A DNA stretch of 64,000 nucleotides from Takakia lepidozioides (lineage: Eukaryota; Plantae; Bryophyta). The notes under the pieces were generated by a model that was not told where the DNA came from, ran no database searches, and saw only the letters and a program-made list of their open reading frames with translations. The stretch spans positions 11,098,001-11,162,000 of the forward strand of contig CM060732.1 of the NCBI GenBank assembly GCA_030704615.1, read 5' to 3'. Positions 1 to 64,000 of the stretch are shown here, piece after piece. The first letter of the stretch is position 1; every line of letters begins with the position of its first letter. The position numbers were made by a program, and so were the translations under genes.

Positions 1-1157
1 CTGCAGCGTTGTTCGAGCGGCTAGCATAAGCCACTACGAACTCTCTTCCCTCATCATCCACCTGTGTGAGCACCGCTCCAAGCCCCAGCATGCTCCAATC
101 TGTATGCAGCTGAAAAGGACGCCCCCTGATAGGTCGTCTCAAGATGGGCGCCGAGGTCAACCTCGCCTTGAGCTCTTGAAAAGCTTGTTCTTGCTCATCT
201 TCCCACTGCCACTCCTGGTCCACCTTGGTCAGTTTGGTTAGAGCCTTTGCAATGGCACTAAATCCCTTAACAAACCGTCTATAATAGTTTGCTAAACCCA
301 TGAAAGCTCGAACTCGGCTCACATCCGTGGGGCGTGGAATCTGTGCAATGGACTCTACCTTAGTCTGCTGTACCCCCAATCCTCCAGGATATATCATGTG
401 ACCCAGATACTCAATTTGGTTGTGGAAAAACTTGCACTTCCCCGGATGTAACTTCAATCCGTGCGCCCTCAAGCGCTCAAATATCACCTGAAGGTGTCTC
501 TCATGCTCCTCCACCGTAGCACTAAAGATGATGATGTCATCTATGTAGCACCGAGCAAACTCCACCCCTGCTAGAATCCTGTCCATGACTCTCTGAAACT
601 CTGCCGGAGCGTTCTTAGCCCTAAGAAAACTGGTGATATCCGGATCGTAAATCCAAAGTGCTAAAGACCTTGGCATGCCCAATGGCATCAAAGATCTCCT
701 CTGGTGTCGGCATGGCATACCTATCGGACTTGGTCTGACGATTTACAGGCCGGTAATCACCGCACATACGTCTCTCCGTCCAATTGCCATAGACATCCTT
801 CTTGGCTGGCATCACTGTGGCTGAAGCATACTCTCCCCCAGATAGCTCCACCAAACCAGCCTCCCAAAGGTCCTGAGTTCTCATCTGAATCAAGGACCTC
901 TCCATGTCACTGTATCTATAGGGTCTCCGAAAGATTGGCGTGTCAGTAGCCAATTCAATGCGAATCTCTTGACCCTTCAGTGCTCCTAAGTCCTTCAAAC
1001 TGAAGGCAAAGCAGTTCCTGTAAGCCCTCAAGAACCGCCGTATACGTCGTCTCTCTCCTCCGGTGACTATAGGTCCAACATCAGGCTCCCAGTTGTCCTC
1101 CGTGACTGCAACCTTGAGTCCAGCAGGCTTAGAGGTAGAAGACGCGTCCCGTGGTTG
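1..1157 (-). pseudogene. pol (RT and start of RNase H) of copy 1, with an internal deletion near 625
   Basis: ORF 621-1031 (RMCGDYRPVN, TLDLRSGYHQ) matches the pol of copy 2. The segment LPIKEADKQKTAFW...RFLPF is missing. Sequence 1-620 aligns to about 44930-45550. Confidence 0.9.
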
Positions 1158-1160
1158 CTA
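1152..1160 (-). promoter_or_regulatory. Putative stop-codon readthrough signal UAG CAA CCA (copy 1)
   Basis: TAG at 1158-1160 is followed by 42 sense codons in frame with the RT ORF. The context fits CARYYA. Confidence 0.75.
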
Positions 1161-4100
1161 TGCTGCAACCTCTTGAGCAGTGACCACTGCCTCCTCTGTC
1201 AGTGACAATGTCTCATCCTGCCCCATCATCCCATCCTTGAGGACCTCCTCAACCCGAGAAAAATCCCCAACCTCATCCATCAGCCGCCTTGGCTGCCAAC
1301 TCCTTTGAACCTCGAGCACCTCCCACGTGTGCCATGGATGCGGCCTGCACCTCGTGGTCCTCACCTGTTCGCCCCCACTCGCTGCCTGTACCGTCTCGGT
1401 AGGCAGGGAGACCATCAAGGGAAGTGTACTCCGTACTCTGCGCTGCTCAGCCATAGCCAAGCTGATAATCCAGGTCAAGCAATTGAGATCCATTGCTTGC
1501 CCCAACACCTGACGACGTGATGCCTCAGAAAGAGATGGCACCGCCGTGGTACCAGTGGTAAAACCCATCGCCCGCTCGCGCTCGTCAGCATTGGGCTCCA
1601 CTAATTGCTGCAACTGGCTATCCCACAAGAGGCCAGGTCCACCATCCCGGAAAGCATGAGATCCTGGAAAGCTGAGCAGTGTAGGCAATGCGGCTCGTGG
1701 GTGACCCACCTTATTGACCACTGCCAAAGGTGATCGGTCATCGTGTCTCACACGCTGAGACTGTCTCCCTATGTCCAAAATGCTATCCACCGTCAGGTGT
1801 GGTGGCCGCTGCACCCCATCAAATGCACGCTTGAGCAGTGCAGGTGGCATCAAGTTGGTCCACCATAGTCGTGGGCGATGAGCCCGTGACCCCACTGCAG
1901 CTGCATCCAGCAACACTGCACCGCACTTGATGCACACTGGCCATCACCTTGGCCCGAGAATCACCCATCAATGGCACATTCTCCAAGATATATGCTGGAG
2001 AGTCTGCTGAAGTTGTAAATAGCGTAGGACCCTCAACATTCCCAAAACAGGCGTGACCTTGAGTCTGTAACCCATTGCCATGCCGGCTGATGAATGCCCT
2101 TGGCAGGGCCAACCTGCCACTACCAAGTGAATAGGGACCCGCTCCAAATCATGCGCCCCCAGCAAAGAGATGTCTGCTGGCAAGGCTTGTTGGTATCCAC
2201 GAACTGCAGACACTGGCAACAAATCAGGGTACTGCTGTACCAACTGAGCAACATGGCGCAGTGAGACGCGTCGTGCAGTCTCATCCCTCTCCACATACAG
2301 GTAACGTCGAACTCGTACACCTGCCTGCAGCACTGCAGCCAATCCAGTGCTGATCCCGCCAAACAAGTCCAGAAGGCATATGCCTTCACCTGGTGCCAAT
2401 GGCATCCTCTCCTGACGGTACGAAGGCCTCTACCCAGGCTTGTTGCACCGTCTATCAGCAGCCTGCTGCAAATCCTTGCTCGTACCCCATGGAGTGTGAG
2501 CAACCATGGCAGCAACTCCGCCGTACCATGCATGTCATCCTGCTCTGCTGGAGGTGGCACATCCTCTGCATGGGCATTGCCCTCCAGCAACTCTCCAGGC
2601 CAACTAACTGCAGCTGTGAAGGCTGCTAGTGTTGGCATCTTGCCCCGCTGGGCAGCAGCAACACCCCCAATGAATGTCACAGGGAGTTGTACACGACGAC
2701 CATCCCCTGACTGCCATCCAGGCCTGTAGGATGCTGACTCCTCCCAAAAATCCAGGGTGAAGCCCATGGGATATAACACTGCCCCACCAACGAGGACATC
2801 GTAAGAGACCGCGTCTGTCACAATGGCCTTGGCTCGCATCACTGAGCCATCTATAGGATGATCCGGCTGTAGTCTAATGGCCAACTCACGCCGTGTCATG
2901 CCCCGAGCCTGCTCTGATCCTCCCAGAGATGTCTGTATCTGGAAAGGACAAGGCTCCATATCCGCCTCCATGAGGCCCAAACCTGCAATAGCAGCTCTGC
3001 CCAACATCAGTGGCTGAGCTCCCGAGTCCAACAAGACCCGCAGTGGCCGGTACCTCTTGCCTGCCGGTCCACTCAAAGAGAAAATGTCATCCTGGTTGTC
3101 TAACAAGACAACTCCAGGTGTCACCATGGCGCGCTCAAAGGCTGGCCTAGCTGGCAGCTCCGTCAACCTGGCAGCTGCAGCTTGCCATGGCGCAGCCGTG
3201 GCAGTCTTGACCCTCAAATCCGAGGATCCCTCTGCCACTACACCTTCCACTAACTCCGCAGAAGATGAAGTGACCTCCCCACTCTCGCAGAGTGTTGCTG
3301 CTAGTCTGAACACTGCAGCTGGTCTTACCCCCGGCGTCGCAATCATGGTTGCCGAGAACAGTGGGGCCTGACACACAGAGGTGGCTGCCCCCAACAACAC
3401 ACTGGCTGCACTAGCCTTGGCAGCAGGTGTCAGTGCTGCACGTGTAGCTCTCCCCAATGGCACAATAAGCCTCTGTATCTGTCGGGCGAGAACTAGGTGC
3501 CATGGATGTCGTCGACACTGTCTCCCCCAAGATGAATGATTGAGGCAACCTAGCCTGACGGCTTGCCTCCCCACGCTGTGGATCAACTCCACCTCTGCAC
3601 CTCGTGGCTCAGGAACTCGTGCTGCTCCTCGAGTGACGGCTGCAGCAGACTCCACCTGCACTAGTGGTAGTGCTGCCCCACACATAAATCCCATGCCTCC
3701 CATGTCTCCTCCGTCAGGATGACGCTGCTGAGGAGGAACAGGAGGTGGACCCTCAGGTCTTGGAGCTGGTACCACCTGAGCTGTGGCCATGGCAGCAAGC
3801 CTTTGCTCTAGTTGCTGAAGCCGGTTGGCCATGCCTTGGTCAACCCTGACCTCCACGTCCTTGGCCATATGCTTGCCCTCGTCCTACACCTCGTGCCTGA
3901 CCACCTCGTCCTCTCTGAGGTGCTCCACCTTGCCCTCGGCCACCATTGTTCCCTTGGAACTGGCCTTCCGCAACTCAGGGTGCAAGTCATAACACTGGGC
4001 ATCTCCATGCCCATACTTGCCACAATGCCCACACTGCAACTGTGCAGGCTGTGCTTGTGCCGGCCTTTTGCCACTCTCTGGGCAATCTTTCTTGACATGG

Positions 4101-5259
4101 GGTCCTCCACATTCCAACATATCACCCTGGTTGCTGTTGGCTGCAAAAGAGCTACTGGCCTGCACTGAGGTCCCCTGTAAGCTCCATGGAATTTGGGTTG
4201 GGAAACCTTGCCCCCCTGACCACGCTGTTGGGCAGTCCCTTGTGCCTGTTGGCTGGCAGCTGCCCTCGTGCAGGCATGTCTTGCCAAATCCAATGGTAAC
4301 AACTCGCTCCTCCACCATGTTGAGCTCAATCCGCTCAGCCAGCAGAAACACATCTGCTAATGTGGGTTGGGGCTGCTTGTAACAGGGTTGCATCCCGCAC
4401 CCTTCTCCTGAGCTCCTTGTCCAAAATTCCATACCAGAACTGGATTGCCTGAGCTTCAGTAACCCCTTGGGTCACACTTATCAAGCGCCTCATACGAGTG
4501 TAGGCCTCTCGCAAGCTCTCACTGGATTTGCGCTGGAAGTCTTGCAAACTTCGCAGCTTCTCTGTCCGTACACCTTGGTAGTTCCTCCGCAACTCCTGGA
4601 AGAACTCCACCACCGGGTTGAATCTAGGCACATGTGTTGTAGTCGTGGCAGGAGGAGTAGTAGCACCTTTTGAACTGGTACCACCTGCAGAAGTAGGCAC
4701 TACTTGTTCCACTACTAGTGCTGGCAGTGGGAGATATTGGTGCTGATGCAGCTACTGGTCGCGTCGTGCCTCGAGTAATGGAGACGTAGTCAGGTGACCA
4801 ATACATCCTCCACTCCTCAATCTCTGCTTCATGTCCTCGCCTGAACTCGTGGTAATCGTCCATAGGCGGGCCTTCCAAAATGCTGGAACAGTTCCACGCC
4901 ATGAATGGGGTGAACAGCTGTGGATGCGCATCTGCTGCAAATCACACCAGCTGTCGAACTCCTGGATAAAGTCATCCAGCTCGATTGTGCCCACAGCTCC
5001 AGAGTACCTACGAGGCCCTTGGTAGCTCCATACATCTCCTCCATGTCGTCCCACAACAATGGCGAATGAAACTGCACACCTGTTGATGAAGCCTCCGAGT
5101 CTGTGTCTGACTCTGCACTAGTTGAGGGTGGAGGTGAAGGTGGTCTGAAACGAACACCTCGTCTGTGAACCCACTCTCACTGCTACTGCCTGTAGCCGTA
5201 CTCCCCTCAAAACCCTTGGGTAACTCCGTGATGACACTCACAACCCGCACCTCCCCCAC
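1158..5259 (-). pseudogene. gag-protease-DNA (cytosine-5) methyltransferase of copy 1, frameshifted
   Basis: Fragments in several frames: zinc knuckles CGGPHVKKDC and CGHCGKYGHGDAQC, protease LLDSGAQ, and MTase motifs DLFGGISTG, GWPCQG, ENV, AHRPRLWWTN, ERERAMGF and RRQVLGQAMD. Confidence 0.9.
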
Positions 5260-7394
5260 GTGACACTATAAGGCTCTAGTACTAATTCTAATAGTGACAC
5301 GGGAGCACCTGTTGCGGATTAAGGGTCATATCCCAGTGGCTAAGGGCACCTGCACCTGCATCCACCGCAAGAACTCATATGGTTGGCTGGTCATCAACCC
5401 AGTCTCACCATAGAAGAAACACTGGTGGTCTTGCTGGTCATCACTCCAGCCTCACCACCGACAGCATACTCTAGGATTGACCGGTGATCAAATCCGGCCT
5501 AATCCCTATGAAAGCAGCGCCCACACAAAACCAACATGGCGCACAGTCAAGCATGCAGGTGTTGGGGGGGATCCAAACACAAGAAATCAAAACATCAACA
5601 CCCCCACACCAAAATCCATCTGCAGTGCTGATCCTGCAGAATATCCCAGCCCAAAAACCCCGGACTGACTGGCCTCCACCAAGAGAGGCTTTGGCAACTA
5701 CAAGTACAAAGTAATGAAAATAGTAAAGAGAAGGAGGGGAAGAATAAAGGCCCGACCAAGCAAGATCTAATCCTGATCTATGCTATCAACTGCCAGACTT
5801 CTCTCAAAGTGCCTCGCTCTGCATGATGGTAAGGTGTAGGAGGTATATCTATGTCCAGAAACCTGCCACTAACCTTATCCCAAGCTACAGTAGCTCGCTC
5901 TAACCAACCCTCCTCCTCTCTGCCAGGTAGAGACAAAGCAATACTCCCCTATCTCCCGCTCACTGAATACTAAAGAAAATAAAGTAGGGTCTGACAGTCT
6001 CTCAACTCGAAAGCTTTGAGACGGTTGCGGGTGTCCTCGTTGCGAATGACTGCATCTCCTTCAAGCAGAACAAACTTTTCATTGCTAATGAACCCCCGCT
6101 CGTGGTTGCCTTGTGCAGAGCGTGTCCGGCTGCAACCATGTCTGATTGCACAAACTTGTGTAGCTCCTGCTCCTCTGCTCCAGTACACCACGGCCTTGTG
6201 GCTGAACACCTTGGTCCCCGGGGCTGTCTTTGGCTGTGTTCCAAGCCTAGCTTCCACCCACTTTGGTATTTCACCTACAGCTGCAGAACTGCTTGCTTCA
6301 ACAGAGTTCTGACTGTCCAAAGCAATATTGAGGCCCTCAACGCCAACTACAGCAGTTTGTTGTCTATTGCTAATGCCTGACTCCCAGTATGCAATCAACT
6401 CGTCCAACTGCTCTCCACTCAATCAGTCTGAGTTCCTTGAGAAACATAAATCTTGTCCCCTTGTGTGCACAGGCTAAGAGAAGAGACCTGCCCTTCAATT
6501 ACGTCCTCATTTCCCCCAGCCATACAAGGAGGACATCCACAGATTTGTCTCTCATGTAGACCACAAACAGGTAATAGAATTGTGGATCTTTCATAGCACA
6601 CTCACACTCACACTCAAAAAATTCCATAGATTTTTAGCAGAGTCCAAAAAACTAAAACCAGATAGATAGGTAGATTTCCCCTTTCTACAGCTATCCACTC
6701 AAAAACTGTGTCAAACGGGGCTCATATGACAAAGATATGGCCAAAGAGGCTATGTAAATATAATATATGACCTTAAATAGAAACAAATACAAGGAAAAAC
6801 TATTTTCAATTGGTTTCCTTTGGTTCCCTGTTCCCACGTTTTTTGCGATTCACTGCAAGTTCCCTAAGAATTCCTTGGACTCATGCCAGGCTCATATCTG
6901 AAATATGACGATCTTAGATTTTTCAACTCAATCAAGATCGGAACTACCATGATAAAGGTAATGTCTTCATTGGTATGCCAAGTTCCAAGTGTCAGAATAA
7001 TAACACCTTGTTGAAGCTGTTGCGATCAATGGGCCACCTTATCGTTGTTGTATGAGATGGATCCCCTGTCTACTGCCTTGTCCCAGATGGAAGCCGAAAC
7101 ACATGAGGGTAAATCTGAGATGCAGCTGTGCATTCAAGCATGATCCGAAACACCTCCATTCACTGCTCGCGGTGTGGTTCACTGTCTCCTCTGCTTTCAC
7201 CCTCACTAGAGATCCACATCTACAGATTATACCTCCCACTAGAAATGTAACACCATTGCAGCTCCAGGGCTCGCATTCTCAGGCTCCACCTTCATTTCAC
7301 GGTTCACCAATGCCTGGAGCCACAACTCAGAACGTGCGACTTGACCACTATAGCGGCCTTTGTACTGAGACAAGGCTGGGCGCAAGCTGGGCAT

Positions 7395-8119
7395 TTACGG
7401 AAACCCCTCCGAGAAGCAGATGAGGCTCTCGGCAGATTGCCCGGCAGGTTTTGCTTGTAAATCAATCTTGTTAGCCAGCGATTGCAGGGCCTACACCTGA
7501 AGCTCCAGGAACATCAAATAATCAGCGGTCTCCTCCAGCAAAATGGGAGTGTCCATACTTGTTCCACCGGGAATAAGCTTTTGTAGATCCATGATGCGAG
7601 TATCACTGACCCGAGCGTTCACACCACGATTGGCATCAGATCCGAATCTGTGGCAGTTCTTCAGAGATCTTACAGTTTTGATCCCCACAGATTTGTGGAG
7701 TGCCCTGAGTCTCCTGTTTGATGCCTTGTAGAGGCGTGAATTCTTGTACAAAATCCTTCTAGATCTCCCTGCGAGCCTTTTAAAATTGGCCACCAGTAAA
7801 GGCTTTCTAGTGACTTGCCAATAACCCCCTTTCCCGCTGCAATCAGACGACGCAATGTGACGGTATGCCCGAAAACTGGCTAACCTCCTCCTAACACCAC
7901 CTTTGCTCTTCACTGGATGTATCCTGGGTTCCACGAAATTTGAGACAGGCAGGCACTTACAATCCAAAAAAAACGAGCCGGCTTGGAGTCACCCACGGCA
8001 AAGCCCTTCATCTCCACTCCACACGGGCAACCCTGAGACGATGATAGGATCGCTGCAGAAGAATCTAGGCACGAAAAAGAGCTAACCTCTAACCCATCGT
8101 TACTTGACGAATCAATCAT
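7395..8119 (-). pseudogene. Atypical (IBH1/UPBEAT1-like) bHLH gene with a premature stop
   Basis: HLH signature RIMDLQKLIPGGTSMDTPILLEETADYLMFLELQV. The frame continues past TAG 7491-7493 as ALQSLAN... to TAA at 7395-7397. A probable N-terminal part (ORF 7910-8119) joins through a homopolymer frameshift near 7966-7972. Confidence 0.75.
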
Positions 8120-8369
8120 GCAACATTCATCCCCAGTAGCCTAAGCAAGCTCTCTACTTAAACGCGTGACTCCAGCAAGATCCGCTAGCAGTAACTGCAA
8201 GTGAAGTATCCGCCGCAAGCTTAATAGCTTTCTGCCGCTCCGGAATGGTTAAATACTCAGCTGAATTATTCACAGACCTATATAATACCAAGTTATATTA
8301 TAATAGTGCTAAAACAAACATCATATCTAGCTTAGCACTAGAAAACTAGATAGCGTCATCTCTCTCGAG

Positions 8370-8717
8370 TGATTGAAAACTAAACTCACACTGTTGACAC
8401 AAGGACATGAAATACAACACCATCACTCGTTAAACTAAGAGTTGAGTCAGGGGCACCCCAAGCTATGGGGACTCCACCCCACAACATCCTATTCTCCCTT
8501 CATAAGCACACTCAGATTCTAAGCAGTGAAGGAGCTCGGTCGTGCAGGCTCAACTCGAGAGATGAGCCGCACGACTGACGAGCTCGTGAAGATAAGATGG
8601 TTCAGGTGTCAAGCTAAACTTGACACCTGACTTAACACTTGAACTAATTCCAAGTGTTAAATACAAATAACTAGATTTATTCTAGTTAGTTTTACACTGT
8701 GTTTATTTAACTTGATA
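8370..8717 (-). repeat. 5' terminal repeat (X-type LTR segment) of copy 1
   Basis: Shares AGGCTCAACTCGAGA-GATGAGCC, GTGAAGATAA, the three hairpins and the AACTTGA(C/T)A end with 53429-53755. Preceded by the complementary site TCTCTCGAG. Confidence 0.8.
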
Positions 8718-10069
8718 GCTTGAATGACACCATTAGAATAGTTGAAATGGAGCCGAAGCTACATTATCTTGAGTAGTGGCAGAATTGGCTTGAGCCTTAT
8801 AAATGCCGTTTTCTCTATCTCGTTTGCGCTTATTGCAATTAGGGGATATATGCCCCCTCTGCCCACAATAATGACAGATTTTGTCTCTATGTGACAGTTG
8901 ACCACTAGGGTTACTAGAAGAGGCTGCCATCTGGAAATTATTATTATAATCTCCATTGGGAGGGCCAAATGGTTCTCTAGTTCCCTTGAACTTCCCTCGA
9001 ACTTCCCTCGTTGTCCAGCAAATAAAACTAAAGGTTTACCATTAGAACTATCCGTGTGTCTCGTAATGGCCTCTTGCAAAACCTTACCAATCAAATCAGC
9101 AAGGGTTTGGTTTGCAACACTTCCTTGAGTGGTAATAAACGGCCACCATGAAGAAGATAACGCTCCAAGAAACATAGTGACCTACAGTGCTTTAGGGATT
9201 ACTAGCCCTGCAACTGAAGCATCATCTAACGCTCCTTGCCAATTTTCCAAGAACTCTGTTACAGATTGGGACTCTGAAAGAGTAAGCATCATAATATGTT
9301 TATGCATGCCAACTTGGGATGCACTATCCATGTGTTCATAGATAGATTTTAGTTTAGCCCAAACTGCTATAGAAGTTTTAAGAGATCTGACTAATTGAAT
9401 CTGACGATCTCCACAATGGAGAATCAATTCAGAGCGTGCTTTGGAATCTTTTATTTTCCAAGCAGCTTGAAGTGTGGCATCAGCCGCACCGGGGTCAGGG
9501 TCAATACCGTCAACCACTCCCCAAAATTCAGACATCATTAAAAGCATTTCCATTTTGATAGACCAAATGGAATAATTGGTACTACTAAGGCGATCAATTT
9601 GATACGCCCTTGCTGCAGGAAAAGATGGAGCAACCATGGGGAATCTATGTCGTTAGACAAGACCTAGCCAATGGCAGAGCGTTTGCTCTTGCCCTTCTAA
9701 TCCTTAACAACAAATTTCATAAAAATTGAATAAGCACATGGTCCGAGGTCCGAGGTCGCTGACTTTTGATAAATAATCTTTAAGACAAACGATTCAAAGA
9801 CAATCTTAAGTCGACTCATTAGATGGCTATGGATCGGTTGAGCACAAGGCTCTGATACCATGTTATAAAATACTAGCACTCAAACATTAGTGTAGAGTGA
9901 GTATGATTACTCAATTTTATGTATGTAAGAATGAGAGAGAAGAAGACATGACAATGTCTCTTCAACAACTCAACAGTCATACCTTAAAGGGTTGTGACCC
10001 TTAGTATAGACGTATCTATTCTATATGGATGTTAACTTACATAATCTAAATGTTGAATTACATCCAACA
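8718..10069 (-). mobile_element. Ty1/Copia element, 5' portion (LTR, PBS, gag), interrupted by Gypsy copy 1
   Basis: LTR TG...CA at 9861-10069. tRNA-iMet PBS TGGTATCAGAGC at 9849-9860. Copia gag motifs NYSIWSIKMEMLL and WKIKDSKARSELIL, plus zinc knuckle CHYCGQRGHISPNC. The sequence stops abruptly at the Gypsy repeat. Confidence 0.9.
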
Positions 10070-10344
10070 GCAAAGTCATGGGCACGATACCACTGACTGA
10101 AGATGACTCCGACGTTTTTTCAAACTGGGGCTCTCATGACACTTTGCAGACACGCAATGCCCACAGTGTTACCGAGAGCCTGACGTTTCTGCCACTTGGG
10201 TGGTTGAAGTGCGCATTGAGCCTTCAGCTATAGGTATCTAATGCGAAACAACCACGAATAATGAAACCCTGTAAGACTTTATTTACAACATGTACATATG
10301 ATGTGAAGTTCCCAAAAAGGGGGGGGAGGAACAAGAAACAAGAG

Positions 10345-10485
10345 AAGAAAACAAAAAGCTATAGTAAGCTACTCAGCTAGAGAAAAAACAAAAGCTATAG
10401 TAAGCTACTCAGCTAGAGAAAAAAACAAAAGCTATAGTAAGCTACTCAACCAGTGAAGAAAACAGAAGCTATAGTAAACTACTCA
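10345..10485. repeat. About 4 tandem copies of a 36-38 bp unit (AAAACAAAAGCTATAGTAAGCTACTCAGCTAGAG) at the 3' end of the RLE retrotransposon
   Basis: Read directly. The last copy overlaps the stop codon of ORF 10479-11180. Confidence 0.85.
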
Positions 10486-13400
10486 AGAGAGCGACCCTCC
10501 CAGCCAACAGCCTGGAGGAGATCAGGCAAGGAGATAGGCAAAGTGTCAGGCAGAGGCGGAAGACGAGATGACGCGGAGCTAGCCACATCAGTCCGATGCA
10601 AAATAGAGATGGCTTGTGCTCTCTGCAAAGCAACTGAAACATGTTGTCGATAGTAGGCGACAAGGACGGAGGCATGTGGGATGCCAGTGGACCTGCTCTT
10701 GGCTGCATGATGTGCACATGTCCGCAGGAAATCGTCGAAGTGTCGGTGCAATGAGCCAAATATTTCGACCGCCAGTGGAAGAAATGTGTCGGTGGGGTGA
10801 CGATCGCTGTAGTCGCGCTCCTTGGCCTGGGCTGCTACAGTGGCTGTCGTGCCTGGTGTGGTAGCTGCGCGAGATAACAGATCCACTCGAGTGGGGTCGG
10901 CGAGAACGACATCTGCTAAGGTACGCAAACCATCTCTAGATAGGACGATGTCAACACGACGGCGTGTAGAGTGGGACGTGAGCGCGGGTCGTAGATGTAG
11001 TTGTTCACGCAGTACATGATACCCTGCCTCCCGAGCAATAGATGCTACCGCATTGCGAACCATATCATGAGACGTAGTGCGCTTACCACCACATGGACAG
11101 CGGAGGAGATGGATGACAAGGTCATCGATGGGTTGAAGACAGACGCAACGCTGAAGGCCCAATGTCGAAGGATGAGGCAAACCGAGTCGAAGGCGGAGCG
11201 CAATAGTGAAAATAGGGGATGAGAGTCAAAAATGTGTGATAGTGGGTCGTGCTGTCAACCATGCCCCTGCTCCAGGTCCTGCGCATGATAGAAGTCGGGC
11301 TCGATGCAACTCAGAAGAAGCACTTGAGAGCATGCCGGAAAAGGAATGACGGTGCACGCGCTCGGAAATGGACTCCTGAAGATGGTCGAGGCCTTGAGCA
11401 ACCTACTGCTCAAATGGTGGTAGACAGGCTCGCGCCGGTGCGGAAGAAGATCTCGTGTAGAGTGGAGATGCTCCTCGACAGCTGACGGGGCGGTAGTGAC
11501 AGTGGACAAAAGACCCACACCACCGAAAGAGACGGGCAAGGTGGCTTGCTGTCGTGGCAAAAGTCCCTGAGCACCCTCCAGAGCTCCTGGTCCTAACAAT
11601 CTCCCAAAGATAGTCATCATGGTAGTATCAAACCCAGATAAGAGGTGTAGGAAATCTGGGTTGGGTGGAACAGTGCGCAAGAGATATGAGGGATGCTGAA
11701 GGAAACATTTGGTCAAGATTCCATATGCTACCTGTATATCTCCGAGCCTAAGAAGGAGATCGGCGTGGGTGGCATCCTGGTGGAGTGCATCTTCCAAGAA
11801 TGACGTTGTGAACTGGGTGGCGCCAAAAGGGACTCCCAGGATTCTGATGCCATTGGGCGGAGCAATGAAGTGAGTAGGGGGGACAAAATCTGAAGGGAGA
11901 CCGGACGGAGATTACACCGCACATTTGCGAGGTTGCACTGAAAGGCCCACGGCAGAGAGTTGGGTGACAAAATGATAGTAAGCTGAAAGTACCTGTGAGG
12001 CAGGGCCTACAATATGCGTGTCGTCTACCACCGACGGAAAAAGACAAGATGAGTGAACTTGTGCAAAAGCCGTGAGGGCGCGGACATGAGCCATGGCAAA
12101 CAAAGGTCCTCCTAAAGGGTCGCCTTGGCAGGTCCCAACCTCGGTTCTGAATGATGGAGCACTCACCTAGGCGAGAATGATGACTGTAGTATAGGGGAGT
12201 GGTGGATGCATAGAATAATCGAACAAACGGAATGAGTTGGTGGAAATCTCCTCCAGCTGAACGGAGCTCCTGAAAGATAGCCGCTCGTAACACAGTGTTG
12301 AAAGCGTTGGTGACGTCGACTTGGAGAACCACCCAATCCGGATGAAGATCAAGAGCTGCACGAATCCCCTGAACCACCGCCTCGCAACCGCCTGGAGTGG
12401 CGACCCCGAACTGGTGCGGAAAGAGATGTCCGGAGAAGGCATCTCAAAACTGAAGACAAAGTGAGCGGCTGACAAGGTGGTAAAGAACCTCTCCAACTGC
12501 AATAGGGCGGATGCCAGTACCTGAGGGTTTGCTCATAGCCAACAATCTGGAGGCCCCAAGGAGACGGGCCACTGGGGCAGGGATACGGCCAGCAGCAATA
12601 AAGGAGCAAATCTGAAATAGCTGAGAGAAGCCACTAGCAGAGTCCTGTGGAGAGAAACAGTCGCGTAAGTGCCCATACAGGAGACCGGAAGGACCTGCCG
12701 CTGCAAGATGGGGACTGCGCGTGAAGGCCTGAGTGAAGACCGCCCGATCTAGCTTGAGATCCTGGTCTGGCTCGAAGTCCTCAACAAAAAGCGGCAGAAT
12801 ATCCTAAGCTGATGGGTGAAGGGCTTCGAGGGCAGTGACAGTATCCGGTGATGGAGGCGTTGGTGAGGAAGGTGCTAAAGCCTTGGCCGCACGTGAGTAC
12901 TCGCCAACGCGGCCTAACATGAGACTATGACGATGTTGCATGTGGGCCGATGAGGGTGGCTGCGTGGAGGAAGCAGGAGGGGCGCGTGCCGCAAGGGCTA
13001 GTGCCCGTAATTGATGCTCATCTTGCAGACTCTCCCAATCTCCAGATAAAAAACGGCAAAGACGGATGCGCGTCTTTCTGTGCCCTGACTGACCGCCACG
13101 AGGGGGCAAAACCAAACACCACTGAGGAAATAACAAGAAAAGATACCATGCTGGTATATCATCAGGATCACGAGCTAGCCTGTCTAAGGGTAGACGGAGT
13201 GCCAGTTGGACCTCATGACGTAGTGCCACCGGAATTCTTGTATAAAGACGAGGCCTTGGCAGACCTAGCTGAAATGCGCCCAGAACATCTAGCGCTGAAA
13301 GCCAATGCCAAGCAGAGGCAGGAGGTGGCGCGTGCAAGACACTGGGCTGAAATGGAGAAGTACCATTTGTGTGGGACTGATGAAGAGCCGCACACGTGCG

Positions 13401-14322
13401 CTGGTGTCGCGCAAGCCCTCTGATGCGCGCAAAAAGACGACCGCAAGCTGGGCATGGGGTACGGTCTGATGGGAGAGGCGCTGCTGTTGGGGGGGTAAGA
13501 GTGATGGGGTCGGCAATGCAGGTTGCACAACTGGAGAAGAAGGCACGTGGAGAGGCTCATGACCAAGAGGAGTTGGGCTGCCTTGAAGCCGCTGCCGAGA
13601 ATGGGATGGAGAACCTGGAGGAGAAGTGACTGGCGTTGGACCTCGAACCCTACCTGAGAGGCGCAGTGGGGGAGGCCTCAACAGACACTGTGGGAGTTCT
13701 TCGGTCGGTGGGGCGCCAATGGAAGAACCTGGAATCAGCGGTGGAGAAGACCGTTGTGAAGATGACGACTCTTCTTGAACTTGGTGTCTGGAGTTTGGAC
13801 TCTGGTGTGCATCAGGATCATGTGAGCTAAGGGTAGGGGTACGTTGGCGTTGGGGTCTTCCAAGAGGAGCAGGTCTTCCGGTAGGAGCAATTGCGGCTGT
13901 GTTCAGCACCTCTCGTTGCTCTGGGGAGCGAACTGCCAGGGATGGTGGAGTAGTAAAGGGGTTGTGGTGAGGGCTGGAGTTGGCGGAAGGTCAAATGAAA
14001 CACTTGAAAGCAAATTCATAGCTACCACGAGGGTGAAGAGAAACATCATACCTAAGCGCTTCTTGTGGAACGGACTCCCCGATTTGGAAAAGGGGAAGGG
14101 CCTGCGCAAGAAGCTACTGGTCTTGTGAAAGCACAATTTCCATCGATGTAACTCCAAAGCGGAGATCACCCTGCTGCACGAGCATCTATCTGTATACGTA
14201 GGTCCAATCCTCATGGACGTAGTTCTTACTTCATTCCTCTCCCTCTCTATGGTTGAATGATCTTGGGGTCGTTGAATGATCACGTGAATTATGTTGAGCT
14301 CGTCTTCATCTCTCTTACTCAA
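10345..14322 (-). mobile_element. Degenerate non-LTR retrotransposon with RT and restriction-like endonuclease (CRE-like clade)
   Basis: RT motifs QVDVTNAFNT, QGDPLGGPLF and VVDD. C-terminal C..C...HLLRC, RVDIV, ADVV, AKERDY and FLPLAVEIFG motifs are typical of RLE elements. Many frameshifts; the 5' boundary is uncertain. Confidence 0.8.
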
Positions 14323-15063
14323 ATGGGTTCGTTTGTAATCCAGCGGCTGCTGCCACGCTTGACTCGTCTACCAACTTCTGGCACTCTATCATTTGTTGCA
14401 CATGACCATAGCCAGCAGTGCCGGTATCCGCAATTGCAGTCATTGGAATTGTCTAGCACGGACGAGGAGAGCTGCAAGAGATCCTGGGCCGGACCTTCAT
14501 CATGGCTGGCAGACTCTGAAGGGAGTGCTGGGGGAAAAGAATCCTTTGTCAGATTCTGCGCAAGTCAAGTCGGATACTGCCCAAGTCGAGTCTGTAGCTC
14601 AGCCATCAAACCATCCGTTTGTCCTCACCAGGAATTTGCAACCACTCATAGCTGCCGGAATTTGGTTGAAGTCTACTTACTCTTACGACAAATTTGGTAT
14701 TACTCATTGAAGCACTGTGTATACATCCTTCCTTAACTTAAAAGTCTTTGTCAAGTTTTAACCTCAAGGCCTCCGGATGCAAAACACTTTGCTGAGGAGC
14801 TAAGAAAAGCACGCCGATTTGGGAAGGTGAGGACATCTGTACGCGCCCAAGGGCCCTCTGGGCCTGCTGTGGATACAGTGATTTATTTTTCCCTTCTATC
14901 TCTGTCTCTGTCCCTCTCTGTGTCCTCCTTCGTCCCAGAAAAGTTGGTGTGGGGGATGGAGGCCACGGCTAGCAAGGCCTCCGATAGTAACTGCTTGACA
15001 GCCAATTGTGGTGCAAATGTACTCTGAGCTTCTTTTCAGCCTTTAATGATCACACCTTGCTTT

Positions 15064-15067
15064 AGAG

Positions 15068-15123
<56 letters not shown>
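15064..15123. repeat. (GA)n microsatellite
   Basis: About 29 AG units read directly. Confidence 0.97.
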
Positions 15124-15126
<3 letters not shown>

Positions 15127-15478
15127 ATTCTACACTACACCCGGGTCAAAATTAAAGTTGTGAAAGGTCTATGCTTAAGCAATAGGGCTACTTACGAAAG
15201 TCAGAAGCTGGTGAAATTTTCATCGGCTTGTAGTTCTTGCACACAGGTTGAGAAAACAGCAAAGACCCACTATAGCTGAAGTTCTCCTCAGATTCTTAAG
15301 TGTTGGGACAAAAGGTTTGATAAGGTGCAGTCCCTGCATGCAGGTCAAGCTAAGAAACTCTGGCAGGAGTCCTCCTTAGATCCCACACAGTGGTTGGAGA
15401 AAAGGTTTGATAAGGTGAGCGTGATTTGTTTAGGACGTGAAAGAGTATGTTGGGAAATGAAGCCAGCATCATGCTGTC

Positions 15479-17397
15479 TTGTGGACTGGACTTACAACAT
15501 TGAAATTTTCCTCTTCACTCATGAAAAAGCAGCGAATGTGGTCCTTTTTGTTCCTATCAGGAGATTGTTTGAGGTTGGTCCCTGTTATGTCAAGGATGCT
15601 TGGAACTCTTGGTGATTCTAGTGTGGGCTGTTCAGCTATCCACTTGTGGTTTTCACAGGATAGTCCAAACTTCAGTCATAAGGGCACCGGTGAGGCCCTG
15701 TGGGTGGAGGGTTGGTCGGAACCTCAGGGTGTGACAGCACCTCTAGCTGACATGAGACAGGGTCGAGCACAAACTGGTGATGGTGTCAACGAGAACTCCT
15801 CTGGCACTTGTGAGGATGTGAGGATATTATGCAGGGCAGGGCAACTGAAAGATGCATTGCACATTCTGAACAAACAAGGCATTTGGGCAGATTCAAGTAC
15901 TTACGTCTGTCTCTTGCGGGAGTGCATGAAAATCAGGAACCTTGAAATGGGAAAGCAGGTGCACAACCACATCATCCAAAGTGGATTCAAGCCATATGCA
16001 TTTCTATTCAACACCCTTGTTAACATGTATGCCAGCTGTGGGAGTATGGTAGATGCATGCCGAGTGTTTGAAACAATGCCTGACCGCAACATCTTTGTGT
16101 GGAATATCATGATAGCAGGATATGCCAAGCATGGGGGTGGCAGGGAGGCCCTCAAGATTTATCAGCAGATGATACGGGGAGGGGTGAAACCAGACAATGT
16201 CACGTTCACTTGCATTCTCATGGCATGTGCAAGTCTGTCAGCTCTGGAAGAGGGCAAAGAGGTCCATGCTGACATCATCAAAGCGGCAATTGCACCAGAT
16301 GCATTCTGGAGACTGCTCTTGCTGCCATGTATGCCAAATGTGGCGCCATGAAGGATGCACATCAAGTGTTTGACAATATGGCTCACAGGAATGTTGTCTC
16401 ATGGAGTGCGATTATTTCAGGATATACTCAGCACGGGTGTGGTGTGGAGGCTCTCAAGATCTATGAGCAAATGATACAGGCAGAGGTGAAGCCCAACGAG
16501 GTCACATTCACTTGTGTTCTCAATGCTTGTGCCAGCTTGGCAGCTCTGAAAAAGGGCAGAGAGGTACATGCCGACATCATCAAAGCTGGAACTGCTCCAG
16601 GTATCATTCTGGAAACTGCCCTTGTCAACATGTATGCGAAATGTGGGAACATGAAGGTTGCACATCAAGTGTTCGACAATATGGCTACGCGAGATGTCGT
16701 AGCATGGAGTGCCTTGATTGCAGGATATGCTCAGCATGGGTGTGTTAGGGAGGCTTTTGAGATCTATGAACAAATGATGCGGGAAGGGGTGAGGCCTGAC
16801 AAGGTCACATTCATATGCGTTCTCAATGTTTGTGCCAGCCTGCAAGCTCTGGAAAAGGGCAAATTGGTCCATGCTGACATCACAAAAGTTGGAATTCTGC
16901 AAGATACCATCCTGGAGACTGCCCTTGTCGACATGTATGGCAAATGTGGGAACATGAAGGATGCGCGTCAAGTGTTCGACAATATGGCTAAGCGAGATGT
17001 GGTTTCATGGAGTGCTATGATCACAGGATATGGTCAGCATGGGTGTGGGAGGGAGGCCCTGCAACTATTTGAACAAATGCAACAGGAAGGCTTAAAGCCA
17101 GACAGCACCACCCTTACATGTGTTCTCTCTGCATGTAGCCATGTGGGCCTTGTCGATGAAGGCCAGCACTACTTCGATTCCATGATTGGAGATCATGGCC
17201 TCAGTCCGACTGCAGAACATTTCGGATGCATGGTGGACCTTCTTGGCCGTGCAGGGCAATTGATTGAGGCAGAGGAATTAATCAACAAAATGCCAATCAC
17301 ACCAGGTGTTGAGGTGTGGGGAGCCTTGCTCAGTGCCTGCAGAAATCATGACAATGTGGAGATAGCGGAACGTGCCATAAAATGCCTTCTTAAATGA
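15479..17397 (+). pseudogene. PLS-class pentatricopeptide repeat protein (RNA-editing-factor type) with truncated E domain
   Basis: Repeated P-L-S triplets (LVNMYAKCG...A.QVFDNM..RDVVSWSAMI.GY.QHG) and CMVDLLGRAG / WGALLSACRNH. One-base frameshift near 16305; stop in CLLK*DP. The true start is uncertain. Confidence 0.88.
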
Positions 17398-20300
17398 GAT
17401 CCACAGTACACAGGCCAAGAGGTCCAACTCTACCAGCACTGTGTACTGCCCAATTGAATGTGGGAAGCTCTTCATACTAGACCATTGAGAAAGGCTTGTC
17501 CTTTCAAGCTCTCATGTCCCCAATAGCCTCTTGCAGACTGCCAACCCGATCCACACCCAAGATTTTGTAGTCTTCCAGCTCTATCTGGTAGCCAACAAAC
17601 TGGGGTAGGCTCATCATTTGTCCATGGATCCCCCCCCACGAGTGCAGATTCGTCCAGCTCTATCAGTTACACAACCGACCGAGCTGGGCTCTTTGTACAG
17701 AAACACTCAGCATTTTGAGGCTTCTCAGGTCATTGATACGCTCCAGCATGCTCTCAACCGATGGACAACTTGTGAGGTCTTGCACAATCACCTCCACCAC
17801 TCGTGGAATGTGTATGCTATGCTCAAAAGACTCAGTCTCCCACTGCCTCTCAAGGGTCTGGTGGGGTCTCCGCTGATTGACACTACAGTAGGTCTAGCAT
17901 GAGAAGCGCTCTCAAATGCCCGTCAAATGTTGTCTAAGGCTTTTCATACTCGTGACAGAGACTCAGTTGGTCCTGAAGCCTCTCACCTCCCCAATAGGTA
18001 CTGGCATGCTCTCAATGTTTCCAGATTGCACGAGGTCTAAGTCACTCACAACTGATCTCTTGTAAGCTCTTCATGCATGTCCACTGAGAAAGAGTCAGGA
18101 TGCCCTCTCAATATTTTAAAGGAGGCTGTCCGTTTTTCAGGTGGAATCCGTTCAACCTCTTCCAGTCCTCAACTACTCGATGGAATGTCCTGGGCTCTCT
18201 ATGCTTTGTAGCGAAAAATTAAGCATTCTTGGCATACTCAACTGCCAAACTCTCAAATGGATCACACAACCGAAAGGTGACATCCCTAAAGCTTATGGTG
18301 AGCTCTTTCAGTGCTCTCAGCTGCTAAGTAGAAAGAGAGCATAAACAAGTGCTGCCATGGTATATCTCTATCTGCCCGAGTGGAATGTGAGAGAAAAAGT
18401 TGGAGGAGGTAATTGATCATATTTGTGTCGATTGGACAAGACAGGGAGACAGAGTGTGAGGAAATGAAAGGATGACGCCTCCCGAAGGATTCGTAAATTA
18501 TGGTGTGAGGAAATAAGTTGTGTTGGAGGTGTTGAAGCTCACACCTTGATAGATGAAGGGAAAGATATTTGCATAGTAAACTGTCACAATGGTTTCACAT
18601 AAAAGGGACAACCATCAGCTTTCGCCGAAAACTGTGCACACAAAGCATAGGACTTGGCCATGTTTTGCTGTCAAATGGAGCGGTCTTCGGGTGAAGTTAC
18701 CGCTGAAAGCTGTGCCTAAACTCTGGTAAAAGTCTTCAAAATCTTCCAACCATGGCAGATCTGCCCTAACTCTCAGACAGTTCTCAATCCATTTCTCAAG
18801 GTTCGGCTTGCAGCCAAAAACAGGCTTGGGGAAATGTAAGGACCCAAATCAAGAAAAGACCCTAGCAGAATCGATTCCATGTTATGGAGGGCACGCACGC
18901 TCTTCAGGACGCAGTGGAGAAGTTTGGGCAAGAAGACGGCCCTAAAGTCGTCAATAGAGGGCCCTAAATCCTAAAGCCGCTTGTTGTCAGTCTGTAACAT
19001 CCTGGTGGTTGGGGTATGTGTCATCCTCTCACAATGGTGGTATGCCACCCTAAAAATCTGGGATGTAGGTGGAAGGAGTCAGGATTTCGTTGTTCATGCG
19101 CCCGAGACTGAGAGTTTCCAAGACTCCGTCAAAAAATTTAGATTGTCCATGCGAAGTTTGATTTAGATTTTGCACTACTTTCCGCCCGAGAATGTCCTAG
19201 ATTGATAGTTCTTGCGTTTTTCGGAAAGCAATTTGTTGCCAGGACTATCTCCAAGGTCTGATGTGGTGATGGTGGAGTAACAGCATGTAGGCGAACGCAA
19301 GTTAGGTTCGCAAATTTTTTCTTCCAAGCCAATTGCCACCTTGCAGGTGGAAGTCATGATGAAGGGCTACAAACATCGGCATGTACCATCCCTCTACCCG
19401 CTGGACACCCTCTCTCCTTCAGATCCTGACTGCAGGTCAAAAATTCCAGCTTTTAAGTGGACTACGAATGCTAAGGTACACAGTCTTTGCAGTCTCTCTA
19501 AGCGATTGGCATCCGCGTAAGTAGTTGTATGAAACCTGGAGGATGTGTACACGTATTGAGTGAAGAGAACCTTACATTTTTGGGAGTCGGGAATGACCTA
19601 AGATTGGAATTGCTACCCTCAGGTCACTGACTTATACATACATTGCAACCAGTTAGAAATTTTGATCAAATGAGTGTGTAAACATGTCATTCCTGATATC
19701 ATGCTCTTCTCTGGGAGGCAGCCTTCATTCTTCTGATTGATGAAATTAACTGTGATAGTTCCAAACTTTTCCATTTAGCTCTTGTGGCAGCACCTTAGAT
19801 GGTTCCATCTTGAATGCCATGTTAGATGCAAGCCAGTCACCAGAGCCTTCAACACCTTCTGTTCCTTGCTTGCAATGGCCTTGTCAAATTGTATTCGATT
19901 ACCATATTGCAAAATACTTCGTCAATGTCATTCTACTGCATTGATTAGTGGACAGAAGTTCTGTTTTGAAATCATCATTCCTCAAGCGTAGCCTTCTCTT
20001 TCTAAGGGAGCTGGCTCAAATTTTCAACATATGTTCGATCTTATGACAACCCAGATGGGCAACAATTCTAGGATCTCCATGATGCATTATAAGGCCCGTG
20101 AAAGCCAGGCATAATTACCTCTGCAAAGTTCTAGCAAAGACTTTTTCGTGACCAATGTGGGGTGGCAGATAATCATCTTTATTCTAGAGAAACACAGCAT
20201 TTAGTAAGTTTCATGACATCTAACAACTAATTCTTTGGTGAGAACTGAGTGGGTAAACAAGAGTCGCATTTGTGCATAGGCTTTTAACCCAAGGGAGTTT

Positions 20301-20422
20301 TTATCTCTTCAAAAGCTTTTTGAGGTTCTTCATCATGTTCAGAAAAACTTCTCTCTAATTGCTTCGCAGGCGATCTCTAATGTTTTCACTCCCTTCTCAG
20401 GCTCTCTCGGCGGGGTAGGGCA

Positions 20423-23400
20423 TTAATGCATTTGTTTCAGTACAAATTTCTGATTAAGTTCGCTTTTAGGTGCAGTTGCTGTTCCCATAGCACTCCTTGG
20501 CTTGGGTGTGCAGTTGTCCAACATTTGCTGGAGTGTGGCTGCAAGAACACTTCGATACCCGGCACAATTGCGATAGAGTGGACAGTGCTTAAAGCAAGTT
20601 TTAAAGTAGAGCTCGTTCAAAGGATTGACCCCATGGCCACAGTTGCAGAGAGCGGGAATATGCAGACCTGACTGCTGCATCTTCTGTAGCCGCATTGCTC
20701 GCAAGGCTGATTGATACCTGCACACACGTTCACGTAACTATACAGAGATCCGAGTTTTTTTATCTCTGGGGAGGTGCTGCCTCATCTTTTTAGAATAGCC
20801 TTACAACCTTGAACGTTCTTATCATCTCCCAAAAAGTATTTTGAAGATTTCAAGATACACATGACAAGTGTTTATAAGTAGCAGAGAGATGAACCTTGTA
20901 GTAGTAATAGTAGTAGTAAGTTAGTAGGAATATTGCGAAACAACCAGTCAATGAGTTGCGAATGCAGGATGGTTCTGAGCTTCGAAAACTTTTCATATTG
21001 CAAAGACGGAAATGTAAAGCCATGCCAGACTGCATACAAGCAAAGAACCATTTCATCATCAATAACCATTGACCACCATTGTCAAGCTAGCAGAAACAAA
21101 GCAATGCACACTGATTAAAACAAGAATAGTCAGACAAATGATGGCATGTCATAGCAACATGCAGATCCATCTCTGGTCCACCTTCATAGGATTAAATGGA
21201 GTTATGGGTCTGCAGGAATATGACCTTGTTTTCTCCAGAGCAGCACTGTGGAGAACCTTGTCTTGTCTCTTAGCCCTCTACAGAGTATAATATACATCCA
21301 TACACACAGAAACTTGATATGAGTAGAGTGACCAAGTACCAGTGTGTACACCTCTCATTGTTGATATGCATTTCTCATTTCTTTTCTGTACTTCCTTTTC
21401 TTGGTCCTCAGGTGCAAGTTTCTGCGGTTAGGAGTGCAATTTACAAGTATCTAACCTGTCCAATGTCCACAAGTGAATTTCTCTTCTAGATATTGTAAAA
21501 CTCCTTCCTTCTTTCTTCTTTTCTTTCTCCAGTGGGCAGACTAGTGTTCTCCTTTTTTTCTTCTCTCATTGAACCTAGTTTGAATGTGCTCAGCAACTAG
21601 TTATAACTTTCGCAAGGAGAGGGAGACCCATGAGGTAGGAAACTTTCTAATTGACTGATTTGGACAAGGTCCTTCTGGCAAATAGAGCTTACAGACTCTG
21701 GAATTCTCAAAACACGCGAGGGAGGATACCAACATGGAGTGATAGTCACCGAGAAATATCTCAAGAGCTCATCCATCCCATCCTAATGGCTTGATTGGAG
21801 GTGGAGAATGGAAAGAAATAATTAAAACGAAATAGAACTAACCATATGTGCCATAACATCCACCTGCTTCTGCACTGCTTTCGACTGTTTTTGAAGTGCT
21901 TTTTGCAAGCGTAATGCTTCATCTGCCTTCCTCTCCTTGCTCAGCTGCTCCAACCTGCCATCCCAAGCATCCTTGACTGCCACCACCCAATGTAGTTTTA
22001 CTCGACTACTATGAAGCTCAGATGTCAGTCACAAATCCCCAGTTTTGTAGATGCTACAACCACTGTCATCTGCGGCTTGTCCTTCAGAATTCATAGAAAC
22101 AGTCAGGAGTATGAGCCTTGTTTACCTGGGGAGGTTGAGCCTCTCTTTGGATGCGGAAGTTTTGTTTTAGAAAACAAAGTGTCACGAGAAGTGTTGTCAA
22201 GCATTGCTGCAGAGATGGCATTGCAGGGCAGATTCTGGAGAATCCTCCCCCCTTGCCCCTCCCACTTTCTCACGTGGTATCCACCCCGGTCTTTACATAC
22301 TAGATCCACACCTCCACAGAGCTCATGAAACATGTTGCTACTACTCAAACTACATCATTTCTTTCCATTGTGAGGAGCCTAGGATTAAATATCTCTAAGC
22401 TACCATAAAGTGACTTCCTCATTCAATCTAGCAGATGTAAAGGAGAGTTAGTCTTGACCGCCGTCTTCGTAAGTCATGAAGTCGGTGCACTCGTTCACGG
22501 ACAACCTGGCGCTCCACTTGCATTGCACATTTCCAGACATCTGAGAAGTATTGTTTGACCTACACCCCACAGTGGACTCATCGGTCACCACATATCTGCA
22601 TGCCTTGCCCCCCTCTGAAACATAACTGATAGCCAAACTGACTCACTCAGGCCAGGAGAGGCAAAAAAATTGTGCAAGAAAAATGTAAAGACATACAGAT
22701 GCCATGGAGGCAGAGGATGCCACAACACAGACAAGAGCAATTACTCGAACACAAAGGCATCAAGGTACCTGTCCTCTTTCTTCATACTCATCCCTGCTTC
22801 GCAAGATAACAACGCCGATCGGGCAAGCTTTAACACCTTCCCGAGGATCCCTTCCCCCACGAAAGACATCATCACGGGTGTTTTGGGAACCAGCCCTCTT
22901 CAAGCTGCGTAGCTTCCTGAGATGCTGGGGAGCATGGCAAGCGTCCTCTGGCAATGACCATTCACTCGACTGCCCCATTGAGACTGTTTTTATTTTTGAG
23001 CCAAAGAACTGATACAGGTATTATTTTATTTTCTATGGTTTCCCCACTCCCTGGCTACTTCTCAGCTCAGTTAATCCAACTCGGTTTCTAGGCATATCCA
23101 GTGCAAAATGTTGTTGTGATCCTGTAACATTCATACTACATCCATGCCCTAAATACAGAATCTCCTCATATTTTTATCATATTTAGTCTGTCTCTCTTTG
23201 CAGTGGTTTGGACCTTTGTCACAGATGATGTCCAGTAGCTTACCCTCCTTTCCAAGAATGTTCCTTCGATCTTCCCTTGTTCCTAGTGAACTTCTGAAAT
23301 GACTTCGTACAAACAGGTCTGTAAAATTCTACTCTTACTAGCACAGGTTAGTGTATAACTGAAATTACTTCACACCACTTTTTAGAATGAAATTGTTCAG

Positions 23401-25250
23401 TCTGATTCGTGCATTTATTACTGGTGCTTTGGGTATCCCAACTACTTTTTGAATGCCAACCTGCGAATAGATTTTCAGGGAATGTTTAAAATTTTAACAA
23501 ATCAATAATCATTCCTGGAACGCTAGGTAAGTGCGTGCACCAACATGAACAAGGTTTAAACTGAATTATACACGTTGCAGCCATGGAGTAAGATTTTACC
23601 CCATGTGATAGAAACTCTTCCTCACTCTGGAGATCTTTCCGTTTCAAGTCGCTCAGTTTTACAGCAAGTTTGGGACAGGCCAGGTCATGGACAGGCTTGG
23701 TCTGAAGTGTGGCTAGCGGGTCAGAATGTCGCCTCTCCAAATGGAAGCTGTCTGGCTCAGATCGCCCCATTGGCCTCTGCAATAACCTCTATGTTAGTGT
23801 TGAAAACAGGGAAGCCTTCTATGATATAATGGCGTTCCAAAAGGAAGACCTGGACGCTTGTCTCTTTACACAGGAGGGCTACTATCTTCCATCAGTTGCC
23901 AAGGACTCGGAAGCCCCTACAATAATACACCACTTCAAGACAGGTTGACCCGTCTTCTTTCCCTCCCTCTCCTAGTGAGCTTGATAGCAATTGGGGCAGT
24001 GGGTGTCGTTTGTGAGTTCGAATCTATGGTAGAAACACTTAAGTTTAGTAAGACCCTATTTTTGTCTTCATTTGAGCCATCTTCCACTTAAAATTATTGA
24101 GCTTAAGTAATATTCCTATGGACAACATTGTCAACAGTTGTCTATCCATCAACTTAACCAGCATAACATATCCCTGAAGTGTATCAGGCAATACTTGCCT
24201 GAGAAGATGCTCTTTTCCTTACAATCTGTCACTGATTGCCACTTTGGTGCACCTGTGCTCTTACCTCTCCCTGTGCCTTCACTCTGAGAAGCTCAAAGTC
24301 CTTCCACTCTGCATGTGTCCGCCCCGTTGATGGTTTTGCACTTGAGTTTTCCACACTGTCTCGTGGGACAACATTCTTGGAAACTGTCAGTGTGTGTTGT
24401 ACATCTGGAGCTATCTCTGTACCCTGCATGCAGTTCACCCGGATTAGAGGTCTGGGACAAGTCAATCAACAAGAAGGCTCACACGCTCTTAGCTAGATCG
24501 AATTTTCGATGTAGAATGCTCAAGCCTAACTTCCATGTGGAGAGACTTTGATGAACTTCCTGCATTCCAGCTTAAGGAAGACACAACTTCTGATAATGCC
24601 TACAACACTCCTGAGATATCACTCAAACAAAGTAGGCAACTAAAAGTTAACCACTCCAAGCTTGGACTTAGGGCCACCCCAACCATCCCATCAGACACTC
24701 TGTGCCGAGCGATCCAGTTCTTTTATGCTCTGGCATGGTCCAACATGTCGAACTTCCACGAGTGTTCAAGACATGCCAAGATCCAAACAGTCTTAAGCCT
24801 ACCCATAAGAAATTAAATGAAAGGGCACTTTATGGCTGGAAGCTCACCAATTGGTCTTCACAAATTTCAGCCTGCAGTTGCAAATTTAAAGAGATTCTTT
24901 CCGTCAAATCTAATCCAACTTTCCTCTGTTACTGAAGTGTCATTGACAGAAACCAAAGAGGAAAATGTGTCTCCACAGGTTTGGTCGTGAGCTTCATGAA
25001 GAACTTCTATTTGGTGTGCATGGTTATATAAGTGCAACCTACCTCAACTCATACACGAAGTTCTGATGGAAAGGTACCTGTACCATGAGTGGTGCTGGCC
25101 GTGCAGGTGGAATATTCTCTTTGGCCCTAGTCCTCTTTGTCTTCAACAATTGAGCCATCCGTGTCTGTAGATCCCTCAAAAAATTTGCATAACTCTTCTC
25201 CTTTTCACTTTTTGTGCGGTGGACTTCGTAGGTCGCCACTGTGGCTGCCT
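20423..25250 (-). CDS. Multi-exon coiled-coil protein, CCDC15-like (centriolar)
   Basis: Several exon-like minus-strand ORFs (25039-25239, about 23555-23780, 22760-22978, 22448-22636, about 21840-22348, 20423-20720). The last exon RYQSALRA...PALCNCG...CFKHCPLYRN...Y...L resembles my recollection of the CCDC15 C-terminal Cys motif. Exon borders and the start are not resolved. Confidence 0.5.
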
Positions 25251-25761
25251 CCTGTTAGATGCACGGATAGCCAATAGTGCGTCTGAATATCACAAGATTC
25301 AGAACCTCCTTATGCTAGCATACTAATAGGCCATGCAGGTTGGTGAGAAACACTCCACTCACTGAATGAAGAGGCATGTAACAAAGTGGGCTTGAAACTT
25401 CGGTCACAATGCCACAATAAGTGTTGCATTCATGCTCCACAGCCATGTCTGTGAGCAGCCTCCATGTTACTATTTGAACTTCAAATGAGTAATTTCTCCA
25501 ACGAGAACTTCTATTTGAAAATCAAGCTCTCTCTGACTAATTGATAGCAAGCTGGTCACAATTACGACTTCCACTTTTATATGAACGAAGTCTCAGGTCG
25601 ACCAATGGAAAGGCACATGCTAGAGGATTTTGGCTAACGCCATCAACTCTACATCTCATTTAATCAAAGATTAAAATTATGTGAATATGCTTTAATAGCA
25701 TTGTTGGACAAAAACACGGTCTTCATAATTTAGACTCTTAAATGTTTTCATTAAGGAGGAG

Positions 25762-25973
25762 TGTTGGTAACATTTAGATTATGTAAGTTATCATCCATAT
25801 AGAATGGATACGTCTATACGAAGGGTCACAACCCTTTTAAGGTATGACTGTTGAGTTGTTGAAGAGACATTGTCCTGTCTTCTTCTCTCTCATTCTTACT
25901 CATTCTTACATACATAAAATGGAGTAATCATACTCACTCTACACTAATGTTTGAGTGCTAGTATTTCATAACA
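25762..25973 (+). mobile_element. Copia LTR of the same family as 9861-10069, opposite orientation
   Basis: Near reverse complement of 9861-10069, with TG...CA ends. Preceded by purine tract AAGGAGGAG (25753-25761). No matching TSD seen. Confidence 0.9.
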
Positions 25974-27199
25974 CAAGCTTCAAGGTCGCCTTCCATCTGA
26001 AGGCTTGGTCAGATGGGTTTACAAGGAATCACGACCCTTGTGTCCTATCTCTCTCACGTAGTCTGGGCGAGTGTCAAGAAAGCACAAGATTCGGAGTGTT
26101 TCTCTATGAATGGACTTGCTCGAGTTCATGCTTTTTCTCATGGATGTATTCCATCCACATTAGCTTCCCGAGTCAACCAGGCTATGGCGGATCCACGTGT
26201 GTAGACCGACGGTGGAAACGAGATCTCTGTTTCTAGCCCTCCGTCCCGTCCCATTGCTGCATGGTATGGGACAATCGCACAAAGGTTTACTTGAAACAGT
26301 TATGATGCACACAGGACTCCTTTCTATGATCGATCACCGTAGATCGGCAGTGTTCCTTGTGGAGGTGTGGATCCCACCTCCCTGCACAATGCAATATCTG
26401 ACAATACCCCGGGTCCACCATCAACTCTCGGTGAGCTCAAATGAGTCGACTGTGAGCTTCGGTGTAATAGGAACCTTTGTGGTTGGTCAACCTCCCTAGA
26501 TATTAGTGTTTCATCTCTCTGCATGTGGCTAGAGTTTATTGGCGGAGATTTTCAGATTCTTGGGAGAGAGTTTGATTAATATAAGTACAGTTTTTAGAGT
26601 GGCTGGCAGTGACCGAGATGTGGGATTGTCGCAGATGTGAAAGAAGTGGGTGCCTCGGTTCAATTATGAATCTGGCCTGGTGAGTGTGGTTACGGTGTTT
26701 TTGTGGGTTTGTCGTCCTGCGGGTTGGAGTGAGGGGTATATGTCATGAAGCTTTGCTTGTGTTTCTTTCTGATGTGCTGACTTTGCTGCAGCTCCCGTTG
26801 GGGTGTGCTTTCATCTTTATAGATCCTGAACCTTGTGCACGGTAAAGTTTGTTGTCTTCCGGGAAGCTTTGTTGAGGAGCATAGAAGCTGAGTAATTGAC
26901 ATCTTTTGAGTGAACCGGAATGTTGTTTCCGGTTTCTCTTCTCTCCCGTGCTCAAGTTTTCTTGTAAATGGTGCACGGGATCTTTTCTTGATATCCACAG
27001 ACTTGACTGGCTGGAACAGGGGCACTGTAAGATCTCTGGTTAGTCGCGGGCTCCCATAATTTCCAAGCTCAGCATTCACGTGAACGCCGTCCTCTCAGTT
27101 GCAGTTGGTTCAGATCTAGGCTATCGGTGGCTTCAATTCGAGAGAGTATATGAGATTACGGTCTCAACCCTTGCGGTCCGATATCTGTCCAATTGCAGC

Positions 27200-28617
27200 A
27201 TGGAGATCCGGCCACCAATTGTCACTGGTAGCAATACCAACATTCCAGATTTAGGAACCCGAATCTCAGCAAAAGCGAGTGGATCTTGCGGTCGAAGGGA
27301 CAAGCACAGGGTTGCAATTGCCATTCAGAAATTAGATAAGTGTTTTGGGGGTCTATCTGGAACTAGAATATTGGCGAGCTCATGGAACACTGGGCCATAT
27401 CAGGGAGACTTATTTGTAAAATCCCGTGGATGGAGTGGGCAACAAAGCATTCAACGAGATAGAAAGAATCCACTGTCAGCCTTGTTGAATGCTTCTCGAT
27501 ACAGAAAGGAGAAAGCTGAGAAGGCGGAGGAAGAGAGTGCCGAGGATGACGGTGAGGATGATGAGCTGTGTCCAGTTGAATGTGTTCGGGAGTTCCAAGA
27601 CAGCAACGAACTAGATGGAATTCTGGAAGAATCAAAGCGCACCAAGACGCTGGTTGTAGTGGATTTTTACCGCACTGCTTGCGGTAGCTGCAGGTACATA
27701 GAGAAGGGCTTTGTGAAACTTTGCAAGGGGGCTGGCAACTGCAAAGCCTCTGTTGTTTTCCTCAAGCATAATGTATGTTCCCTTCCCCAGACCCTGTGGC
27801 TTTAACTTCTCTGTTTTGGGAGTGAGCACTCTGTTACAGATTTAGGTACAGATTTCAATTTCAAGGAAGAAACTTATCATATACTGGACTTTGCAGTCTT
27901 GAACCAATGAATTAGTGTTTGATTACACTCAGTTGTGATTGACACTTAAGGAAAGTTACCATCCCCTGACGGCACTCTGCCCTGTAACAAGCTTGCAGCT
28001 GGTGCACAGTACTGATTTAGAGTTGGTAGTCAATCATATGGATGGTTTTCCGCTGAGATATATTTTTCCGATCCATCCTCCTCAAAATGAGTATTTGTTC
28101 TCTGTGTGTTGCATATGAGGTTTCTGTTCTGCTCTGCTTTCAGCGTCCTGATAACTAGTTGGAAGATATGGCAGGATATCCTCATGTAAGCATTTGAAAA
28201 AAGGTGTGCCAATGTCTCACTGAAAGCGCACCTGTGCAGGTCATGGACGAGTATGAGGAGCAGTCAGACGTGGCAGCCAAGTACAAGATTCGGGTTGGTT
28301 TACTATTGAGTTTTTCAGACAGAAAATAACATAATGTACTCATGCCGTTCCCTACGCTGGTGTGGCATAGCCTTACAGCCACTGACCCCGAGGGAAACTA
28401 GTGACAGAACAAATGTGGGGTATTATGTGGAACTATTATGGGCTAATACTTGTTTGCTTGGAAGCAGGTGGTGCCGCTTTTCCACTTCTACAAGGATGGG
28501 GAGCTTGTGGAGTCATTCCCTACCCGAGAAAAGGGAAAAATTCTGGAGGCTATCTACAAGTATTTAGGCCAGACTGACACAATTGAGGACTGGAGTGATA
28601 TAAACGGCCACAAATAG
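27200..28617 (+). CDS. Thioredoxin-like 4, chloroplastic (Lilium-type, CGSC active site); exons 27200-27772, 28240-28293, 28468-28617
   Basis: ELCPVECVREF...VVDFYRTACGSCRYIEKGF...FLKHN|VMDEYEEQSDVAAKYKIR|VVPLFHFYKDG. Both introns are GT-AG, the frame is preserved, and TAG lies at 28615-28617. Confidence 0.92.
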
Positions 28618-29434
28618 CCATTCTTACAACTTATAATGTCGCCATATTGGAGCTTGGAGACACAACGACGACGCAGTATCATCAAGGGTCGAGGATTTGA
28701 CATGCAGGTTTGAATCACAAGAGGAATGGTGAATACACAGATTTTTCCCCCTCATAGAAGAGGCGACAGCAGTTGATTCCAGAAGGTTGGAACCAATTGA
28801 TTGGTGGGCCATGATGGTGCCAGGTCCCTGGATGACTGCAGTGGAACTGTGTTGTCACTATGCAGACGCATGCTGTCTGTTGATTGCCAAAATGGTGTCA
28901 GGTGTGTCATTGTCAACAGATGAGGACCGTTCTAGTCAGGTTGATTCATTATGGCAGATGATTTGGAAGGCCATCCAGTCTGCTCCCTTCGCGTCTTTCA
29001 CGTAGCGGTCTGTTAAATGCGACACTTGTGTACTAAGATTGAAGATAGGCTGCTGCATAGAGAGAGATGATGTCGACCCAAGTCAGTACAAATAAGAGCA
29101 TCCTCCCTTGCACTCACAGCCCTCTATTGGGGTGGGCTCTAGGGAACTGTATAATGATTTTTGGGATAGGGACAATTTTCAATCCCACCACTTAGTTGTT
29201 TCACCGTATCATATTCAATGTATTCATCTGAGAGCTTCAGGAATCTGAGTGGGATTTCGTGTGAAGTTCAACTAATCGATGAGGCGCTGGAGAAGAACCT
29301 GGCAGCTTATCGAACCAAAATGCACAGCAAAATATGAAAGTACAGTGCAAATGGAATGTGATGCCATCTCGGTGACAAAACATTATGAGGCCACAATCTA
29401 ATCGTATCCTAAAAGATCCTAGTAGTCCCTCAGG

Positions 29435-30051
29435 ATGAAGAGACGCCATAATTTAGGCTTCTTAAATCCTGAAAGAAAACCATTTGATCCTGCCGGAGAC
29501 CATTTGCAGCAGGTGGAGGGCTCCTTTTCTGAGTTCGTGTCTCCTTGCTATCGGAGTTGGTGTGGAACATTGGTCAACAAAGATGGTCCAGGTAGTTGCG
29601 GAGGAGGTGCTGCAATTATCAACCAATTCAAAGCTTTTGTGCGAAATTTCATTTGGGGTGCTTCCATCTGGGGTGCATCCATTTTGCTTCTGAACTTTCT
29701 TGCAGGATCTTTATGATCAAATTGTCTTGTTTGGTCATTAAAGAGCTCATACTCCGGATAATTTGGAAAGCTCGTTGTGCACTCGTCTTTGATGGCAAAT
29801 CGTCTAATCTGAGGGCTATGCTGTTTAAGGTTCAGACGTGTTGTGCTGAGGCTCGGAAGGCTTGGCAGGTCTTAGGAGAAGCTCTTTGTAGATGTAGCCA
29901 GAGGGGAAGAACACAATTACTCACTGAATTTGACAACACTCAAGGCAAAGGAGCTCAAATCTGTTCTAGAGACTCGGATACGAGAATTCACTGGTGTGAC
30001 ACCATCCCACCAGGCTGGGCAGTTTGCATAGTACAAGGTGTTTTCCTCTAG
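29435..30051 (+). pseudogene. Possible 3' remnant of an L1-type LINE ORF2
   Basis: Weak motifs only (RNFIWG; IIWKARCALVFDG). Confidence 0.35.
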
Positions 30052-30299
30052 AGGGTATCAAGGAACCTGAAATTAATTAGGATGCCAGCTAGTGCCAAGT
30101 TTTTGTTTCTCGGCAAGACAGAAGGCCACGTCAAGTTCTGGCTAAACCCTAATATATTTTAGCCAAAACATCACATTATTTTTAGCCAAATAACTATATT
30201 GTTAATAGTTGAATTATTGAAGGGGAAGAAGAGTTAAATCTCAAAGGGTGCCATATGGTCTCAACAGTCAACCATGACCAAGAAGAACAACCCGAAAAT

Positions 30300-31140
30300 A
30301 TTTATTACATTTATTCTAATGATCCCTTAGAGCCAATGTAAGGATCTCTTAAATTGGGGAAAAAAAAAAAACTAAATTGCTATTTACGTTCGTTGTAAGG
30401 ATCCCTTATAGCATTCTAAGGATTTCATAGAGCGGAAAACAAATCGGTCGACCATGACGCAGAAGATAAACCTTAACATATTTTTTACATTTATTCTAAC
30501 GATCCCTTAATATCCTTAGAGCCAATGTAAGGATTTGTTTAGATTGGGAAAATAGAATAAGCTAAATTGCTATTTACGTTCGTTCTAAGGACCCCTTAGA
30601 GCCGCTCTAAGCCACTCTAAGGATTTTATACAGTGGAAAAACAGAAAAAGCTAAATTGCTATTTATATTCGCTCTAAGAATCCTTTAGAGCCGCTCTAGG
30701 GGTTTTTTAGAGTGGAAAAACAGAAAAAAACTAATTTTTATTTACATTCGATCTAAGTATTACTTAGAATAAGAAAATAAAAAAAGATAATTGCTATTTA
30801 CATTCGCTCTAAGGATCCTTAGAGCCGCTCTAAGCCGCTCTAGGATTTTCTACAGTGGGGTACAGAAAAAGCTAAATTGCTATTTGTATTTGCTCTAAGG
30901 ATCCTTTAGAGCCACTCTAAGGATTTATTAGAGCGGGAAAACAAAAAAAATCTAAATGGCTATTCACATTTGATCCAAGCATTACTTAGAGCAAGAAAAC
31001 AGAATAAACTATATTGCTATTTGTAATCACTCTAAGGATCCCTTAGAGCTGCTCTGAGTCGCTCTAAGGATTTTTTAGAGTGATTAAAAAACCAACACAT
31101 TCACTCTAAGAGTTTCTTAGAATCAGTCTAAGGATTTTTT
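30300..31140. repeat. Degenerate tandem array built on the palindromic core CTAAGGATCCCTTAG with TTGCTATTTACATT spacers
   Basis: About 10 imperfect copies visible. Confidence 0.8.
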
Positions 31141-32569
31141 ATTGCGTCATTGGATTGAATTGGTATATCAGATTACCATCAATATTATACATGTCATATT
31201 TGATGTATACATATGGATATATATATATTATACAATATACGAATATGAACTCCTATATCAGATTGGACTGGTTTCAGCACTGGTTTTCAAAAAAAATAAA
31301 AATGTATAGAGATTCAAACCCTTATAGCTATCCATTATAGCATACAAAATTATGGCCCAAATGCCTTAAAGATTAACCATAAAGGTTAAAAAATTTGAAG
31401 ATTTTGAAATATAATATGATAAACAATTTGATTGAATGGATTTTGAATTTATGCAAAATAACGAAGCGCCAGAGCCAGGACCTACTCCACGTTTTTCGGA
31501 ATCTGATTACAACATTCCTGCTATTGTTGGGTATCGGCAATCTTTAGACGAGAGATGTACCAGGAAGTTTGGCAAAAGTTACACAAGCACTTCATTTTAC
31601 GTATCTGGAGCTGCATGGTGTTTAAAAACTTAAATGCCGTTCTGGATTTGCTCCTACGTGGTCTTCCACAGCCAGCGTTCATCATGTCGCAGGAGGATTG
31701 TATCATTTCCCCAAGCAATCTGCACCCAAATTACCGAACGGGACAAGATCAATCTGAGGGTTGAAAATATGATATAATATAGTATTATACATTATACTTT
31801 AAATACATATTATATTATATTATATATATTAATTATTATTCGTTAAATAAATTCGTTAATATAAATAGTATATTTGAAATACTTGAAGTTTTTGAAATGT
31901 AATATGATAGATAACTTAATTGATTAGATTTAAATTGGAATAATGAATCTGACATTGAAAGCATGATATAAATTGATAATATATTTATTTTTATAATATA
32001 TAATATACATCATTATGTTTAAATTAAATAAATATATTATAATTTTAGTTATTTTAATAAATTTATATAAATAATATAAATATTTAAGATTTTAAATTTG
32101 AAATATGAAAATATAATGATGAGATATAAAGTGATATGAATAAATAATTAAGTAGTAAGTAAAAATAATGATGATTGATGATTGATTTATGATAATGGAT
32201 GGAATGATAATTGACTAGTTGATGGATAGAATCATAGTTGATTTATGCAGCGACGTCGTTAGACTATAGCTAGATTTTAAAATATATTTACTTATTTATT
32301 GAATTTATTTATTTAATATACTATAAATATTCGTTCTTCATATACTTATTTATATTATATATATGATTATGATTGTAATTAAATATTTATAATCTCTAAG
32401 TTGTATATATTATATTGATATCATGCTTGAATATCATATACACTATAGATTATGATGTAACATTCAAAGTGGCATAATCACAGTGTAATGAATTTTGATA
32501 ATTTCTTGGAAATATAAGATAGTGTTTTTGGTAGTTATCTGATAGTGTGTCAATCTATTTTCCCAGTCT

Positions 32570-34450
32570 TGGGACTCTTTAGGGCGCACTAAGAAGTTCT
32601 AAGGGCAATTATAAATAATAATTTACATCTTTCAATTTTCCCTTTCTTAGGACTCTTTAGGATGACCCTACGGAGTCCTGAGGGCCATTATAGATAATAA
32701 TTTATATGTTTCTATTTTCCCCTTCTTATAACCCCTTAGGTTGCCGAACAGGTCTTAAGGGCGATTATTTATGTCTTTCCATTTTTCTCCTCTTAGGACT
32801 GTCCTAAGAAGTCATAAGGGTAATTATAAATAATAATTTATATATTTTTATTTTCCCCCCTCTTAGGACTCTTTAGGCGGCCCAAAGGAGTCCTAAGGGC
32901 AATTATAAATAATAATTTATATATTTTCATTTTCCCTCTCTTAGGACTCCTTAGGGCCACCCTAAGGAGTCCCAAGGGAAATTATAAATAATAATTTACA
33001 TCTTTCAATTTTCCCCTTCTTAGGACTCCTGAGGACGGCCTAAGGAGTCCTAAGGGCAATTATAAATAATAATTTATATGTTTCTATTTCCCCCCTCTTA
33101 TAACCTCTTAGGTTGCCTAAACGGGTCTTAAGGGCAATTATTTATGTTTTTCCATTTTCTCATCTTAGGACTCCTTAGGACTGTCCTATGAAGCCCTAAG
33201 GGTAATTATAAATAATACTTTACATTTTTATTTTCCCCTCTCTTAGGACTCCTTAGGGCCGTCATGAGAAATCCCAAGGGCAATTATAGATAATAATTTA
33301 TACGTTTCCATTTTTCCCCTCTTATAACCCCTTAGGCTGCCTAAACGGATCTTAAGGGCAATTATTTATGTCTTTCCATTTTTCTCCTCTTAGGACTCCT
33401 TAGGACTGTCCTATCCTAAGAAGCCCTAAGGATAATTATAAATAATAATTTATATGTTTTCATTTTCCCTCTCTTAGGACCAGTGTTTTTTATTTCAAAT
33501 TTTGAAAAGAACAGGACTGGCTACTGAGTTTTGCAGGAAATAGCCATATTTTCTGCTCATCCACTGAAATTTGGACAGAATCATCCTCCTCTGTACTTTC
33601 ATCCATGTATATCATCCATATTATGCGAATTCATCCAATATTTATATTTTCTTTTGGGAATTTTGGCGATTTCATCCATGAGAAAATAGGGAATTTACGA
33701 CAAAATATTCGATTTTGATTTTTGAGGTAAAAAAAAGTGCGAAATTTCTCCAGAAAAAAAAACACTGCTTAGGACTCCTTAGGGCCCGGCCTAAGCAGTC
33801 CTAAGGGCAATTATAATAATAATTTATATATTTCCATTTTCCCCTCTTAGGACTCCTTAGGGCAGTCCTAAGGAGTCCTAAAGGCAACTATAGATAGTAA
33901 TTATATGTTCGATTTTCCCCCTCTTATAACTCCTTAGGTTGCCTAAACGGGTCTTAAGGGCAAATATTTATATCTTTCTATTTTTCTCCTCTTAGGACTT
34001 CTTAGGACTATCCTAAGAAGTCCTTAGGGTAATTATAAATAATAACATATATGTTTTTATTTTCCTATAATTTATATATTTCTATTTTCCCCCTCTTAGG
34101 ACTCCTTAGGGCCACCCTAAGGAGTCCTAAGGGCAATTATAGATAAAAATTTATATGTTTCCATTCTCCCCCTCTTATAACCCCTTAGGCTGCCTAAACG
34201 GGTCCTAAGGGCAAATATTTATGTCTTTCCATTTTTTCCTCTTAGGACTCCTTAGGACTTTCCTCAGAAGTCCTAAGGGTAATTATAAATAATTATATAT
34301 ATGTTTTCATTTCCCCCCCTCTTAGGACTCTTTAGGGCCACCCTAAGCAGTCCTAAGGGCAATTATAAATACTAATTTACATATTTCCATCCTCCCCCCC
34401 TTAGTAATCCCTAGGGCAATCCTAAGGAGTCCTAAGGGCAGTTATAAATA
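32570..34450. repeat. Degenerate tandem array (about 60-70 bp units; CTTAGGACTCCTTAGG...CCTAAGGAGTCCTAAG hairpin plus AATTATAAATAATAATTT)
   Basis: More than 20 imperfect copies with an apparent higher-order pattern. Interrupted by a MITE at 33481-33767. Confidence 0.9.
33481..33767. mobile_element. hAT-type MITE (287 bp)
   Basis: TIRs CAGTGTTTTTT / AAAAAACACTG and a perfect 8-bp TSD CTTAGGAC (33473-33480 and 33768-33775). Confidence 0.95.
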
Positions 34451-34582
34451 AATATTTTCTATTTTTTATTTTTAACATAGGTACTAACACGTAAAGGTTT
34501 ATTTCAAAAAAAGATGTCAGTACATTACAAATGGATGTATGAACGTTTATAAAAAATAGGGTTTTGTTTTAATTATAATAAA

Positions 34583-36280
34583 TGTCATGGTTTTGGTCAT
34601 GGTTATCTAGAATTACCTACTTCTAGTTAACTAGGACATTTTAGATATTTATATTTATATTTTGTGTGTTGGGACTTCATTGGGTCTCACATGCCAAGTG
34701 AGGCGTCGAGCCTCAATTGGGACATGGGGATATGTTTTCCCCTTGTGAGGATGGAGGAGGCTCATCTTCTTGTAGTTGAGCCTCCATGAGCTTCTCTCAC
34801 CTCCATAGCTCTAGGTATTGAGAGGGAGTGTGTTGAGGGCTTTGTAGGGTGGATTCCCTTGGCAAGGGTGCCCTTGGCTTGACTTGTTTATGTGATAGAG
34901 TGGATTTCACTTGGAAGGACTAGGGCTTGTTCTTAGTGTGATTGCTTCATGCTTTGAGAGTTTTCATTGTCTTCCACTTCTCTCATTTCTCATCTCTTAT
35001 CACTACAAGAAGATCTATTTATGCTTGTGAGTGCGGAGTGTAAGGATTAGTTTTGCACTTGTATATTAAAGAGGTTGAGAGCTAGGAGAATTTAGCTCTT
35101 GTATCACAAGGCTTGCAAGGGGTTGCAAGGAAAGGTGCTCGGGTGTTGCATGCACCAAGGAGTTGGAGAGCTTGAGAAGGAAGCTCTTGAGTTACAAGAT
35201 TTTGCAAGGATTGCAAAGAGGAAGTCTTGTGTGTGTGGAAGCAATGATTCTAGGGTTTGAGAATCCTTTGTATGCATTATGGAGTCAATGGTGTGCGCCA
35301 TGGTTTATGGAGAGTGATTAAAGGATTGTTAGTGCTCATTTCACTATCAAGCTAGGGTTAAGCAAGTTCAAGGTGTGGATGTTGTGGAAAAGAAACCAAT
35401 GAGCTACATAGGCTTGGGCTTGAAGACAACAAGGGCAAGTACTTGGAGAGCACTAAGAAGCTCAAGAGGTTTTTGAAGGGAGAATGTGAAGAAATGTTCC
35501 AATCATGGTGGTGTGGAGCCAAGCTTAGGGCGCCATTGGAAGGGCTTGGAGAACATATGGTGGAAAATCCTTGAAGGAAAATCATCATTCAATGTATGCA
35601 TAGCTTCACCCTAACTATGTAATGTGACAAGAGGGGGAGGCAATACTTGGCTATTCATGCTCTTGGTAATGCGAGCTTTGTGGTGGATAGTTGACCAAGC
35701 AAGTGGTGCATGTGTGGAGCATGCTCTCTTGAGTTTGTAAGTTCAAGTTTGAGAAAGGGAGCTCTTGAACTAGCAAGAGGTGAAGGCCTTGAGATCCATT
35801 TGTGTGTGAAGTGGAGAGGTGTTGATTCATGTTATGATGAAGGAGAGCAACACGTAGGCAAAGAGGTCATGGAACATGCATTCAAATGACTAAGGGGAGC
35901 ACATGGATGATGAATTGGTGCAAGACCCCAAATGGCGTGAGAGTGGGATCCAAGGCGGATTGCTTGGGAGCATTATTGTAAGTGACAAGCATTGCTCCTA
36001 CACATTGAGATAATTTGTGTTGATTTGGAACAATTGTGTGATGAGGAGACAAATGCATGATTGTTCGGCAATGGAGATATGGTAGTTTGCAATCAAATCC
36101 CAAGGACTAGAAGGGGGATTGATTTGGTGGACAATGACTTGCAAGTTGAGTTGGACCACTCTTGGTTGCACATTGGGGTGGAAGAGAGCAAGAAGATGTC
36201 TCTTATGATCACCTAGAGACCATATTTTTGCTTGAGTAGAAGCATAGAAGCCAAGGACTTGCATTCTAGCTCTTCATTAC
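34583..36280 (+). mobile_element. 5' fragment (X-type repeat 34583-35002 plus leader) of a third, divergent relative of the DNMT-Gypsy family
   Basis: TGTCA...TTATCA ends. Hairpin GGAGGCTCA-loop-TGAGCCTCC. The adjacent site CTACAAGAAGAT (35003-35014) is complementary to 34764-34775. Leader motif TGCATGTGTGGAGCATGCT is shared with the copy 2 leader. The right boundary is approximate. Confidence 0.75.
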
Positions 36281-36294
36281 AAACCCTAGTAGTG

Positions 36295-36590
36295 TATGAT
36301 GAGACTATACCTCTGTTAGTATACCAAACAGGAGCTTGTCCCTTTGACTATACCTTTGTTGAGGTATCACCATATGTGAACCCTAATGTGAGACTATACC
36401 TCTGTTAGTATACCAAACAGTAGCTTGTCCATTTTACTATACCTAAGTTGAGGTATCACCATATGTGGACCCTAATCAGCTCAGACTATACCTCTGTTAG
36501 TATACCAAACAGAACCCTCATTTTCAGACTATACCTCTGTAAATGTATCATCAACATAAGGGACCCTAGCAACCTCAGACTATACCTTTG
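36295..36590. repeat. Tandem repeat of about 90 bp with GACTATACCT subunits
   Basis: AGACTATACCTCTGTTAGTATACCAAACAG recurs near 36302, 36391 and 36483. Confidence 0.8.
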
Positions 36591-36595
36591 TGTCA

Positions 36596-38778
36596 CAGTG
36601 AAGTATTTTGCCACGTAGCCTAAGTTGTTCCCAAAACAACTTAGGTGGCAAGATACTTTAGCGGTGTTCGACGTGGATATCCAGTACAAACCGGGACGAG
36701 ACAATGTGGTGGCCGATGCCTTAAGTAGAAAGCAGCAGCTCATGCTGGTATATAGGGGCGAGACGACGCTCCAAAGAAGATCCGGAAGACTTACCGGAAG
36801 GATGAGATGACGAAGTCTGTGATGCGAGACTTGAGGATGGGGTGAAATCGCAGTTCCACGTACAAAATGGACTGCTCCGGTACAAGCAAAAGCGTCTTTA
36901 TGTGTCGAAGGAAGGGATCAGAGATAGTCTCTTGAGAGAATGTCATATGGCCCGCTTTCGGGCCACGGTGGAGCCAAGTGCACCGCGGCACTCCTGAAGA
37001 AAGAGTATTTCTGGCCCAAACTGAGGGAGGAAGCCGATGAGTATGTCAAGACATGCACCATATGCCAACAAAATCGGAGCGAGTACAAAAAGCAAGCGAG
37101 GCTGTTACAACCCTTGCCAATTCCAAAGGGGTCTTGGGAAAGTGTCTCAATGGATTTCATGACTGCTATGCCGCTGTCAAAAGGATTCAGTAAAATGGGC
37201 CATTTTATTCCCACCAAGGAGACGGCAACGGCATAGGAGACGGGACGACTTTACTTCGCCCACATCTTCAAGCGAAGGATATTGTCTTGGACTGCGATCC
37301 AAAGTTCACAAGTAAATTTTGGAGGGCACTCTGGAAGAAAATGGGGACGATGCTCAAGATGAGCACCGCCTTCTGACCTACGACGGACGGCCAAATAGAA
37401 AGGGTGAATTTCGTGGTGAAGCAGATCTTGCGGAATCACATGTCGGCAGACCAATCGGACTGGGTGGAGCACTTGGACGCGGCAGAGTTCTGTTATAATA
37501 ACACAAAACACTCCGCAATGGGAGTTTCCCCTTTCGTATTGATCTATGGAAAAGCACCTCTGGTGCCGACAAATTGGGCCGCCCAAGACATTGAAGAACT
37601 GGCAACAGCAGCGGTGTTGGAAGAACGCAAGCGTTTGTTGAAGCTCGCAAAGTATAACATTGCCAAAACTAGGAAACGGTATGAACGGCAAGCGAATCGG
37701 AAGCAGAGGGAAATTAAGTTTGAGGCATGCACAGAGGTCTGGTTGAACATCAAGAATTTCCGACTACCTCCGGAAGTGGGTCCGAAATTCGTACCTCCAT
37801 ATGCGGGACCCTTTCGCATCCGAAAGGTTATGAATGAGGATATGTATGAATTGGAGCTATCGGCAAACAGCAAGGTGCATCTGGTATTCCACGTCTCACT
37901 TTTGCAGCCTTACTTCAAAGATGAAGCGCATCCGAATCGGCATCAAGTATTGCGTCCGCCACCCGTGCTGTTGGATCATGAAAATGAACCTGAGTACGAG
38001 GTGAAGGCAGTGCTAAGTCGAGGAGGTTCAAGAATTGAAAAAAGGAGTATCTCGTGGAATGGAAGGGCTATCATCATGTGGAGGCATCTTGGGTGCATGC
38101 CTCAGAAATGGGAAACGCATCCGAGGCGGTTGCAGCTTTCGAATGACGATCTCAAAAGCGGAAGAAGCGTTGATGGGGACATCAACCTTGGATCGTGGGG
38201 GAGGAAATGCATGCTTAGCCCGGCTTAGCTAGCTCAGGAATCTGTTTGCAAAAACTTGTATTGTACAAATTTTGTTGTAAATGAAATGGTTTCCAAATAT
38301 CGTGTTTCATATCTTATTTGGAATGGTGATGCATGGTATGGTTGGCTAGTGTGTAGAATGCATGCTAGCTTACAAAGTGAGAGAGGTAAATTGGATTAAT
38401 CGTGTATTTGTGTACTGTCGAAATCGGGTGACTCCCATCCAAGGGGCAAGGAAACTTGCAGCTTCGTTGGGAGTTCACGTGCTAGTGCGCACCTGGCGCG
38501 TGCGCGTACTATAACTGCGCTACCGAGGGGGTTGTCTTGTAGTGCGGGCTAACGCGGAAGCTACGTGCTTCTGTTCACATACTATAATCGTGTAGCCTCG
38601 GGATGAAGTCGTAATGCGGCTTCGGCATGTTCCCGTACCTTAGGCCAGCATTCCAAGGCAGACCCAATGTAGTGATTGGGGCGCACGGTTAGTTCAAGGT
38701 TATCTTCCTAGTCAAAAAAAGGTTCAAGACGAACCCTTGCTCAAGGTGATGCCAAAAGCGGCATCAGGAGCGGTTACA
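36596..38778 (+). mobile_element. Degenerate chromovirus (Tf2-type Gypsy) 3' part: end of RNase H, integrase, chromodomain, PPT and probable 3' LTR
   Basis: IQYKPGRDNVVADALSR; GHGG...CTICQ; WESVSMDF; GPFRI; EYEVKAVL...EYLVEWKGY. Purine tract near 38197-38207. Candidate LTR about 38208-38778 ending GCGGTTACA. Confidence 0.85.
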
Positions 38779-39049
38779 AGCAAATGTTGTCGCAGTAAGG
38801 CAATTCGATCCTCGGGGAGGATCGTTCCTTGGCCCTGAAGTGGGCCAAGAAGAGTGCATTGGGAGGGCCTGCACCGTTTGTTTGCACCACCTCGCGAAAG
38901 TTTAGGATCGTCTAGCTTTAGTGAGCAAATTGTCAGTGAGATTGAACTTGAGAGACATGTAGATGTTGTTGCACTATTTGAGGGTATCAATGTTGCAGAG
39001 GTGTTTTACAAGTCCAACTAAATAGTTTTCATGCCCAATCACGTTTTTG

Positions 39050-40330
39050 GAAACCTTATGCGCGCTCTTCCCTTTGATGGACATTCTTCACAGTCAATGA
39101 TGGCGGAGTTATTGACGTTGACAAACCGCAAGTGATGAGGTGTATAATCTGTCATGGTGCATATATGAGTTCAGATCTTTTAGCTCTTCGCACTCGTAGT
39201 AGAAAAGGCTTGATTACTTATTTCACGTCAAATGGTATCAGTGCCATGAGAAAACATGTTGAGACTGAGCACTCACACTTAGGTAGTAGATACGATGAAG
39301 ATGTGAGCAACATGACAAATGATCTTTTGGAACGGCAACCTGCAAAAAAACGCCCAAAAGTCACACCTGGTACAATCTCCAAGTTATTTTCTTCAATAGA
39401 CCTTTTCAAAAATGATGCACCCACAGAGAAGTCTTTCCTTCATAATCTTCTTTTGTTTGTGATTAAACAATACTTGCCGTTGAGGACAGTATAATCAGTG
39501 TGGCTGCAAAGGTTGGCATTCGGCTTGTGTCCAAGCATTGTGTTTCCAAGATGATCAGTGTTGTTGACAAAACTAGAGAGAAGTATGTCATTCCAGTATT
39601 GCCGTCGTGTATCACAACAACAGCCACCTTCGACTTATGGATGTCCAAATGTGCGCATGATATTTTCACTGTTGTCGTCAATTTTCTATCCTCCGAATGG
39701 GAACCTAGGCATGTGACAATTGGTTTATTTGAAGTAAATCACACTGATGGACAGGCCATGGCGATGCAGCTACAAAATCTGTACATTAAGAAATTGCTTC
39801 GCACATGCCATGTCTAAGGTTTGTCAGTATGCAAGCACCGATGAGAAAGTCTGTCGACGGTTCTCTTATGTGTCCATCAAAGCTGCTCAAGGTGACATAC
39901 AAAAATGTATCACCTGGCCTAAGAAATCCGGAAAAGACCTACAAGCATGGGATGTTGTTTGTATTACTAAGGGACTCCGTCCAAGAAAGCTCAACACTCC
40001 TGCGAAAATCGGGTAATCAATTGTTTCATAGAATTTCGAAAATTTCTAGATTGCATCATTTTTGTGTTGATGGGGCTATATAATTCAAATGTGGCTTTGT
40101 GTCGCCTTATGTATGTAAATGTGATTGTGCATCTGAGTTGTATAATTTCTAATTGGTGTCAACATTCTTGTGGGATGCTTAGATTTGTAAGCCGTATTTT
40201 ATTTCAGGATGCTCTTCGGTTTCGAGCAGCCATCAATCACTGCTACAGCCGTGCCGACAATTATAATCACAAATTGTGTCCTCCACCAAAGTAAAGGACA
40301 CTTGATTATTATCAGATGCTTTGAATTCAG
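39050..40330 (+). pseudogene. hAT transposase remnant with BED zinc finger
   Basis: MRCIIC...SNGISAMRKHVETEH; TFDLWMS...FTVVVNFLSSEWEPRHVTIGLFEV; CFAHAMSK. Fragmented by stops, frameshifts and deletions. Confidence 0.82.
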
Positions 40331-40624
40331 CCGTAGCCTTGGTTGTTAAATATCATAGTGACATTGATGCAAAAATTGTAGATGACAACTTGGGTATGTG
40401 GAAGGAAGCTACGCCACGAGCCTGCTCAGGTGAGCCTATGAGCCCAGGCACTTAGTTGGAGCTTGGGCGTCACGCTTAGTGGTCGTGAGCGCAGAGTGGT
40501 GCGGTATTAGAAAGAGGGTATATACCCAAGGATAAAGGCAGACCTATTCCCGCGAGAATACCAGCAGCGTCATTTGACATATTGGAATCGTATTGATGCA
40601 TTCATTATGTGCTTGTAATCAGGT

Positions 40625-42045
40625 GTGATGACTTATGTGGGCATTAACGACCACATAATTCGTAACCTCACAAAGCTACGTGAGGAGCTGGAGGAGTTGC
40701 TTTTAGCGATCTCATCTCGCCATCCACGTCGTGTCACCATTGAGGTGAAATATGTTAAGCTAAATTTTGCCCACGATCTTCAGGCATCGTGGTACAGATT
40801 TCCTTCGCAGAAAGATGAGAGCCGCGATCATGACATTCGATTGGCAGTTCTCCGTGCAATTACTTCCTCCGTTGTGGATATAGTATCCTTGGAGTTGCAA
40901 CCGGCCGACACGAAGGCACATTACGAAGCGGAGTTGCGGAGTTCTGCAGAGGCTTGTACTCCAACCAGACTTTACGACACCTAGTCATCGGGTACTATGT
41001 TGTCGACGTAGACGGACAATTGAGTATGGTACATCACGTTGCAGAGATGCTTCGCGTGAACAACTCTCTAAAACATCTTGAGATTGATGGGATAGCCATC
41101 AACACATATTCAGCCAAGCTCTTGGCTGTCGCTTTGCCTGAAAATCGTGCCCTGCAAAATTTGCATTTGTCTCAGTCCTTCTTTCTGCCTGTGTCTACAT
41201 CCCGCGGGTCGGCAGAGGGAGTGCAAATGTTGGTGGCTCCTTTGGTTGCCACAGATCCATTAGGCTCCAACTCTGTGCTGCAGACGTTACGGATGGGGTG
41301 TTGTCTCGGATACGATAACGTCGGTTATGATGAGGCAGCCAAGCACGTGGCAGCGATGCTGTGTGGCAATTCTTCCTTGTTGGAGCTTGAGTTAATGTAT
41401 TGGAATATGACGTCGGAGGGCGGTGCTGCTATCGGCAGGGCTTTGGCCACCAACACCACCCTTACAACTCTAAGCGTGTATGGCTGCAAGATTGGGGCGG
41501 ATGGTGTGGAGGCGATAGCACAACATCTCGCACACCACAATTCTTCTCTCACACGCCTTAATGTTGGCGACACTTGGAGTACAGAGATAGAGGGAAGCAA
41601 GGCAGCCAACGCATTGGCCAACATGTTTCGATCCAACTCCACGTTGACCAATGTGGACGTGTCACGTAGTCGGTTTAACGAAGAAGGTATTGTGGAACTC
41701 TTCAAATCACTGGCCACCAACACGTCTTTGACAGACCTTGATCTTAGGGGTTGCGAGGTTGTTGCCGGGGACAGGGTGTTGGCAGCAATCGGGGATTCAC
41801 TGCGAGCCAATCTGTGTCTACAAAGACTCCTTACAGATCAATCTTCCTTGAGCATTGTAGATTGGAGTGGTGTAGAGAGAAGGGAGCAGCAATCGGTGTT
41901 ACGAGGAATGATGAGATCCGTGAGTCCGGAGGCAGCGAGCGTGTTGACTTACGGCGCCGCTGGTACTCAACCATACTTCCACTTTCTCATATTATATTCT
42001 TCCTATTTTGCTTTGCACCTCTTGAGGACGCCGAATGTAATGTAA
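40625..42045 (+). pseudogene. Ribonuclease-inhibitor-like LRR protein (TORNADO1-like N-terminus), copy A, frameshifted near 40937
   Basis: Repeats of the form L..N.SL..L.L (MLRVNNSLKHLEI, ALATNTTLTTLSV, SLATNTSLTDLDL). One base is missing relative to copy B. Possible splice donor after YGAAG. Confidence 0.75.
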
Positions 42046-42093
42046 CAAGTAACTCCGCAACACCGTGCAAGAATTCCGAATTCAGAACTAATC

Positions 42094-42282
42094 TGTCGTG
42101 CGCATACATATCGCTACACAACTACATCGCTGTCCAAAACCACACAACACATGTGCACACCACACACTAGTATACCACTAGTCTACCACTAGTCCAACCA
42201 CTAGTCCAACCACTAGGCTACAACTAGTCAGTCACTAGGCTGCCACTACGCTGCCCACTATGGCAGTCACTAGTCCACACAA
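42094..42282 (-). repeat. Terminal repeat Y, outer copy (189 bp)
   Basis: Direct repeat of 42612-42780 plus a 20-bp insertion; contains many CACTAG motifs. Confidence 0.95.
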
Positions 42283-42609
42283 TGATAAAGAAGAAGAATA
42301 CAAGCACAAGCTCATGCGAGCTCACAAAGCTGAAGCATAAACTCAGGCATATATAACCTCATCACTCAAATACAAGTCAAGCCAAGTGCACCCCACGCCA
42401 TGGGGAATCCACACTACGGCGCCATAGCTAGGCGCGGTGAGGCTCAACTCGAGAAAGATGAGCCTCCCGCGCTTGCCGTGAAGATAACCACTCCAGGGCC
42501 TAAATCTGCCTTGACCCCTGGATTGACACTTGGGCCAATCCCAAATGTCAATATGTAAAAGCTAGCTATTTCCTAGCTAGTTTCACACTAGTGGTAAAAT
42601 AACTTGACA
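42283..42609 (-). repeat. Terminal repeat X, internal 3' copy (327 bp)
   Basis: Direct repeat of 53429-53755. Confidence 0.96.
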
Positions 42610-42611
42610 GC

Positions 42612-42780
42612 TGTCGTGCGCATACATATCGCTACACAACTACATCGCTGTCCAAAACCACACACTAGTATACCACTAGTCTACCACTAGTCCAACCACT
42701 AGTCCAACCACTAGGCTACAACTAGTCAGTCACTAGGCTGCCACTACGCTGCCCACTATGGCAGTCACTAGTCCACACAA
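42612..42780 (-). repeat. Terminal repeat Y, inner copy (169 bp), preceded on the element strand by PPT AGGGGGGCGA (42781-42790)
   Basis: Read directly. Joined to X through the palindrome GACAGCTGTC (42606-42615). Confidence 0.95.
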
Positions 42781-43039
42781 TCGCCCCCCTAGCTGGTGCT
42801 TAGGTCCCTCTAAGTCCAGGTAGCCACAAGATGTGATAGTGACCATAGCCTCACTAAGTCCTCCACCACTATCCCTACTACACTCAAACTCGATAGATCA
42901 AGAGGCCGGGTGCAAGAGTTGCCCCATCGTTAGTCGCCGTCTTGCAACCTGTGAACTTGAGCTTGGGATCTCATGTATTGACTCCTATGAGCTTGGCCTC
43001 CCATGTCTTGTTAGCTGCCTCCAGTCATGTCCACTGCCA

Positions 43040-46000
43040 CTATCCCAAGCAGTGTGGACACAACCAATCTCCGTCAGGAACCTTCTCAAGGGGTGGTGTC
43101 AAGCATCCCATATGCCAACCCCTTGAGCACCGATCACACACCAGCATGGTGGCTGCCCCTTTGGCAGACCCACAGAGCATGCACCTCAAACCTGCAGGTA
43201 CCACTGCCAAGTTTGGGTCAACTCTGCCATCGACATTGGGAAGGTGACATGGCGCACAATTACGCACATGGTCTCTCCAAGTCATGCCATCCCGACCCTC
43301 TAAGATCAGGACCCCTGAGGGCAACACCTCTCGAACCCTCAGAATAACACGCCCTGCAGTAACATCCAGAGTCGTAGGAGCAGTCTGCTGCAAATAAACA
43401 TAGTCACCAGGGCTAAACCTCCGAACCCCAGGACGATATCCTCCACCACGTATAGTGGCATACCTCAACGTATCACGGTGCTGTGCAATGGCAAGGTTCT
43501 CAAAAGCCATGGGCATGACTTTCTTGAACAACTCTGCACGCTGATCACATGCACGTACCCACACGTCCGGATCGTCAAGGTTAAGGACTTGAGCAGTGTC
43601 CCTACGAATGGCTGCAGGCAAATCCGGCTCTCGGCCAAAGAGAAGGAAATATGGTGAGAAGGAGGCAAGTGATGCTTGTTTGCTGAACCTGTAGCCCATG
43701 GCTAACCAAGGAACCTGAAGATCCCAATCTCCTAGGTGTCCCTTCTGCAAGCCATACTTGCGCAAACCCCTCTTCACCGTCTGAACAACTCTCTCTGCTA
43801 AGCCATCGGCCTCAGGATGATCCCGAGAAGTGGTGCGGTGGTCTATCAAGGCTTTATCACACAAAGCCTGAAACTCCCCCAAGAACTCTCTCCCTTGGTC
43901 CGTGAGTACCTCAGCTGGAGCACCAAATCGGCTAAGCACACGATCCAAGAATGCATACGCAGCCCCCTCACTAGCCTTGTCAGGCAATGGAACCAACTCA
44001 ATCCACTTGGAGAAGTGCTCCACCATCACCAACACATATCTGTGGTGGCGCATAGTCAGTGGCAACGGTCCTGCGAAGTCAAGACTCCACCTGTAGCCCA
44101 ATCCCATGATTGGTAAAGGATGCAACTGTGGTGTAGGGGCGTTGAATGAAGCACGCACCCTGTCACACACCATGCACCTAGCCACAAACTGTTGCACCTC
44201 TGTATGCATACCACGCCACCAATACTGCCCCTGCAGTAAACTGTGAGTGCGTCGCACTCCAAAATGCCCCAACTCCTCATGGGCATGCCGCACTAACCGT
44301 GCACGCTGTGTGGGGTGAGGCACAATCCTCACCCGACCATCCTCCCACACTCGAAGTAGGTGTATCCCCTCCCACTTGAACCTCTTGGCTCGTTGCAGGA
44401 TCCGATCCCTCTCCCTGGCAGTCACAATGGCTGCCGTGTCTCCCGTGCGGAGGTAGTCCAACACAGCCGAATCCTCATGTATATCTCTGGCACCACCTAG
44501 CTCATCACTAGCCTCAGGGTCCTCAGACACTCCGTCTACAGTCATCCCTGTTGTAGGTCCAATCTGACCTCCCGATGCCAAGATACACAAAAATGCAGAT
44601 GCGTGCCATCCCGGCACCATCTCCTCGTCCGTCTCACCATGCCACCGAGCTCCAGTGTCATCCTGCTGGCTCATGCATGGATTGCGACTCAATCCATCCG
44701 CATCCCGATTGACCAAACCCGGTCGATGCACAACCTGAAAGTCATACTCCTGGAGTATAAGTGCCCACCGTGCAAGCTTCCCCGTAAGCTTGTCTGACTC
44801 CATCAACCACTTGAGTGGCTGGTGATCCGTGACAAGGGTGAAAAGATTGCCGTATAGATAGCACCTGAAGTGTGCCACGGCCCACACTGCAGCTAAGCAC
44901 TCTCCCTCATATGAGCTGTACTTAGCCTCTGCAGCGTTGTTCGAGCGGCTAGCGTAAGCCACTACGAACTCTCTTCCCTCATCATCCACCTGTGTGAGCA
45001 CCGCTCCAAGCCCCAGCATGCTCCAATCCGTATGCAGCTGAAAGGGACGCCCCCTGATAGGTCGTCTCAAGATAGGCGCCGAGGTCAACCTCGCCTTGAG
45101 CTCTTGAAAAGCTCGTTCCTGCTCATCTTCCCACTGCCACTCCTGGTCCACCTTGGTCAGCTTGGTTAGAGCCTTTGCAATGGTACTAAATCCCTTGACA
45201 AACCGTCTATAATAGTTTGCCAACCCCATGAAAGCTCGAACTCGGCTCACATCCGTGGGGCGTGGAATTTGTGCAATGGCCTCTACCTTAGTCTGCTGTA
45301 CCCCCAATCCTCCAGGATATATCATGTGACCCAGATACTCAATCTGGTTGTGGAAAAACTTGCACTTCCCCGGATGCAACTTCAATCCGTGCGCTCTCAA
45401 GCGCTCCAATACCACCTGAAGGTGTCTCTCATGCTCCTCCATCGTAACACTAAAGATGATGATGTCATCTATGTAGCACCGAGCAAAGTCCACCCCTGCT
45501 AGAATCCTATCCATGACTCTCTGAAACTCTGCAGGAGCATTCTTAAGCCCAAATGGTAAGAACCGCCACTGATATAGGCAATCCTTGCCGTGCTCATTGA
45601 TCCCCCAGAATGCCGTCTTCTGCTTGTCCGCCTCCTTGATTGGCAACTGGTGATATCCGGATCGTAAATCCAAAGTGCTAAAGGCCTTAGCATGCCCGAT
45701 GGCATCAAAGATCTCCTCTGGTGTTGGCATGGCATACTTATCGGACTTGGTCTGACGATTTACAGGCCGGTAATCACCGCACATACGTCTCTCCGTCCAA
45801 TTGCCATAGACATCCTTCTTGGCTGGCATCACTGTGGCTGAAGCATACTCTCCACCAGAGAGCTCCACCAAACCTGCCTCCCAGAGATCTTGAGTCCTCA
45901 TCTGAATCAAAGACCTCTCCATGTCACTGTATCTATAGGGTCTCCGAAAGATTGGCGTGTCAGTGGCCAACTCAATACGGATCTCTTGACCCTTCAGTGC

Positions 46001-46174
46001 TCCCAAGTCCTTCAAACTGAAGGCAAAGCAATTCCTGTAAGCCCTCAGGAACCGCCGTATACGTCGTCTCTCTCCTCCGGTGACAATGGGTCCAATGTCA
46101 GGCTCCCAATTGTCCTCCGTAACTACAACCTTAAGTCCAGTGGGCTTAGAGGTAGAGGACGCGTCCCGTGGTTG
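43040..46174 (-). CDS. Pol: RT - RNase H - integrase - PHD finger; intact frame starting directly after the UAG at 46175-46177
   Basis: YIDD; LHTDWS; HEELGH...CMVC; D-D-E residues in SLDFAG, LTDQG and AERVV; C-terminal C4HC3 motif CMLC...CDRC...WHMGC...WLCPHC. The 53 codons between the stop and 46015 are open. Confidence 0.95.
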   Translation of the reverse strand, partial: QPRDASSTSKPTGLKVVVTEDNWEPDIGPIVTGGERRRIRRFLRAYRNCFAFSLKDLGALKGQEIRIELATDTPIFRRPYRYSDMERSLIQMRTQDLWEAGLVELSGGEYASATVMPAKKDVYGNWTERRMCGDYRPVNRQTKSDKYAMPTPEEIFDAIGHAKAFSTLDLRSGYHQLPIKEADKQKTAFWGINEHGKDCLYQWRFLPFGLKNAPAEFQRVMDRILAGVDFARCYIDDIIIFSVTMEEHERHLQVVLERLRAHGLKLHPGKCKFFHNQIEYLGHMIYPGGLGVQQTKVEAIAQIPRPTDVSRVRAFMGLANYYRRFVKGFSTIAKALTKLTKVDQEWQWEDEQERAFQELKARLTSAPILRRPIRGRPFQLHTDWSMLGLGAVLTQVDDEGREFVVAYASRSNNAAEAKYSSYEGECLAAVWAVAHFRCYLYGNLFTLVTDHQPLKWLMESDKLTGKLARWALILQEYDFQVVHRPGLVNRDADGLSRNPCMSQQDDTGARWHGETDEEMVPGWHASAFLCILASGGQIGPTTGMTVDGVSEDPEASDELGGARDIHEDSAVLDYLRTGDTAAIVTARERDRILQRAKRFKWEGIHLLRVWEDGRVRIVPHPTQRARLVRHAHEELGHFGVRRTHSLLQGQYWWRGMHTEVQQFVARCMVCDRVRASFNAPTPQLHPLPIMGLGYRWSLDFAGPLPLTMRHHRYVLVMVEHFSKWIELVPLPDKASEGAAYAFLDRVLSRFGAPAEVLTDQGREFLGEFQALCDKALIDHRTTSRDHPEADGLAERVVQTVKRGLRKYGLQKGHLGDWDLQVPWLAMGYRFSKQASLASFSPYFLLFGREPDLPAAIRRDTAQVLNLDDPDVWVRACDQRAELFKKVMPMAFENLAIAQHRDTLRYATIRGGGYRPGVRRFSPGDYVYLQQTAPTTLDVTAGRVILRVREVLPSGVLILEGRDGMTWRDHVRNCAPCHLPNVDGRVDPNLAVVPAGLRCMLCGSAKGAATMLVCDRCSRGWHMGCLTPPLEKVPDGDWLCPHCLG

Positions 46175-46177
46175 CTA
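46169..46177 (-). promoter_or_regulatory. Putative stop-codon readthrough signal UAG CAA CCA (copy 2)
   Basis: Single in-frame stop between DNMT and RT. Matches UAG-CARYYA and is identical in copy 1. Confidence 0.8.
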
Positions 46178-49100
46178 TGCTGCAACCTCTTGAGCAGTAC
46201 TCCCTACCTGCTCAGTCAATGACAAGGCATCATCCTGCCCCATCATCTCATCCTTGAGGACCTCCTCAACTCGAGAAGAATCCCCAACCTCATCCATCAC
46301 AGCCGCCTTGGCTGCCAACTCCCTCTGAACCTCGAGCACCTCCCACGTGTGCCATGGATGCATGCACCCCGTGGTCCTCATATGCTCGCCCCCACTCACT
46401 GCCTGTACCGTCTCGGTAGGCAGAGAGACCATTGAGGGAAGTGTATTCCGCACTCTGCGTTGCTCAGCTAGAGCCAAGCTGATAATCCAGGTCAAGCAAT
46501 TGAGATCCATTGCTTGCCCCAACACTTGACGACGTGATGCCTCAGAAAGAGACGACACCGCCGTGGTACCAGTGGTAAAACCCATTGCCCGCTCACGCTC
46601 GTCAGCATTAGGCTCCACTAACTGCTGCAACTGAGCATCCCACAGGAGGCCAGGTCCACTATCCCGGAAAGCATGCGATCCTGGGAAGCTGAGCAGTGTA
46701 GGTAATGCTGCTCGTGGTTGACCCACCTTGTTGACCACTGCCAAAGGCGAACGGTCATCGTGTCTCACACGTTGAGACTGCCTCCCTGTGTCCAGAATGT
46801 TATCCACTGTGAGATGTGCTGGCCGCTGCACCCCATCAAATGCACGCTTGAGCAGTGCGGGTGGCATCATGTTAGTCCACCATAGCCGTGGACGATGAGC
46901 CCGTGACCCCACTGTAGCTGCATCTAGCAACACTGCTGACCCAAGCCACGACCGGACTTGATGCACACTGGCCATCACCCTGGCCCGAGAATCGCCCATC
47001 AGTGGCACATTCTCCAAGATGTATGCTGGAGATACAGCTTGATGAAGCTGCAAGTGGCGCAAAACCCGCACCATCTCCCAAAACAGACCCGACCTCGAGT
47101 CTCGCAATCCATTGCCATGCCCGGCTGATGAATGCCCTTGGCAGGGCCAACCTGCCACTACCAGATCAATGGAGCCAACCCGCTCCAAATCCTGCGCCCC
47201 CAGCAACGAAATGTCTGCTGGCAAGGCCTGCTGATATCCACGAATTGCAGACACCGACAACAACTCAGGGTACCGCTGCACCAACTGAGCAACATGGCGA
47301 AGTGAAACGCGTCGTGCAGTCTCATCCCTCTCCACATACAGGTAACGCCGAACTCGTACACCTGCCTGTAACAAAGCAGCCAATCCGGTGCTGATCCCGC
47401 CAAACAAGTCCAGAAGACAAATGCCTTCATCCGGAGACTGCCACACAATAGGTGTGGTGTCCAATGGAGACAATTGAGGTGGTCCTGGTGCAATCCCCAC
47501 ACTCTCCTCCTCTCCTGACGGTACAAAAGCCTCCACCCAGGCTTGTTGCACCCGTCGATCAGCATCCCGCTGCAAATCCTTGCTCGTGCCCCACAATGGA
47601 GTCTGAGCAACCATGGTAGGCAACTCCGCCATACCATACATGTCATCCTGCTCTCCCGGAGGTGGTACATCCTCTGAATGAGCATTGCCCTCAAGCAACT
47701 CTCTAGGCCAACTCACTGCCGCTGTGAATGCTGCTAGTGTCGGCATCTTGCCTCGCTGGGCAACCGCAACTCCTCCTATGAACGTCACAGGGAGCTGCAC
47801 ACGCCGGCCCTCCCCTGACTGCCATGCAGGCCTATAGGAAGCTGACTCCTCCCAAAAATCCAGGGTGAAGCCCATGGGGTACAACACTGCCCCACCAACC
47901 AGGACATCGTATGAGACTGCGTCTGTCACAATGGCCTTGGCTCGCATCACTGAGCCATCTGTAGGGTGATCCGGCCGTAGTCTGATAGCCAACTCATGCC
48001 GTGTCATGCCCCGAGCCTGCTCCGATCCTCCCAGAGACGTCTGTATCTGGAAAGGACAAGGCTCCATATCCGCCTCCGTGAGGCCCAAGCCTGCAATAGC
48101 AGCTCTGCCCAGCATCAGTGGCTGAGCTCCCGAGTCCAACAAGACTCGCAGTGGCCGGTACCTCTTGCCTGCCGGTCCACTCAAACAGAAAATGCCATCC
48201 TGGTTGTCTAACATGACAACTCCAGGTGTCACCATGGCGCGCTCAATGGCTGGCCTAGCTGGCAGCTCCATCAACCTGGCAGCTGCAGCTTGCCATGGCG
48301 CCGCCGTGGCAGTCTTGACCCTCAAATCCGAGGATCCCTCCGGCACTACACCTCCCACTATCTCCGCAGAAGATGAAGTAACCTCCCCACTCTCACAGAG
48401 TGTAGCTGCCAGCCTGAACACCTCAGCTGGTCTTATCCCCGGCGTCGCAATCATGGTAGCCGAGAACAATGGAGCCTGGCACACAGATGTGGCCGCTCCT
48501 ACAGCACACTAGCTGCCGTAGCCTTGGCAACACTAGGTAGTGGTGCTGCCCGTGTAGCTCTCCCCAATGGCATAGTAACCTCCGCCTCGGTAATAGTCGG
48601 GCGAGAACTAGGTGCCATGGATGGCGTCGACACTGTCTCCGCCAATGTGAATGACTGAGGAAGCCTAGCCTGACGGCTTGCCTCCCCACGCTGTGGATCC
48701 AACTCCACCTCTGCACCTCGTGGCTCAGGAACTCGTGCTGCTCCTCGAGTCACGGCTGCAGCAGACTCCACCTGCACTAGTGGTAGTGCTGCTCCACACA
48801 TGAATCCCATGCCTCCCATATCTCCTCCCTCAGGAGCAGGAGGTGGACCATCCGGCCTTAGAGCCGGTACCACCTGAGCTGTAGCCATGGCAGCGAGCCT
48901 CTGCTCTAGCTGCTGAAGCCGGTTGGCCATGCCTTGGTCAACACCCTGACCTCCGCGTCCTTGGCCACGTTGAGCTTGCCCTTGGCCTGCACCTCGTGGC
49001 TGGCCACCTCGTCCTCTCTGGGCTGCTCCACCTCGCCCCCGGCCACCATTGTTCCCTTGGAACTGGCCTGGGCGCAACTCAGGATGCAAACCTATAACAC

Positions 49101-50346
49101 TGGGCCTCTCCATGCCCGTGCTTGCCACAATGCCCACACTGCAACTGTGCAGGCTGTGCATGTGCCGACCCTTTGCCTCCCTCTGGGCAATCCTTCTTGA
49201 CATGGGGTCCTCCACATGTCCAGCACACCACATCCGCCCGTTGTTGGCCAGCAAATGAAGGGAGAGACCCCTGCATTGAGGTCCTCTCTGCCCTTCCCTG
49301 AGCTTCACCTGAGCCCCCTTGTTGCCTTGAGCACGTTGAGGTAGTGGTTGGCTAGGAGCACCACTACCCCGTGGTGTCTCCTTAGCAAATCCCACCATGA
49401 CCACTCGTTCCTCCACCATGTTGAGCTCTATCCGCTCTGCCAGCAAAAACACATTTGCTAAGGTGGGTTGGGCCGCTTGTAGGAGAGTTGCATCCCGCAC
49501 CCTTCTCCTCAGCTCCTTGTCCAATATCCCATACCAGAATTGGACTGCCTGAGCTTCCGTAACCCCTTGGGTTACATTTATCAAGCGCCTCATGCGAGTG
49601 AAAGCCTCCCTCAAGCTCTCGGTCGGCTTCCGTTGGAACTCTTGCAAGCTCCGCAACTTCTCTGTCCTCACCCCTTGGTAGTTCCCTCTCAACTCTTCGA
49701 AGAACTCCACAACAGGGTTGAAGGCAGGCACGGGTGCTAGTGCTGGTGCGGTAGTGGCTTGGGTGGACGTCGTAGCTACTGTACCACCAGTCCCACTGCT
49801 GCTTGCTGAAGCTGCCGGTGCAGCGGCAGGTGTAGCCACTGCCCTCGTGGCTCTAGTGCCCCTAGTGATGGAGACATAGTCGGGTGACCAGTACATCCTC
49901 CACTCCTCGATCTCAACCTCATGCCCCCGCCTGAACTCATGGTAATCATCCATAGGCGGCCCCTCAAGGTGCTGAAACAGCCCTTTCCATGCCATGAACG
50001 GCGTAAATAGTTGTGGATTGCGCATTTGCTGCAAATCACACCAACTATCAAACTCTTGGATAAAATCATCCAACTCAATGGTGCCCACCGCCCCAGAGTA
50101 CCTTCGTGGCCCCTTGGTAGCTCCATACATCTCCTCCATTGTGTCCCACAATAATGGCAAAGAAACAACTTGCACCGCCTGTATGAGCCCTCCTGATTCA
50201 CAATCCGAATCAGAACCTTCCGTGGAAGACACAGGAGGTGAAGGTGGCCTAAACCGCACACCTCGTCTCGTGTACCCACTAGTATCGCTAGTGCTCGAAC
50301 CGGCACTGTCCCCAGCAACTAGTGGCACCTCCGTGTTGACACTCAA
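46175..50346 (-). CDS. Gag - aspartic protease - DNA (cytosine-5) methyltransferase polyprotein (MTase about 46490-47425); a few 1-bp indels
   Basis: Gag with two CCHC knuckles (shifted frame 49079-49276) and protease LLDSGAQ. MTase motifs I DLFGGISTG, IV GWPCQG, VI ENV, VIII AHRPRLWWTN, IX ERERAMGF and X RRQVLGQAMD. The break near 48500 is open in copy 1. The true start codon is uncertain. Confidence 0.92.
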
Positions 50347-50637
50347 CCGGTCATGAACATGTCCCTAACCCCCTCTCCACAAGGTAACCGGGTAGAGAAC
50401 CTGTTGCGGCTTATGGTTTGGAATACTAAGTTCCTAACATAGCCTACACCTGAACTTGCATGACCATGGGAATATCATGAAGATACTCCTCAAACCGCCC
50501 TCCACGAGCTTCAAAATTCGGCCTTCCAGACCACATGCCAGTCCTTAGTCCACCAGTGCCTCCACAAGTCAGCACATGCCATCCACAGGTCAACACGGGC
50601 CACCACAGACCAGCACAGGCCCACACAGCTCACTGGT

Positions 50638-51890
50638 CACAGCCGTCACAGTCCCACAGGCCACTGGGCACAGCCCCTCACAGCCCCTCACAGCTCGTCA
50701 CAGCCTCAAAGGCCTCAGGCACAGCCTGTCACAGCCCCTCACAGCCCGTCACAGCCCCAAAGGCCTCAGGCGCGGCCTGTCACAGCCCCTCACAGCCCGT
50801 CACAGCCCCAAAGGCCTCAGGCACGGTCTGTCACAGCCCCTCACAGCCCGTCAGAGCCCCAAAGGCCTCAGGCGCGGTCTGTCACAGCCCCTCACAGCCC
50901 GTCACAGCCCCAAAGGCCTTAGGCGCGGCCTGTCACAGCCCCTCACAGCCCGTCACAGCCCCAAAGGCCATGGGCACGGCCTGTCACAGCCCCTCACAGC
51001 CCGTCACAGCCCCAAAGGCCTCAGGCGCGGCCTGTCACAGCCCCTCACAGCCCGTCACAGCCCCAAAGGCCATGGGCACGGCCTGTCACAGCCCCTCACA
51101 GCCCGTCACAGCCTCAAAGGCCTCAGGCACGGCCTGTCACAGCCCATCACAGCCCCAAAGGCCTCAGGCACGGCCTGTCACAGCCCATCACAGCCCCAAA
51201 GGCCTCAGGCACGGCCTGTCACAGCCCCTCACAGCCCGTCACAGCCCCAAAGGCCTCAGGCGTGGCCTGTCACAGCCCCTCACAGCCCGTCACAGCCCCA
51301 AAGGCCATGGGCACGGCCTATCACAGCCCCTCATAGCCCGTCACAGCCCCAAAGGCCTCAGGCACGGCCTGTCACAGCCCATCACAGCCCCAAAGGCCTC
51401 AGGCACGGCCTGTCACAGCCCCTCACAGCCCGTCACAGCCCCAAAGGCCATGGGCACGGCCTGTCACAGCCCCTCACAGCCCGTCACAGCCTCAAAGGCC
51501 TCAGGCACGGCCTGTCACAGCCTGAGACAGCCCGTCACAGCCCCACAGGGCACAGGGCACAGCCTGTCACAGCCCATCACAGCCCATCACAGCCTCAAAG
51601 GCCTCAGGCACGGCCTGTCACAGCCCCTCACAGCCCATCACAGCCCCAAAGGCCATGGGCACAGCCTGTCACAGCCCCGCACAGCCCGTCACAGCCCCAA
51701 AAGGCCACTGGGCACAGCCTGTCACAGCCTGACACAGCCCGTCACAGCCCCACAGGGCACAGGGCACAGCCTGTCACAGCCCATCACAGCCTGTCACAGC
51801 TTGCCACAGCCCATCACAGCCCGTCACAGCTCGCCACAGCCTGACACAGCCCGTCACAGCCCGTCACAGCTTGCCACAGCTTGCCACAGC
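50638..51890. repeat. Tandem array of 51-bp (some 41-bp) units built from 10-bp TCACAGCCCS subunits, in the element leader
   Basis: The unit TCACAGCCCCTCACAGCCCGTCACAGCCCCAAAGGCCTCAGGCGCGGCCTG is repeated more than 20 times. Confidence 0.96.
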
Positions 51891-53416
51891 CCCACACATG
51901 GCCGCTCTGGCAGTTTAGCCATTTCTCCAAGGGGTTTAGCCACGCCAAGCTAGGGTTTGTGTCTCTTGGACTCTAGGCTTCTTTCCACCGAGCTATGGTG
52001 GCTGTGAGGAAATCAGCAAGGTATCCTTGCTCTTTCGGCTCCCACACACCACCATAGTAGCCCTAAGCCATGAGGTGGTTGCCACAAACCAAGCCTTCTT
52101 TCTCACTTAGCCTCCCCAAACACGCCACTAAACTCAATGGCAAACAACCAAGTCCTGCTGGTTCCCAGCCCTTGTGAGCACTCATTCAAGCACTCTCCTT
52201 GGCCATAGCATCTGTCTTAGAGCCTCTTCCAGCCCCCTACACCTGCTGCTTCAAGAGTTGCGCTCCCTTCAAGCTTGAAGTTGAAACCCCAACTCACATA
52301 TGCCCTACAAGTGCTTTTCTTTCACTCCAAGTGGAAACCAGCCCTAGACCTTCCGTTCTAGCTCTCTAAAGCTTGAAAACAAGAGCCTCAATGGGCTGAA
52401 GGCATGCTCCACACATGCCCCACTCTCACCATAAAAGAATCAGCTCCTTTGCTTCATTTCTTACACCCACAAACCTGAAAATACAAGCTTCAGCATGCTG
52501 AAAGCATGCTCCACATGCCCTACAGGGAAACCAGCCCCTTCCTTCCTTTCTTGCACTCCCACACCTGAAAGTGCAAGCCTTCACCAGGCTGATAGCATGC
52601 TCCACACATGCATTGCCCTCACATAAGGGAAGTCAGCCCTTCCCTCTTCCTTGCTTGCCCTCCAAGCTTGAAGATGGAAGCTTCAATGAGCTGAATACAT
52701 GCTCCACACATGCAACCTCTTCACACAAGAGATATCAGCCCCCTATCTTGGCTCCTTGGCTCCTTGATGCTCTCTAAGACAAGACTAAGCACTCCATAGC
52801 CTTTGCCAAGCTCCTGAAACCCTAAGGCTTACATTTCCAGCCACAAGACACTTCTCTTGTGGTGCAAGAGCTCTTCTTCCAAGCTCTGTAACCCTAGGTG
52901 CACATTCCATGGCCTTGCCGCACCTCTTAGCTCCTGTTCCAGCCCTGCTCTCGCCATGACAAGAGCCCTCTCAATGCTGAAGCTCGAGATTGAAACCCAA
53001 TCTCACCATACTCCACAAAGTGCACTGATTTGCCCCAAGCCAAATCAGCCCTTTCGCTTGGTCTTGCAATCCTTCACACAATGACAGCTCGCATTCCCAA
53101 GTCCAGTTCTCAGCTTTGCCACCAAAGCCACTATAACCTGCTCTTGACTGGTCCTCTTCCCAATCGTGCTTGCTCATGCATGTACACAATCTGGAACCAT
53201 CAAGGTGCTCTGGAATTACCTGCAGCATGGTGCTTTCATCTCTGAAGCTGAAGATCGAATGCCAAGGTCTACCACCTCGTAACCCACATCGCCTCCGCTT
53301 CTAACAACTAAGAGCTCCGCGGTGCTCCTTGCATAACAACTTGGTTTCTCTCATTCTCAAGCAAAAACCACAAGTGCTACAACTAACTCGTATCTGGCAC
53401 TCATAGATACGAGCTG

Positions 53417-53428
53417 ATCTTTCTCGAG
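53417..53428 (-). promoter_or_regulatory. Non-tRNA primer-binding site CTCGAGAAAGAT, complementary to 53594-53605 inside repeat X
   Basis: Abuts the 5' repeat, lacks the TGG of tRNA PBSs, and shows perfect 12-nt complementarity. Confidence 0.8.
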
Positions 53429-53755
53429 TGATAAAGAAGAAGAATACAAGCACAAGCTCATGCGAGCTCACAAAGCTGAAGCATAAACTCAGGCATATAT
53501 AACCTCATCACTCAAATACAAGTCAAGCCAAGTGCACCCCACGCCATGGGGAATCCACACTACGGCGCCATAGCTAGGCGCGGTGAGGCTCAACTCGAGA
53601 AAGATGAGCCTCCCGCGTTTGCCGTGAAGATAACCACTCCAGGGCCTAAATCTGCCTTGACCCCTGGATTGACACTTGGGCCAATCCCAAATGTCAATAT
53701 GTAAAAGCTAGCTATTTCCTAGCTAGTTTCACACTAGTGGTAAAATAACTTGACA
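53429..53755 (-). repeat. Terminal repeat X, 5' copy (327 bp)
   Basis: TG...CA ends, followed by the TSD AATC. Confidence 0.96.
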
Positions 53756-54695
53756 AATCATTGGATGGTATGGATCGTAAGTCGATCAATGCAATAATTT
53801 GATCCTGTCGCTGAAGTGGATTACCGCAGTGGAACCCCTCGGCCAGTGGGGATTGCAGCCTGTCGGACTCCCATCAAAGTTCACCTCATCCTCCCAGTGG
53901 CAGAGGGGTTCCATATCACCTAACCTGCCGTTAAGAGACGCTGTAGAACCGGCAAAGAGTCTCAGTGTATACAATTTATCCCAATCTTAACATGAGGTAA
54001 ATGAATGAATACCGAAGTTCAAACTGAGGCTGTATCAATTTACTATGATTCATTTACTTTTACTCTCCCCTTGAAGAGATGGGCTCAAACCTTCCAAAAT
54101 AAAAATAGAATAAAAGACGCATTGCTTGGAACAAACACCCATACGGTAGTGTCTGTTCCGTCACAAAGGTAGTGTCTGTTCCCATTTGTTTCGCCAACCA
54201 GGGCATTGGTAAATTTAACCTGATCCCAGATTTCTTCATTCTCTGAATCGAGGATACAAGTAATCTGGAAGTCCGGGGTCCAAGGGTGTTGCGACATTGG
54301 AATGAGCGTTTGAGGCTATTGGGCTCTCAAGTCAACTTCAGAGTCAGCTTCACACTATTTCTATTTCCTTGTGACTGTTGGGGATATATGAAAGGATCAC
54401 ACAAAAGCAGGTCACGTCGCAACTTACTGCAACCCGGTCTGTTGTACCGTAGTGGGAGCCATTGATTCTACAGCTCATAAGGTCCGGTTATATGATTTGA
54501 CCTTGCTGGGGTGCCCTTGGGACTGAAGATTAGATCATTCCGGAATTTGACGTCATAAAAGTGTATAACTCGTCACCCTTTTCGCTCCCATGCATATGTG
54601 CACACGAACTGTGTTCCCGATTTTGCCCTCAGTGTGTAGGAGGATGGGAACAGAGGAGTTAGGGTTTAAGGATACATCGTTCCCTTGGTCCGAAC

Positions 54696-56247
54696 CACTG
54701 TTGGGCGGGTATTACTTTTTCTAATATCAGCTGGGTCCGGGTATTGACAAGAAATTAATTTTCAATACCATTGAAACATTCACTTAATTTTAATATCCGC
54801 CGATTCTCAATAGTAGTATGACTTTTGATTTGCGGACGGTTATCAATAGCATGGGTATTCCAATCTAATACCAGCCGGTTATCAACCCAGATATAAAAAA
54901 TAAAAATAACCACTAAATCATTAATATGTCTATAATTGAATTTAGAAGCATCCTCGATTTCACTAAGAAATTAATTATTATGTAATGCAAAATTCAGACT
55001 TTGCATTACATAATAGCGCTGCAGAATTTAGTGGCGTGCCCTTGGGGCTGGGTGTGCCCTTGGGGCTGGACATGCCCTTCCCTCACATATGCACCCTCTT
55101 ACCCTACCCGTGACATCATGTGCACCCACCCAATTTCCTATCCATACCATGGTATAGTACTTGTTTTTTTTCGCCCATAATACGGACTAGGTAGCATTCC
55201 AGAGGAGCCCCTGCTACCGGATATAGCAGGGGCTCCTCTCCAAGGCTACCAGACATAACCGGTTTTTAGGGCAGCGAGCCAATACGTACAAGGTACCTAC
55301 CTACATATAGCAAGGAGCCAGGACCTACCGAGCCGTGTAGGTAGTTAAAATCTAATAGGTCGTAGAATACCACATATAGCACCCTTCCTCAAATCCAGTA
55401 GAAACACGCCACGTCAGCGAGTCTGCTCTAAAAATCGGTTATGGGTATTGCGATATTGCACGGGTATTGCCTTGGCAATACCAGCTGGTCCGGTTATCAA
55501 CCATAGTATTGGAATTGCCAATACCAGCCGATTCGGACTAGATAGTGGCTGCGAGGAGCCCTGCTATTGTTAATAGTAGGGGCTCCGTATATACCGAGTT
55601 GTGGCAGCCGCGAGGTATATCCAGAGCCCCTACTATTAACGGTAGTAGGGTGACATGCCAGGCACTATCTAATGTAGCATAGAGGGCAGCTTGCAAGCCG
55701 CTACCGACCTACCCATTTTCAACTACCTAATAAATTTTTAGGATTTCTTACCATTCATTTGCACTAGTTTTGTATTTCACTCATCTTAATTTCCGCTTAT
55801 CTATTTGTGGCTATATACATAAGCGATGGACTCATGCAAGGTATCTTGTTTTAGTACCACCTAGAAGGTAGGTATAAGTAACAGCAGGTAGGTCGTAAAT
55901 CATAATCGGATTGGTCCTATACTGTCCTATATCGATTGCCTGTAGTCTACATCGCAAATGTATTACGCTGAGGTTGTACTCAAAAGACAAATGGATTGGA
56001 GCGAAAGAAGGTCTACGGGAGGTGGCCAGGTTGGTGGAGGCCTGTAGTAGGGCTCCGTATGCATGCGGAGCCACGCTACCACGTCATAGCCGGCCTCCTC
56101 AGGGCCAATCAGATGGTGGCTATGCGGCAAGCGCTCCCGATTGCTACGGTTATTAACCATAGTATTACAATAGCCAATACCAGCCGGGTCGGTTATTCAA
56201 TACCTTGGTTGATACCCAACCAGACCCTATATACCAGTCCAACACTG
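54696..56247. mobile_element. Probable non-autonomous TIR element (hAT-like)
   Basis: Imperfect TIRs CACTGTTGGGCGGGTAT / ATACCAGTCCAACACTG. The flanks GTCCGAAC and GTTCGAGT match at 5 of 8 positions. Many internal AATACCAGCC motifs and GGAGCCCCT...AGGGGCTCC hairpins. Confidence 0.5.
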
Positions 56248-57162
56248 GTTCGAGTGGGTGCAGAGTGTTAATAAGTGAACGTGTAGGGAATTCCAAAAAG
56301 GCCTTGATGTGAAATGCATCGCAATTCACTTGATCACCCCCTAAAAGTGCGCAATTCAATTGAACTACTAAAACTAGCTTGAAAACAACCCTAATTTGCA
56401 ATGCAATTGAATTGTTGGCACATGAGTCAATTGAATTGTGAATTGGCAATTCAATTGAATTGTAATCTATGATTTTTAACTTATTTCTGTATATAATATA
56501 TAATATGTATATGTATATGTATATATTCAAATTATACTTATACACATATAAGAGTATAAGCTAAAAATACAAGTTGCCCATCTATTCTTGCTGGCCCTCT
56601 TTCTTGTGCCCTTGAGGAAATTGTGGAGTTGTGAAGCCACCTCAGCCTCAACGAGAAAGGGAGAGACGGAGAGAGATCAGCAGCTTCCTGTGATTCATTG
56701 GCAAAAGAAACATGGCTGGCTCCGAAAGAAACAGACAAAATCAAACTTGACAATTGATGAAAGGTTCCCCTGCATCATCTTGAGAATTATCAAAAATAAT
56801 ATTGTTTCGATACCCTGCATCTGCACTTTTTACTTTCAGTTTTGTAGCAGGGGGCGTGAACGCCGAGCCACCGCGCTGAATGCAGAAAGGTGATGGTTTC
56901 TGCATTACATGGTGGCTGATCGCCCCATCGCTTTGCAAGGGCTTGTAAAGGGCTTCATGTGCAGCTAACCGTGTCTAGAGGGGGAACCTTACTATACTGA
57001 CGTGCGGTGGATGGCAGACTGAGTGTCCGATTCTCACCTTTCAATCAAGTTCCCGATCGCTCTCATCGTACACAAAGTGTACAAAGGTGCTTCTCGATAC
57101 GAACGTGGACTTGTCGGAAGCGGTTGTCGTCGTATTTGAGGGCCCCCTTTCTTCCGGTTGTA

Positions 57163-58569
57163 ATGGCGAGTGATAACCATTTGGAGGTGGAGCAGTTGCG
57201 TTTATCGGTCTCATCTCGCGATGCACATCATGTCGCCATTGGCGATCCACATCATGTCGTCATTGTGGTGTATTCTGTTACGGTAAAATTCGCCGACAAT
57301 CGTCGGGAGTCGTTTTACAGATTTCCTTTGCAGAAAGATGAGAGCCGCGATCACGACATTCGATTGGCAGTTCTCCGTGCAATTACTTCCTCCGTCGTGG
57401 GTATAGAGTCCTTGGAGCTGCAACCGCCCGACACGAAGTCACATTACGAAGTGGAGTGGCAGGAGTTCTGCAGAGGCTTGTACTCCAACCAGACTTTACG
57501 ACACCTAGTCATCGGGTACTATGTTGTCGACGTAGACGGACAATTGAGTATGGTACATCACGTTGCAGAGATGCTTCGCGTGAACAACTCTCTAAAACAT
57601 CTTGAGATTGATGGGATAGCCATCAACACATATTCAGCCAAGCTCTTGGCTGTCGCTTTGCCTGAAAATCGTGCCCTGCAAAATTTGCATTTGTCTCAGT
57701 CCTTCTTTCTGCCTGTGTCTACATCCCGCGGGTCGGCAGAGGGAGTGCAAATGTTGGTGGCTCCTTTGGTTGCCACAGATCCATTAGGCTCCAACTCTGT
57801 GCTGCAGACGTTACGGATGGGGTGTTGTCTCGGATACGATAACGTCGGTTATGATGAGGCAGCCAAGCACGTGGCAGCGATGCTGTGTGGCAATTCTTCC
57901 TTGTTGGAGCTTGAGTTAATGTATTGGAATATGACGTCGGAGGGCGGTGCTGCTATCGGCAGGGCTTTGGCCACCAACACCACCCTTACAACTCTAAGCG
58001 TGTATGGCTGCAAGATTGGGGCGGATGGTGTGGAGGCGATAGCACAACATCTCGCACACCACAATTCTTCTCTCACACGCCTTAATGTTGGCGACACTTG
58101 GAGTACAGAGATAGAGGGAAGCAAGGCAGCCAACGCATTGGCCAACATGTTTCGATCCAACTCCACGTTGACCAATGTGGACGTGTCACGTAGTCGGTTT
58201 AACGAAGAAGGTATTGTGGAACTCTTCAAATCACTGGCCACCAACACGTCTTTGACAGACCTTGATCTTAGGGGTTGCGAGGTTGTTGCCGGGGACAGGG
58301 TGTTGGCAGCAATCGGGGATTCACTGCGAGCCAATCTGTGTCTACAAAGACTCCTTACAGATCAATCTTCCTTGAGCATTGTAGATTGGAGTGGTGTAGA
58401 GAGAAGGGAGCAGCAATCGGTGTTACGAGGAATGATGAGATCCGTGAGTCCGGAGGCAGCGAGCGTGTTGACTTACGGCGCCGCTGGTACTCAACCATAC
58501 TTCCACTTTCTCATATTACATTCGTCCTGTTTTGCTTTGCACCTCTTGAGGACGCCGCATGTAATGTAA
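57163..58569 (+). CDS. RI-like LRR protein (TORNADO1-like N-terminus), copy B, open frame
   Basis: ORF 57007-58569 with first ATG at 57163 and the same LRRs as copy A. No downstream ROC-COR exon recognised. Confidence 0.75.
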   Translation: MASDNHLEVEQLRLSVSSRDAHHVAIGDPHHVVIVVYSVTVKFADNRRESFYRFPLQKDESRDHDIRLAVLRAITSSVVGIESLELQPPDTKSHYEVEWQEFCRGLYSNQTLRHLVIGYYVVDVDGQLSMVHHVAEMLRVNNSLKHLEIDGIAINTYSAKLLAVALPENRALQNLHLSQSFFLPVSTSRGSAEGVQMLVAPLVATDPLGSNSVLQTLRMGCCLGYDNVGYDEAAKHVAAMLCGNSSLLELELMYWNMTSEGGAAIGRALATNTTLTTLSVYGCKIGADGVEAIAQHLAHHNSSLTRLNVGDTWSTEIEGSKAANALANMFRSNSTLTNVDVSRSRFNEEGIVELFKSLATNTSLTDLDLRGCEVVAGDRVLAAIGDSLRANLCLQRLLTDQSSLSIVDWSGVERREQQSVLRGMMRSVSPEAASVLTYGAAGTQPYFHFLILHSSCFALHLLRTPHVM

Positions 58570-60061
58570 CAAGTTACTCCGCAACACCGTGCAAGAATTC
58601 CGAATTCAGAACTAATCATTGGATGGTGTGGATCGTAAGTCGATCAATGTAATAATTTGATCCTGTCGCTGAAGTGGATTACGCAGTGGAACCCCTCGGC
58701 CAGTGGGGATTGCAGCCTGTCAGACTCCCATCAAAGTTCACCTCATCCTCCCAGTGGCAGAGGGGTTCCACATCACCTAACCTGCCGTTAAGAGATGCTG
58801 TAGAGCCTGCAAACATTCTCAGTGTATACAATTTATCCCAAGATAAATGAATGAATACCAAAGTTCAAACTGAGGCTGTATCAATTTACTATGATTCATT
58901 TACTTTTACTCTCCCCTTGAAGAGATGGGCTCAAACCTTCCAAAATAAAAGTAGAATAAAAGACGCATTTCTTGGAACAAAAACACACATACGGTATCCG
59001 TATATTGCTGCGGTGCATCTAGTTCTGCTGTACTGGTCCCGTCTCGCGAAAGCTTACTCAATCCCTCCACCAACTTAGTCAAGCCAGTCACAAGTTGATG
59101 GAAGACCCACCTCTGTCTGACAGGCTGTCGGGTCCTCCACATGCTGCGTCTGGATGTGCTCACCAAATGTTTCCATTGGATTCCATGCCATTGCGCAATT
59201 GCATTCTTAGGTTTGTTCTTGTATCATCAGCCCCCACTTCTGCTTTTTGCATTTAGCAGTCAACCATAATCAACCACAAGTACTGTAGAGCGAGAGATCA
59301 CGGAGAATCATCAAGAGTTGGTGAAAAGTCGAGATCTGATGATTTCACATGCGATTGTGGTGATGGGTGGTGTGCGGTCTCAAGGCTCGTATTCCAGGAA
59401 CAGCTGCTCCGGTTGAGAGTAACAAGTGGTGTGTATCCGTGCAGGGGTTAATGACTATGGTGGAGAAAAGGTCAAAAGCAGCAACAGGAACCAAAACCAT
59501 GTGGTATGAGGTCTCCTCGTCACTCCTTGGGGGTACCAAATGGTATTGTCTACGATTGGTGTATGTTAGGCTAGGTCATAGGTGCAAGTGAGTGTGTCTG
59601 GAAGAGGTCATCGTCTCAAAGTTCCTTTCTTTTGTCATGGTAACAAGCGGACCCTTACCGCTTGGGGGCAGCCCTCCGCCCAAATTGGGCAGTCGTATGC
59701 TCTGTCTAGCATACTCGGCACTTGGGCTCGGGTTGGTTCCTGTGCTTAAACTTATAGCCTGCGACTACAATCAAAATTTTAGCTCCTATCAACATCAACA
59801 CTCCTCAGGGTGATTCCTGGGAATTGGTTACTTATGCCAAATCTAGGGCTTCATGTGTAGTTTTTGGGGCGAATCCCAGGATGGACGATGTGTCCTTTAA
59901 AACTACATGCTCTAGCTTAGGCTTGGATTTCATGGCTAATGGTTCCATCTCGAGACTTGATAACAGGGGTACGTTGAAGGTTGCAATGACCAAAAGTGCT
60001 TCTAATAGAGTCCCACAGTCCCTTGATTGGCTGGAGAGCGGTCTTAGACATTGGTGATTCA

Positions 60062-63000
60062 ATGGGGCGCTCTAGGAAGACAACCAAGGGCAAGGACTTC
60101 AACTTGAGAGTTTCTAATCGGTTTGATGCTCTGGATGAGGTTGAGTCCAAACGGCCAGAAGGACAAGATGCCCCTAAGTGTACGGAACCTGAACGTCCTG
60201 AATCTGAAGGATTTTGTACTCTGAATGGTTTACCAATCCTCAAGGTTTACACAAGACGAACAAATTCTATACACGGGGTAATTGTCCCCAAGCCGTCAGA
60301 TGGACAATCTGTCCCTAAGTGTGCAGAGCCTGAACGTCGTGTAACTGAAGGATTTGGTACTCTAAATGGTTTACCAATCCTCAAAGTCTACACAAGACGA
60401 GCAAAATCTATACACGGGGTAATTGTCCCCAAGCAGTCTGATGGACAATCTGTCCCTATGTGTGCGGAGCCTGTGCGTCGTGTAACTGAAGGATTTGGTA
60501 CCCTGAATGGTTTACCAATTCTCAAAGTTTACACAAGACGAGCAAAATCTACACATGGGGTAACTGTCCCCCCTTTGCAGAACGGTTGGCCGTCCAGGAG
60601 CAATCACAAGCTACCTAGACGACAAACAATTCACATGCAAAGGGCTGGCTTGCGGCTGGCCACTTTCAACTTCTCAGGGTTGACCAACCAAAGGAAACAA
60701 CTTGAAGTGGGACAAGTTCTTCGGACTAATGATATTCATATCTGTGCTGGGCAAGAAACATGGGAAACGTCGGATAAACTGGTTGGAGATGTCAATGGTT
60801 ATAAATGGGCAGGTAAGATGTGTACTCTCAAGGCAGCCTCTGCCAAACGTGGTCAAAAAGGGGTTGGATTCTTTGTCCGTGATTTCTTGTTTGACAATTG
60901 TGAAATTATCAACAAGGGTTTGAGGTACGAGCATAGTATCTGGCTAAAACTGAATCTGAAGGGCGGCATGAGTACGAAGGACCTCTTTGTGGGTTGTGTT
61001 TACATGCCCACAGAGGGACCCTCAGTGCTGACGCAGACAAAGCCTTCGAAGATGTAAAGCTGGACTGTGCTTCGTTCCTTGCCAAAGGTCAGGTGGTGCT
61101 ATTGGGTGACTTCAATGCCCGGGTGGGCAAAGGGCTCCATCAGGACGATATCATTGGGCCTTTTGGTGAGGACGAGCTGAATTCTAATGGCAGACGGTTA
61201 ATTAACTGCCTGGAAGAGCTTCAGCTTTTCACCTTGAATAACAGGACAAGAGGTGACCAAGTGCAGTGGACTCGTGAGAAATCCCAAACTGGGGAACGTT
61301 CCGTTGTGGACTATATCATAATGGACAAAAATTTGTTCCCCCAGTGTGCCAATGTGTTGATCGACAGAACTGATATTGGTACCTCTGACCACTTCCTGGT
61401 TTGGACTGAGATCAAAAGGTGTTTTCCCAACACCAAGAGATCTGTGAAACGTTCGATTCGGAAGTGGCGCATAGAAGAATTCCATAATGAGGAGGTCAAG
61501 GCTGAGTACGTCCAGGCCTTGCAAGAGGCTCTCCCTCATTTTGTCCAATCGCTCCAAGAACTTCAGTCTCGCTCTGACAACGCAAGAAATGAAGTCGAAA
61601 GAGCAGTGGACTCTTGGGAGAGTTTCGTTTCCTCCGTGGCTGACAAGATCATTGGGAGGAAACTAATTGTCTGCGGTAGAGCTGTTAATTGGTGGACCAA
61701 TGAGATTAAATTCAAGATAGCTGAGAGACGAGCCCTCTATAAAGAGTGCTGCAATTTGAAAACCAACAGAGAATTGTGGGCGAGGTACTACCAGCTCCGT
61801 AAAGATATCAATCAGCTTGTTAGGTCTCAGAAGAAATTATACTGGGACAAGTTATACAGTGAAATAAACTCAAACCACCATGGTGGTAATGACAAGAAAT
61901 TCTGGTTGGCCCTTCAACGTTTGTACAAGCCGAAAAACGGTCAGCAAGTACAAGCGCTGAAGACTACTAAAGGTGCAGTGGTGACTTCATCGGTTGACAT
62001 TGTCAAAACCTTTGAAACTCACTACAGTATCCTTGGCAGAACTTCTAGGTCTAACAGTGAGGGGTCTTTTGCTGAATGGAGGGACACAGTTGGAAAAACT
62101 GTTCCTATGATTCAAAACAGCCCTGATGAACTGGAGTATATTTCAATGGCTTATAACGCTCCCATTAGTTCTTCTGAGATTGTGGAAGCAATTGAACATT
62201 TAAATGGATATAAAGCTGGTGGACCTGATGGTATTGTCAACGAGCTTATCAAGCACGGTGGCGATCCCATGATAGAGGCCCTAGTTCTCCTCTTTAACCT
62301 TATCTGGAAGACTGAAATGATCCCCTTTCGCTGGCGACAGGGGGTCATTGTCAATCTATACAAGAAGGGTGACAGAGAAGAACCGGGGAACTACCGTGGC
62401 ATCACGCTCCTCAATGCTGTTGGCAAGACATTCTGCAGAGTTATAAGTACTCGTCTCGAGGTTGATCTGGAGTCTAGAGGTTGTTTCCACGAAGGCCAAG
62501 CTGGCTTTCGGCAAACAGGGGCTGTGTGGATCATATCTTCACTCTAAGCCAGATTATCCAGGGAAGGAAAAAAGAAGGGAAACCCACTTATGTTTTTTTC
62601 CTGGATGTCAAAAAGGCTTATGACACAGTGTGGAGAGATGGCCTATGGTTCCGCCTCTGGTCTTGTGGGATCAAGGGAAAGATGTGGAGAGTTGTCCACA
62701 ACTTGTATGCTCACACCAAAAGCTGTGTCACTGTTAACGGACAGAAGTCCAACTTCTTTGACATAGACCAAGGTGTAGCTCAAGGATGTACTCTCTCCCC
62801 TCTGCTCTTCAATGTTTTCATCAATCAACTCCTCGAGGATGTGGAAAGTGAGGGATTTGGGTTAAGGGTGGGTGATACCACCATACCAGCCCTTATGTTT
62901 GCGGATGACTTCGCAGGCATAGGGGAGACTCCAACCAATCTCCAGGAGTTGATTGATTGCGCGAAGAGATACTTTGATCTTTGGGGGCTAGAGGCTAATG

Positions 63001-64000
63001 TCAGCAAATGTGCAGTGGTAGCATTCAACGACAGAGGAGAGGGAGGAAGTGATCTTAAGTGGCAGTGGGGTAGCCAAGAGATCCCGGTCCTCCCTTCCTA
63101 CACTTACCTGGGTGTTGAGTTTTCCTCCAATTGTAATTGGGATGCACATATCCGGAAAGTTGTTCAAACTGGCAAGGGCAAAGCTCTGGGGCTCACTAAA
63201 TTTTTCCACTGCAGAGGGGTCAACTCTGAGGTTAAGAAAACCATGCTTTGTCGCGTTATTAGACCTGCCTTGGAGTACGGATCTGCAATATGGGTTGATA
63301 ACTCCAACCAGGCTAAGTCTCTAGAATCCATTCAAGTGGGGGTGCTTAAGGAGTGTATGTCAGCATGCTCCAAAACAGCCAATGTGGCTGTTCGGGGTGA
63401 GTTTGGCATTCCGTCCTTAAGCTCCCGACGAGATGAATTCAAGGTCAGATGGTGTAATTCAAGGTCAGCTGCAACATATGCCCAACACCAGATATCCTAA
63501 GTTAGTCGACTCTATATCTTGGAAACAGGACCGCCCTGTCAAACAGGCTAAGTCCTGGCAGAAGAGAGTAGAAGAGATTCTCAAGGACCTGGACCTGGAT
63601 CCGCAAGTCTTGACCCTGCTGGATAAATCTGACTTAGAGGCTGTAGTGTCCAAAGCCATGTCTGTTGCCATGAGATTGTCTGATGAAAATGAAGTTAGGC
63701 AGAAAACTTCCCTGAACTTGTTTCCAGTCTGTGACATGGGGGAGGACATCTTGATTGACCTCAAGGGTCTACCCACTCTCGGCACTAGACTGAAGACAAG
63801 TATTCATTTTCTGATACACTGTCCGGGGTTCTCTCACCAAAGAGCCGCTCTCTTCAAATCTATCAAGGGAATTGTGCCTGTACCCCTGTTTACCAACTTT
63901 GAAAGTCTCGAGGCTGAGCCAAAAGCCCATGCCCTCCTGAGGCCTAGTTTTTGGGCAAATCACACACAGCAGATTGATGCTTGTGTGAAGGGATTTCTAG
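60062..64000 (+). mobile_element. LINE with APE endonuclease and RT (RTE/RTEX-like); frameshifts near 61040, 62515 and 63450; runs off the window
   Basis: ATFNFSGL, QETW, LGDFNARVG, VDYI, SDHFLV; GPDGI, NYRGITLL, QAGFR, FLDVKKAYDTVWR, QGCTLSPLLF, FADD, YLGV. Confidence 0.93.
60161..60570 (+). repeat. Three in-frame 141-bp (47-aa) tandem repeats upstream of the LINE endonuclease
   Basis: Units start near 60161, 60302 and 60443 (TLNGLPILKVYTRR x3). Confidence 0.92.

Follow-up and report, generated by a model that had tools for sequence, protein, structure and literature searches.

Split terminal repeats in a Ty3/Gypsy element of Takakia lepidozioides suggest integration through a site inside the long terminal repeat

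The window analysed here is a stretch of 64,000 nucleotides of Takakia lepidozioides (GCA_030704615.1, contig CM060732.1, positions 11,098,001 to 11,162,000), and it harbours a minus-strand retroelement of 11.7 kb (42094-53755) that is Ty3/Gypsy by its proteins and a permuted variant by its inserted structure. Its terminal repeat occurs in two portions, termed X and Y, which on the element strand are arranged as X, internal sequence, polypurine tract (PPT), Y, GC, X and Y, the whole flanked by AATC duplications. Two further members of the family reach into the window, and the element itself is designated copy 2. The features, in window coordinates, are as follows.

8370-8717, minus strand: 5' X of family copy 1, which is inserted in a region of copia gag and has its 3' end left of the window
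34584-35000, plus strand: 5' X of family copy 3, more distant and internally deleted, with its own self-primer/PBS pair
42090-42093, no strand: left target-site duplication AATC, present as a single AATC at the empty paralogous site
42094-42283, minus strand: terminal Y, 190 bp, whose ...CACGACA is the 3' terminus of the element
42283-42609, minus strand: 3' copy of X (base 42283 can be assigned to X or to the terminal Y)
42606-42615, no strand: internal att-like palindrome GACA-GC-TGTC within the functional LTR Y-GC-X (GC at 42610-42611)
42612-42781, minus strand: inner Y, 170 bp, which follows the PPT immediately and forms the 5' part of U3
42782-42790, minus strand: PPT (A-G6-CG); relatives have a G-tract immediately before the inner Y
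43040-46174, minus strand: open frame of 1044 aa with reverse transcriptase (RT), RNase H, HHCC zinc domain, DDE integrase core and PHD finger
46175-48508, minus strand: open frame of 777 aa with a protease-like region and a C5 cytosine methyltransferase (PF00145, E 1.2e-12)
48499-50364, minus strand: gag-like frame of 621 aa, in a frame different from that of the next ORF in this copy
53417-53429, minus strand: primer-binding site (PBS), complementary to the element's own X and not to a tRNA end
53429-53755, minus strand: 5' X, 327 bp, without Y upstream, whose TGTCAAG is the 5' terminus of the element
53593-53605, minus strand: predicted self-primer (Tf1-type priming) in the 5' X, a 17-nt match with 1 mismatch; the predicted fold pairs primer with PBS
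53756-53759, no strand: right target-site duplication AATC
58614-58617, no strand: empty paralogous target site with one AATC

The flanks of the insertion are 97% and 93% identical to a paralogous segment (57242-58996), and it is this segment that holds the empty site. The internal sequence between PPT and PBS spans ~10.6 kb, and the 10-mer GACAGCTGTC occurs only once in the 64 kb, at 42606. The two copies of X differ at 1 of 327 bases, and the Y pair is free of substitutions, but the terminal Y is 20 bp longer than the inner one. A preliminary description of the window had set out this split layout with its AATC boundaries and empty site, had taken Y-GC-X to be the functional LTR, and had equated the integrated ends with the two halves of the internal palindrome after loss of the central two bases. 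Every part was recovered at its place, and the relation of ends to palindrome is the same at the junctions of relatives. Copies 1 and 3 likewise begin with X and have no Y upstream, as had been described: the X of copy 1 directly abuts copia gag coding sequence, and that of copy 3 abuts AT-rich repeats. The 3' end of copy 3 was not found in the window.

Around the element, an LRR_6-repeat gene has been recently duplicated (40719-42093, 53753-54148 and 57242-58996; 97% and 93%), and the insertion lies 45 bp beyond the stop of one paralog. The window also holds a PPR gene region (15461-17397), a copia remnant (8718-10054) whose LTR-like repeat recurs inverted at 25769-25973, and a non-LTR element with endonuclease and RT matches (59990-63500). 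A decayed fragment of another Gypsy element, with a Tf2-like SH3 match and a tail that is chromodomain-like by eye, follows the deleted interior of copy 3 (36600-38200). Within the 3-kb leader of the element itself are long arrays of 10/41/51-bp and ~100-bp repeats (50577-51900 and 52333-52741).

The best solved relative of the 1044-aa frame is Ty3 Gag-Pol (PDB match, E 6.5e-96); a pararetrovirus-type enzymatic polyprotein (E 1.5e-49) and retroviral RTs rank lower. The Pol order by Pfam is PR-RT-RH-IN, the protease being read from a D-S-G motif only, and the gag-like frame has a weak match that falls below the curated cut-off (PF03732, E 0.003). The integrase matches PF00665 and PF17921 and has its catalytic residues D699, D759 and E794 present. 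The second Asp and the Glu lie 34 residues apart (window core 43793-43900), as they do in 112 of the 115 pattern-matched homologs among 120 examined; the usual distance in integrases is 35 residues, and the spacing of 34 is a possible lineage marker. A PHD finger (PF00628, E 1.8e-10) is present in this frame in place of a chromodomain, for which the Pol frames gave no Pfam match. No tyrosine recombinase was matched in the 3 main or 46 minor frames, the threshold being E 0.1 for 47 frames of at least 70 aa, gag included.

The methyltransferase motifs FGGI, GWPCQ and ENV are intact in the 777-aa frame, and a methyltransferase match was obtained in 39 of 88 related loci. An in-frame TAG-CAA divides the methyltransferase and RT frames in both copy 2 (46175-46177) and copy 1 (1158-1160), and this stop is conserved in both metagenome subfamilies (L003, L011, L026, L032 and others). 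Its context resembles leaky-stop signals, and programmed read-through is likely, by which RT and integrase would be made more rarely than the methyltransferase. Named relatives come from Riccia, Marchantia, Calypogeia, Sphagnum, Coleochaete, Haematococcus, Hariotina and Tetrabaena. Marchantia polymorpha carries many of them; relatives of the methyltransferase in that species, at 60-77% identity, are annotated as hypothetical genes.

With the PPT placed before the inner Y and a self-priming PBS behind X, Y-GC-X is the functional LTR. A stretch near position 150-190 of X can pair with the PBS, and the pairs differ between subfamilies yet match within each. A self-priming score of at least 10, calculated without a shuffle control, was reached in 10 of 16 5' ends, with five distinct primer/PBS pairs that share one location in X. 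One related locus (L073:3242-3878), whose contig does not reach the 5' end, has a 3' end of Y-GC-X-PBS followed by an inverted copy of X 1-180 (12 mismatches in 180) that stops exactly at the 3' end of the primer; this tail looks like an uncleaved self-primer that was copied and used as the integrated end. Pairing of the RNA's own 5' end with the PBS as primer is described for the Tf1/sushi group and the moss Tcn1 chromoviruses, which are likewise Ty3/Gypsy elements (passages of PMC7175516 and PMC6317226). Both have ordinary LTR pairs and chromodomains, in contrast to the split repeats, PHD finger and methyltransferase of the present element.

The occurrence of the layout was followed in a metagenome scan, which returned 80 related loci of 40-84% identity, probably host-plant DNA, whose ends were read by BLAST with X and Y libraries. 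Past the matched integrase, 25 of these end in Y-NN-X-Y and 30 in a single Y. The remaining 25 are uninformative: 20 have no Y match, on short or interrupted contigs, and the other five are cut at a contig edge (L066, L068), have the site deleted (L030/L031) or bear an inverted tail (L073). With loci of the same flank merged and a second element in L078 included, the independent 3' ends amount to 17 Y-NN-X-Y and 23 single Y. Beyond those 17, a further Y-X-Y end lies on the other strand of L027, and a young Y-X-Y end with identical Ys was found in a different collection (L083). Exact 4-bp duplications bound all five complete two-repeat copies (AATC in the window, TCTC in L011, ACCT in L032, GTAG in L077 and CCTA in L080). 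Among seven complete single-Y copies the duplication is exact in four and has one mismatch in two, L072 being the remaining copy. The suggestion that the split layout may be the norm of the family is thus borne out by the 17 independent ends, and a search of other copies for ordinary YX...YX LTRs gave none, as Y precedes X in 0 of 16 PBS-adjacent 5' ends. Because single-Y ends make up 23 of the 40 independent 3' ends, copy 1 need not end in Y-X-Y, as had been anticipated for it.

The mirror-image product X-Y-GC-X-internal-Y is absent from the five complete two-repeat copies (P = 0.03 at 1:1) and from the seven complete single-Y copies. The latter may be insertions of one-LTR circles or later Y-Y deletions. 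Six tests of the age of single-Y against Y-X-Y copies gave P values of 0.075-0.55 (L020, L029, L065 and the second L078 element, outside the two subfamilies or truncated, were left out), and CpG depletion is slightly stronger in the single-Y copies (P 0.075 and 0.091). This depletion leans weakly, without reaching significance, towards later Y-Y recombination and weakens the support that these copies lend to one-LTR circles.

In other collections, single-sequence scans gave one weak locus among viral contigs and none among genome contigs. An alignment scan of the viral contigs gave 66 distant RT matches, four of which were inspected (L089-L092) and lack such repeats; L085, L086 and L088 stop before any site. 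The contigs of L082-L087 sit in bacterial genome bins, most likely as contamination from algae or bryophytes. That of L082 is circular and was considered as evidence for a circle, a use that was rejected since direct repeats collapse to a circle in short-read assembly. Two anomalous ends were also observed. At the 5' end of L057-L059 (2615-3002), the first 100 bp of one X variant is fused exactly to the start of another X variant, the double X lying within one ATGG duplication; nested insertion with subsequent recombination, or an autointegration circle, may have produced it. In L032 (9173-9335), the terminal Y ends one 15-bp unit sooner than the inner Y does. It stops at a copy of the end motif that lies further upstream, with an exact duplication, and either cleavage at that copy or deletion by slippage may account for it.

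The internal site is conserved. In 809,131 bases of related loci the Y|X junction motif was counted 31 times, five Markov controls gave 0-2 occurrences, and in a scan of spacer lengths all 31 fall at 2 bases, with none at 0, 1, 3 or 4. Spacers of 5 and 6 bases gave 5 and 2 uninspected matches, probably from a 15-bp unit that recurs within Y. The 23 independent junctions have GC as their spacer in 9 cases, AC in 5, GT in 5, AT in 3 and TC in 1. It was considered that, given the spacers AT, AC, GT and TC, the palindrome might be incidental, and this was rejected. Deamination at methylated CHG turns A-GC-TG into the spacers GT, AC and AT, so 22 of the 23 junctions hold GC or one of its deamination products; CHG sites in the repeat pairs of these copies differ at 29-33%. 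The two youngest copies (the window element and L083) have GC, and CACGACA-GC-TGTCA is kept at 42-43% Pol identity although the remaining X and Y are no longer alignable. At 42% (L084) the site is whole and forms a 14-bp perfect palindrome, and at 43% (L087) it runs into the contig end. With GC in both young and distant copies and the spacers other than TC attributable to its deamination, the palindrome is the conserved state. By the chemistry of DDE enzymes, the inserted ends and the loss of GC would follow directly if each strand were cut after CA, in a staggered fashion. The att site holds CG and CHG contexts, and the element encodes a C5 methyltransferase.

The X|Y joint behaves differently from this fixed site. 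In the window it lies at about 42282-42285 and corresponds to a fusion of the two predicted cDNA ends, that of the PBS side with that of the PPT side. Of the 13 joints in the larger subfamily, 12 enter Y at the base immediately following the G-tract, and the X side stops at varied points, with at least five forms among the 13 insertions. Two joints contain inserts, a 17-nt filler in L008 and the PBS with ~270 nt of leader in L077. This ladder-like joint with its fillers fits fresh end-joining in each insertion.

The reading preferred here, to which a probability of about 0.6 is given, is that an end-joined circular cDNA is cut by the DDE integrase at the internal CACGACA-GC-TGTCA site of the left LTR. 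Its parts are not equally firm: it is highly probable that the element's own DDE integrase integrates through the internal site, and rather probable that the circle forms before integration. As the sequences suggest, transcription would start in X, and the 5' end of the RNA would pair with the PBS and so prime its own copying. Reverse transcription, as in standard LTR biology, would yield a linear Y-GC-X-internal-Y-GC-X, whose two free ends would be joined, probably by host end-joining, into an X|Y joint that varies between insertions. Cutting both strands after CA at the site of the left LTR would leave two CA-3'OH ends, each with a 5' overhang of 2 nt and shaped like the processed ends of a retrovirus. 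Their joining to the target would generate X-internal-Y-GC-X-Y with a 4-bp duplication and without the GC, which is the product seen, the 2-base 5' overhangs being presumably lost on repair. Promoter, PBS, PPT and a complete 3' LTR are all retained after insertion, so the cycle could repeat. A one-LTR circle cut at its sole site would yield X-internal-Y copies.

Some observations sit less easily with a circle cut in its left LTR. A symmetric two-LTR circle has two equal sites, and the mirror image would be expected half the time; since it is absent, an extra asymmetry has to be assumed. A speculative source of such a bias is that integrase loads when the site first becomes double-stranded, at plus-strand transfer, which may explain the one-LTR products too. 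The unequal lengths of the Ys in the window, 20 bp apart despite the near-identical Xs, would also count against this model, and unequal pairs occur in L017, L032, L077 and L078 as well. The limited reach of the self-priming match, with 10 of 16 5' ends, weighs on the same side.

The alternative that survives best, though it is considered unlikely, differs in the order of events. A linear cDNA would be cut in its left LTR, the halves joined to the target, and the break between the outer ends repaired by the host into X|Y. The preliminary description had the integrase cleave a circular intermediate at the att-like palindrome; the DDE integrase and the internal site of that proposal stand, and the circle is the less secure part, for the sequence would be no different if a linear cDNA were cut at the internal site and its ends joined only after integration. 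Joining afterwards predicts the same product, 4-bp duplication and variable joint with fillers, and accounts for the missing mirror image neither better nor worse than the circle. It offers no direct route to X-internal-Y, however, so that all 23 single-Y ends among the 40 would need later Y-Y recombination, and the complete single-Y copies still show duplications (four exact and two with one mismatch, of seven). Large deletions at the joint are also uncommon in the 17 joints seen.

A second alternative, judged improbable, has the RNA include the terminal Y, so that X|Y is inherited as in PAT/Ngaro-like templating, Y-GC-X is regenerated from the internal junction in a circle, and the DDE integrase opens that circle. 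The layout A1-B1-A2-B2 is common to PAT and Ngaro in the passages of PMC4157794, and the use of a single junction would follow if only the regenerated one were accessible; unequal Y lengths would also be permitted. The X|Y joint nevertheless varies within a subfamily, and the conserved PPT before the inner Y and the PBS after X fit ordinary LTR priming. No columns diagnostic of inner as opposed to terminal Y exist in either subfamily. Distances between Ys are lower within than between elements (0.120 vs 0.148 and 0.079 vs 0.099), and both Ys of L080 lack the 15-bp unit, a private variant common to the pair. A terminal Y had the inner Y of its own element as nearest neighbour in no more than 4 of 12 and 1 of 4 cases, however, which counts against the preferred reading. 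Taken together, these comparisons lend modest support to the copying of both Ys from one template.

It is less probable still that a tyrosine recombinase acting in trans inserts the circle, as in DIRS-order elements, and that the DDE integrase has another role. Here too the layout is that described for tyrosine-recombinase elements in passages of PMC4157794, but the element is without a recombinase, its catalytic triad is kept, and unrelated 4-bp duplications, TG...CA ends and the loss of 2 central bases are signatures of DDE enzymes. A one-off aberrant insertion or an assembly error in the window is the least credible account, given 17 independent insertions in other hosts, whose repeat pairs have diverged by 5-20% and should not confuse assemblers, and a clean empty paralogous site.

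In its HHCC and DDE integrase, PBS, PPT, TG...CA termini and 4-bp duplication (4-6 bp in the class), the element is a member of Ty3/Gypsy; ordinary members carry two complete identical LTRs at their ends, whereas this element ends in X and Y. The preliminary description had regarded an A-B-A-B layout as typical of PAT and Ngaro and not of DDE-integrase elements. The layout is indeed shared with that group, yet a Gypsy example is already in print: the legend of Fig. 4c of de Mendoza et al. 2018 gives KnitGypsy-Dnmt3 of Klebsormidium nitens as having DIRS-like repeats with Gypsy domains (PMC5890265). That element and the present one both combine Gypsy Pol and a C5 methyltransferase with DIRS-like repeats, as far as the available part of that paper goes, and they likely belong to the same lineage; no Klebsormidium-labelled protein was among the relatives returned by the protein searches. 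The text passages of PMC5890265 contain nothing on a duplication, internal site, self-priming, PHD finger or mechanism. There, 'circular' and 'PHD' have 0 occurrences and the sole 'TSD' concerns a LINE. No other paper searched uses the name KnitGypsy-Dnmt3.

In passages of PMC4157794, the split direct repeats A1-internal-B1-A2-B2 are attributed to the tyrosine-recombinase retroelements PAT, Toc, Kangaroo, Ngaro and Viper. The PAT/Ngaro group uses a tyrosine recombinase, in contrast to the DDE integrase, Ty3-like RT, PPT, PBS, TG...CA ends and 4-bp duplications found here. Tyrosine-recombinase retroelements are not known to make target duplications.

A closer parallel to the proposed cleavage is afforded by the integrases of HIV-1 and foamy virus, which can cut the palindromic junction of two-LTR circles to leave CA-3' ends (passages of PMC4372172; see also PMC1180852 and PMC1905944). 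In those viruses the site is the ligated LTR-LTR joint, the provirus is ordinary and the reaction is a side path, whereas the present element has its site built into U3, makes no use of the ligated joint and yields the permuted product as the norm. Circle junctions of the IS3/IS30 type consist of abutted inverted ends with a 2-3 bp spacer and are opened by a DDE enzyme. These belong to DNA transposons whose transposase makes the junction; in the present element the LTR itself holds the junction, and reverse transcription copies it.

The REXdb search (PMC6317226) required, in its available passages, two LTRs, TG/CA ends and target-site duplications, so it would presumably skip a split layout, and 'PHD' is absent from those passages. 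The accessible part of a preprint on adenine methyltransferases in retrotransposons (10.64898/2026.05.21.726589) has nothing on the layout. No published account of the site or mechanism was found in a search whose reach stopped short of Repbase Reports, theses and subscription journals. The layout has thus appeared in passing (PMC5890265, as available), and the site and mechanism were not found in print.

These comparisons bear on how an LTR element can enter a chromosome. In the textbook account, LTR elements and retroviruses insert a linear cDNA by its ends, and circular forms are regarded as dead ends or a side path. The present data suggest that a retrovirus-type integrase cuts within the terminal repeat of a copy that is likely circular, and not at natural DNA ends, in a lineage of liverworts, mosses and green algae that leaves only products needing a cut inside the LTR. 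Programs that recognise LTR elements by two full LTRs and a target-site duplication will miss or mis-trim this whole lineage, and a methyltransferase and a PHD finger are here tied to an element whose att site has CG and CHG contexts. As Marchantia polymorpha carries so many relatives, normal use of circles by a DDE integrase is directly testable there. A broader and more tentative reading, placed somewhat short of even odds, is that a Ty3/Gypsy branch spanning the green lineage has abandoned end-based integration, with its integrase turned into a site-specific endonuclease-integrase and circles its obligate substrate, two-LTR circles giving live copies and one-LTR circles X-internal-Y. If so, the branch would represent an independent DDE route to the architecture of tyrosine-recombinase retroelements, a natural case of the circle-precursor model long debated for retroviruses, and a means of inserting circular donor DNA that bears one 14-bp site.

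What the first reader, a model, noticed from the sequence alone, without database searches (positions are those of the whole stretch)
46158..46198. Conserved leaky stop UAG-CAA-CCA places the methyltransferase on the abundant Gag side and RT/IN behind readthrough
Seen: in both copies a single in-frame TAG separates DNMT from RT, and the codons after it are open into RT. A 41-nt block around the stop is identical between copies (1141-1181 and 46158-46198), while flanking codons show synonymous changes. Knowledge: UAG-CARYYA is the tobamovirus readthrough context, and stop suppression is also used by the SIRE1 retroelement for its env-like ORF. Inference: Gag-PR-DNMT is made in large excess over RT-RH-IN, so the MTase would be stoichiometric with Gag. 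This is an unusual position for the Gag/Pol switch.
Basis: partly seen in the sequence, partly recalled or inferred. Interest (0 to 1): 0.86.

Follow-up and report, generated by a model that had tools for sequence, protein, structure and literature searches.

The report
Leaky stop behind a transposon's methyltransferase
A family of jumping genes with relatives in mosses and liverworts keeps a stop codon, followed by the six-letter read-through signal known from tobacco mosaic virus, just behind its DNA-methylating enzyme, so it likely makes that enzyme as abundantly as its shell protein and would make its copying enzymes only when ribosomes run through the stop.

Summary
Observation confirmed. 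An 11.7-kb Ty3/Gypsy element (42094-53755, minus strand) reads Gag-protease-DNMT3-like domain, TAG (46175-46177), CAA CCA, then RT-RNase H-integrase-PHD in the same frame. The 41-nt identity is not evidence: 13 runs this long occur between the two copies. Conservation between families is the evidence. Of 80 related loci, 65 cover the junction and 64 have a stop there. Four divergent lineages, with synonymous sites largely or wholly saturated, keep TAG plus CAACCA, CAACCA, CAGTTA or CAATCA, all fitting CAR-YYA; a fifth, Sphagnum-like family has CAACCC then ATG. Intact L054 shows a 1369-codon Gag-PR-DNMT frame, TAG, then a 1047-codon frame. Sister elements with the same domain order have no stop. 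Programmed readthrough is the best explanation (about 0.78) but is not shown; splicing and reinitiation are weaker rivals. Copy B carries its own frameshift between gag and protease. The element resembles KnitGypsy-Dnmt3 of the alga Klebsormidium (same A-coding-B-A-B repeats), whose DNMT shares the RT frame. Readthrough in retroelements is known. A readthrough switch placed after protease and methyltransferase was not found in my ten literature searches. New variant of a known kind.

The parts
42094..53755 (-). Whole element, copy B, 11,662 bp, starts TG and ends CA
   Evidence: junctions read against the empty paralogous site near 58611-58617
53756..53759 (-). Target-site duplication GATT, 5' side (second copy 42090-42093)
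53429..53755 (-). Repeat A, 5' copy (327 nt)
   Evidence: 99.7% identical to 42283-42609
50570..51892 (.). Tandem array of 10-nt and 51-nt units between repeat A and gag
48499..50364 (-). gag frame (first ATG at 50139); ends early in this copy because of a one-base loss near 48495-48502
   Evidence: (Retrotrans_gag weak, E 0.003, below cut-off)
47790..48226 (-). Aspartic protease region, motif LLDSGA
   Evidence: relatives P0013, P0047, P0048 carry PF13650
46439..47431 (-). DNMT3-like C5 cytosine methyltransferase domain; LDLFGG, GWPCQ, ENV motifs present
   Evidence: best solved relative DNMT3A, E 2.7e-11
46175..46177 (-). In-frame TAG, predicted readthrough codon
46169..46174 (-). CAA CCA hexamer fitting CAR-YYA
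43040..46174 (-). RT-RNase H-integrase-PHD frame, 1044 codons, first in-frame ATG at codon 85
42611..42781 (-). Repeat B, first copy; ends CA and is followed by GC and then repeat A
42283..42609 (-). Repeat A, 3' copy
42094..42283 (-). Repeat B, terminal copy (with a 20-nt duplication)
1..5240 (-). Copy A: decayed, cut by the window start, 84-96% identical to copy B, with frameshifts, stops and a deletion in RT
1152..1160 (-). TAG CAA CCA in copy A

Best explanation
The TAG between the methyltransferase and reverse transcriptase is conserved across the lineage together with a CAR-YYA hexamer, and it likely works as a programmed leaky stop, so most ribosomes would release Gag-protease-DNMT3 and a minority would read on to add RT, RNase H, integrase and PHD. 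Shown: the stop, its frame, its conservation, the hexamer, the domain order, and purifying selection on both frames. Inferred: one full-length RNA from repeat A; a near-cognate tRNA (tyrosine in the tobacco mosaic virus context, PMC2754532) decoding UAG in some per cent of cases; the protease then cutting both products; particles holding about as much protease and DNMT as Gag and far less RT and integrase. More speculative: the packaged DNMT methylates the new cDNA or the insertion site, as proposed for such elements in PMC5890265.
For: 64 of 65 loci covering the junction have a stop there (80 loci kept of 148 confirmed). TAG CA is invariant in five family representatives, while ungapped identity between most family pairs is 0.28-0.48 in the 60 nt before and 0.20-0.55 in the 51 nt after the hexamer (L054 against L061: 0.62 and 0.63). 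In four of the five the hexamer differs only where CAR-YYA allows (CAACCA, CAACCA, CAGTTA, CAATCA), although this changes the second residue (Pro, Leu, Ser). Synonymous sites are saturated between the window and L014, L002, L054 (pS 0.70-0.88 in DNMT, RT and RNase H) and dN/dS is 0.03-0.13 where it can be computed in those pairs and in L054 against L061. L054 has exactly two frames, 1369 and 1047 codons, abutting at TAG CAG TTA. Predicted proteins from Marchantia (P0005, P0006, P0008), Calypogeia (P0033) and unnamed sources (P0012, P0032, P0035, P0044-P0046) end 52-114 residues after the DNMT, at ends resembling the DNA-verified stops. No in-frame ATG before codon 85 in the window or 117 in L054, while RT similarity starts at codon 35-78. 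CAR-YYA alone directs readthrough in plants (PMC2194720 background, PMC2754532).
Against: No reporter, ribosome or peptide data. The Sphagnum-like family (61 of the 65 loci) has CAACCC, missing the last A, followed by an in-frame ATG in 45 of 49 distinct copies. Within that family invariance mostly reflects descent from few masters, so the independent evidence is about five lineages, themselves related. The codon before the stop is GCA or GAY, not the CAA that boosts readthrough in the virus. Five gene models (P0002-P0004, P0010, P0064) join DNMT to RT with the linker cut short, as introns would. In Tca2 a similar-looking junction gave no readthrough in a reporter and held a minor promoter (PMC2194720 abstract). 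Copy B cannot make Gag-PR-DNMT as it stands. The related Klebsormidium DNMT showed no activity in yeast, which the authors call inconclusive.
Confidence: 0.78

Rival explanations
1. RT-integrase is made from its own start: reinitiation after the stop, or a short RNA from a promoter inside the linker. This is most plausible for the Sphagnum-like family, where ATG sits two codons after the stop.
For: ATG at codon +3 in 45 of 49 distinct copies of that family, whose hexamer is CAACCC; ATG at +5 in L057 and +14 in L061. A junction promoter exists in Tca2.
Against: No early ATG in either window copy (codon 85), L014 (48) or L054 (117); starting there would cut off residues conserved across families and, for the window and L054, part of the RT fold. 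It does not explain keeping the frame, nor CAR-YYA. A Pol without Gag would need another way into the particle (knowledge of LTR elements, recalled).
Confidence: 0.09
2. The stop is removed by splicing, as in Ogre elements; the AG of TAG could itself be a 3' splice site.
For: Ogre splits GAG-PROT from RT-RH-INT with an intron (PMC6317226). Five gene models skip the stop region. The Sphagnum-like family has GTTTTTGCATAG, which resembles a plant acceptor (consensus recalled).
Against: The gene models cut at different places, as predictors avoiding a stop would. In the window the 25 nt before the AG are 20% T and three other AGs lie within 20 nt. The linker before the stop stays open and shows dN/dS 0.43-0.62, unlike an intron. 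Splicing does not explain six conserved exon bases matching CAR-YYA.
Confidence: 0.08
3. The stop is a nonsense mutation in a non-autonomous lineage that is copied by a helper.
For: Most copies seen are decayed and full of other stops; sister elements lack the stop (P0013, P0054, P0062).
Against: RT and RNase H behind the stop are under strong purifying selection across stop-bearing families; all DNA-verified members of a 100/99-supported RT clade carry it; L054 is otherwise intact.
Confidence: 0.02

Closest known systems
KnitGypsy-Dnmt3 of Klebsormidium nitens (de Mendoza et al. 2018, PMC5890265; called streptophyte Gypsy-DNMT3 in bioRxiv 10.64898/2026.05.21.726589)
   Same: Gypsy coding domains, an intronless Dnmt3-related methyltransferase under purifying selection, and DIRS-like A-coding-B-A-B repeats.
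   Different: There the DNMT is in the Pol frame with RT and RNase H (section 9 and the review file); here a conserved stop separates them. Relatives here are named from liverworts and mosses. I could not see Fig. 4c, so the domain order in Klebsormidium is unknown to me, and no Klebsormidium sequence was compared.
Tobacco mosaic virus type I readthrough signal, UAG-CAR-YYA
   Same: Same stop and hexamer in four of five lineages; the polymerase lies behind the stop in both.
   Different: DNA-encoded retroelement; no CAA before the stop; readthrough not measured.
Retroelements with an in-frame stop: Tj1/Tosmo/Tcry1, Tca2, VdLTRE5, MuLV, SIRE1, and rice RIRE2 as a candidate
   Same: An in-frame stop sets the ratio of structural to replication proteins; in Tj1 the stop is needed for transposition (as cited in 10.1101/2022.12.06.519325).
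   Different: In Tj1-type elements the stop lies between Gag and PR-RT-IN, and in SIRE1 it serves the envelope-like protein; none of the passages read puts it after protease plus a cargo enzyme.
Ogre (Ty3/gypsy, Tat clade)
   Same: Switch lies after the protease and before RT (PMC6317226).
   Different: Ogre's frames are separated by about 274 bp that are spliced out; here they abut in frame with no gap, and a DNMT lies before the switch.
Troyka (PMC12440569)
   Same: An unusual LTR-type element with Gag-PR-RT-RH-IN order.
   Different: CG...CG ends, 3-bp duplication, animals only, no methyltransferase mentioned; here TG...CA and 4 bp.

Membership tests
Ty3/Gypsy superfamily | Domain order PR-RT-RNase H-integrase | tested here: met
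Ty3/Gypsy superfamily | RT closest to Ty3-type RT | tested here: met
   Ty3 RT E 3e-46, far ahead of retroviral RTs (solved structures only)
Ty3/Gypsy superfamily | TG...CA ends and 4-6 bp target duplication | tested here: met
   GATT duplicated, empty site in a paralogue
Ty3/Gypsy superfamily | Two matching LTRs, one at each end | tested here: not met
   repeats are A-coding-B-A-B; the element is Gypsy by its proteins and ends, not a canonical two-LTR element
Ty3/Gypsy superfamily | tRNA primer-binding site after the 5' repeat | not tested
   no host tRNA set held; by eye the bases after repeat A do not begin TGG
KnitGypsy-Dnmt3 / Gypsy-DNMT3 | Intronless Dnmt3-related domain with catalytic motifs in the polyprotein | tested here: met
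KnitGypsy-Dnmt3 / Gypsy-DNMT3 | DIRS-like split repeats around Gypsy genes | tested here: met
   also seen in L048 and in part in L003, L041, L047, L052
KnitGypsy-Dnmt3 / Gypsy-DNMT3 | DNMT in the same open frame as RT | tested here: not met
   hence filed as a variant, not a member
KnitGypsy-Dnmt3 / Gypsy-DNMT3 | Groups with the Klebsormidium elements in RT or DNMT trees | not tested
   no sequence named Klebsormidium came up or 36
Type I (tobamovirus-like) readthrough site | Stop followed by CAR-YYA | tested here: met
   window copies, L014, L054, L057, L061; five of six bases in the Sphagnum-like family
Type I (tobamovirus-like) readthrough site | Measured readthrough that depends on the hexamer | not testable with these tools
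   needs a reporter or proteomics
Ogre | Non-coding spacer (intron) between GAG-PROT and RT frames | tested here: not met
   frames abut; no acceptor-like context in the window
DIRS/Ngaro | Tyrosine recombinase in place of a DDE integrase | tested here: not met
   rve integrase found and no recombinase in the element's three long frames; target duplication present
Troyka | CG...CG ends and 3-bp duplication | tested here: not met

The most novel reading that the evidence does not exclude
A land-plant lineage of split-repeat Gypsy elements gained a viral-type readthrough signal behind its captured DNMT3, turning a Pol passenger into a Gag-level cargo. Each particle would be a methyltransferase-loaded capsid that methylates its own cDNA before a PHD-guided integrase inserts it, so new copies arrive already carrying a methylation mark.
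Probability: 0.35. Interest if true: 0.82.

Novelty: new variant of a known kind. Interest (0 to 1): 0.62.

Why it matters
Why retrotransposons keep captured methyltransferases is open (PMC5890265 discussion). A lineage that moved its expression switch to just behind the DNMT, next to sister elements with no stop, suggests that the amount of DNMT matters and gives a natural comparison. Relatives occur in Marchantia polymorpha, where reporters, ribosome profiling and methylomes are practical. It would also be a chromosomal plant example of the tobamovirus signal; the 2009 passage read says verified plant cases then were all viral. For annotation, these frames are being entered as host 'DNA methyltransferase' or 'hypothetical' genes, some with the stop skipped by a predicted intron.

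Tried and rejected
The 41-nt identical block as evidence: rejected. TAA as a working variant: the 14 TAA copies do not cluster (13 changes against 12.1 for shuffles) and G-to-A decay at other TAG triplets runs 0-0.38, so TAA is decay and does not separate readthrough from splicing (48 of 49 copies used, L011 left out for its nested insertion). A programmed frameshift between gag and protease: copy B and L061 both shift, but 33 of 48 copies are in frame and the other shifts are scattered. A conserved downstream RNA structure: z-scores from +1.55 to -2.67 with no shared fold; inconclusive. Troyka: rejected. No whole genome held. Viral contigs: nothing. No RNA holder listed; one raw RNA run gave 0 reads from about 1% read, no test; one contig from a run only guessed to be RNA spans the junction unspliced with no central difference listed, which proves nothing about transcription. 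The contig from another species label (X13) spans the junction, but the tables shown do not settle its stop. Host lineage: a neighbouring LRR gene gave one unnamed hit; the protein atlas did not answer. The careful DNMT tree timed out and was replaced by FastTree. Gao et al. 2003 is not held. Earlier scan findings: none by the first words, by sequence or by place.

Full report
Observation. On the minus strand the window reads GCA TAG CAA CCA CGG at 46180-46166 and at 1163-1149. From 48508 to 43043 the TAG at 46175-46177 is the only stop in 1822 codons. Pfam places a C5 DNA methylase before it, and RT, RNase H, integrase and a PHD finger after it. The 41-nt identical block is real but ordinary: the copies share 13 identical runs of 41 nt or more, 9 of them longer. 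Upstream of the block most codon changes are non-synonymous; downstream most are synonymous. CARYYA follows 5 of 1572 TAG triplets in the window, two of them these sites.

The element. Copy B spans 42094-53755, begins TG, ends CA and duplicates GATT; the empty site survives in a paralogous stretch near 58611-58617. Its repeats are split: A (53429-53755), the genes, B (42611-42781), two bases GC, A again (42283-42609, 99.7% identical) and B again (42094-42283). L048 shows the same layout, and L003, L041, L047 and L052 show parts of it. The DNMT's nearest solved relative is DNMT3A and the RT's is Ty3 RT. Copy B lacks one base between gag and protease relative to copy A. This is private or an assembly error: that stretch lies in one frame in 33 of 48 copies covering it, and the other shifts are scattered. 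Copy A is decayed.

Conservation within the family. In DNA run X2, which may be the window's own source, 556 contigs lay on 46142-46210. The only difference listed at 1% or more was at 46180, in the codon just before the stop, at about 20% of depth; none was listed in the TAG. The tool lists only differences away from contig ends, so this tests roughly 46172-46180 and not the whole hexamer. A wider lay showed only 40 of 157 variable places and says nothing about the stop.

Conservation between families. A metagenome scan kept 80 of 148 confirmed loci. Fifteen end before the junction or lack it. Sixty-one belong to one family that groups with a Sphagnum fallax protein; they reduce to 49 distinct junctions, with 34 TAG, 14 TAA and 1 TAC, followed by CAACCC in 45 and by ATG at codon +3 in 45. 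The TAA copies are scattered over the tree and match the background G-to-A decay. The other four loci have TAG CAACCA (L014), TAG CAGTTA (L054, L057) and TAG CAATCA (L061). L054 is intact: a 1369-codon Gag-PR-DNMT frame, TAG, and a 1047-codon frame. Between the window and L014, L002 or L054 synonymous sites are saturated, dN/dS is low on both sides of the stop, and the stops align. Flanking identity is low for most pairs, while TAG CA is invariant in five representatives and the hexamer varies only as CAR-YYA allows in four. These five lineages share an ancestor, so they show retention and not independent origin.

Proteins. Of 30 and 55 hits (only the top 8000 or so candidates were scored), the named close ones are from Marchantia polymorpha, Calypogeia fissa and Sphagnum. 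Many end shortly after the DNMT, for example P0005, P0006, P0008, P0033, P0012 and P0044-P0046, with last residues resembling the DNA-verified stops. Their DNA could not be read, and some (P0034, P0040, P0049) end early and may be decayed or cut. Five gene models join DNMT to RT across a shortened linker, each at a different place. Three proteins (P0013, P0054, P0062) have DNMT followed by RT with no stop, and 25 rows of the DNMT tree were labelled as having the DNMT between RNase H and integrase (for some fragments only one of the two neighbours is seen). In the RT tree (29 rows) the ten stop-bearing loci and two Marchantia models form a clade (100/99), sister to P0013 and P0054 (97/95). The DNMT tree (66 rows, FastTree) agrees. 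Both are midpoint-rooted, so a single gain of the stop after the DNMT had reached this position is likely but not shown. The window's host was not identified; a bryophyte is inferred from the relatives.

Mechanism. Readthrough fits the in-frame abutment, the hexamer and the lack of a usable AUG: the first is at codon 85 in the window and 117 in L054, inside or behind RT-like sequence that begins at codon 35-78. In plants CAR-YYA is sufficient; reporters gave 6-10% in stable lines and up to 32% transiently, with tyrosine inserted (PMC2754532 passages). Those figures are for the viral context, which also has CAA before the stop. Reinitiation or a junction promoter remains open for the CAACCC-ATG family, and Tca2 warns that such junctions can mislead (PMC2194720 abstract and passages). 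Splicing as in Ogre (PMC6317226 passages) is disfavoured by the purine-rich, AG-rich context in the window and by the open, constrained linker. If readthrough holds, protease and DNMT are made one-to-one with Gag; whether they persist in the particle is untested.

Comparison and novelty. De Mendoza et al. 2018 (PMC5890265; abstract, sections 9-11, passages and three supplement files searched, figures not seen) describe Gypsy elements with Dnmt3 and DIRS-like repeats in Klebsormidium, with the DNMT in the RT frame; their text has no readthrough, and the DNMT was inactive in yeast, inconclusively. Supplementary figures that I could not see may show the domain order. In-frame stops in retroelements are known (10.1101/2022.12.06.519325, PMC3441728, PMC2754532 passages); SIRE1 I saw only as cited. 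Passages of bioRxiv 10.64898/2026.05.21.726589 and PMC6338049, and a word search of PMC8310308, added nothing on this junction; the preprint's supplements are closed. Troyka was read (parts 1-3 of 5) and rejected. Ten searches found no paper on these elements in bryophytes or on this stop; the library lacks most subscription papers and Repbase entries, and Gao et al. 2003 was not held.

Verdict. A real, lineage-wide feature, best read as programmed readthrough (0.78). The parts are known; their arrangement, with the switch behind protease and methyltransferase in a split-repeat Gypsy lineage of land plants, appears new. Interest 0.62.

Noticed in passing
window 42094-42781 and 53429-53755: An integrase-type element with TG...CA ends and a 4-bp duplication but split repeats A...B-GC-A-B; the inner B-GC-A joint reads like a joined pair of element ends. 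How such an element is reverse-transcribed is unexplained; no obvious primer-binding site follows repeat A.
   Followed up: partly
window 40834-42045 and 57001-58569: Duplicated leucine-rich-repeat frames (LRR_6); the element sits in one copy and the other gives the empty site. One unnamed relative also carries a NACHT domain.
   Followed up: partly
window 59990-63500 (+): LINE-like remnant with endonuclease and RT domains in shifted frames, and a 141-nt triple repeat at 60147-60569.
   Followed up: no
window 50570-51892 and 52333-52742: Long 10/51-nt tandem array and a looser 102-nt repeat in the element's leader.
   Followed up: no
window 8546-8720 and 34844-34887: Diverged fragments of repeat A (70% and 85% identical), probably older relatives.
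   Followed up: no
window 30283-31097 and 32539-34455: AT-rich arrays of roughly 57-146-nt repeats with palindromic cores.
   Followed up: no
window 27044-27805 (+), 37377-38228 (+), 12804-13556 (-): Weak thioredoxin match; Tf2-type integrase SH3 remnant; weak C2HC zinc finger.
   Followed up: no
L026:6960-6962: The one sense codon at the stop position is TAC, tyrosine, the residue inserted at UAG in the viral context; the copy is decayed, so this may be chance.
   Followed up: no
L001-L080, Sphagnum-like family: G-to-A decay is high in CG and CHG contexts (0.18-0.28), intermediate at other AG and TTG sites (0.11-0.17) and low at GG (0.02-0.04), the trace of host methylation on these copies.
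   Followed up: partly
P0016-P0030, P0058-P0060, P0063, P0065-P0069, P0072, P0073: A related group with the DNMT between RNase H and integrase, one named from the green alga Monoraphidium; the DNMT has changed place within one lineage.
   Followed up: partly
L011, L012, L051, L052: Other elements nested within about 60 bases of the stop.
   Followed up: no

Follow-up and report, generated by a model that had tools for sequence, protein, structure and literature searches.

What primes reverse transcription in a retrotransposon whose primer binding site (PBS) matches the interior of its own terminal repeat? The question is raised by a 64,000-nucleotide stretch of Takakia lepidozioides DNA (the window), for which a preliminary description proposed tRNA-independent priming, with the PBS covarying with a hairpin loop inside the repeat in three related copies. 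Self-priming itself is already known: it has been shown in Tf1 and is predicted in the Tf1/sushi, Tcn1 (83%) and TAR (89%) lineages, and in no non-chromovirus gypsy lineage (PMC6317226). The Tf1 RNA's first 11 bases pair with its PBS and RNase H cuts between bases 11 and 12 (PMC7175516), and the 5' structure comprises three duplexes (10.1101/2022.12.06.519325). Finding a self-primer signal in a chromodomain-less clade would therefore point to a separate origin or a wider spread of the mechanism.

A Ty3/gypsy element with a DNA methyltransferase and split repeats

The PBS belongs to copy 2 (53755-42094, minus strand; Table 1), a retrotransposon of 11,662 bp at whose 5' end it lies. Copy 2 runs X (327 bp), PBS, ORFs, polypurine tract (PPT), Y (169 bp), GC, X' and Y' (189 bp), with GATT on each side. 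Two complete direct LTRs are not present in copy 2, its 5' end being X and its 3' end Y-X-Y. Gag, protease, RT, RNase H and integrase follow the Ty3/gypsy order, the gag match being weak, and the best solved relative of the pol region is Ty3 Gag-Pol (E 6.5e-96). The pol region includes a C5 methyltransferase (PF00145, E 1.2e-12), and a PHD finger occupies residues 997-1041 of the integrase ORF, in which a domain search gave no match to a chromodomain or SH3_Tf2-1. Pfam returned no tyrosine recombinase in the ten ORFs of at least 150 aa. On these domain matches and repeats, copy 2 is a Ty3/gypsy element with a DNA methyltransferase, a PHD finger and repeats arranged as X…Y-X-Y.

Table 1. Features of copy 2 and of the related repeats in the window
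Feature	Position	Strand	Basis
Non-canonical TTATCTT at the TATA position, 28 bases upstream of predicted start	53627..53633	-	sequence reading
Hairpin 5' arm GGCTCA; predicted untranscribed in 5' copy save its last base	53605..53610	-	inferred from predicted start
Predicted self-primer, the RNA's first 12 nt, ATCTTTCTCGAG	53594..53605	-	12/12 to PBS; covaries in six variants
TTGAGCC: hairpin 3' arm, or duplex 2 arm in 5'-truncated RNA	53587..53593	-	folding
GGCTTGAC, covarying partner of G-TTGAGCC (duplex 2)	53522..53529	-	folding and covariation
GAGTGATGAGG, pairs with X end and first PBS bases at 53436-53426 (duplex 3)	53503..53513	-	folding
5' repeat X, copy 2 (327 bp, TGTCA…TTATCA)	53429..53755	-	1 difference from X' 42283-42609
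PBS CTCGAGAAAGAT, adjoins terminal CA of X	53417..53428	-	sequence reading
Hairpin after PBS; arms 53414-53405/53395-53386	53386..53414	-	sequence reading; variants inside
gag-like ORF	48502..50364	-	weak Retrotrans_gag match, E 0.003
Protease and C5 cytosine methyltransferase ORF, in-frame TAG at its end	46175..48508	-	profile and ORF reading
RT-RNase H-integrase-PHD ORF	43040..46174	-	domain matches
Polypurine tract	42781..42794	-	sequence reading
Repeat Y (169 bp)	42612..42780	-	repeat comparison
Palindrome GACA-GC-TGTC at Y|X' join, predicted integrase cutting site	42606..42615	.	also in seven other-family loci
3' repeat X' with second primer hairpin copy (42464-42441)	42283..42609	-	repeat comparison
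Terminal repeat Y' (189 bp, 20 bp longer than Y)	42094..42282	-	repeat comparison
4-bp target duplication GATT, other copy 53759-53756	42090..42093	-	empty paralogous site; empty allele
Copy 3: X 34583-35002, partner 34764-34775, PBS 35003-35014	34583..35014	+	12/12, sequence differs from copy 2
Copy 1: X 8717-8370, partner 8562-8554, PBS from 8369	8358..8717	-	match 9/9

The nearest named proteins come from the liverworts Calypogeia, Riccia and Marchantia (77-79% identity over the aligned part), followed by Klebsormidium and Closterium, an order that probably reflects a bryophyte host. A 33-row RT-RNase H tree, from which Tf1 and Tcn1 references were left out, groups the window element with Marchantia and Calypogeia (support 100/97) inside a 24-row clade that also holds Klebsormidium, Closterium and Tetraselmis rows (100/99). 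Two Marchantia proteins, Mp_2g26090 and MARPO_0091s0058, have the same methyltransferase domain joined to RT, and extend Dnmt-bearing gypsies to land plants.

Several features of the coding region and leader deserve mention in their own right. The translated methyltransferase ORF (46178-48508, minus strand) shows FGG, PCQ, ENV and RPR, which we take to be C5 methyltransferase motif labels. An in-frame TAG separates the protease-methyltransferase ORF from RT (46177-46169, minus strand; 1160-1152 in copy 1) and is followed directly by CAA CCA in both copies. Across 38 loci checked at this site, TAG-CAR occurs in 28, TAA-CAA in five and other contexts in five; in L035, L038, L046 and L082 the TAG precedes CAG TTA, CAA TCA or CAA CCA. 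This context agrees with the UAG-CARYYA readthrough signal, in an unusual placement between methyltransferase and RT. The 5' leader contains nested tandem arrays with 10-bp and 51-bp units (50577-51918).

The primer binding site matches the element's own repeat

On re-reading, the PBS-partner matches of the three window copies proved correct in every coordinate and sequence given for them, at 9, 12 and 12 bases in copies 1 to 3. There is zero spacer in copy 2 between the end of X (…TTATCA, 53429) and the PBS (53428-53417), whilst the PBS of copy 1 pairs 9/9 at 8369-8361 before a 2-base register slip; in all three copies the T after the match pairs with the last A of X. At least 10 bases complementary to the inside of the 5' LTR, starting 0-5 bp after it, is the pattern by which the methods of PMC6317226 define a self-primer, and it is seen here, copy 1 having 9 bases in register. 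Among the variants listed from a DNA run of the same organism, none at 3% or above falls in the PBS, partner or stem of copy 2, and positions 53416, 53404, 53408-9, 53611-2 and 53618 do vary.

Copy 3 is a special case, as its X and PBS lead into a partial RNase H-integrase-SH3_Tf2-1 region (35003-38210). The pol fragment behind its X is 29% identical to copy 2 and about equally close to SH3-bearing gypsies, and no X or Y match occurs downstream of it. By these comparisons copy 3 is a relative of copy 2 by its repeat only, and a chimera or nested insertion.

To the window copies we added metagenome relatives at 87 loci, comprising the best 80 of 246 confirmed stretches and 7 further loci. Three more PBS sequences with their own partners came from these: CTCAAAGAACT (L031, 11 bases), CTTGACAAGAATGTC (L035, 15) and CTTGACAAAGAT (L082, 12). 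L031 was taken to represent its family because it is well preserved; the assemblies of L035 and L082 are collapsed or circular, with X and the PBS following Y. Among the six repeats, own-X matches of a PBS span 9-15 bases and matches to the five other X span 3-8; the own match recurs in 0-1 of 2000 dinucleotide shuffles of X for each. When the variants are anchored without gaps, the nine positions nearest the primer 3' end and the flanking T:A are Watson-Crick paired in 6/6, and two or three pair types occur at 8/11 primer:PBS positions. An 8-row alignment gave 6 pairs that are 100% paired, against 27-44% when slid, a count limited to six pairs because MAFFT gapped the primer in four rows. The large metagenome family offers 15 distinct 5' ends, two of which have no partner, whilst two pair 11/11, two contain one G-U and nine have 1-3 mismatches; these copies are decayed, since X and X' are only 86-92% alike where comparable. 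L084 gave no self-primer match of at least 11 bases. Covariation across the repeat-PBS alignments of the family thus bears out the preliminary description: pairing is kept in six variants, and complementarity is retained rather than lost in the relatives L031, L035 and L082.

All six PBSs start with CT, and none has at its start the TGG that would complement a tRNA's CCA end. Neither the window nor the 87 loci contain a tRNA by ARAGORN, and Rfam gave no match at 53200-53800. The six sequences that each match their own X only, and the lack of TGG and of an Rfam match, support the tRNA-independent priming that had been proposed. It could still be argued that a host tRNA, tRNA fragment or other small RNA acts as primer and that the match inside X is incidental, as half-tRNA primers exist in plant Ty1/copia lineages (PMC6317226) and our tRNA search covered the window and 87 loci, not the host's full tRNA set. 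We regard this as highly improbable given that 0/6 PBSs begin with TGG (the rule used in the methods of PMC6317226), that the six differ from one another and each matches its own X alone, and that Rfam gave no match. Since the PBS matches the element's own repeat and covaries with it, the first bases of its own RNA are likely to prime copying; the match is real, and Tf1-type self-priming explains the element best, a conclusion that we hold with considerable confidence.

A hairpin that spans the predicted RNA start

The RNA would start at the partner, with 53605 as the predicted first base, and its 5' end would fold onto the PBS. The primer would then be cut off after its last G, probably by the element's own RNase H as in Tf1, and the freed 12-nt primer could start reverse transcription without a tRNA. 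The partner is enclosed by a GGCTCA…TGAGCC stem (53610-53605/53592-53587 in copy 2, 8568-8563/8552-8547 in copy 1, from 34759 in copy 3), and the last A of the GGCTCA arm is also the partner's first base. With the predicted start inside it, this hairpin would be able to form in the RNA's 3' copy (X') alone; there its folding probably shields the second primer copy, together with the strand-transfer site, from the PBS.

A plant TATA box is expected about 30 bases ahead of the start. TATAAA, TATAAT and TATAGC stand 30, 29 and 29 bases upstream of the partner in L031, L035 and L082 respectively, and in L030, whose PBS end is missing, TATACC stands 31 bases ahead of the equivalent position. At 28-33 bases the window copies show just TTATCTT or TATGTT, and no canonical TATA box. 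L077 combines the split layout with a TATA box that is followed by no such hairpin.

Folding is consistent with the same start. RNA begun at the partner (one base early) folds into primer:PBS, duplex 2 and duplex 3 (z -5.6), whereas in RNA begun at the end of X a local hairpin buries the partner instead. Duplex 2 joins the hairpin 3' arm to a motif 65-139 bases downstream, lies wholly inside X, and changes on both sides between variants (GTTGAGCC with GGCTTGAC; with GACTCAAC; GTCAAGC with GCTTGAC). Because both use the hairpin 3' arm, duplex 2 and the hairpin are mutually exclusive, and since duplex 2 covaries, an RNA form free of the hairpin must matter. Duplex 3, the only one of the side duplexes adjacent to the PBS, pairs GTGA with the end of X in 5/6 variants.

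The modelled strength of primer:PBS pairing needs careful interpretation, as the folding program represents no loop-PBS pseudoknots. With the start at the partner, pairing reaches 0.59-0.99 in 6/10 loci (copy 2 0.59, copy 3 0.91, L035 0.77, L082 0.91, also L018 and L054) and 0-0.29 in 4/10 (L031 0.18, L022 0.29, L076 0, and copy 1 0 at 12 nt in register, 0.61 at 9). When at least 25 bases are kept upstream of the primer end, it falls to 0.00 in copies 1-3, L022, L031, L076 and L082; the modelled switch fails in L018, which stays high, and L054, which stays mostly high, and is partial in L035, where pairing drops only from 40 bases. In the 3'-copy context, opening the partner would cost 4.8 kcal/mol in copy 2, 4.4 in copy 3, 8.7 in copy 1 and 7.5-13 in the relatives, set against a primer:PBS duplex of -16 to -18 kcal/mol (-17 to -18 in copies 2 and 3). 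On this modelling, masking of the 3' primer copy would be weak in copies 2 and 3.

All six variants retain a hairpin that encloses the partner, with differing sequences, whilst in L031, L035 and L082 the partner is base-paired within a 12-bp stem. The hairpin is, from this comparison, conserved as a structure and not as the sequence GGCTCA…TGAGCC; the placing of the partner in the loop of that stem holds for the three window copies and does not extend to these relatives. The second hairpin that had been described after the PBS of copies 1 and 2 exists in copy 2, the predicted fold of copy 1 using another stem. Regions after the PBS fold no better than shuffles (z -0.76, -0.13 and -1.69), and with such scores and the genomic variants inside it, selection on this hairpin is not supported.

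These data bear on the second route that had been put forward, a loop-PBS pairing possibly supplied by the 3' X copy. Worked out further, it would have transcription begin ahead of the hairpin, which would stay intact and, most simply in its X' copy, supply the primer; the priming hydroxyl would come from cleavage behind the last G of the partner, or from a 3' end of the RNA at that point. This route is helped by the conserved hairpin, by the lack of a canonical TATA box in the window copies, and by copies 2 and 3, whose partner lies largely within the loop and would take little energy to free (4.8 and 4.4 against -17 to -18 kcal/mol). However, the stem-bound partners of L031, L035 and L082 would cost 7.5-13 kcal/mol to open, the TATA spacing points at the partner's first base, and the covarying duplex 2 needs the hairpin 3' arm to be free. 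In addition, a 12-bp helix is unlikely to form within a closed 12-nt loop. We therefore consider loop-PBS pairing improbable and favour Tf1-like priming from a predicted start near 53605, which TATA spacing, folding and the covarying duplex 2 all support.

Five distinct X copies (L005 1768-2075, L007/L008, L021, L047 and L070) have lost the primer hairpin, wholly or in part, through small deletions, which suggests that this hairpin also forms in DNA.

Split repeats and a probable integrase site inside the repeat

The ends of copy 2 are fixed because there is both an empty paralogous site and an empty allele (4 shared letters) in the DNA run from this organism. Two LRR-gene copies, 97% alike, stand in tandem (40719-42093 plus 53753-54148, compared with 57242-58996), and the insertion lies in one of them; the DNA run supplies the empty allele of this site. 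The extra 20 bp of Y' lie between two TGTGTGG repeats and are absent from Y, though X and X' differ at 1 base.

GACA-NN-TGTC occurs at the Y|X join in the window, in L030, L035, L038, L077, L082 and L083, and in the GC-rich L084, and the integrated ends correspond to this palindrome minus its two middle bases. Among 11 two-ended copies, seven have an exact 4-bp duplication, two a 3/4 match, one a damaged X start, and one is unresolved; such duplications are found with both layouts, X…Y-X-Y and X…Y. The conserved palindrome and the duplications suggest that the integrase cuts inside the repeat. No conserved TG stands at a fixed offset at the predicted left end of the cDNA.

Within the large metagenome family, 34 informative 3' ends comprise 12 Y-X-Y, one truncated Y-X and 21 Y alone. 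Y precedes X at 0/14 intact 5' ends, against Y-X on 13/34 3' ends (Fisher p 0.0097); these counts were made after merging shared flanks, with L053 merged with L054, and with L028 (which ends at Y) and L001/L002 (X start missing) left out. The mirror form X-Y-X…Y is likewise absent from all three window copies. We rejected a one-off integration accident as the source of the layout, as 12 distinct insertions of one metagenome family share it, and so do L030, L077 and L083.

Given the split repeats, the element likely integrates through a site inside the repeat. Ordinary LTR copying would give linear DNA with Y+X at each end; the integrase would then likely cut GACA-NN-TGTC between Y and X, dropping the two middle bases, and insertion would duplicate 4 bp of the target. 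If the two cDNA ends left over were joined, X…Y-X-Y would result, whereas a one-repeat intermediate or Y-Y' recombination would produce X…Y. The simplest reading is thus ordinary LTR copying of Y+X, an integrase cut within the repeat and joining of the leftover ends. Absence of the mirror form suggests that the integrase prefers the left repeat. In the standard displacement model the left repeat becomes double-stranded first, and it may be favoured for this reason.

At the X'|Y' joint, the base that immediately precedes the PBS adjoins the one that immediately follows the PPT. It is flush in 10/12 insertions, L005 having an 18-base filler and L015 a PPT remnant (read by eye). Being an exact join of the two predicted cDNA ends, it would also suit a variant in which priming is Tf1-like and the layout arises when completed two-LTR circles are cut symmetrically, at one or the other Y|X site, and foamy-virus integrase is reported to cleave the palindrome of LTR-LTR circle junctions (PMC1180852). 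Cutting at either site should leave the mirror form X-Y-X…Y, which is found at 0/14 intact 5' ends against 13/34 3' ends with Y-X (assembly bias or later recombination may contribute), and so we think this variant unlikely.

The layout might instead be inherited as in PAT/Ngaro elements, the 3' end of the RNA serving as template for Y' and the X'|Y' joint. The same A-coding-B-A-B arrangement is described there (PMC7192593, PMC5890265), most joints are flush, and the window Y' contains 20 bp absent from Y. Y and Y' differ by 0.067 within an insertion and 0.088 across insertions (permutation p 0.0004; 14 aligned, three duplicates dropped, n=11, some rows of partial length). Y-Y (0.088), Y'-Y' (0.090) and Y-Y' across copies (0.088) reveal no separate Y and Y' lineages, which counts against such inheritance, as do the PBS, the PPT, the DDE-type integrase, the 4-bp duplications and the absence of a tyrosine recombinase by Pfam in ten ORFs. 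We give this explanation little credence.

A bolder reading is that a green-plant gypsy clade has rebuilt both ends of the LTR cycle, with self-priming through an RNA switch, in which the start-spanning hairpin disarms the 3' primer copy, and with a mid-repeat integrase site, preferred in its left copy, so that leftover cDNA ends must be joined for every viable insertion. This composite is tentative, and we would place it slightly short of an even chance. If it is true, then it would represent a DDE-integrase route to Ngaro-like split repeats.

Relation to known elements

The element shares with Tf1/Tf2 of Schizosaccharomyces pombe, with Tf1/sushi more broadly and with plant Tcn1 a PBS placed right after the LTR CA and complementary to 11-12 LTR bases at the predicted start, as well as the Ty3/gypsy domain order and a multi-duplex 5' structure, here a predicted one. 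Unlike Tf1/sushi it has a PHD finger, no chromodomain match, a DNA methyltransferase and split repeats; unlike Tcn1, with a 5-bp duplication in 100% (supplement of PMC6317226), it has 4 bp. It also departs from Tf1 in that its duplex 2 lies wholly in X, with a strand that is not PBS-adjacent, and in the hairpin that spans the predicted start. As it has no chromodomain match, no 5-bp duplication and no two complete LTRs, we have not filed it under Tf1/sushi, for all its Tf1-like priming signal. SM-Tcn1 is described as being without a detectable PBS (PMC2864245), and the passages searched in PMC3350952 say nothing about PHD elements.

KnitGypsy-Dnmt3-like is the label that suits the element best. 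KnitGypsy-Dnmt3 of Klebsormidium nitens is presented with gypsy domains and DIRS-like A-coding-B-A-B repeats in the legend to Fig. 4c of de Mendoza 2018 (PMC5890265), the single source of the name 'KnitGypsy' in the literature searched, and the two share a gypsy pol with C5 methyltransferase as well as these repeats. The window RT falls within the same 24-row clade as Klebsormidium proteins, which carry no KnitGypsy label. KnitGypsy-Dnmt3 is described from K. nitens only, unlike the window element, whose relatives include liverwort proteins. A passage search of the main text of PMC5890265 turned up no treatment of primers or target sites, and the priming and internal integrase site proposed here go beyond that account; for the window family, neither is described in the literature searched, which lay mostly outside subscription papers and Repbase reports.

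Likenesses elsewhere are partial. PAT/Ngaro elements have split direct repeats, A1…B1-A2-B2 (PMC7192593), whereas the window element has a DDE-type integrase, PBS, PPT, TG…CA ends and 4-bp duplications, with no tyrosine recombinase found. As in foamy virus (PMC1180852), the integrase is predicted to cut an internal palindrome of two joined attachment ends, but the foamy-virus palindrome arises from joining cDNA ends, whereas that of the window element is fixed in the repeat and the true end joint probably stays uncut. TAR (Houba/Osr-1), with its predicted self-priming, is a Ty1/copia lineage (supplement of PMC6317226). The moss Phygy and the clubmoss Selgy are, like the window element, non-chromovirus gypsies with 4-bp duplications, but use tRNA-Trp and tRNA-Ala (supplement of PMC6317226).

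A remark in a figure legend put the split layout on record in 2018, and the exact boundaries now make it testable. It would defeat finders that seek two complete LTRs, and annotations of bryophyte and algal genomes may in consequence understate an abundant family. In viral-contig scans, one search gave no locus and the other a single distant element, L081, without the split layout.

Family members also occur in records titled as bacterial MAGs (L082, over its whole length, and L083-L086), and these are likely eukaryotic contaminants. L082 closes on itself with a 127-bp overlap, as a collapsed repeat or a one-repeat circle would. Elsewhere the window contains a PPR gene, two AT-rich arrays of units of about 79 bp and a LINE-like endonuclease-RT region (15461-17397, 30283-34494 and 59990-63500).
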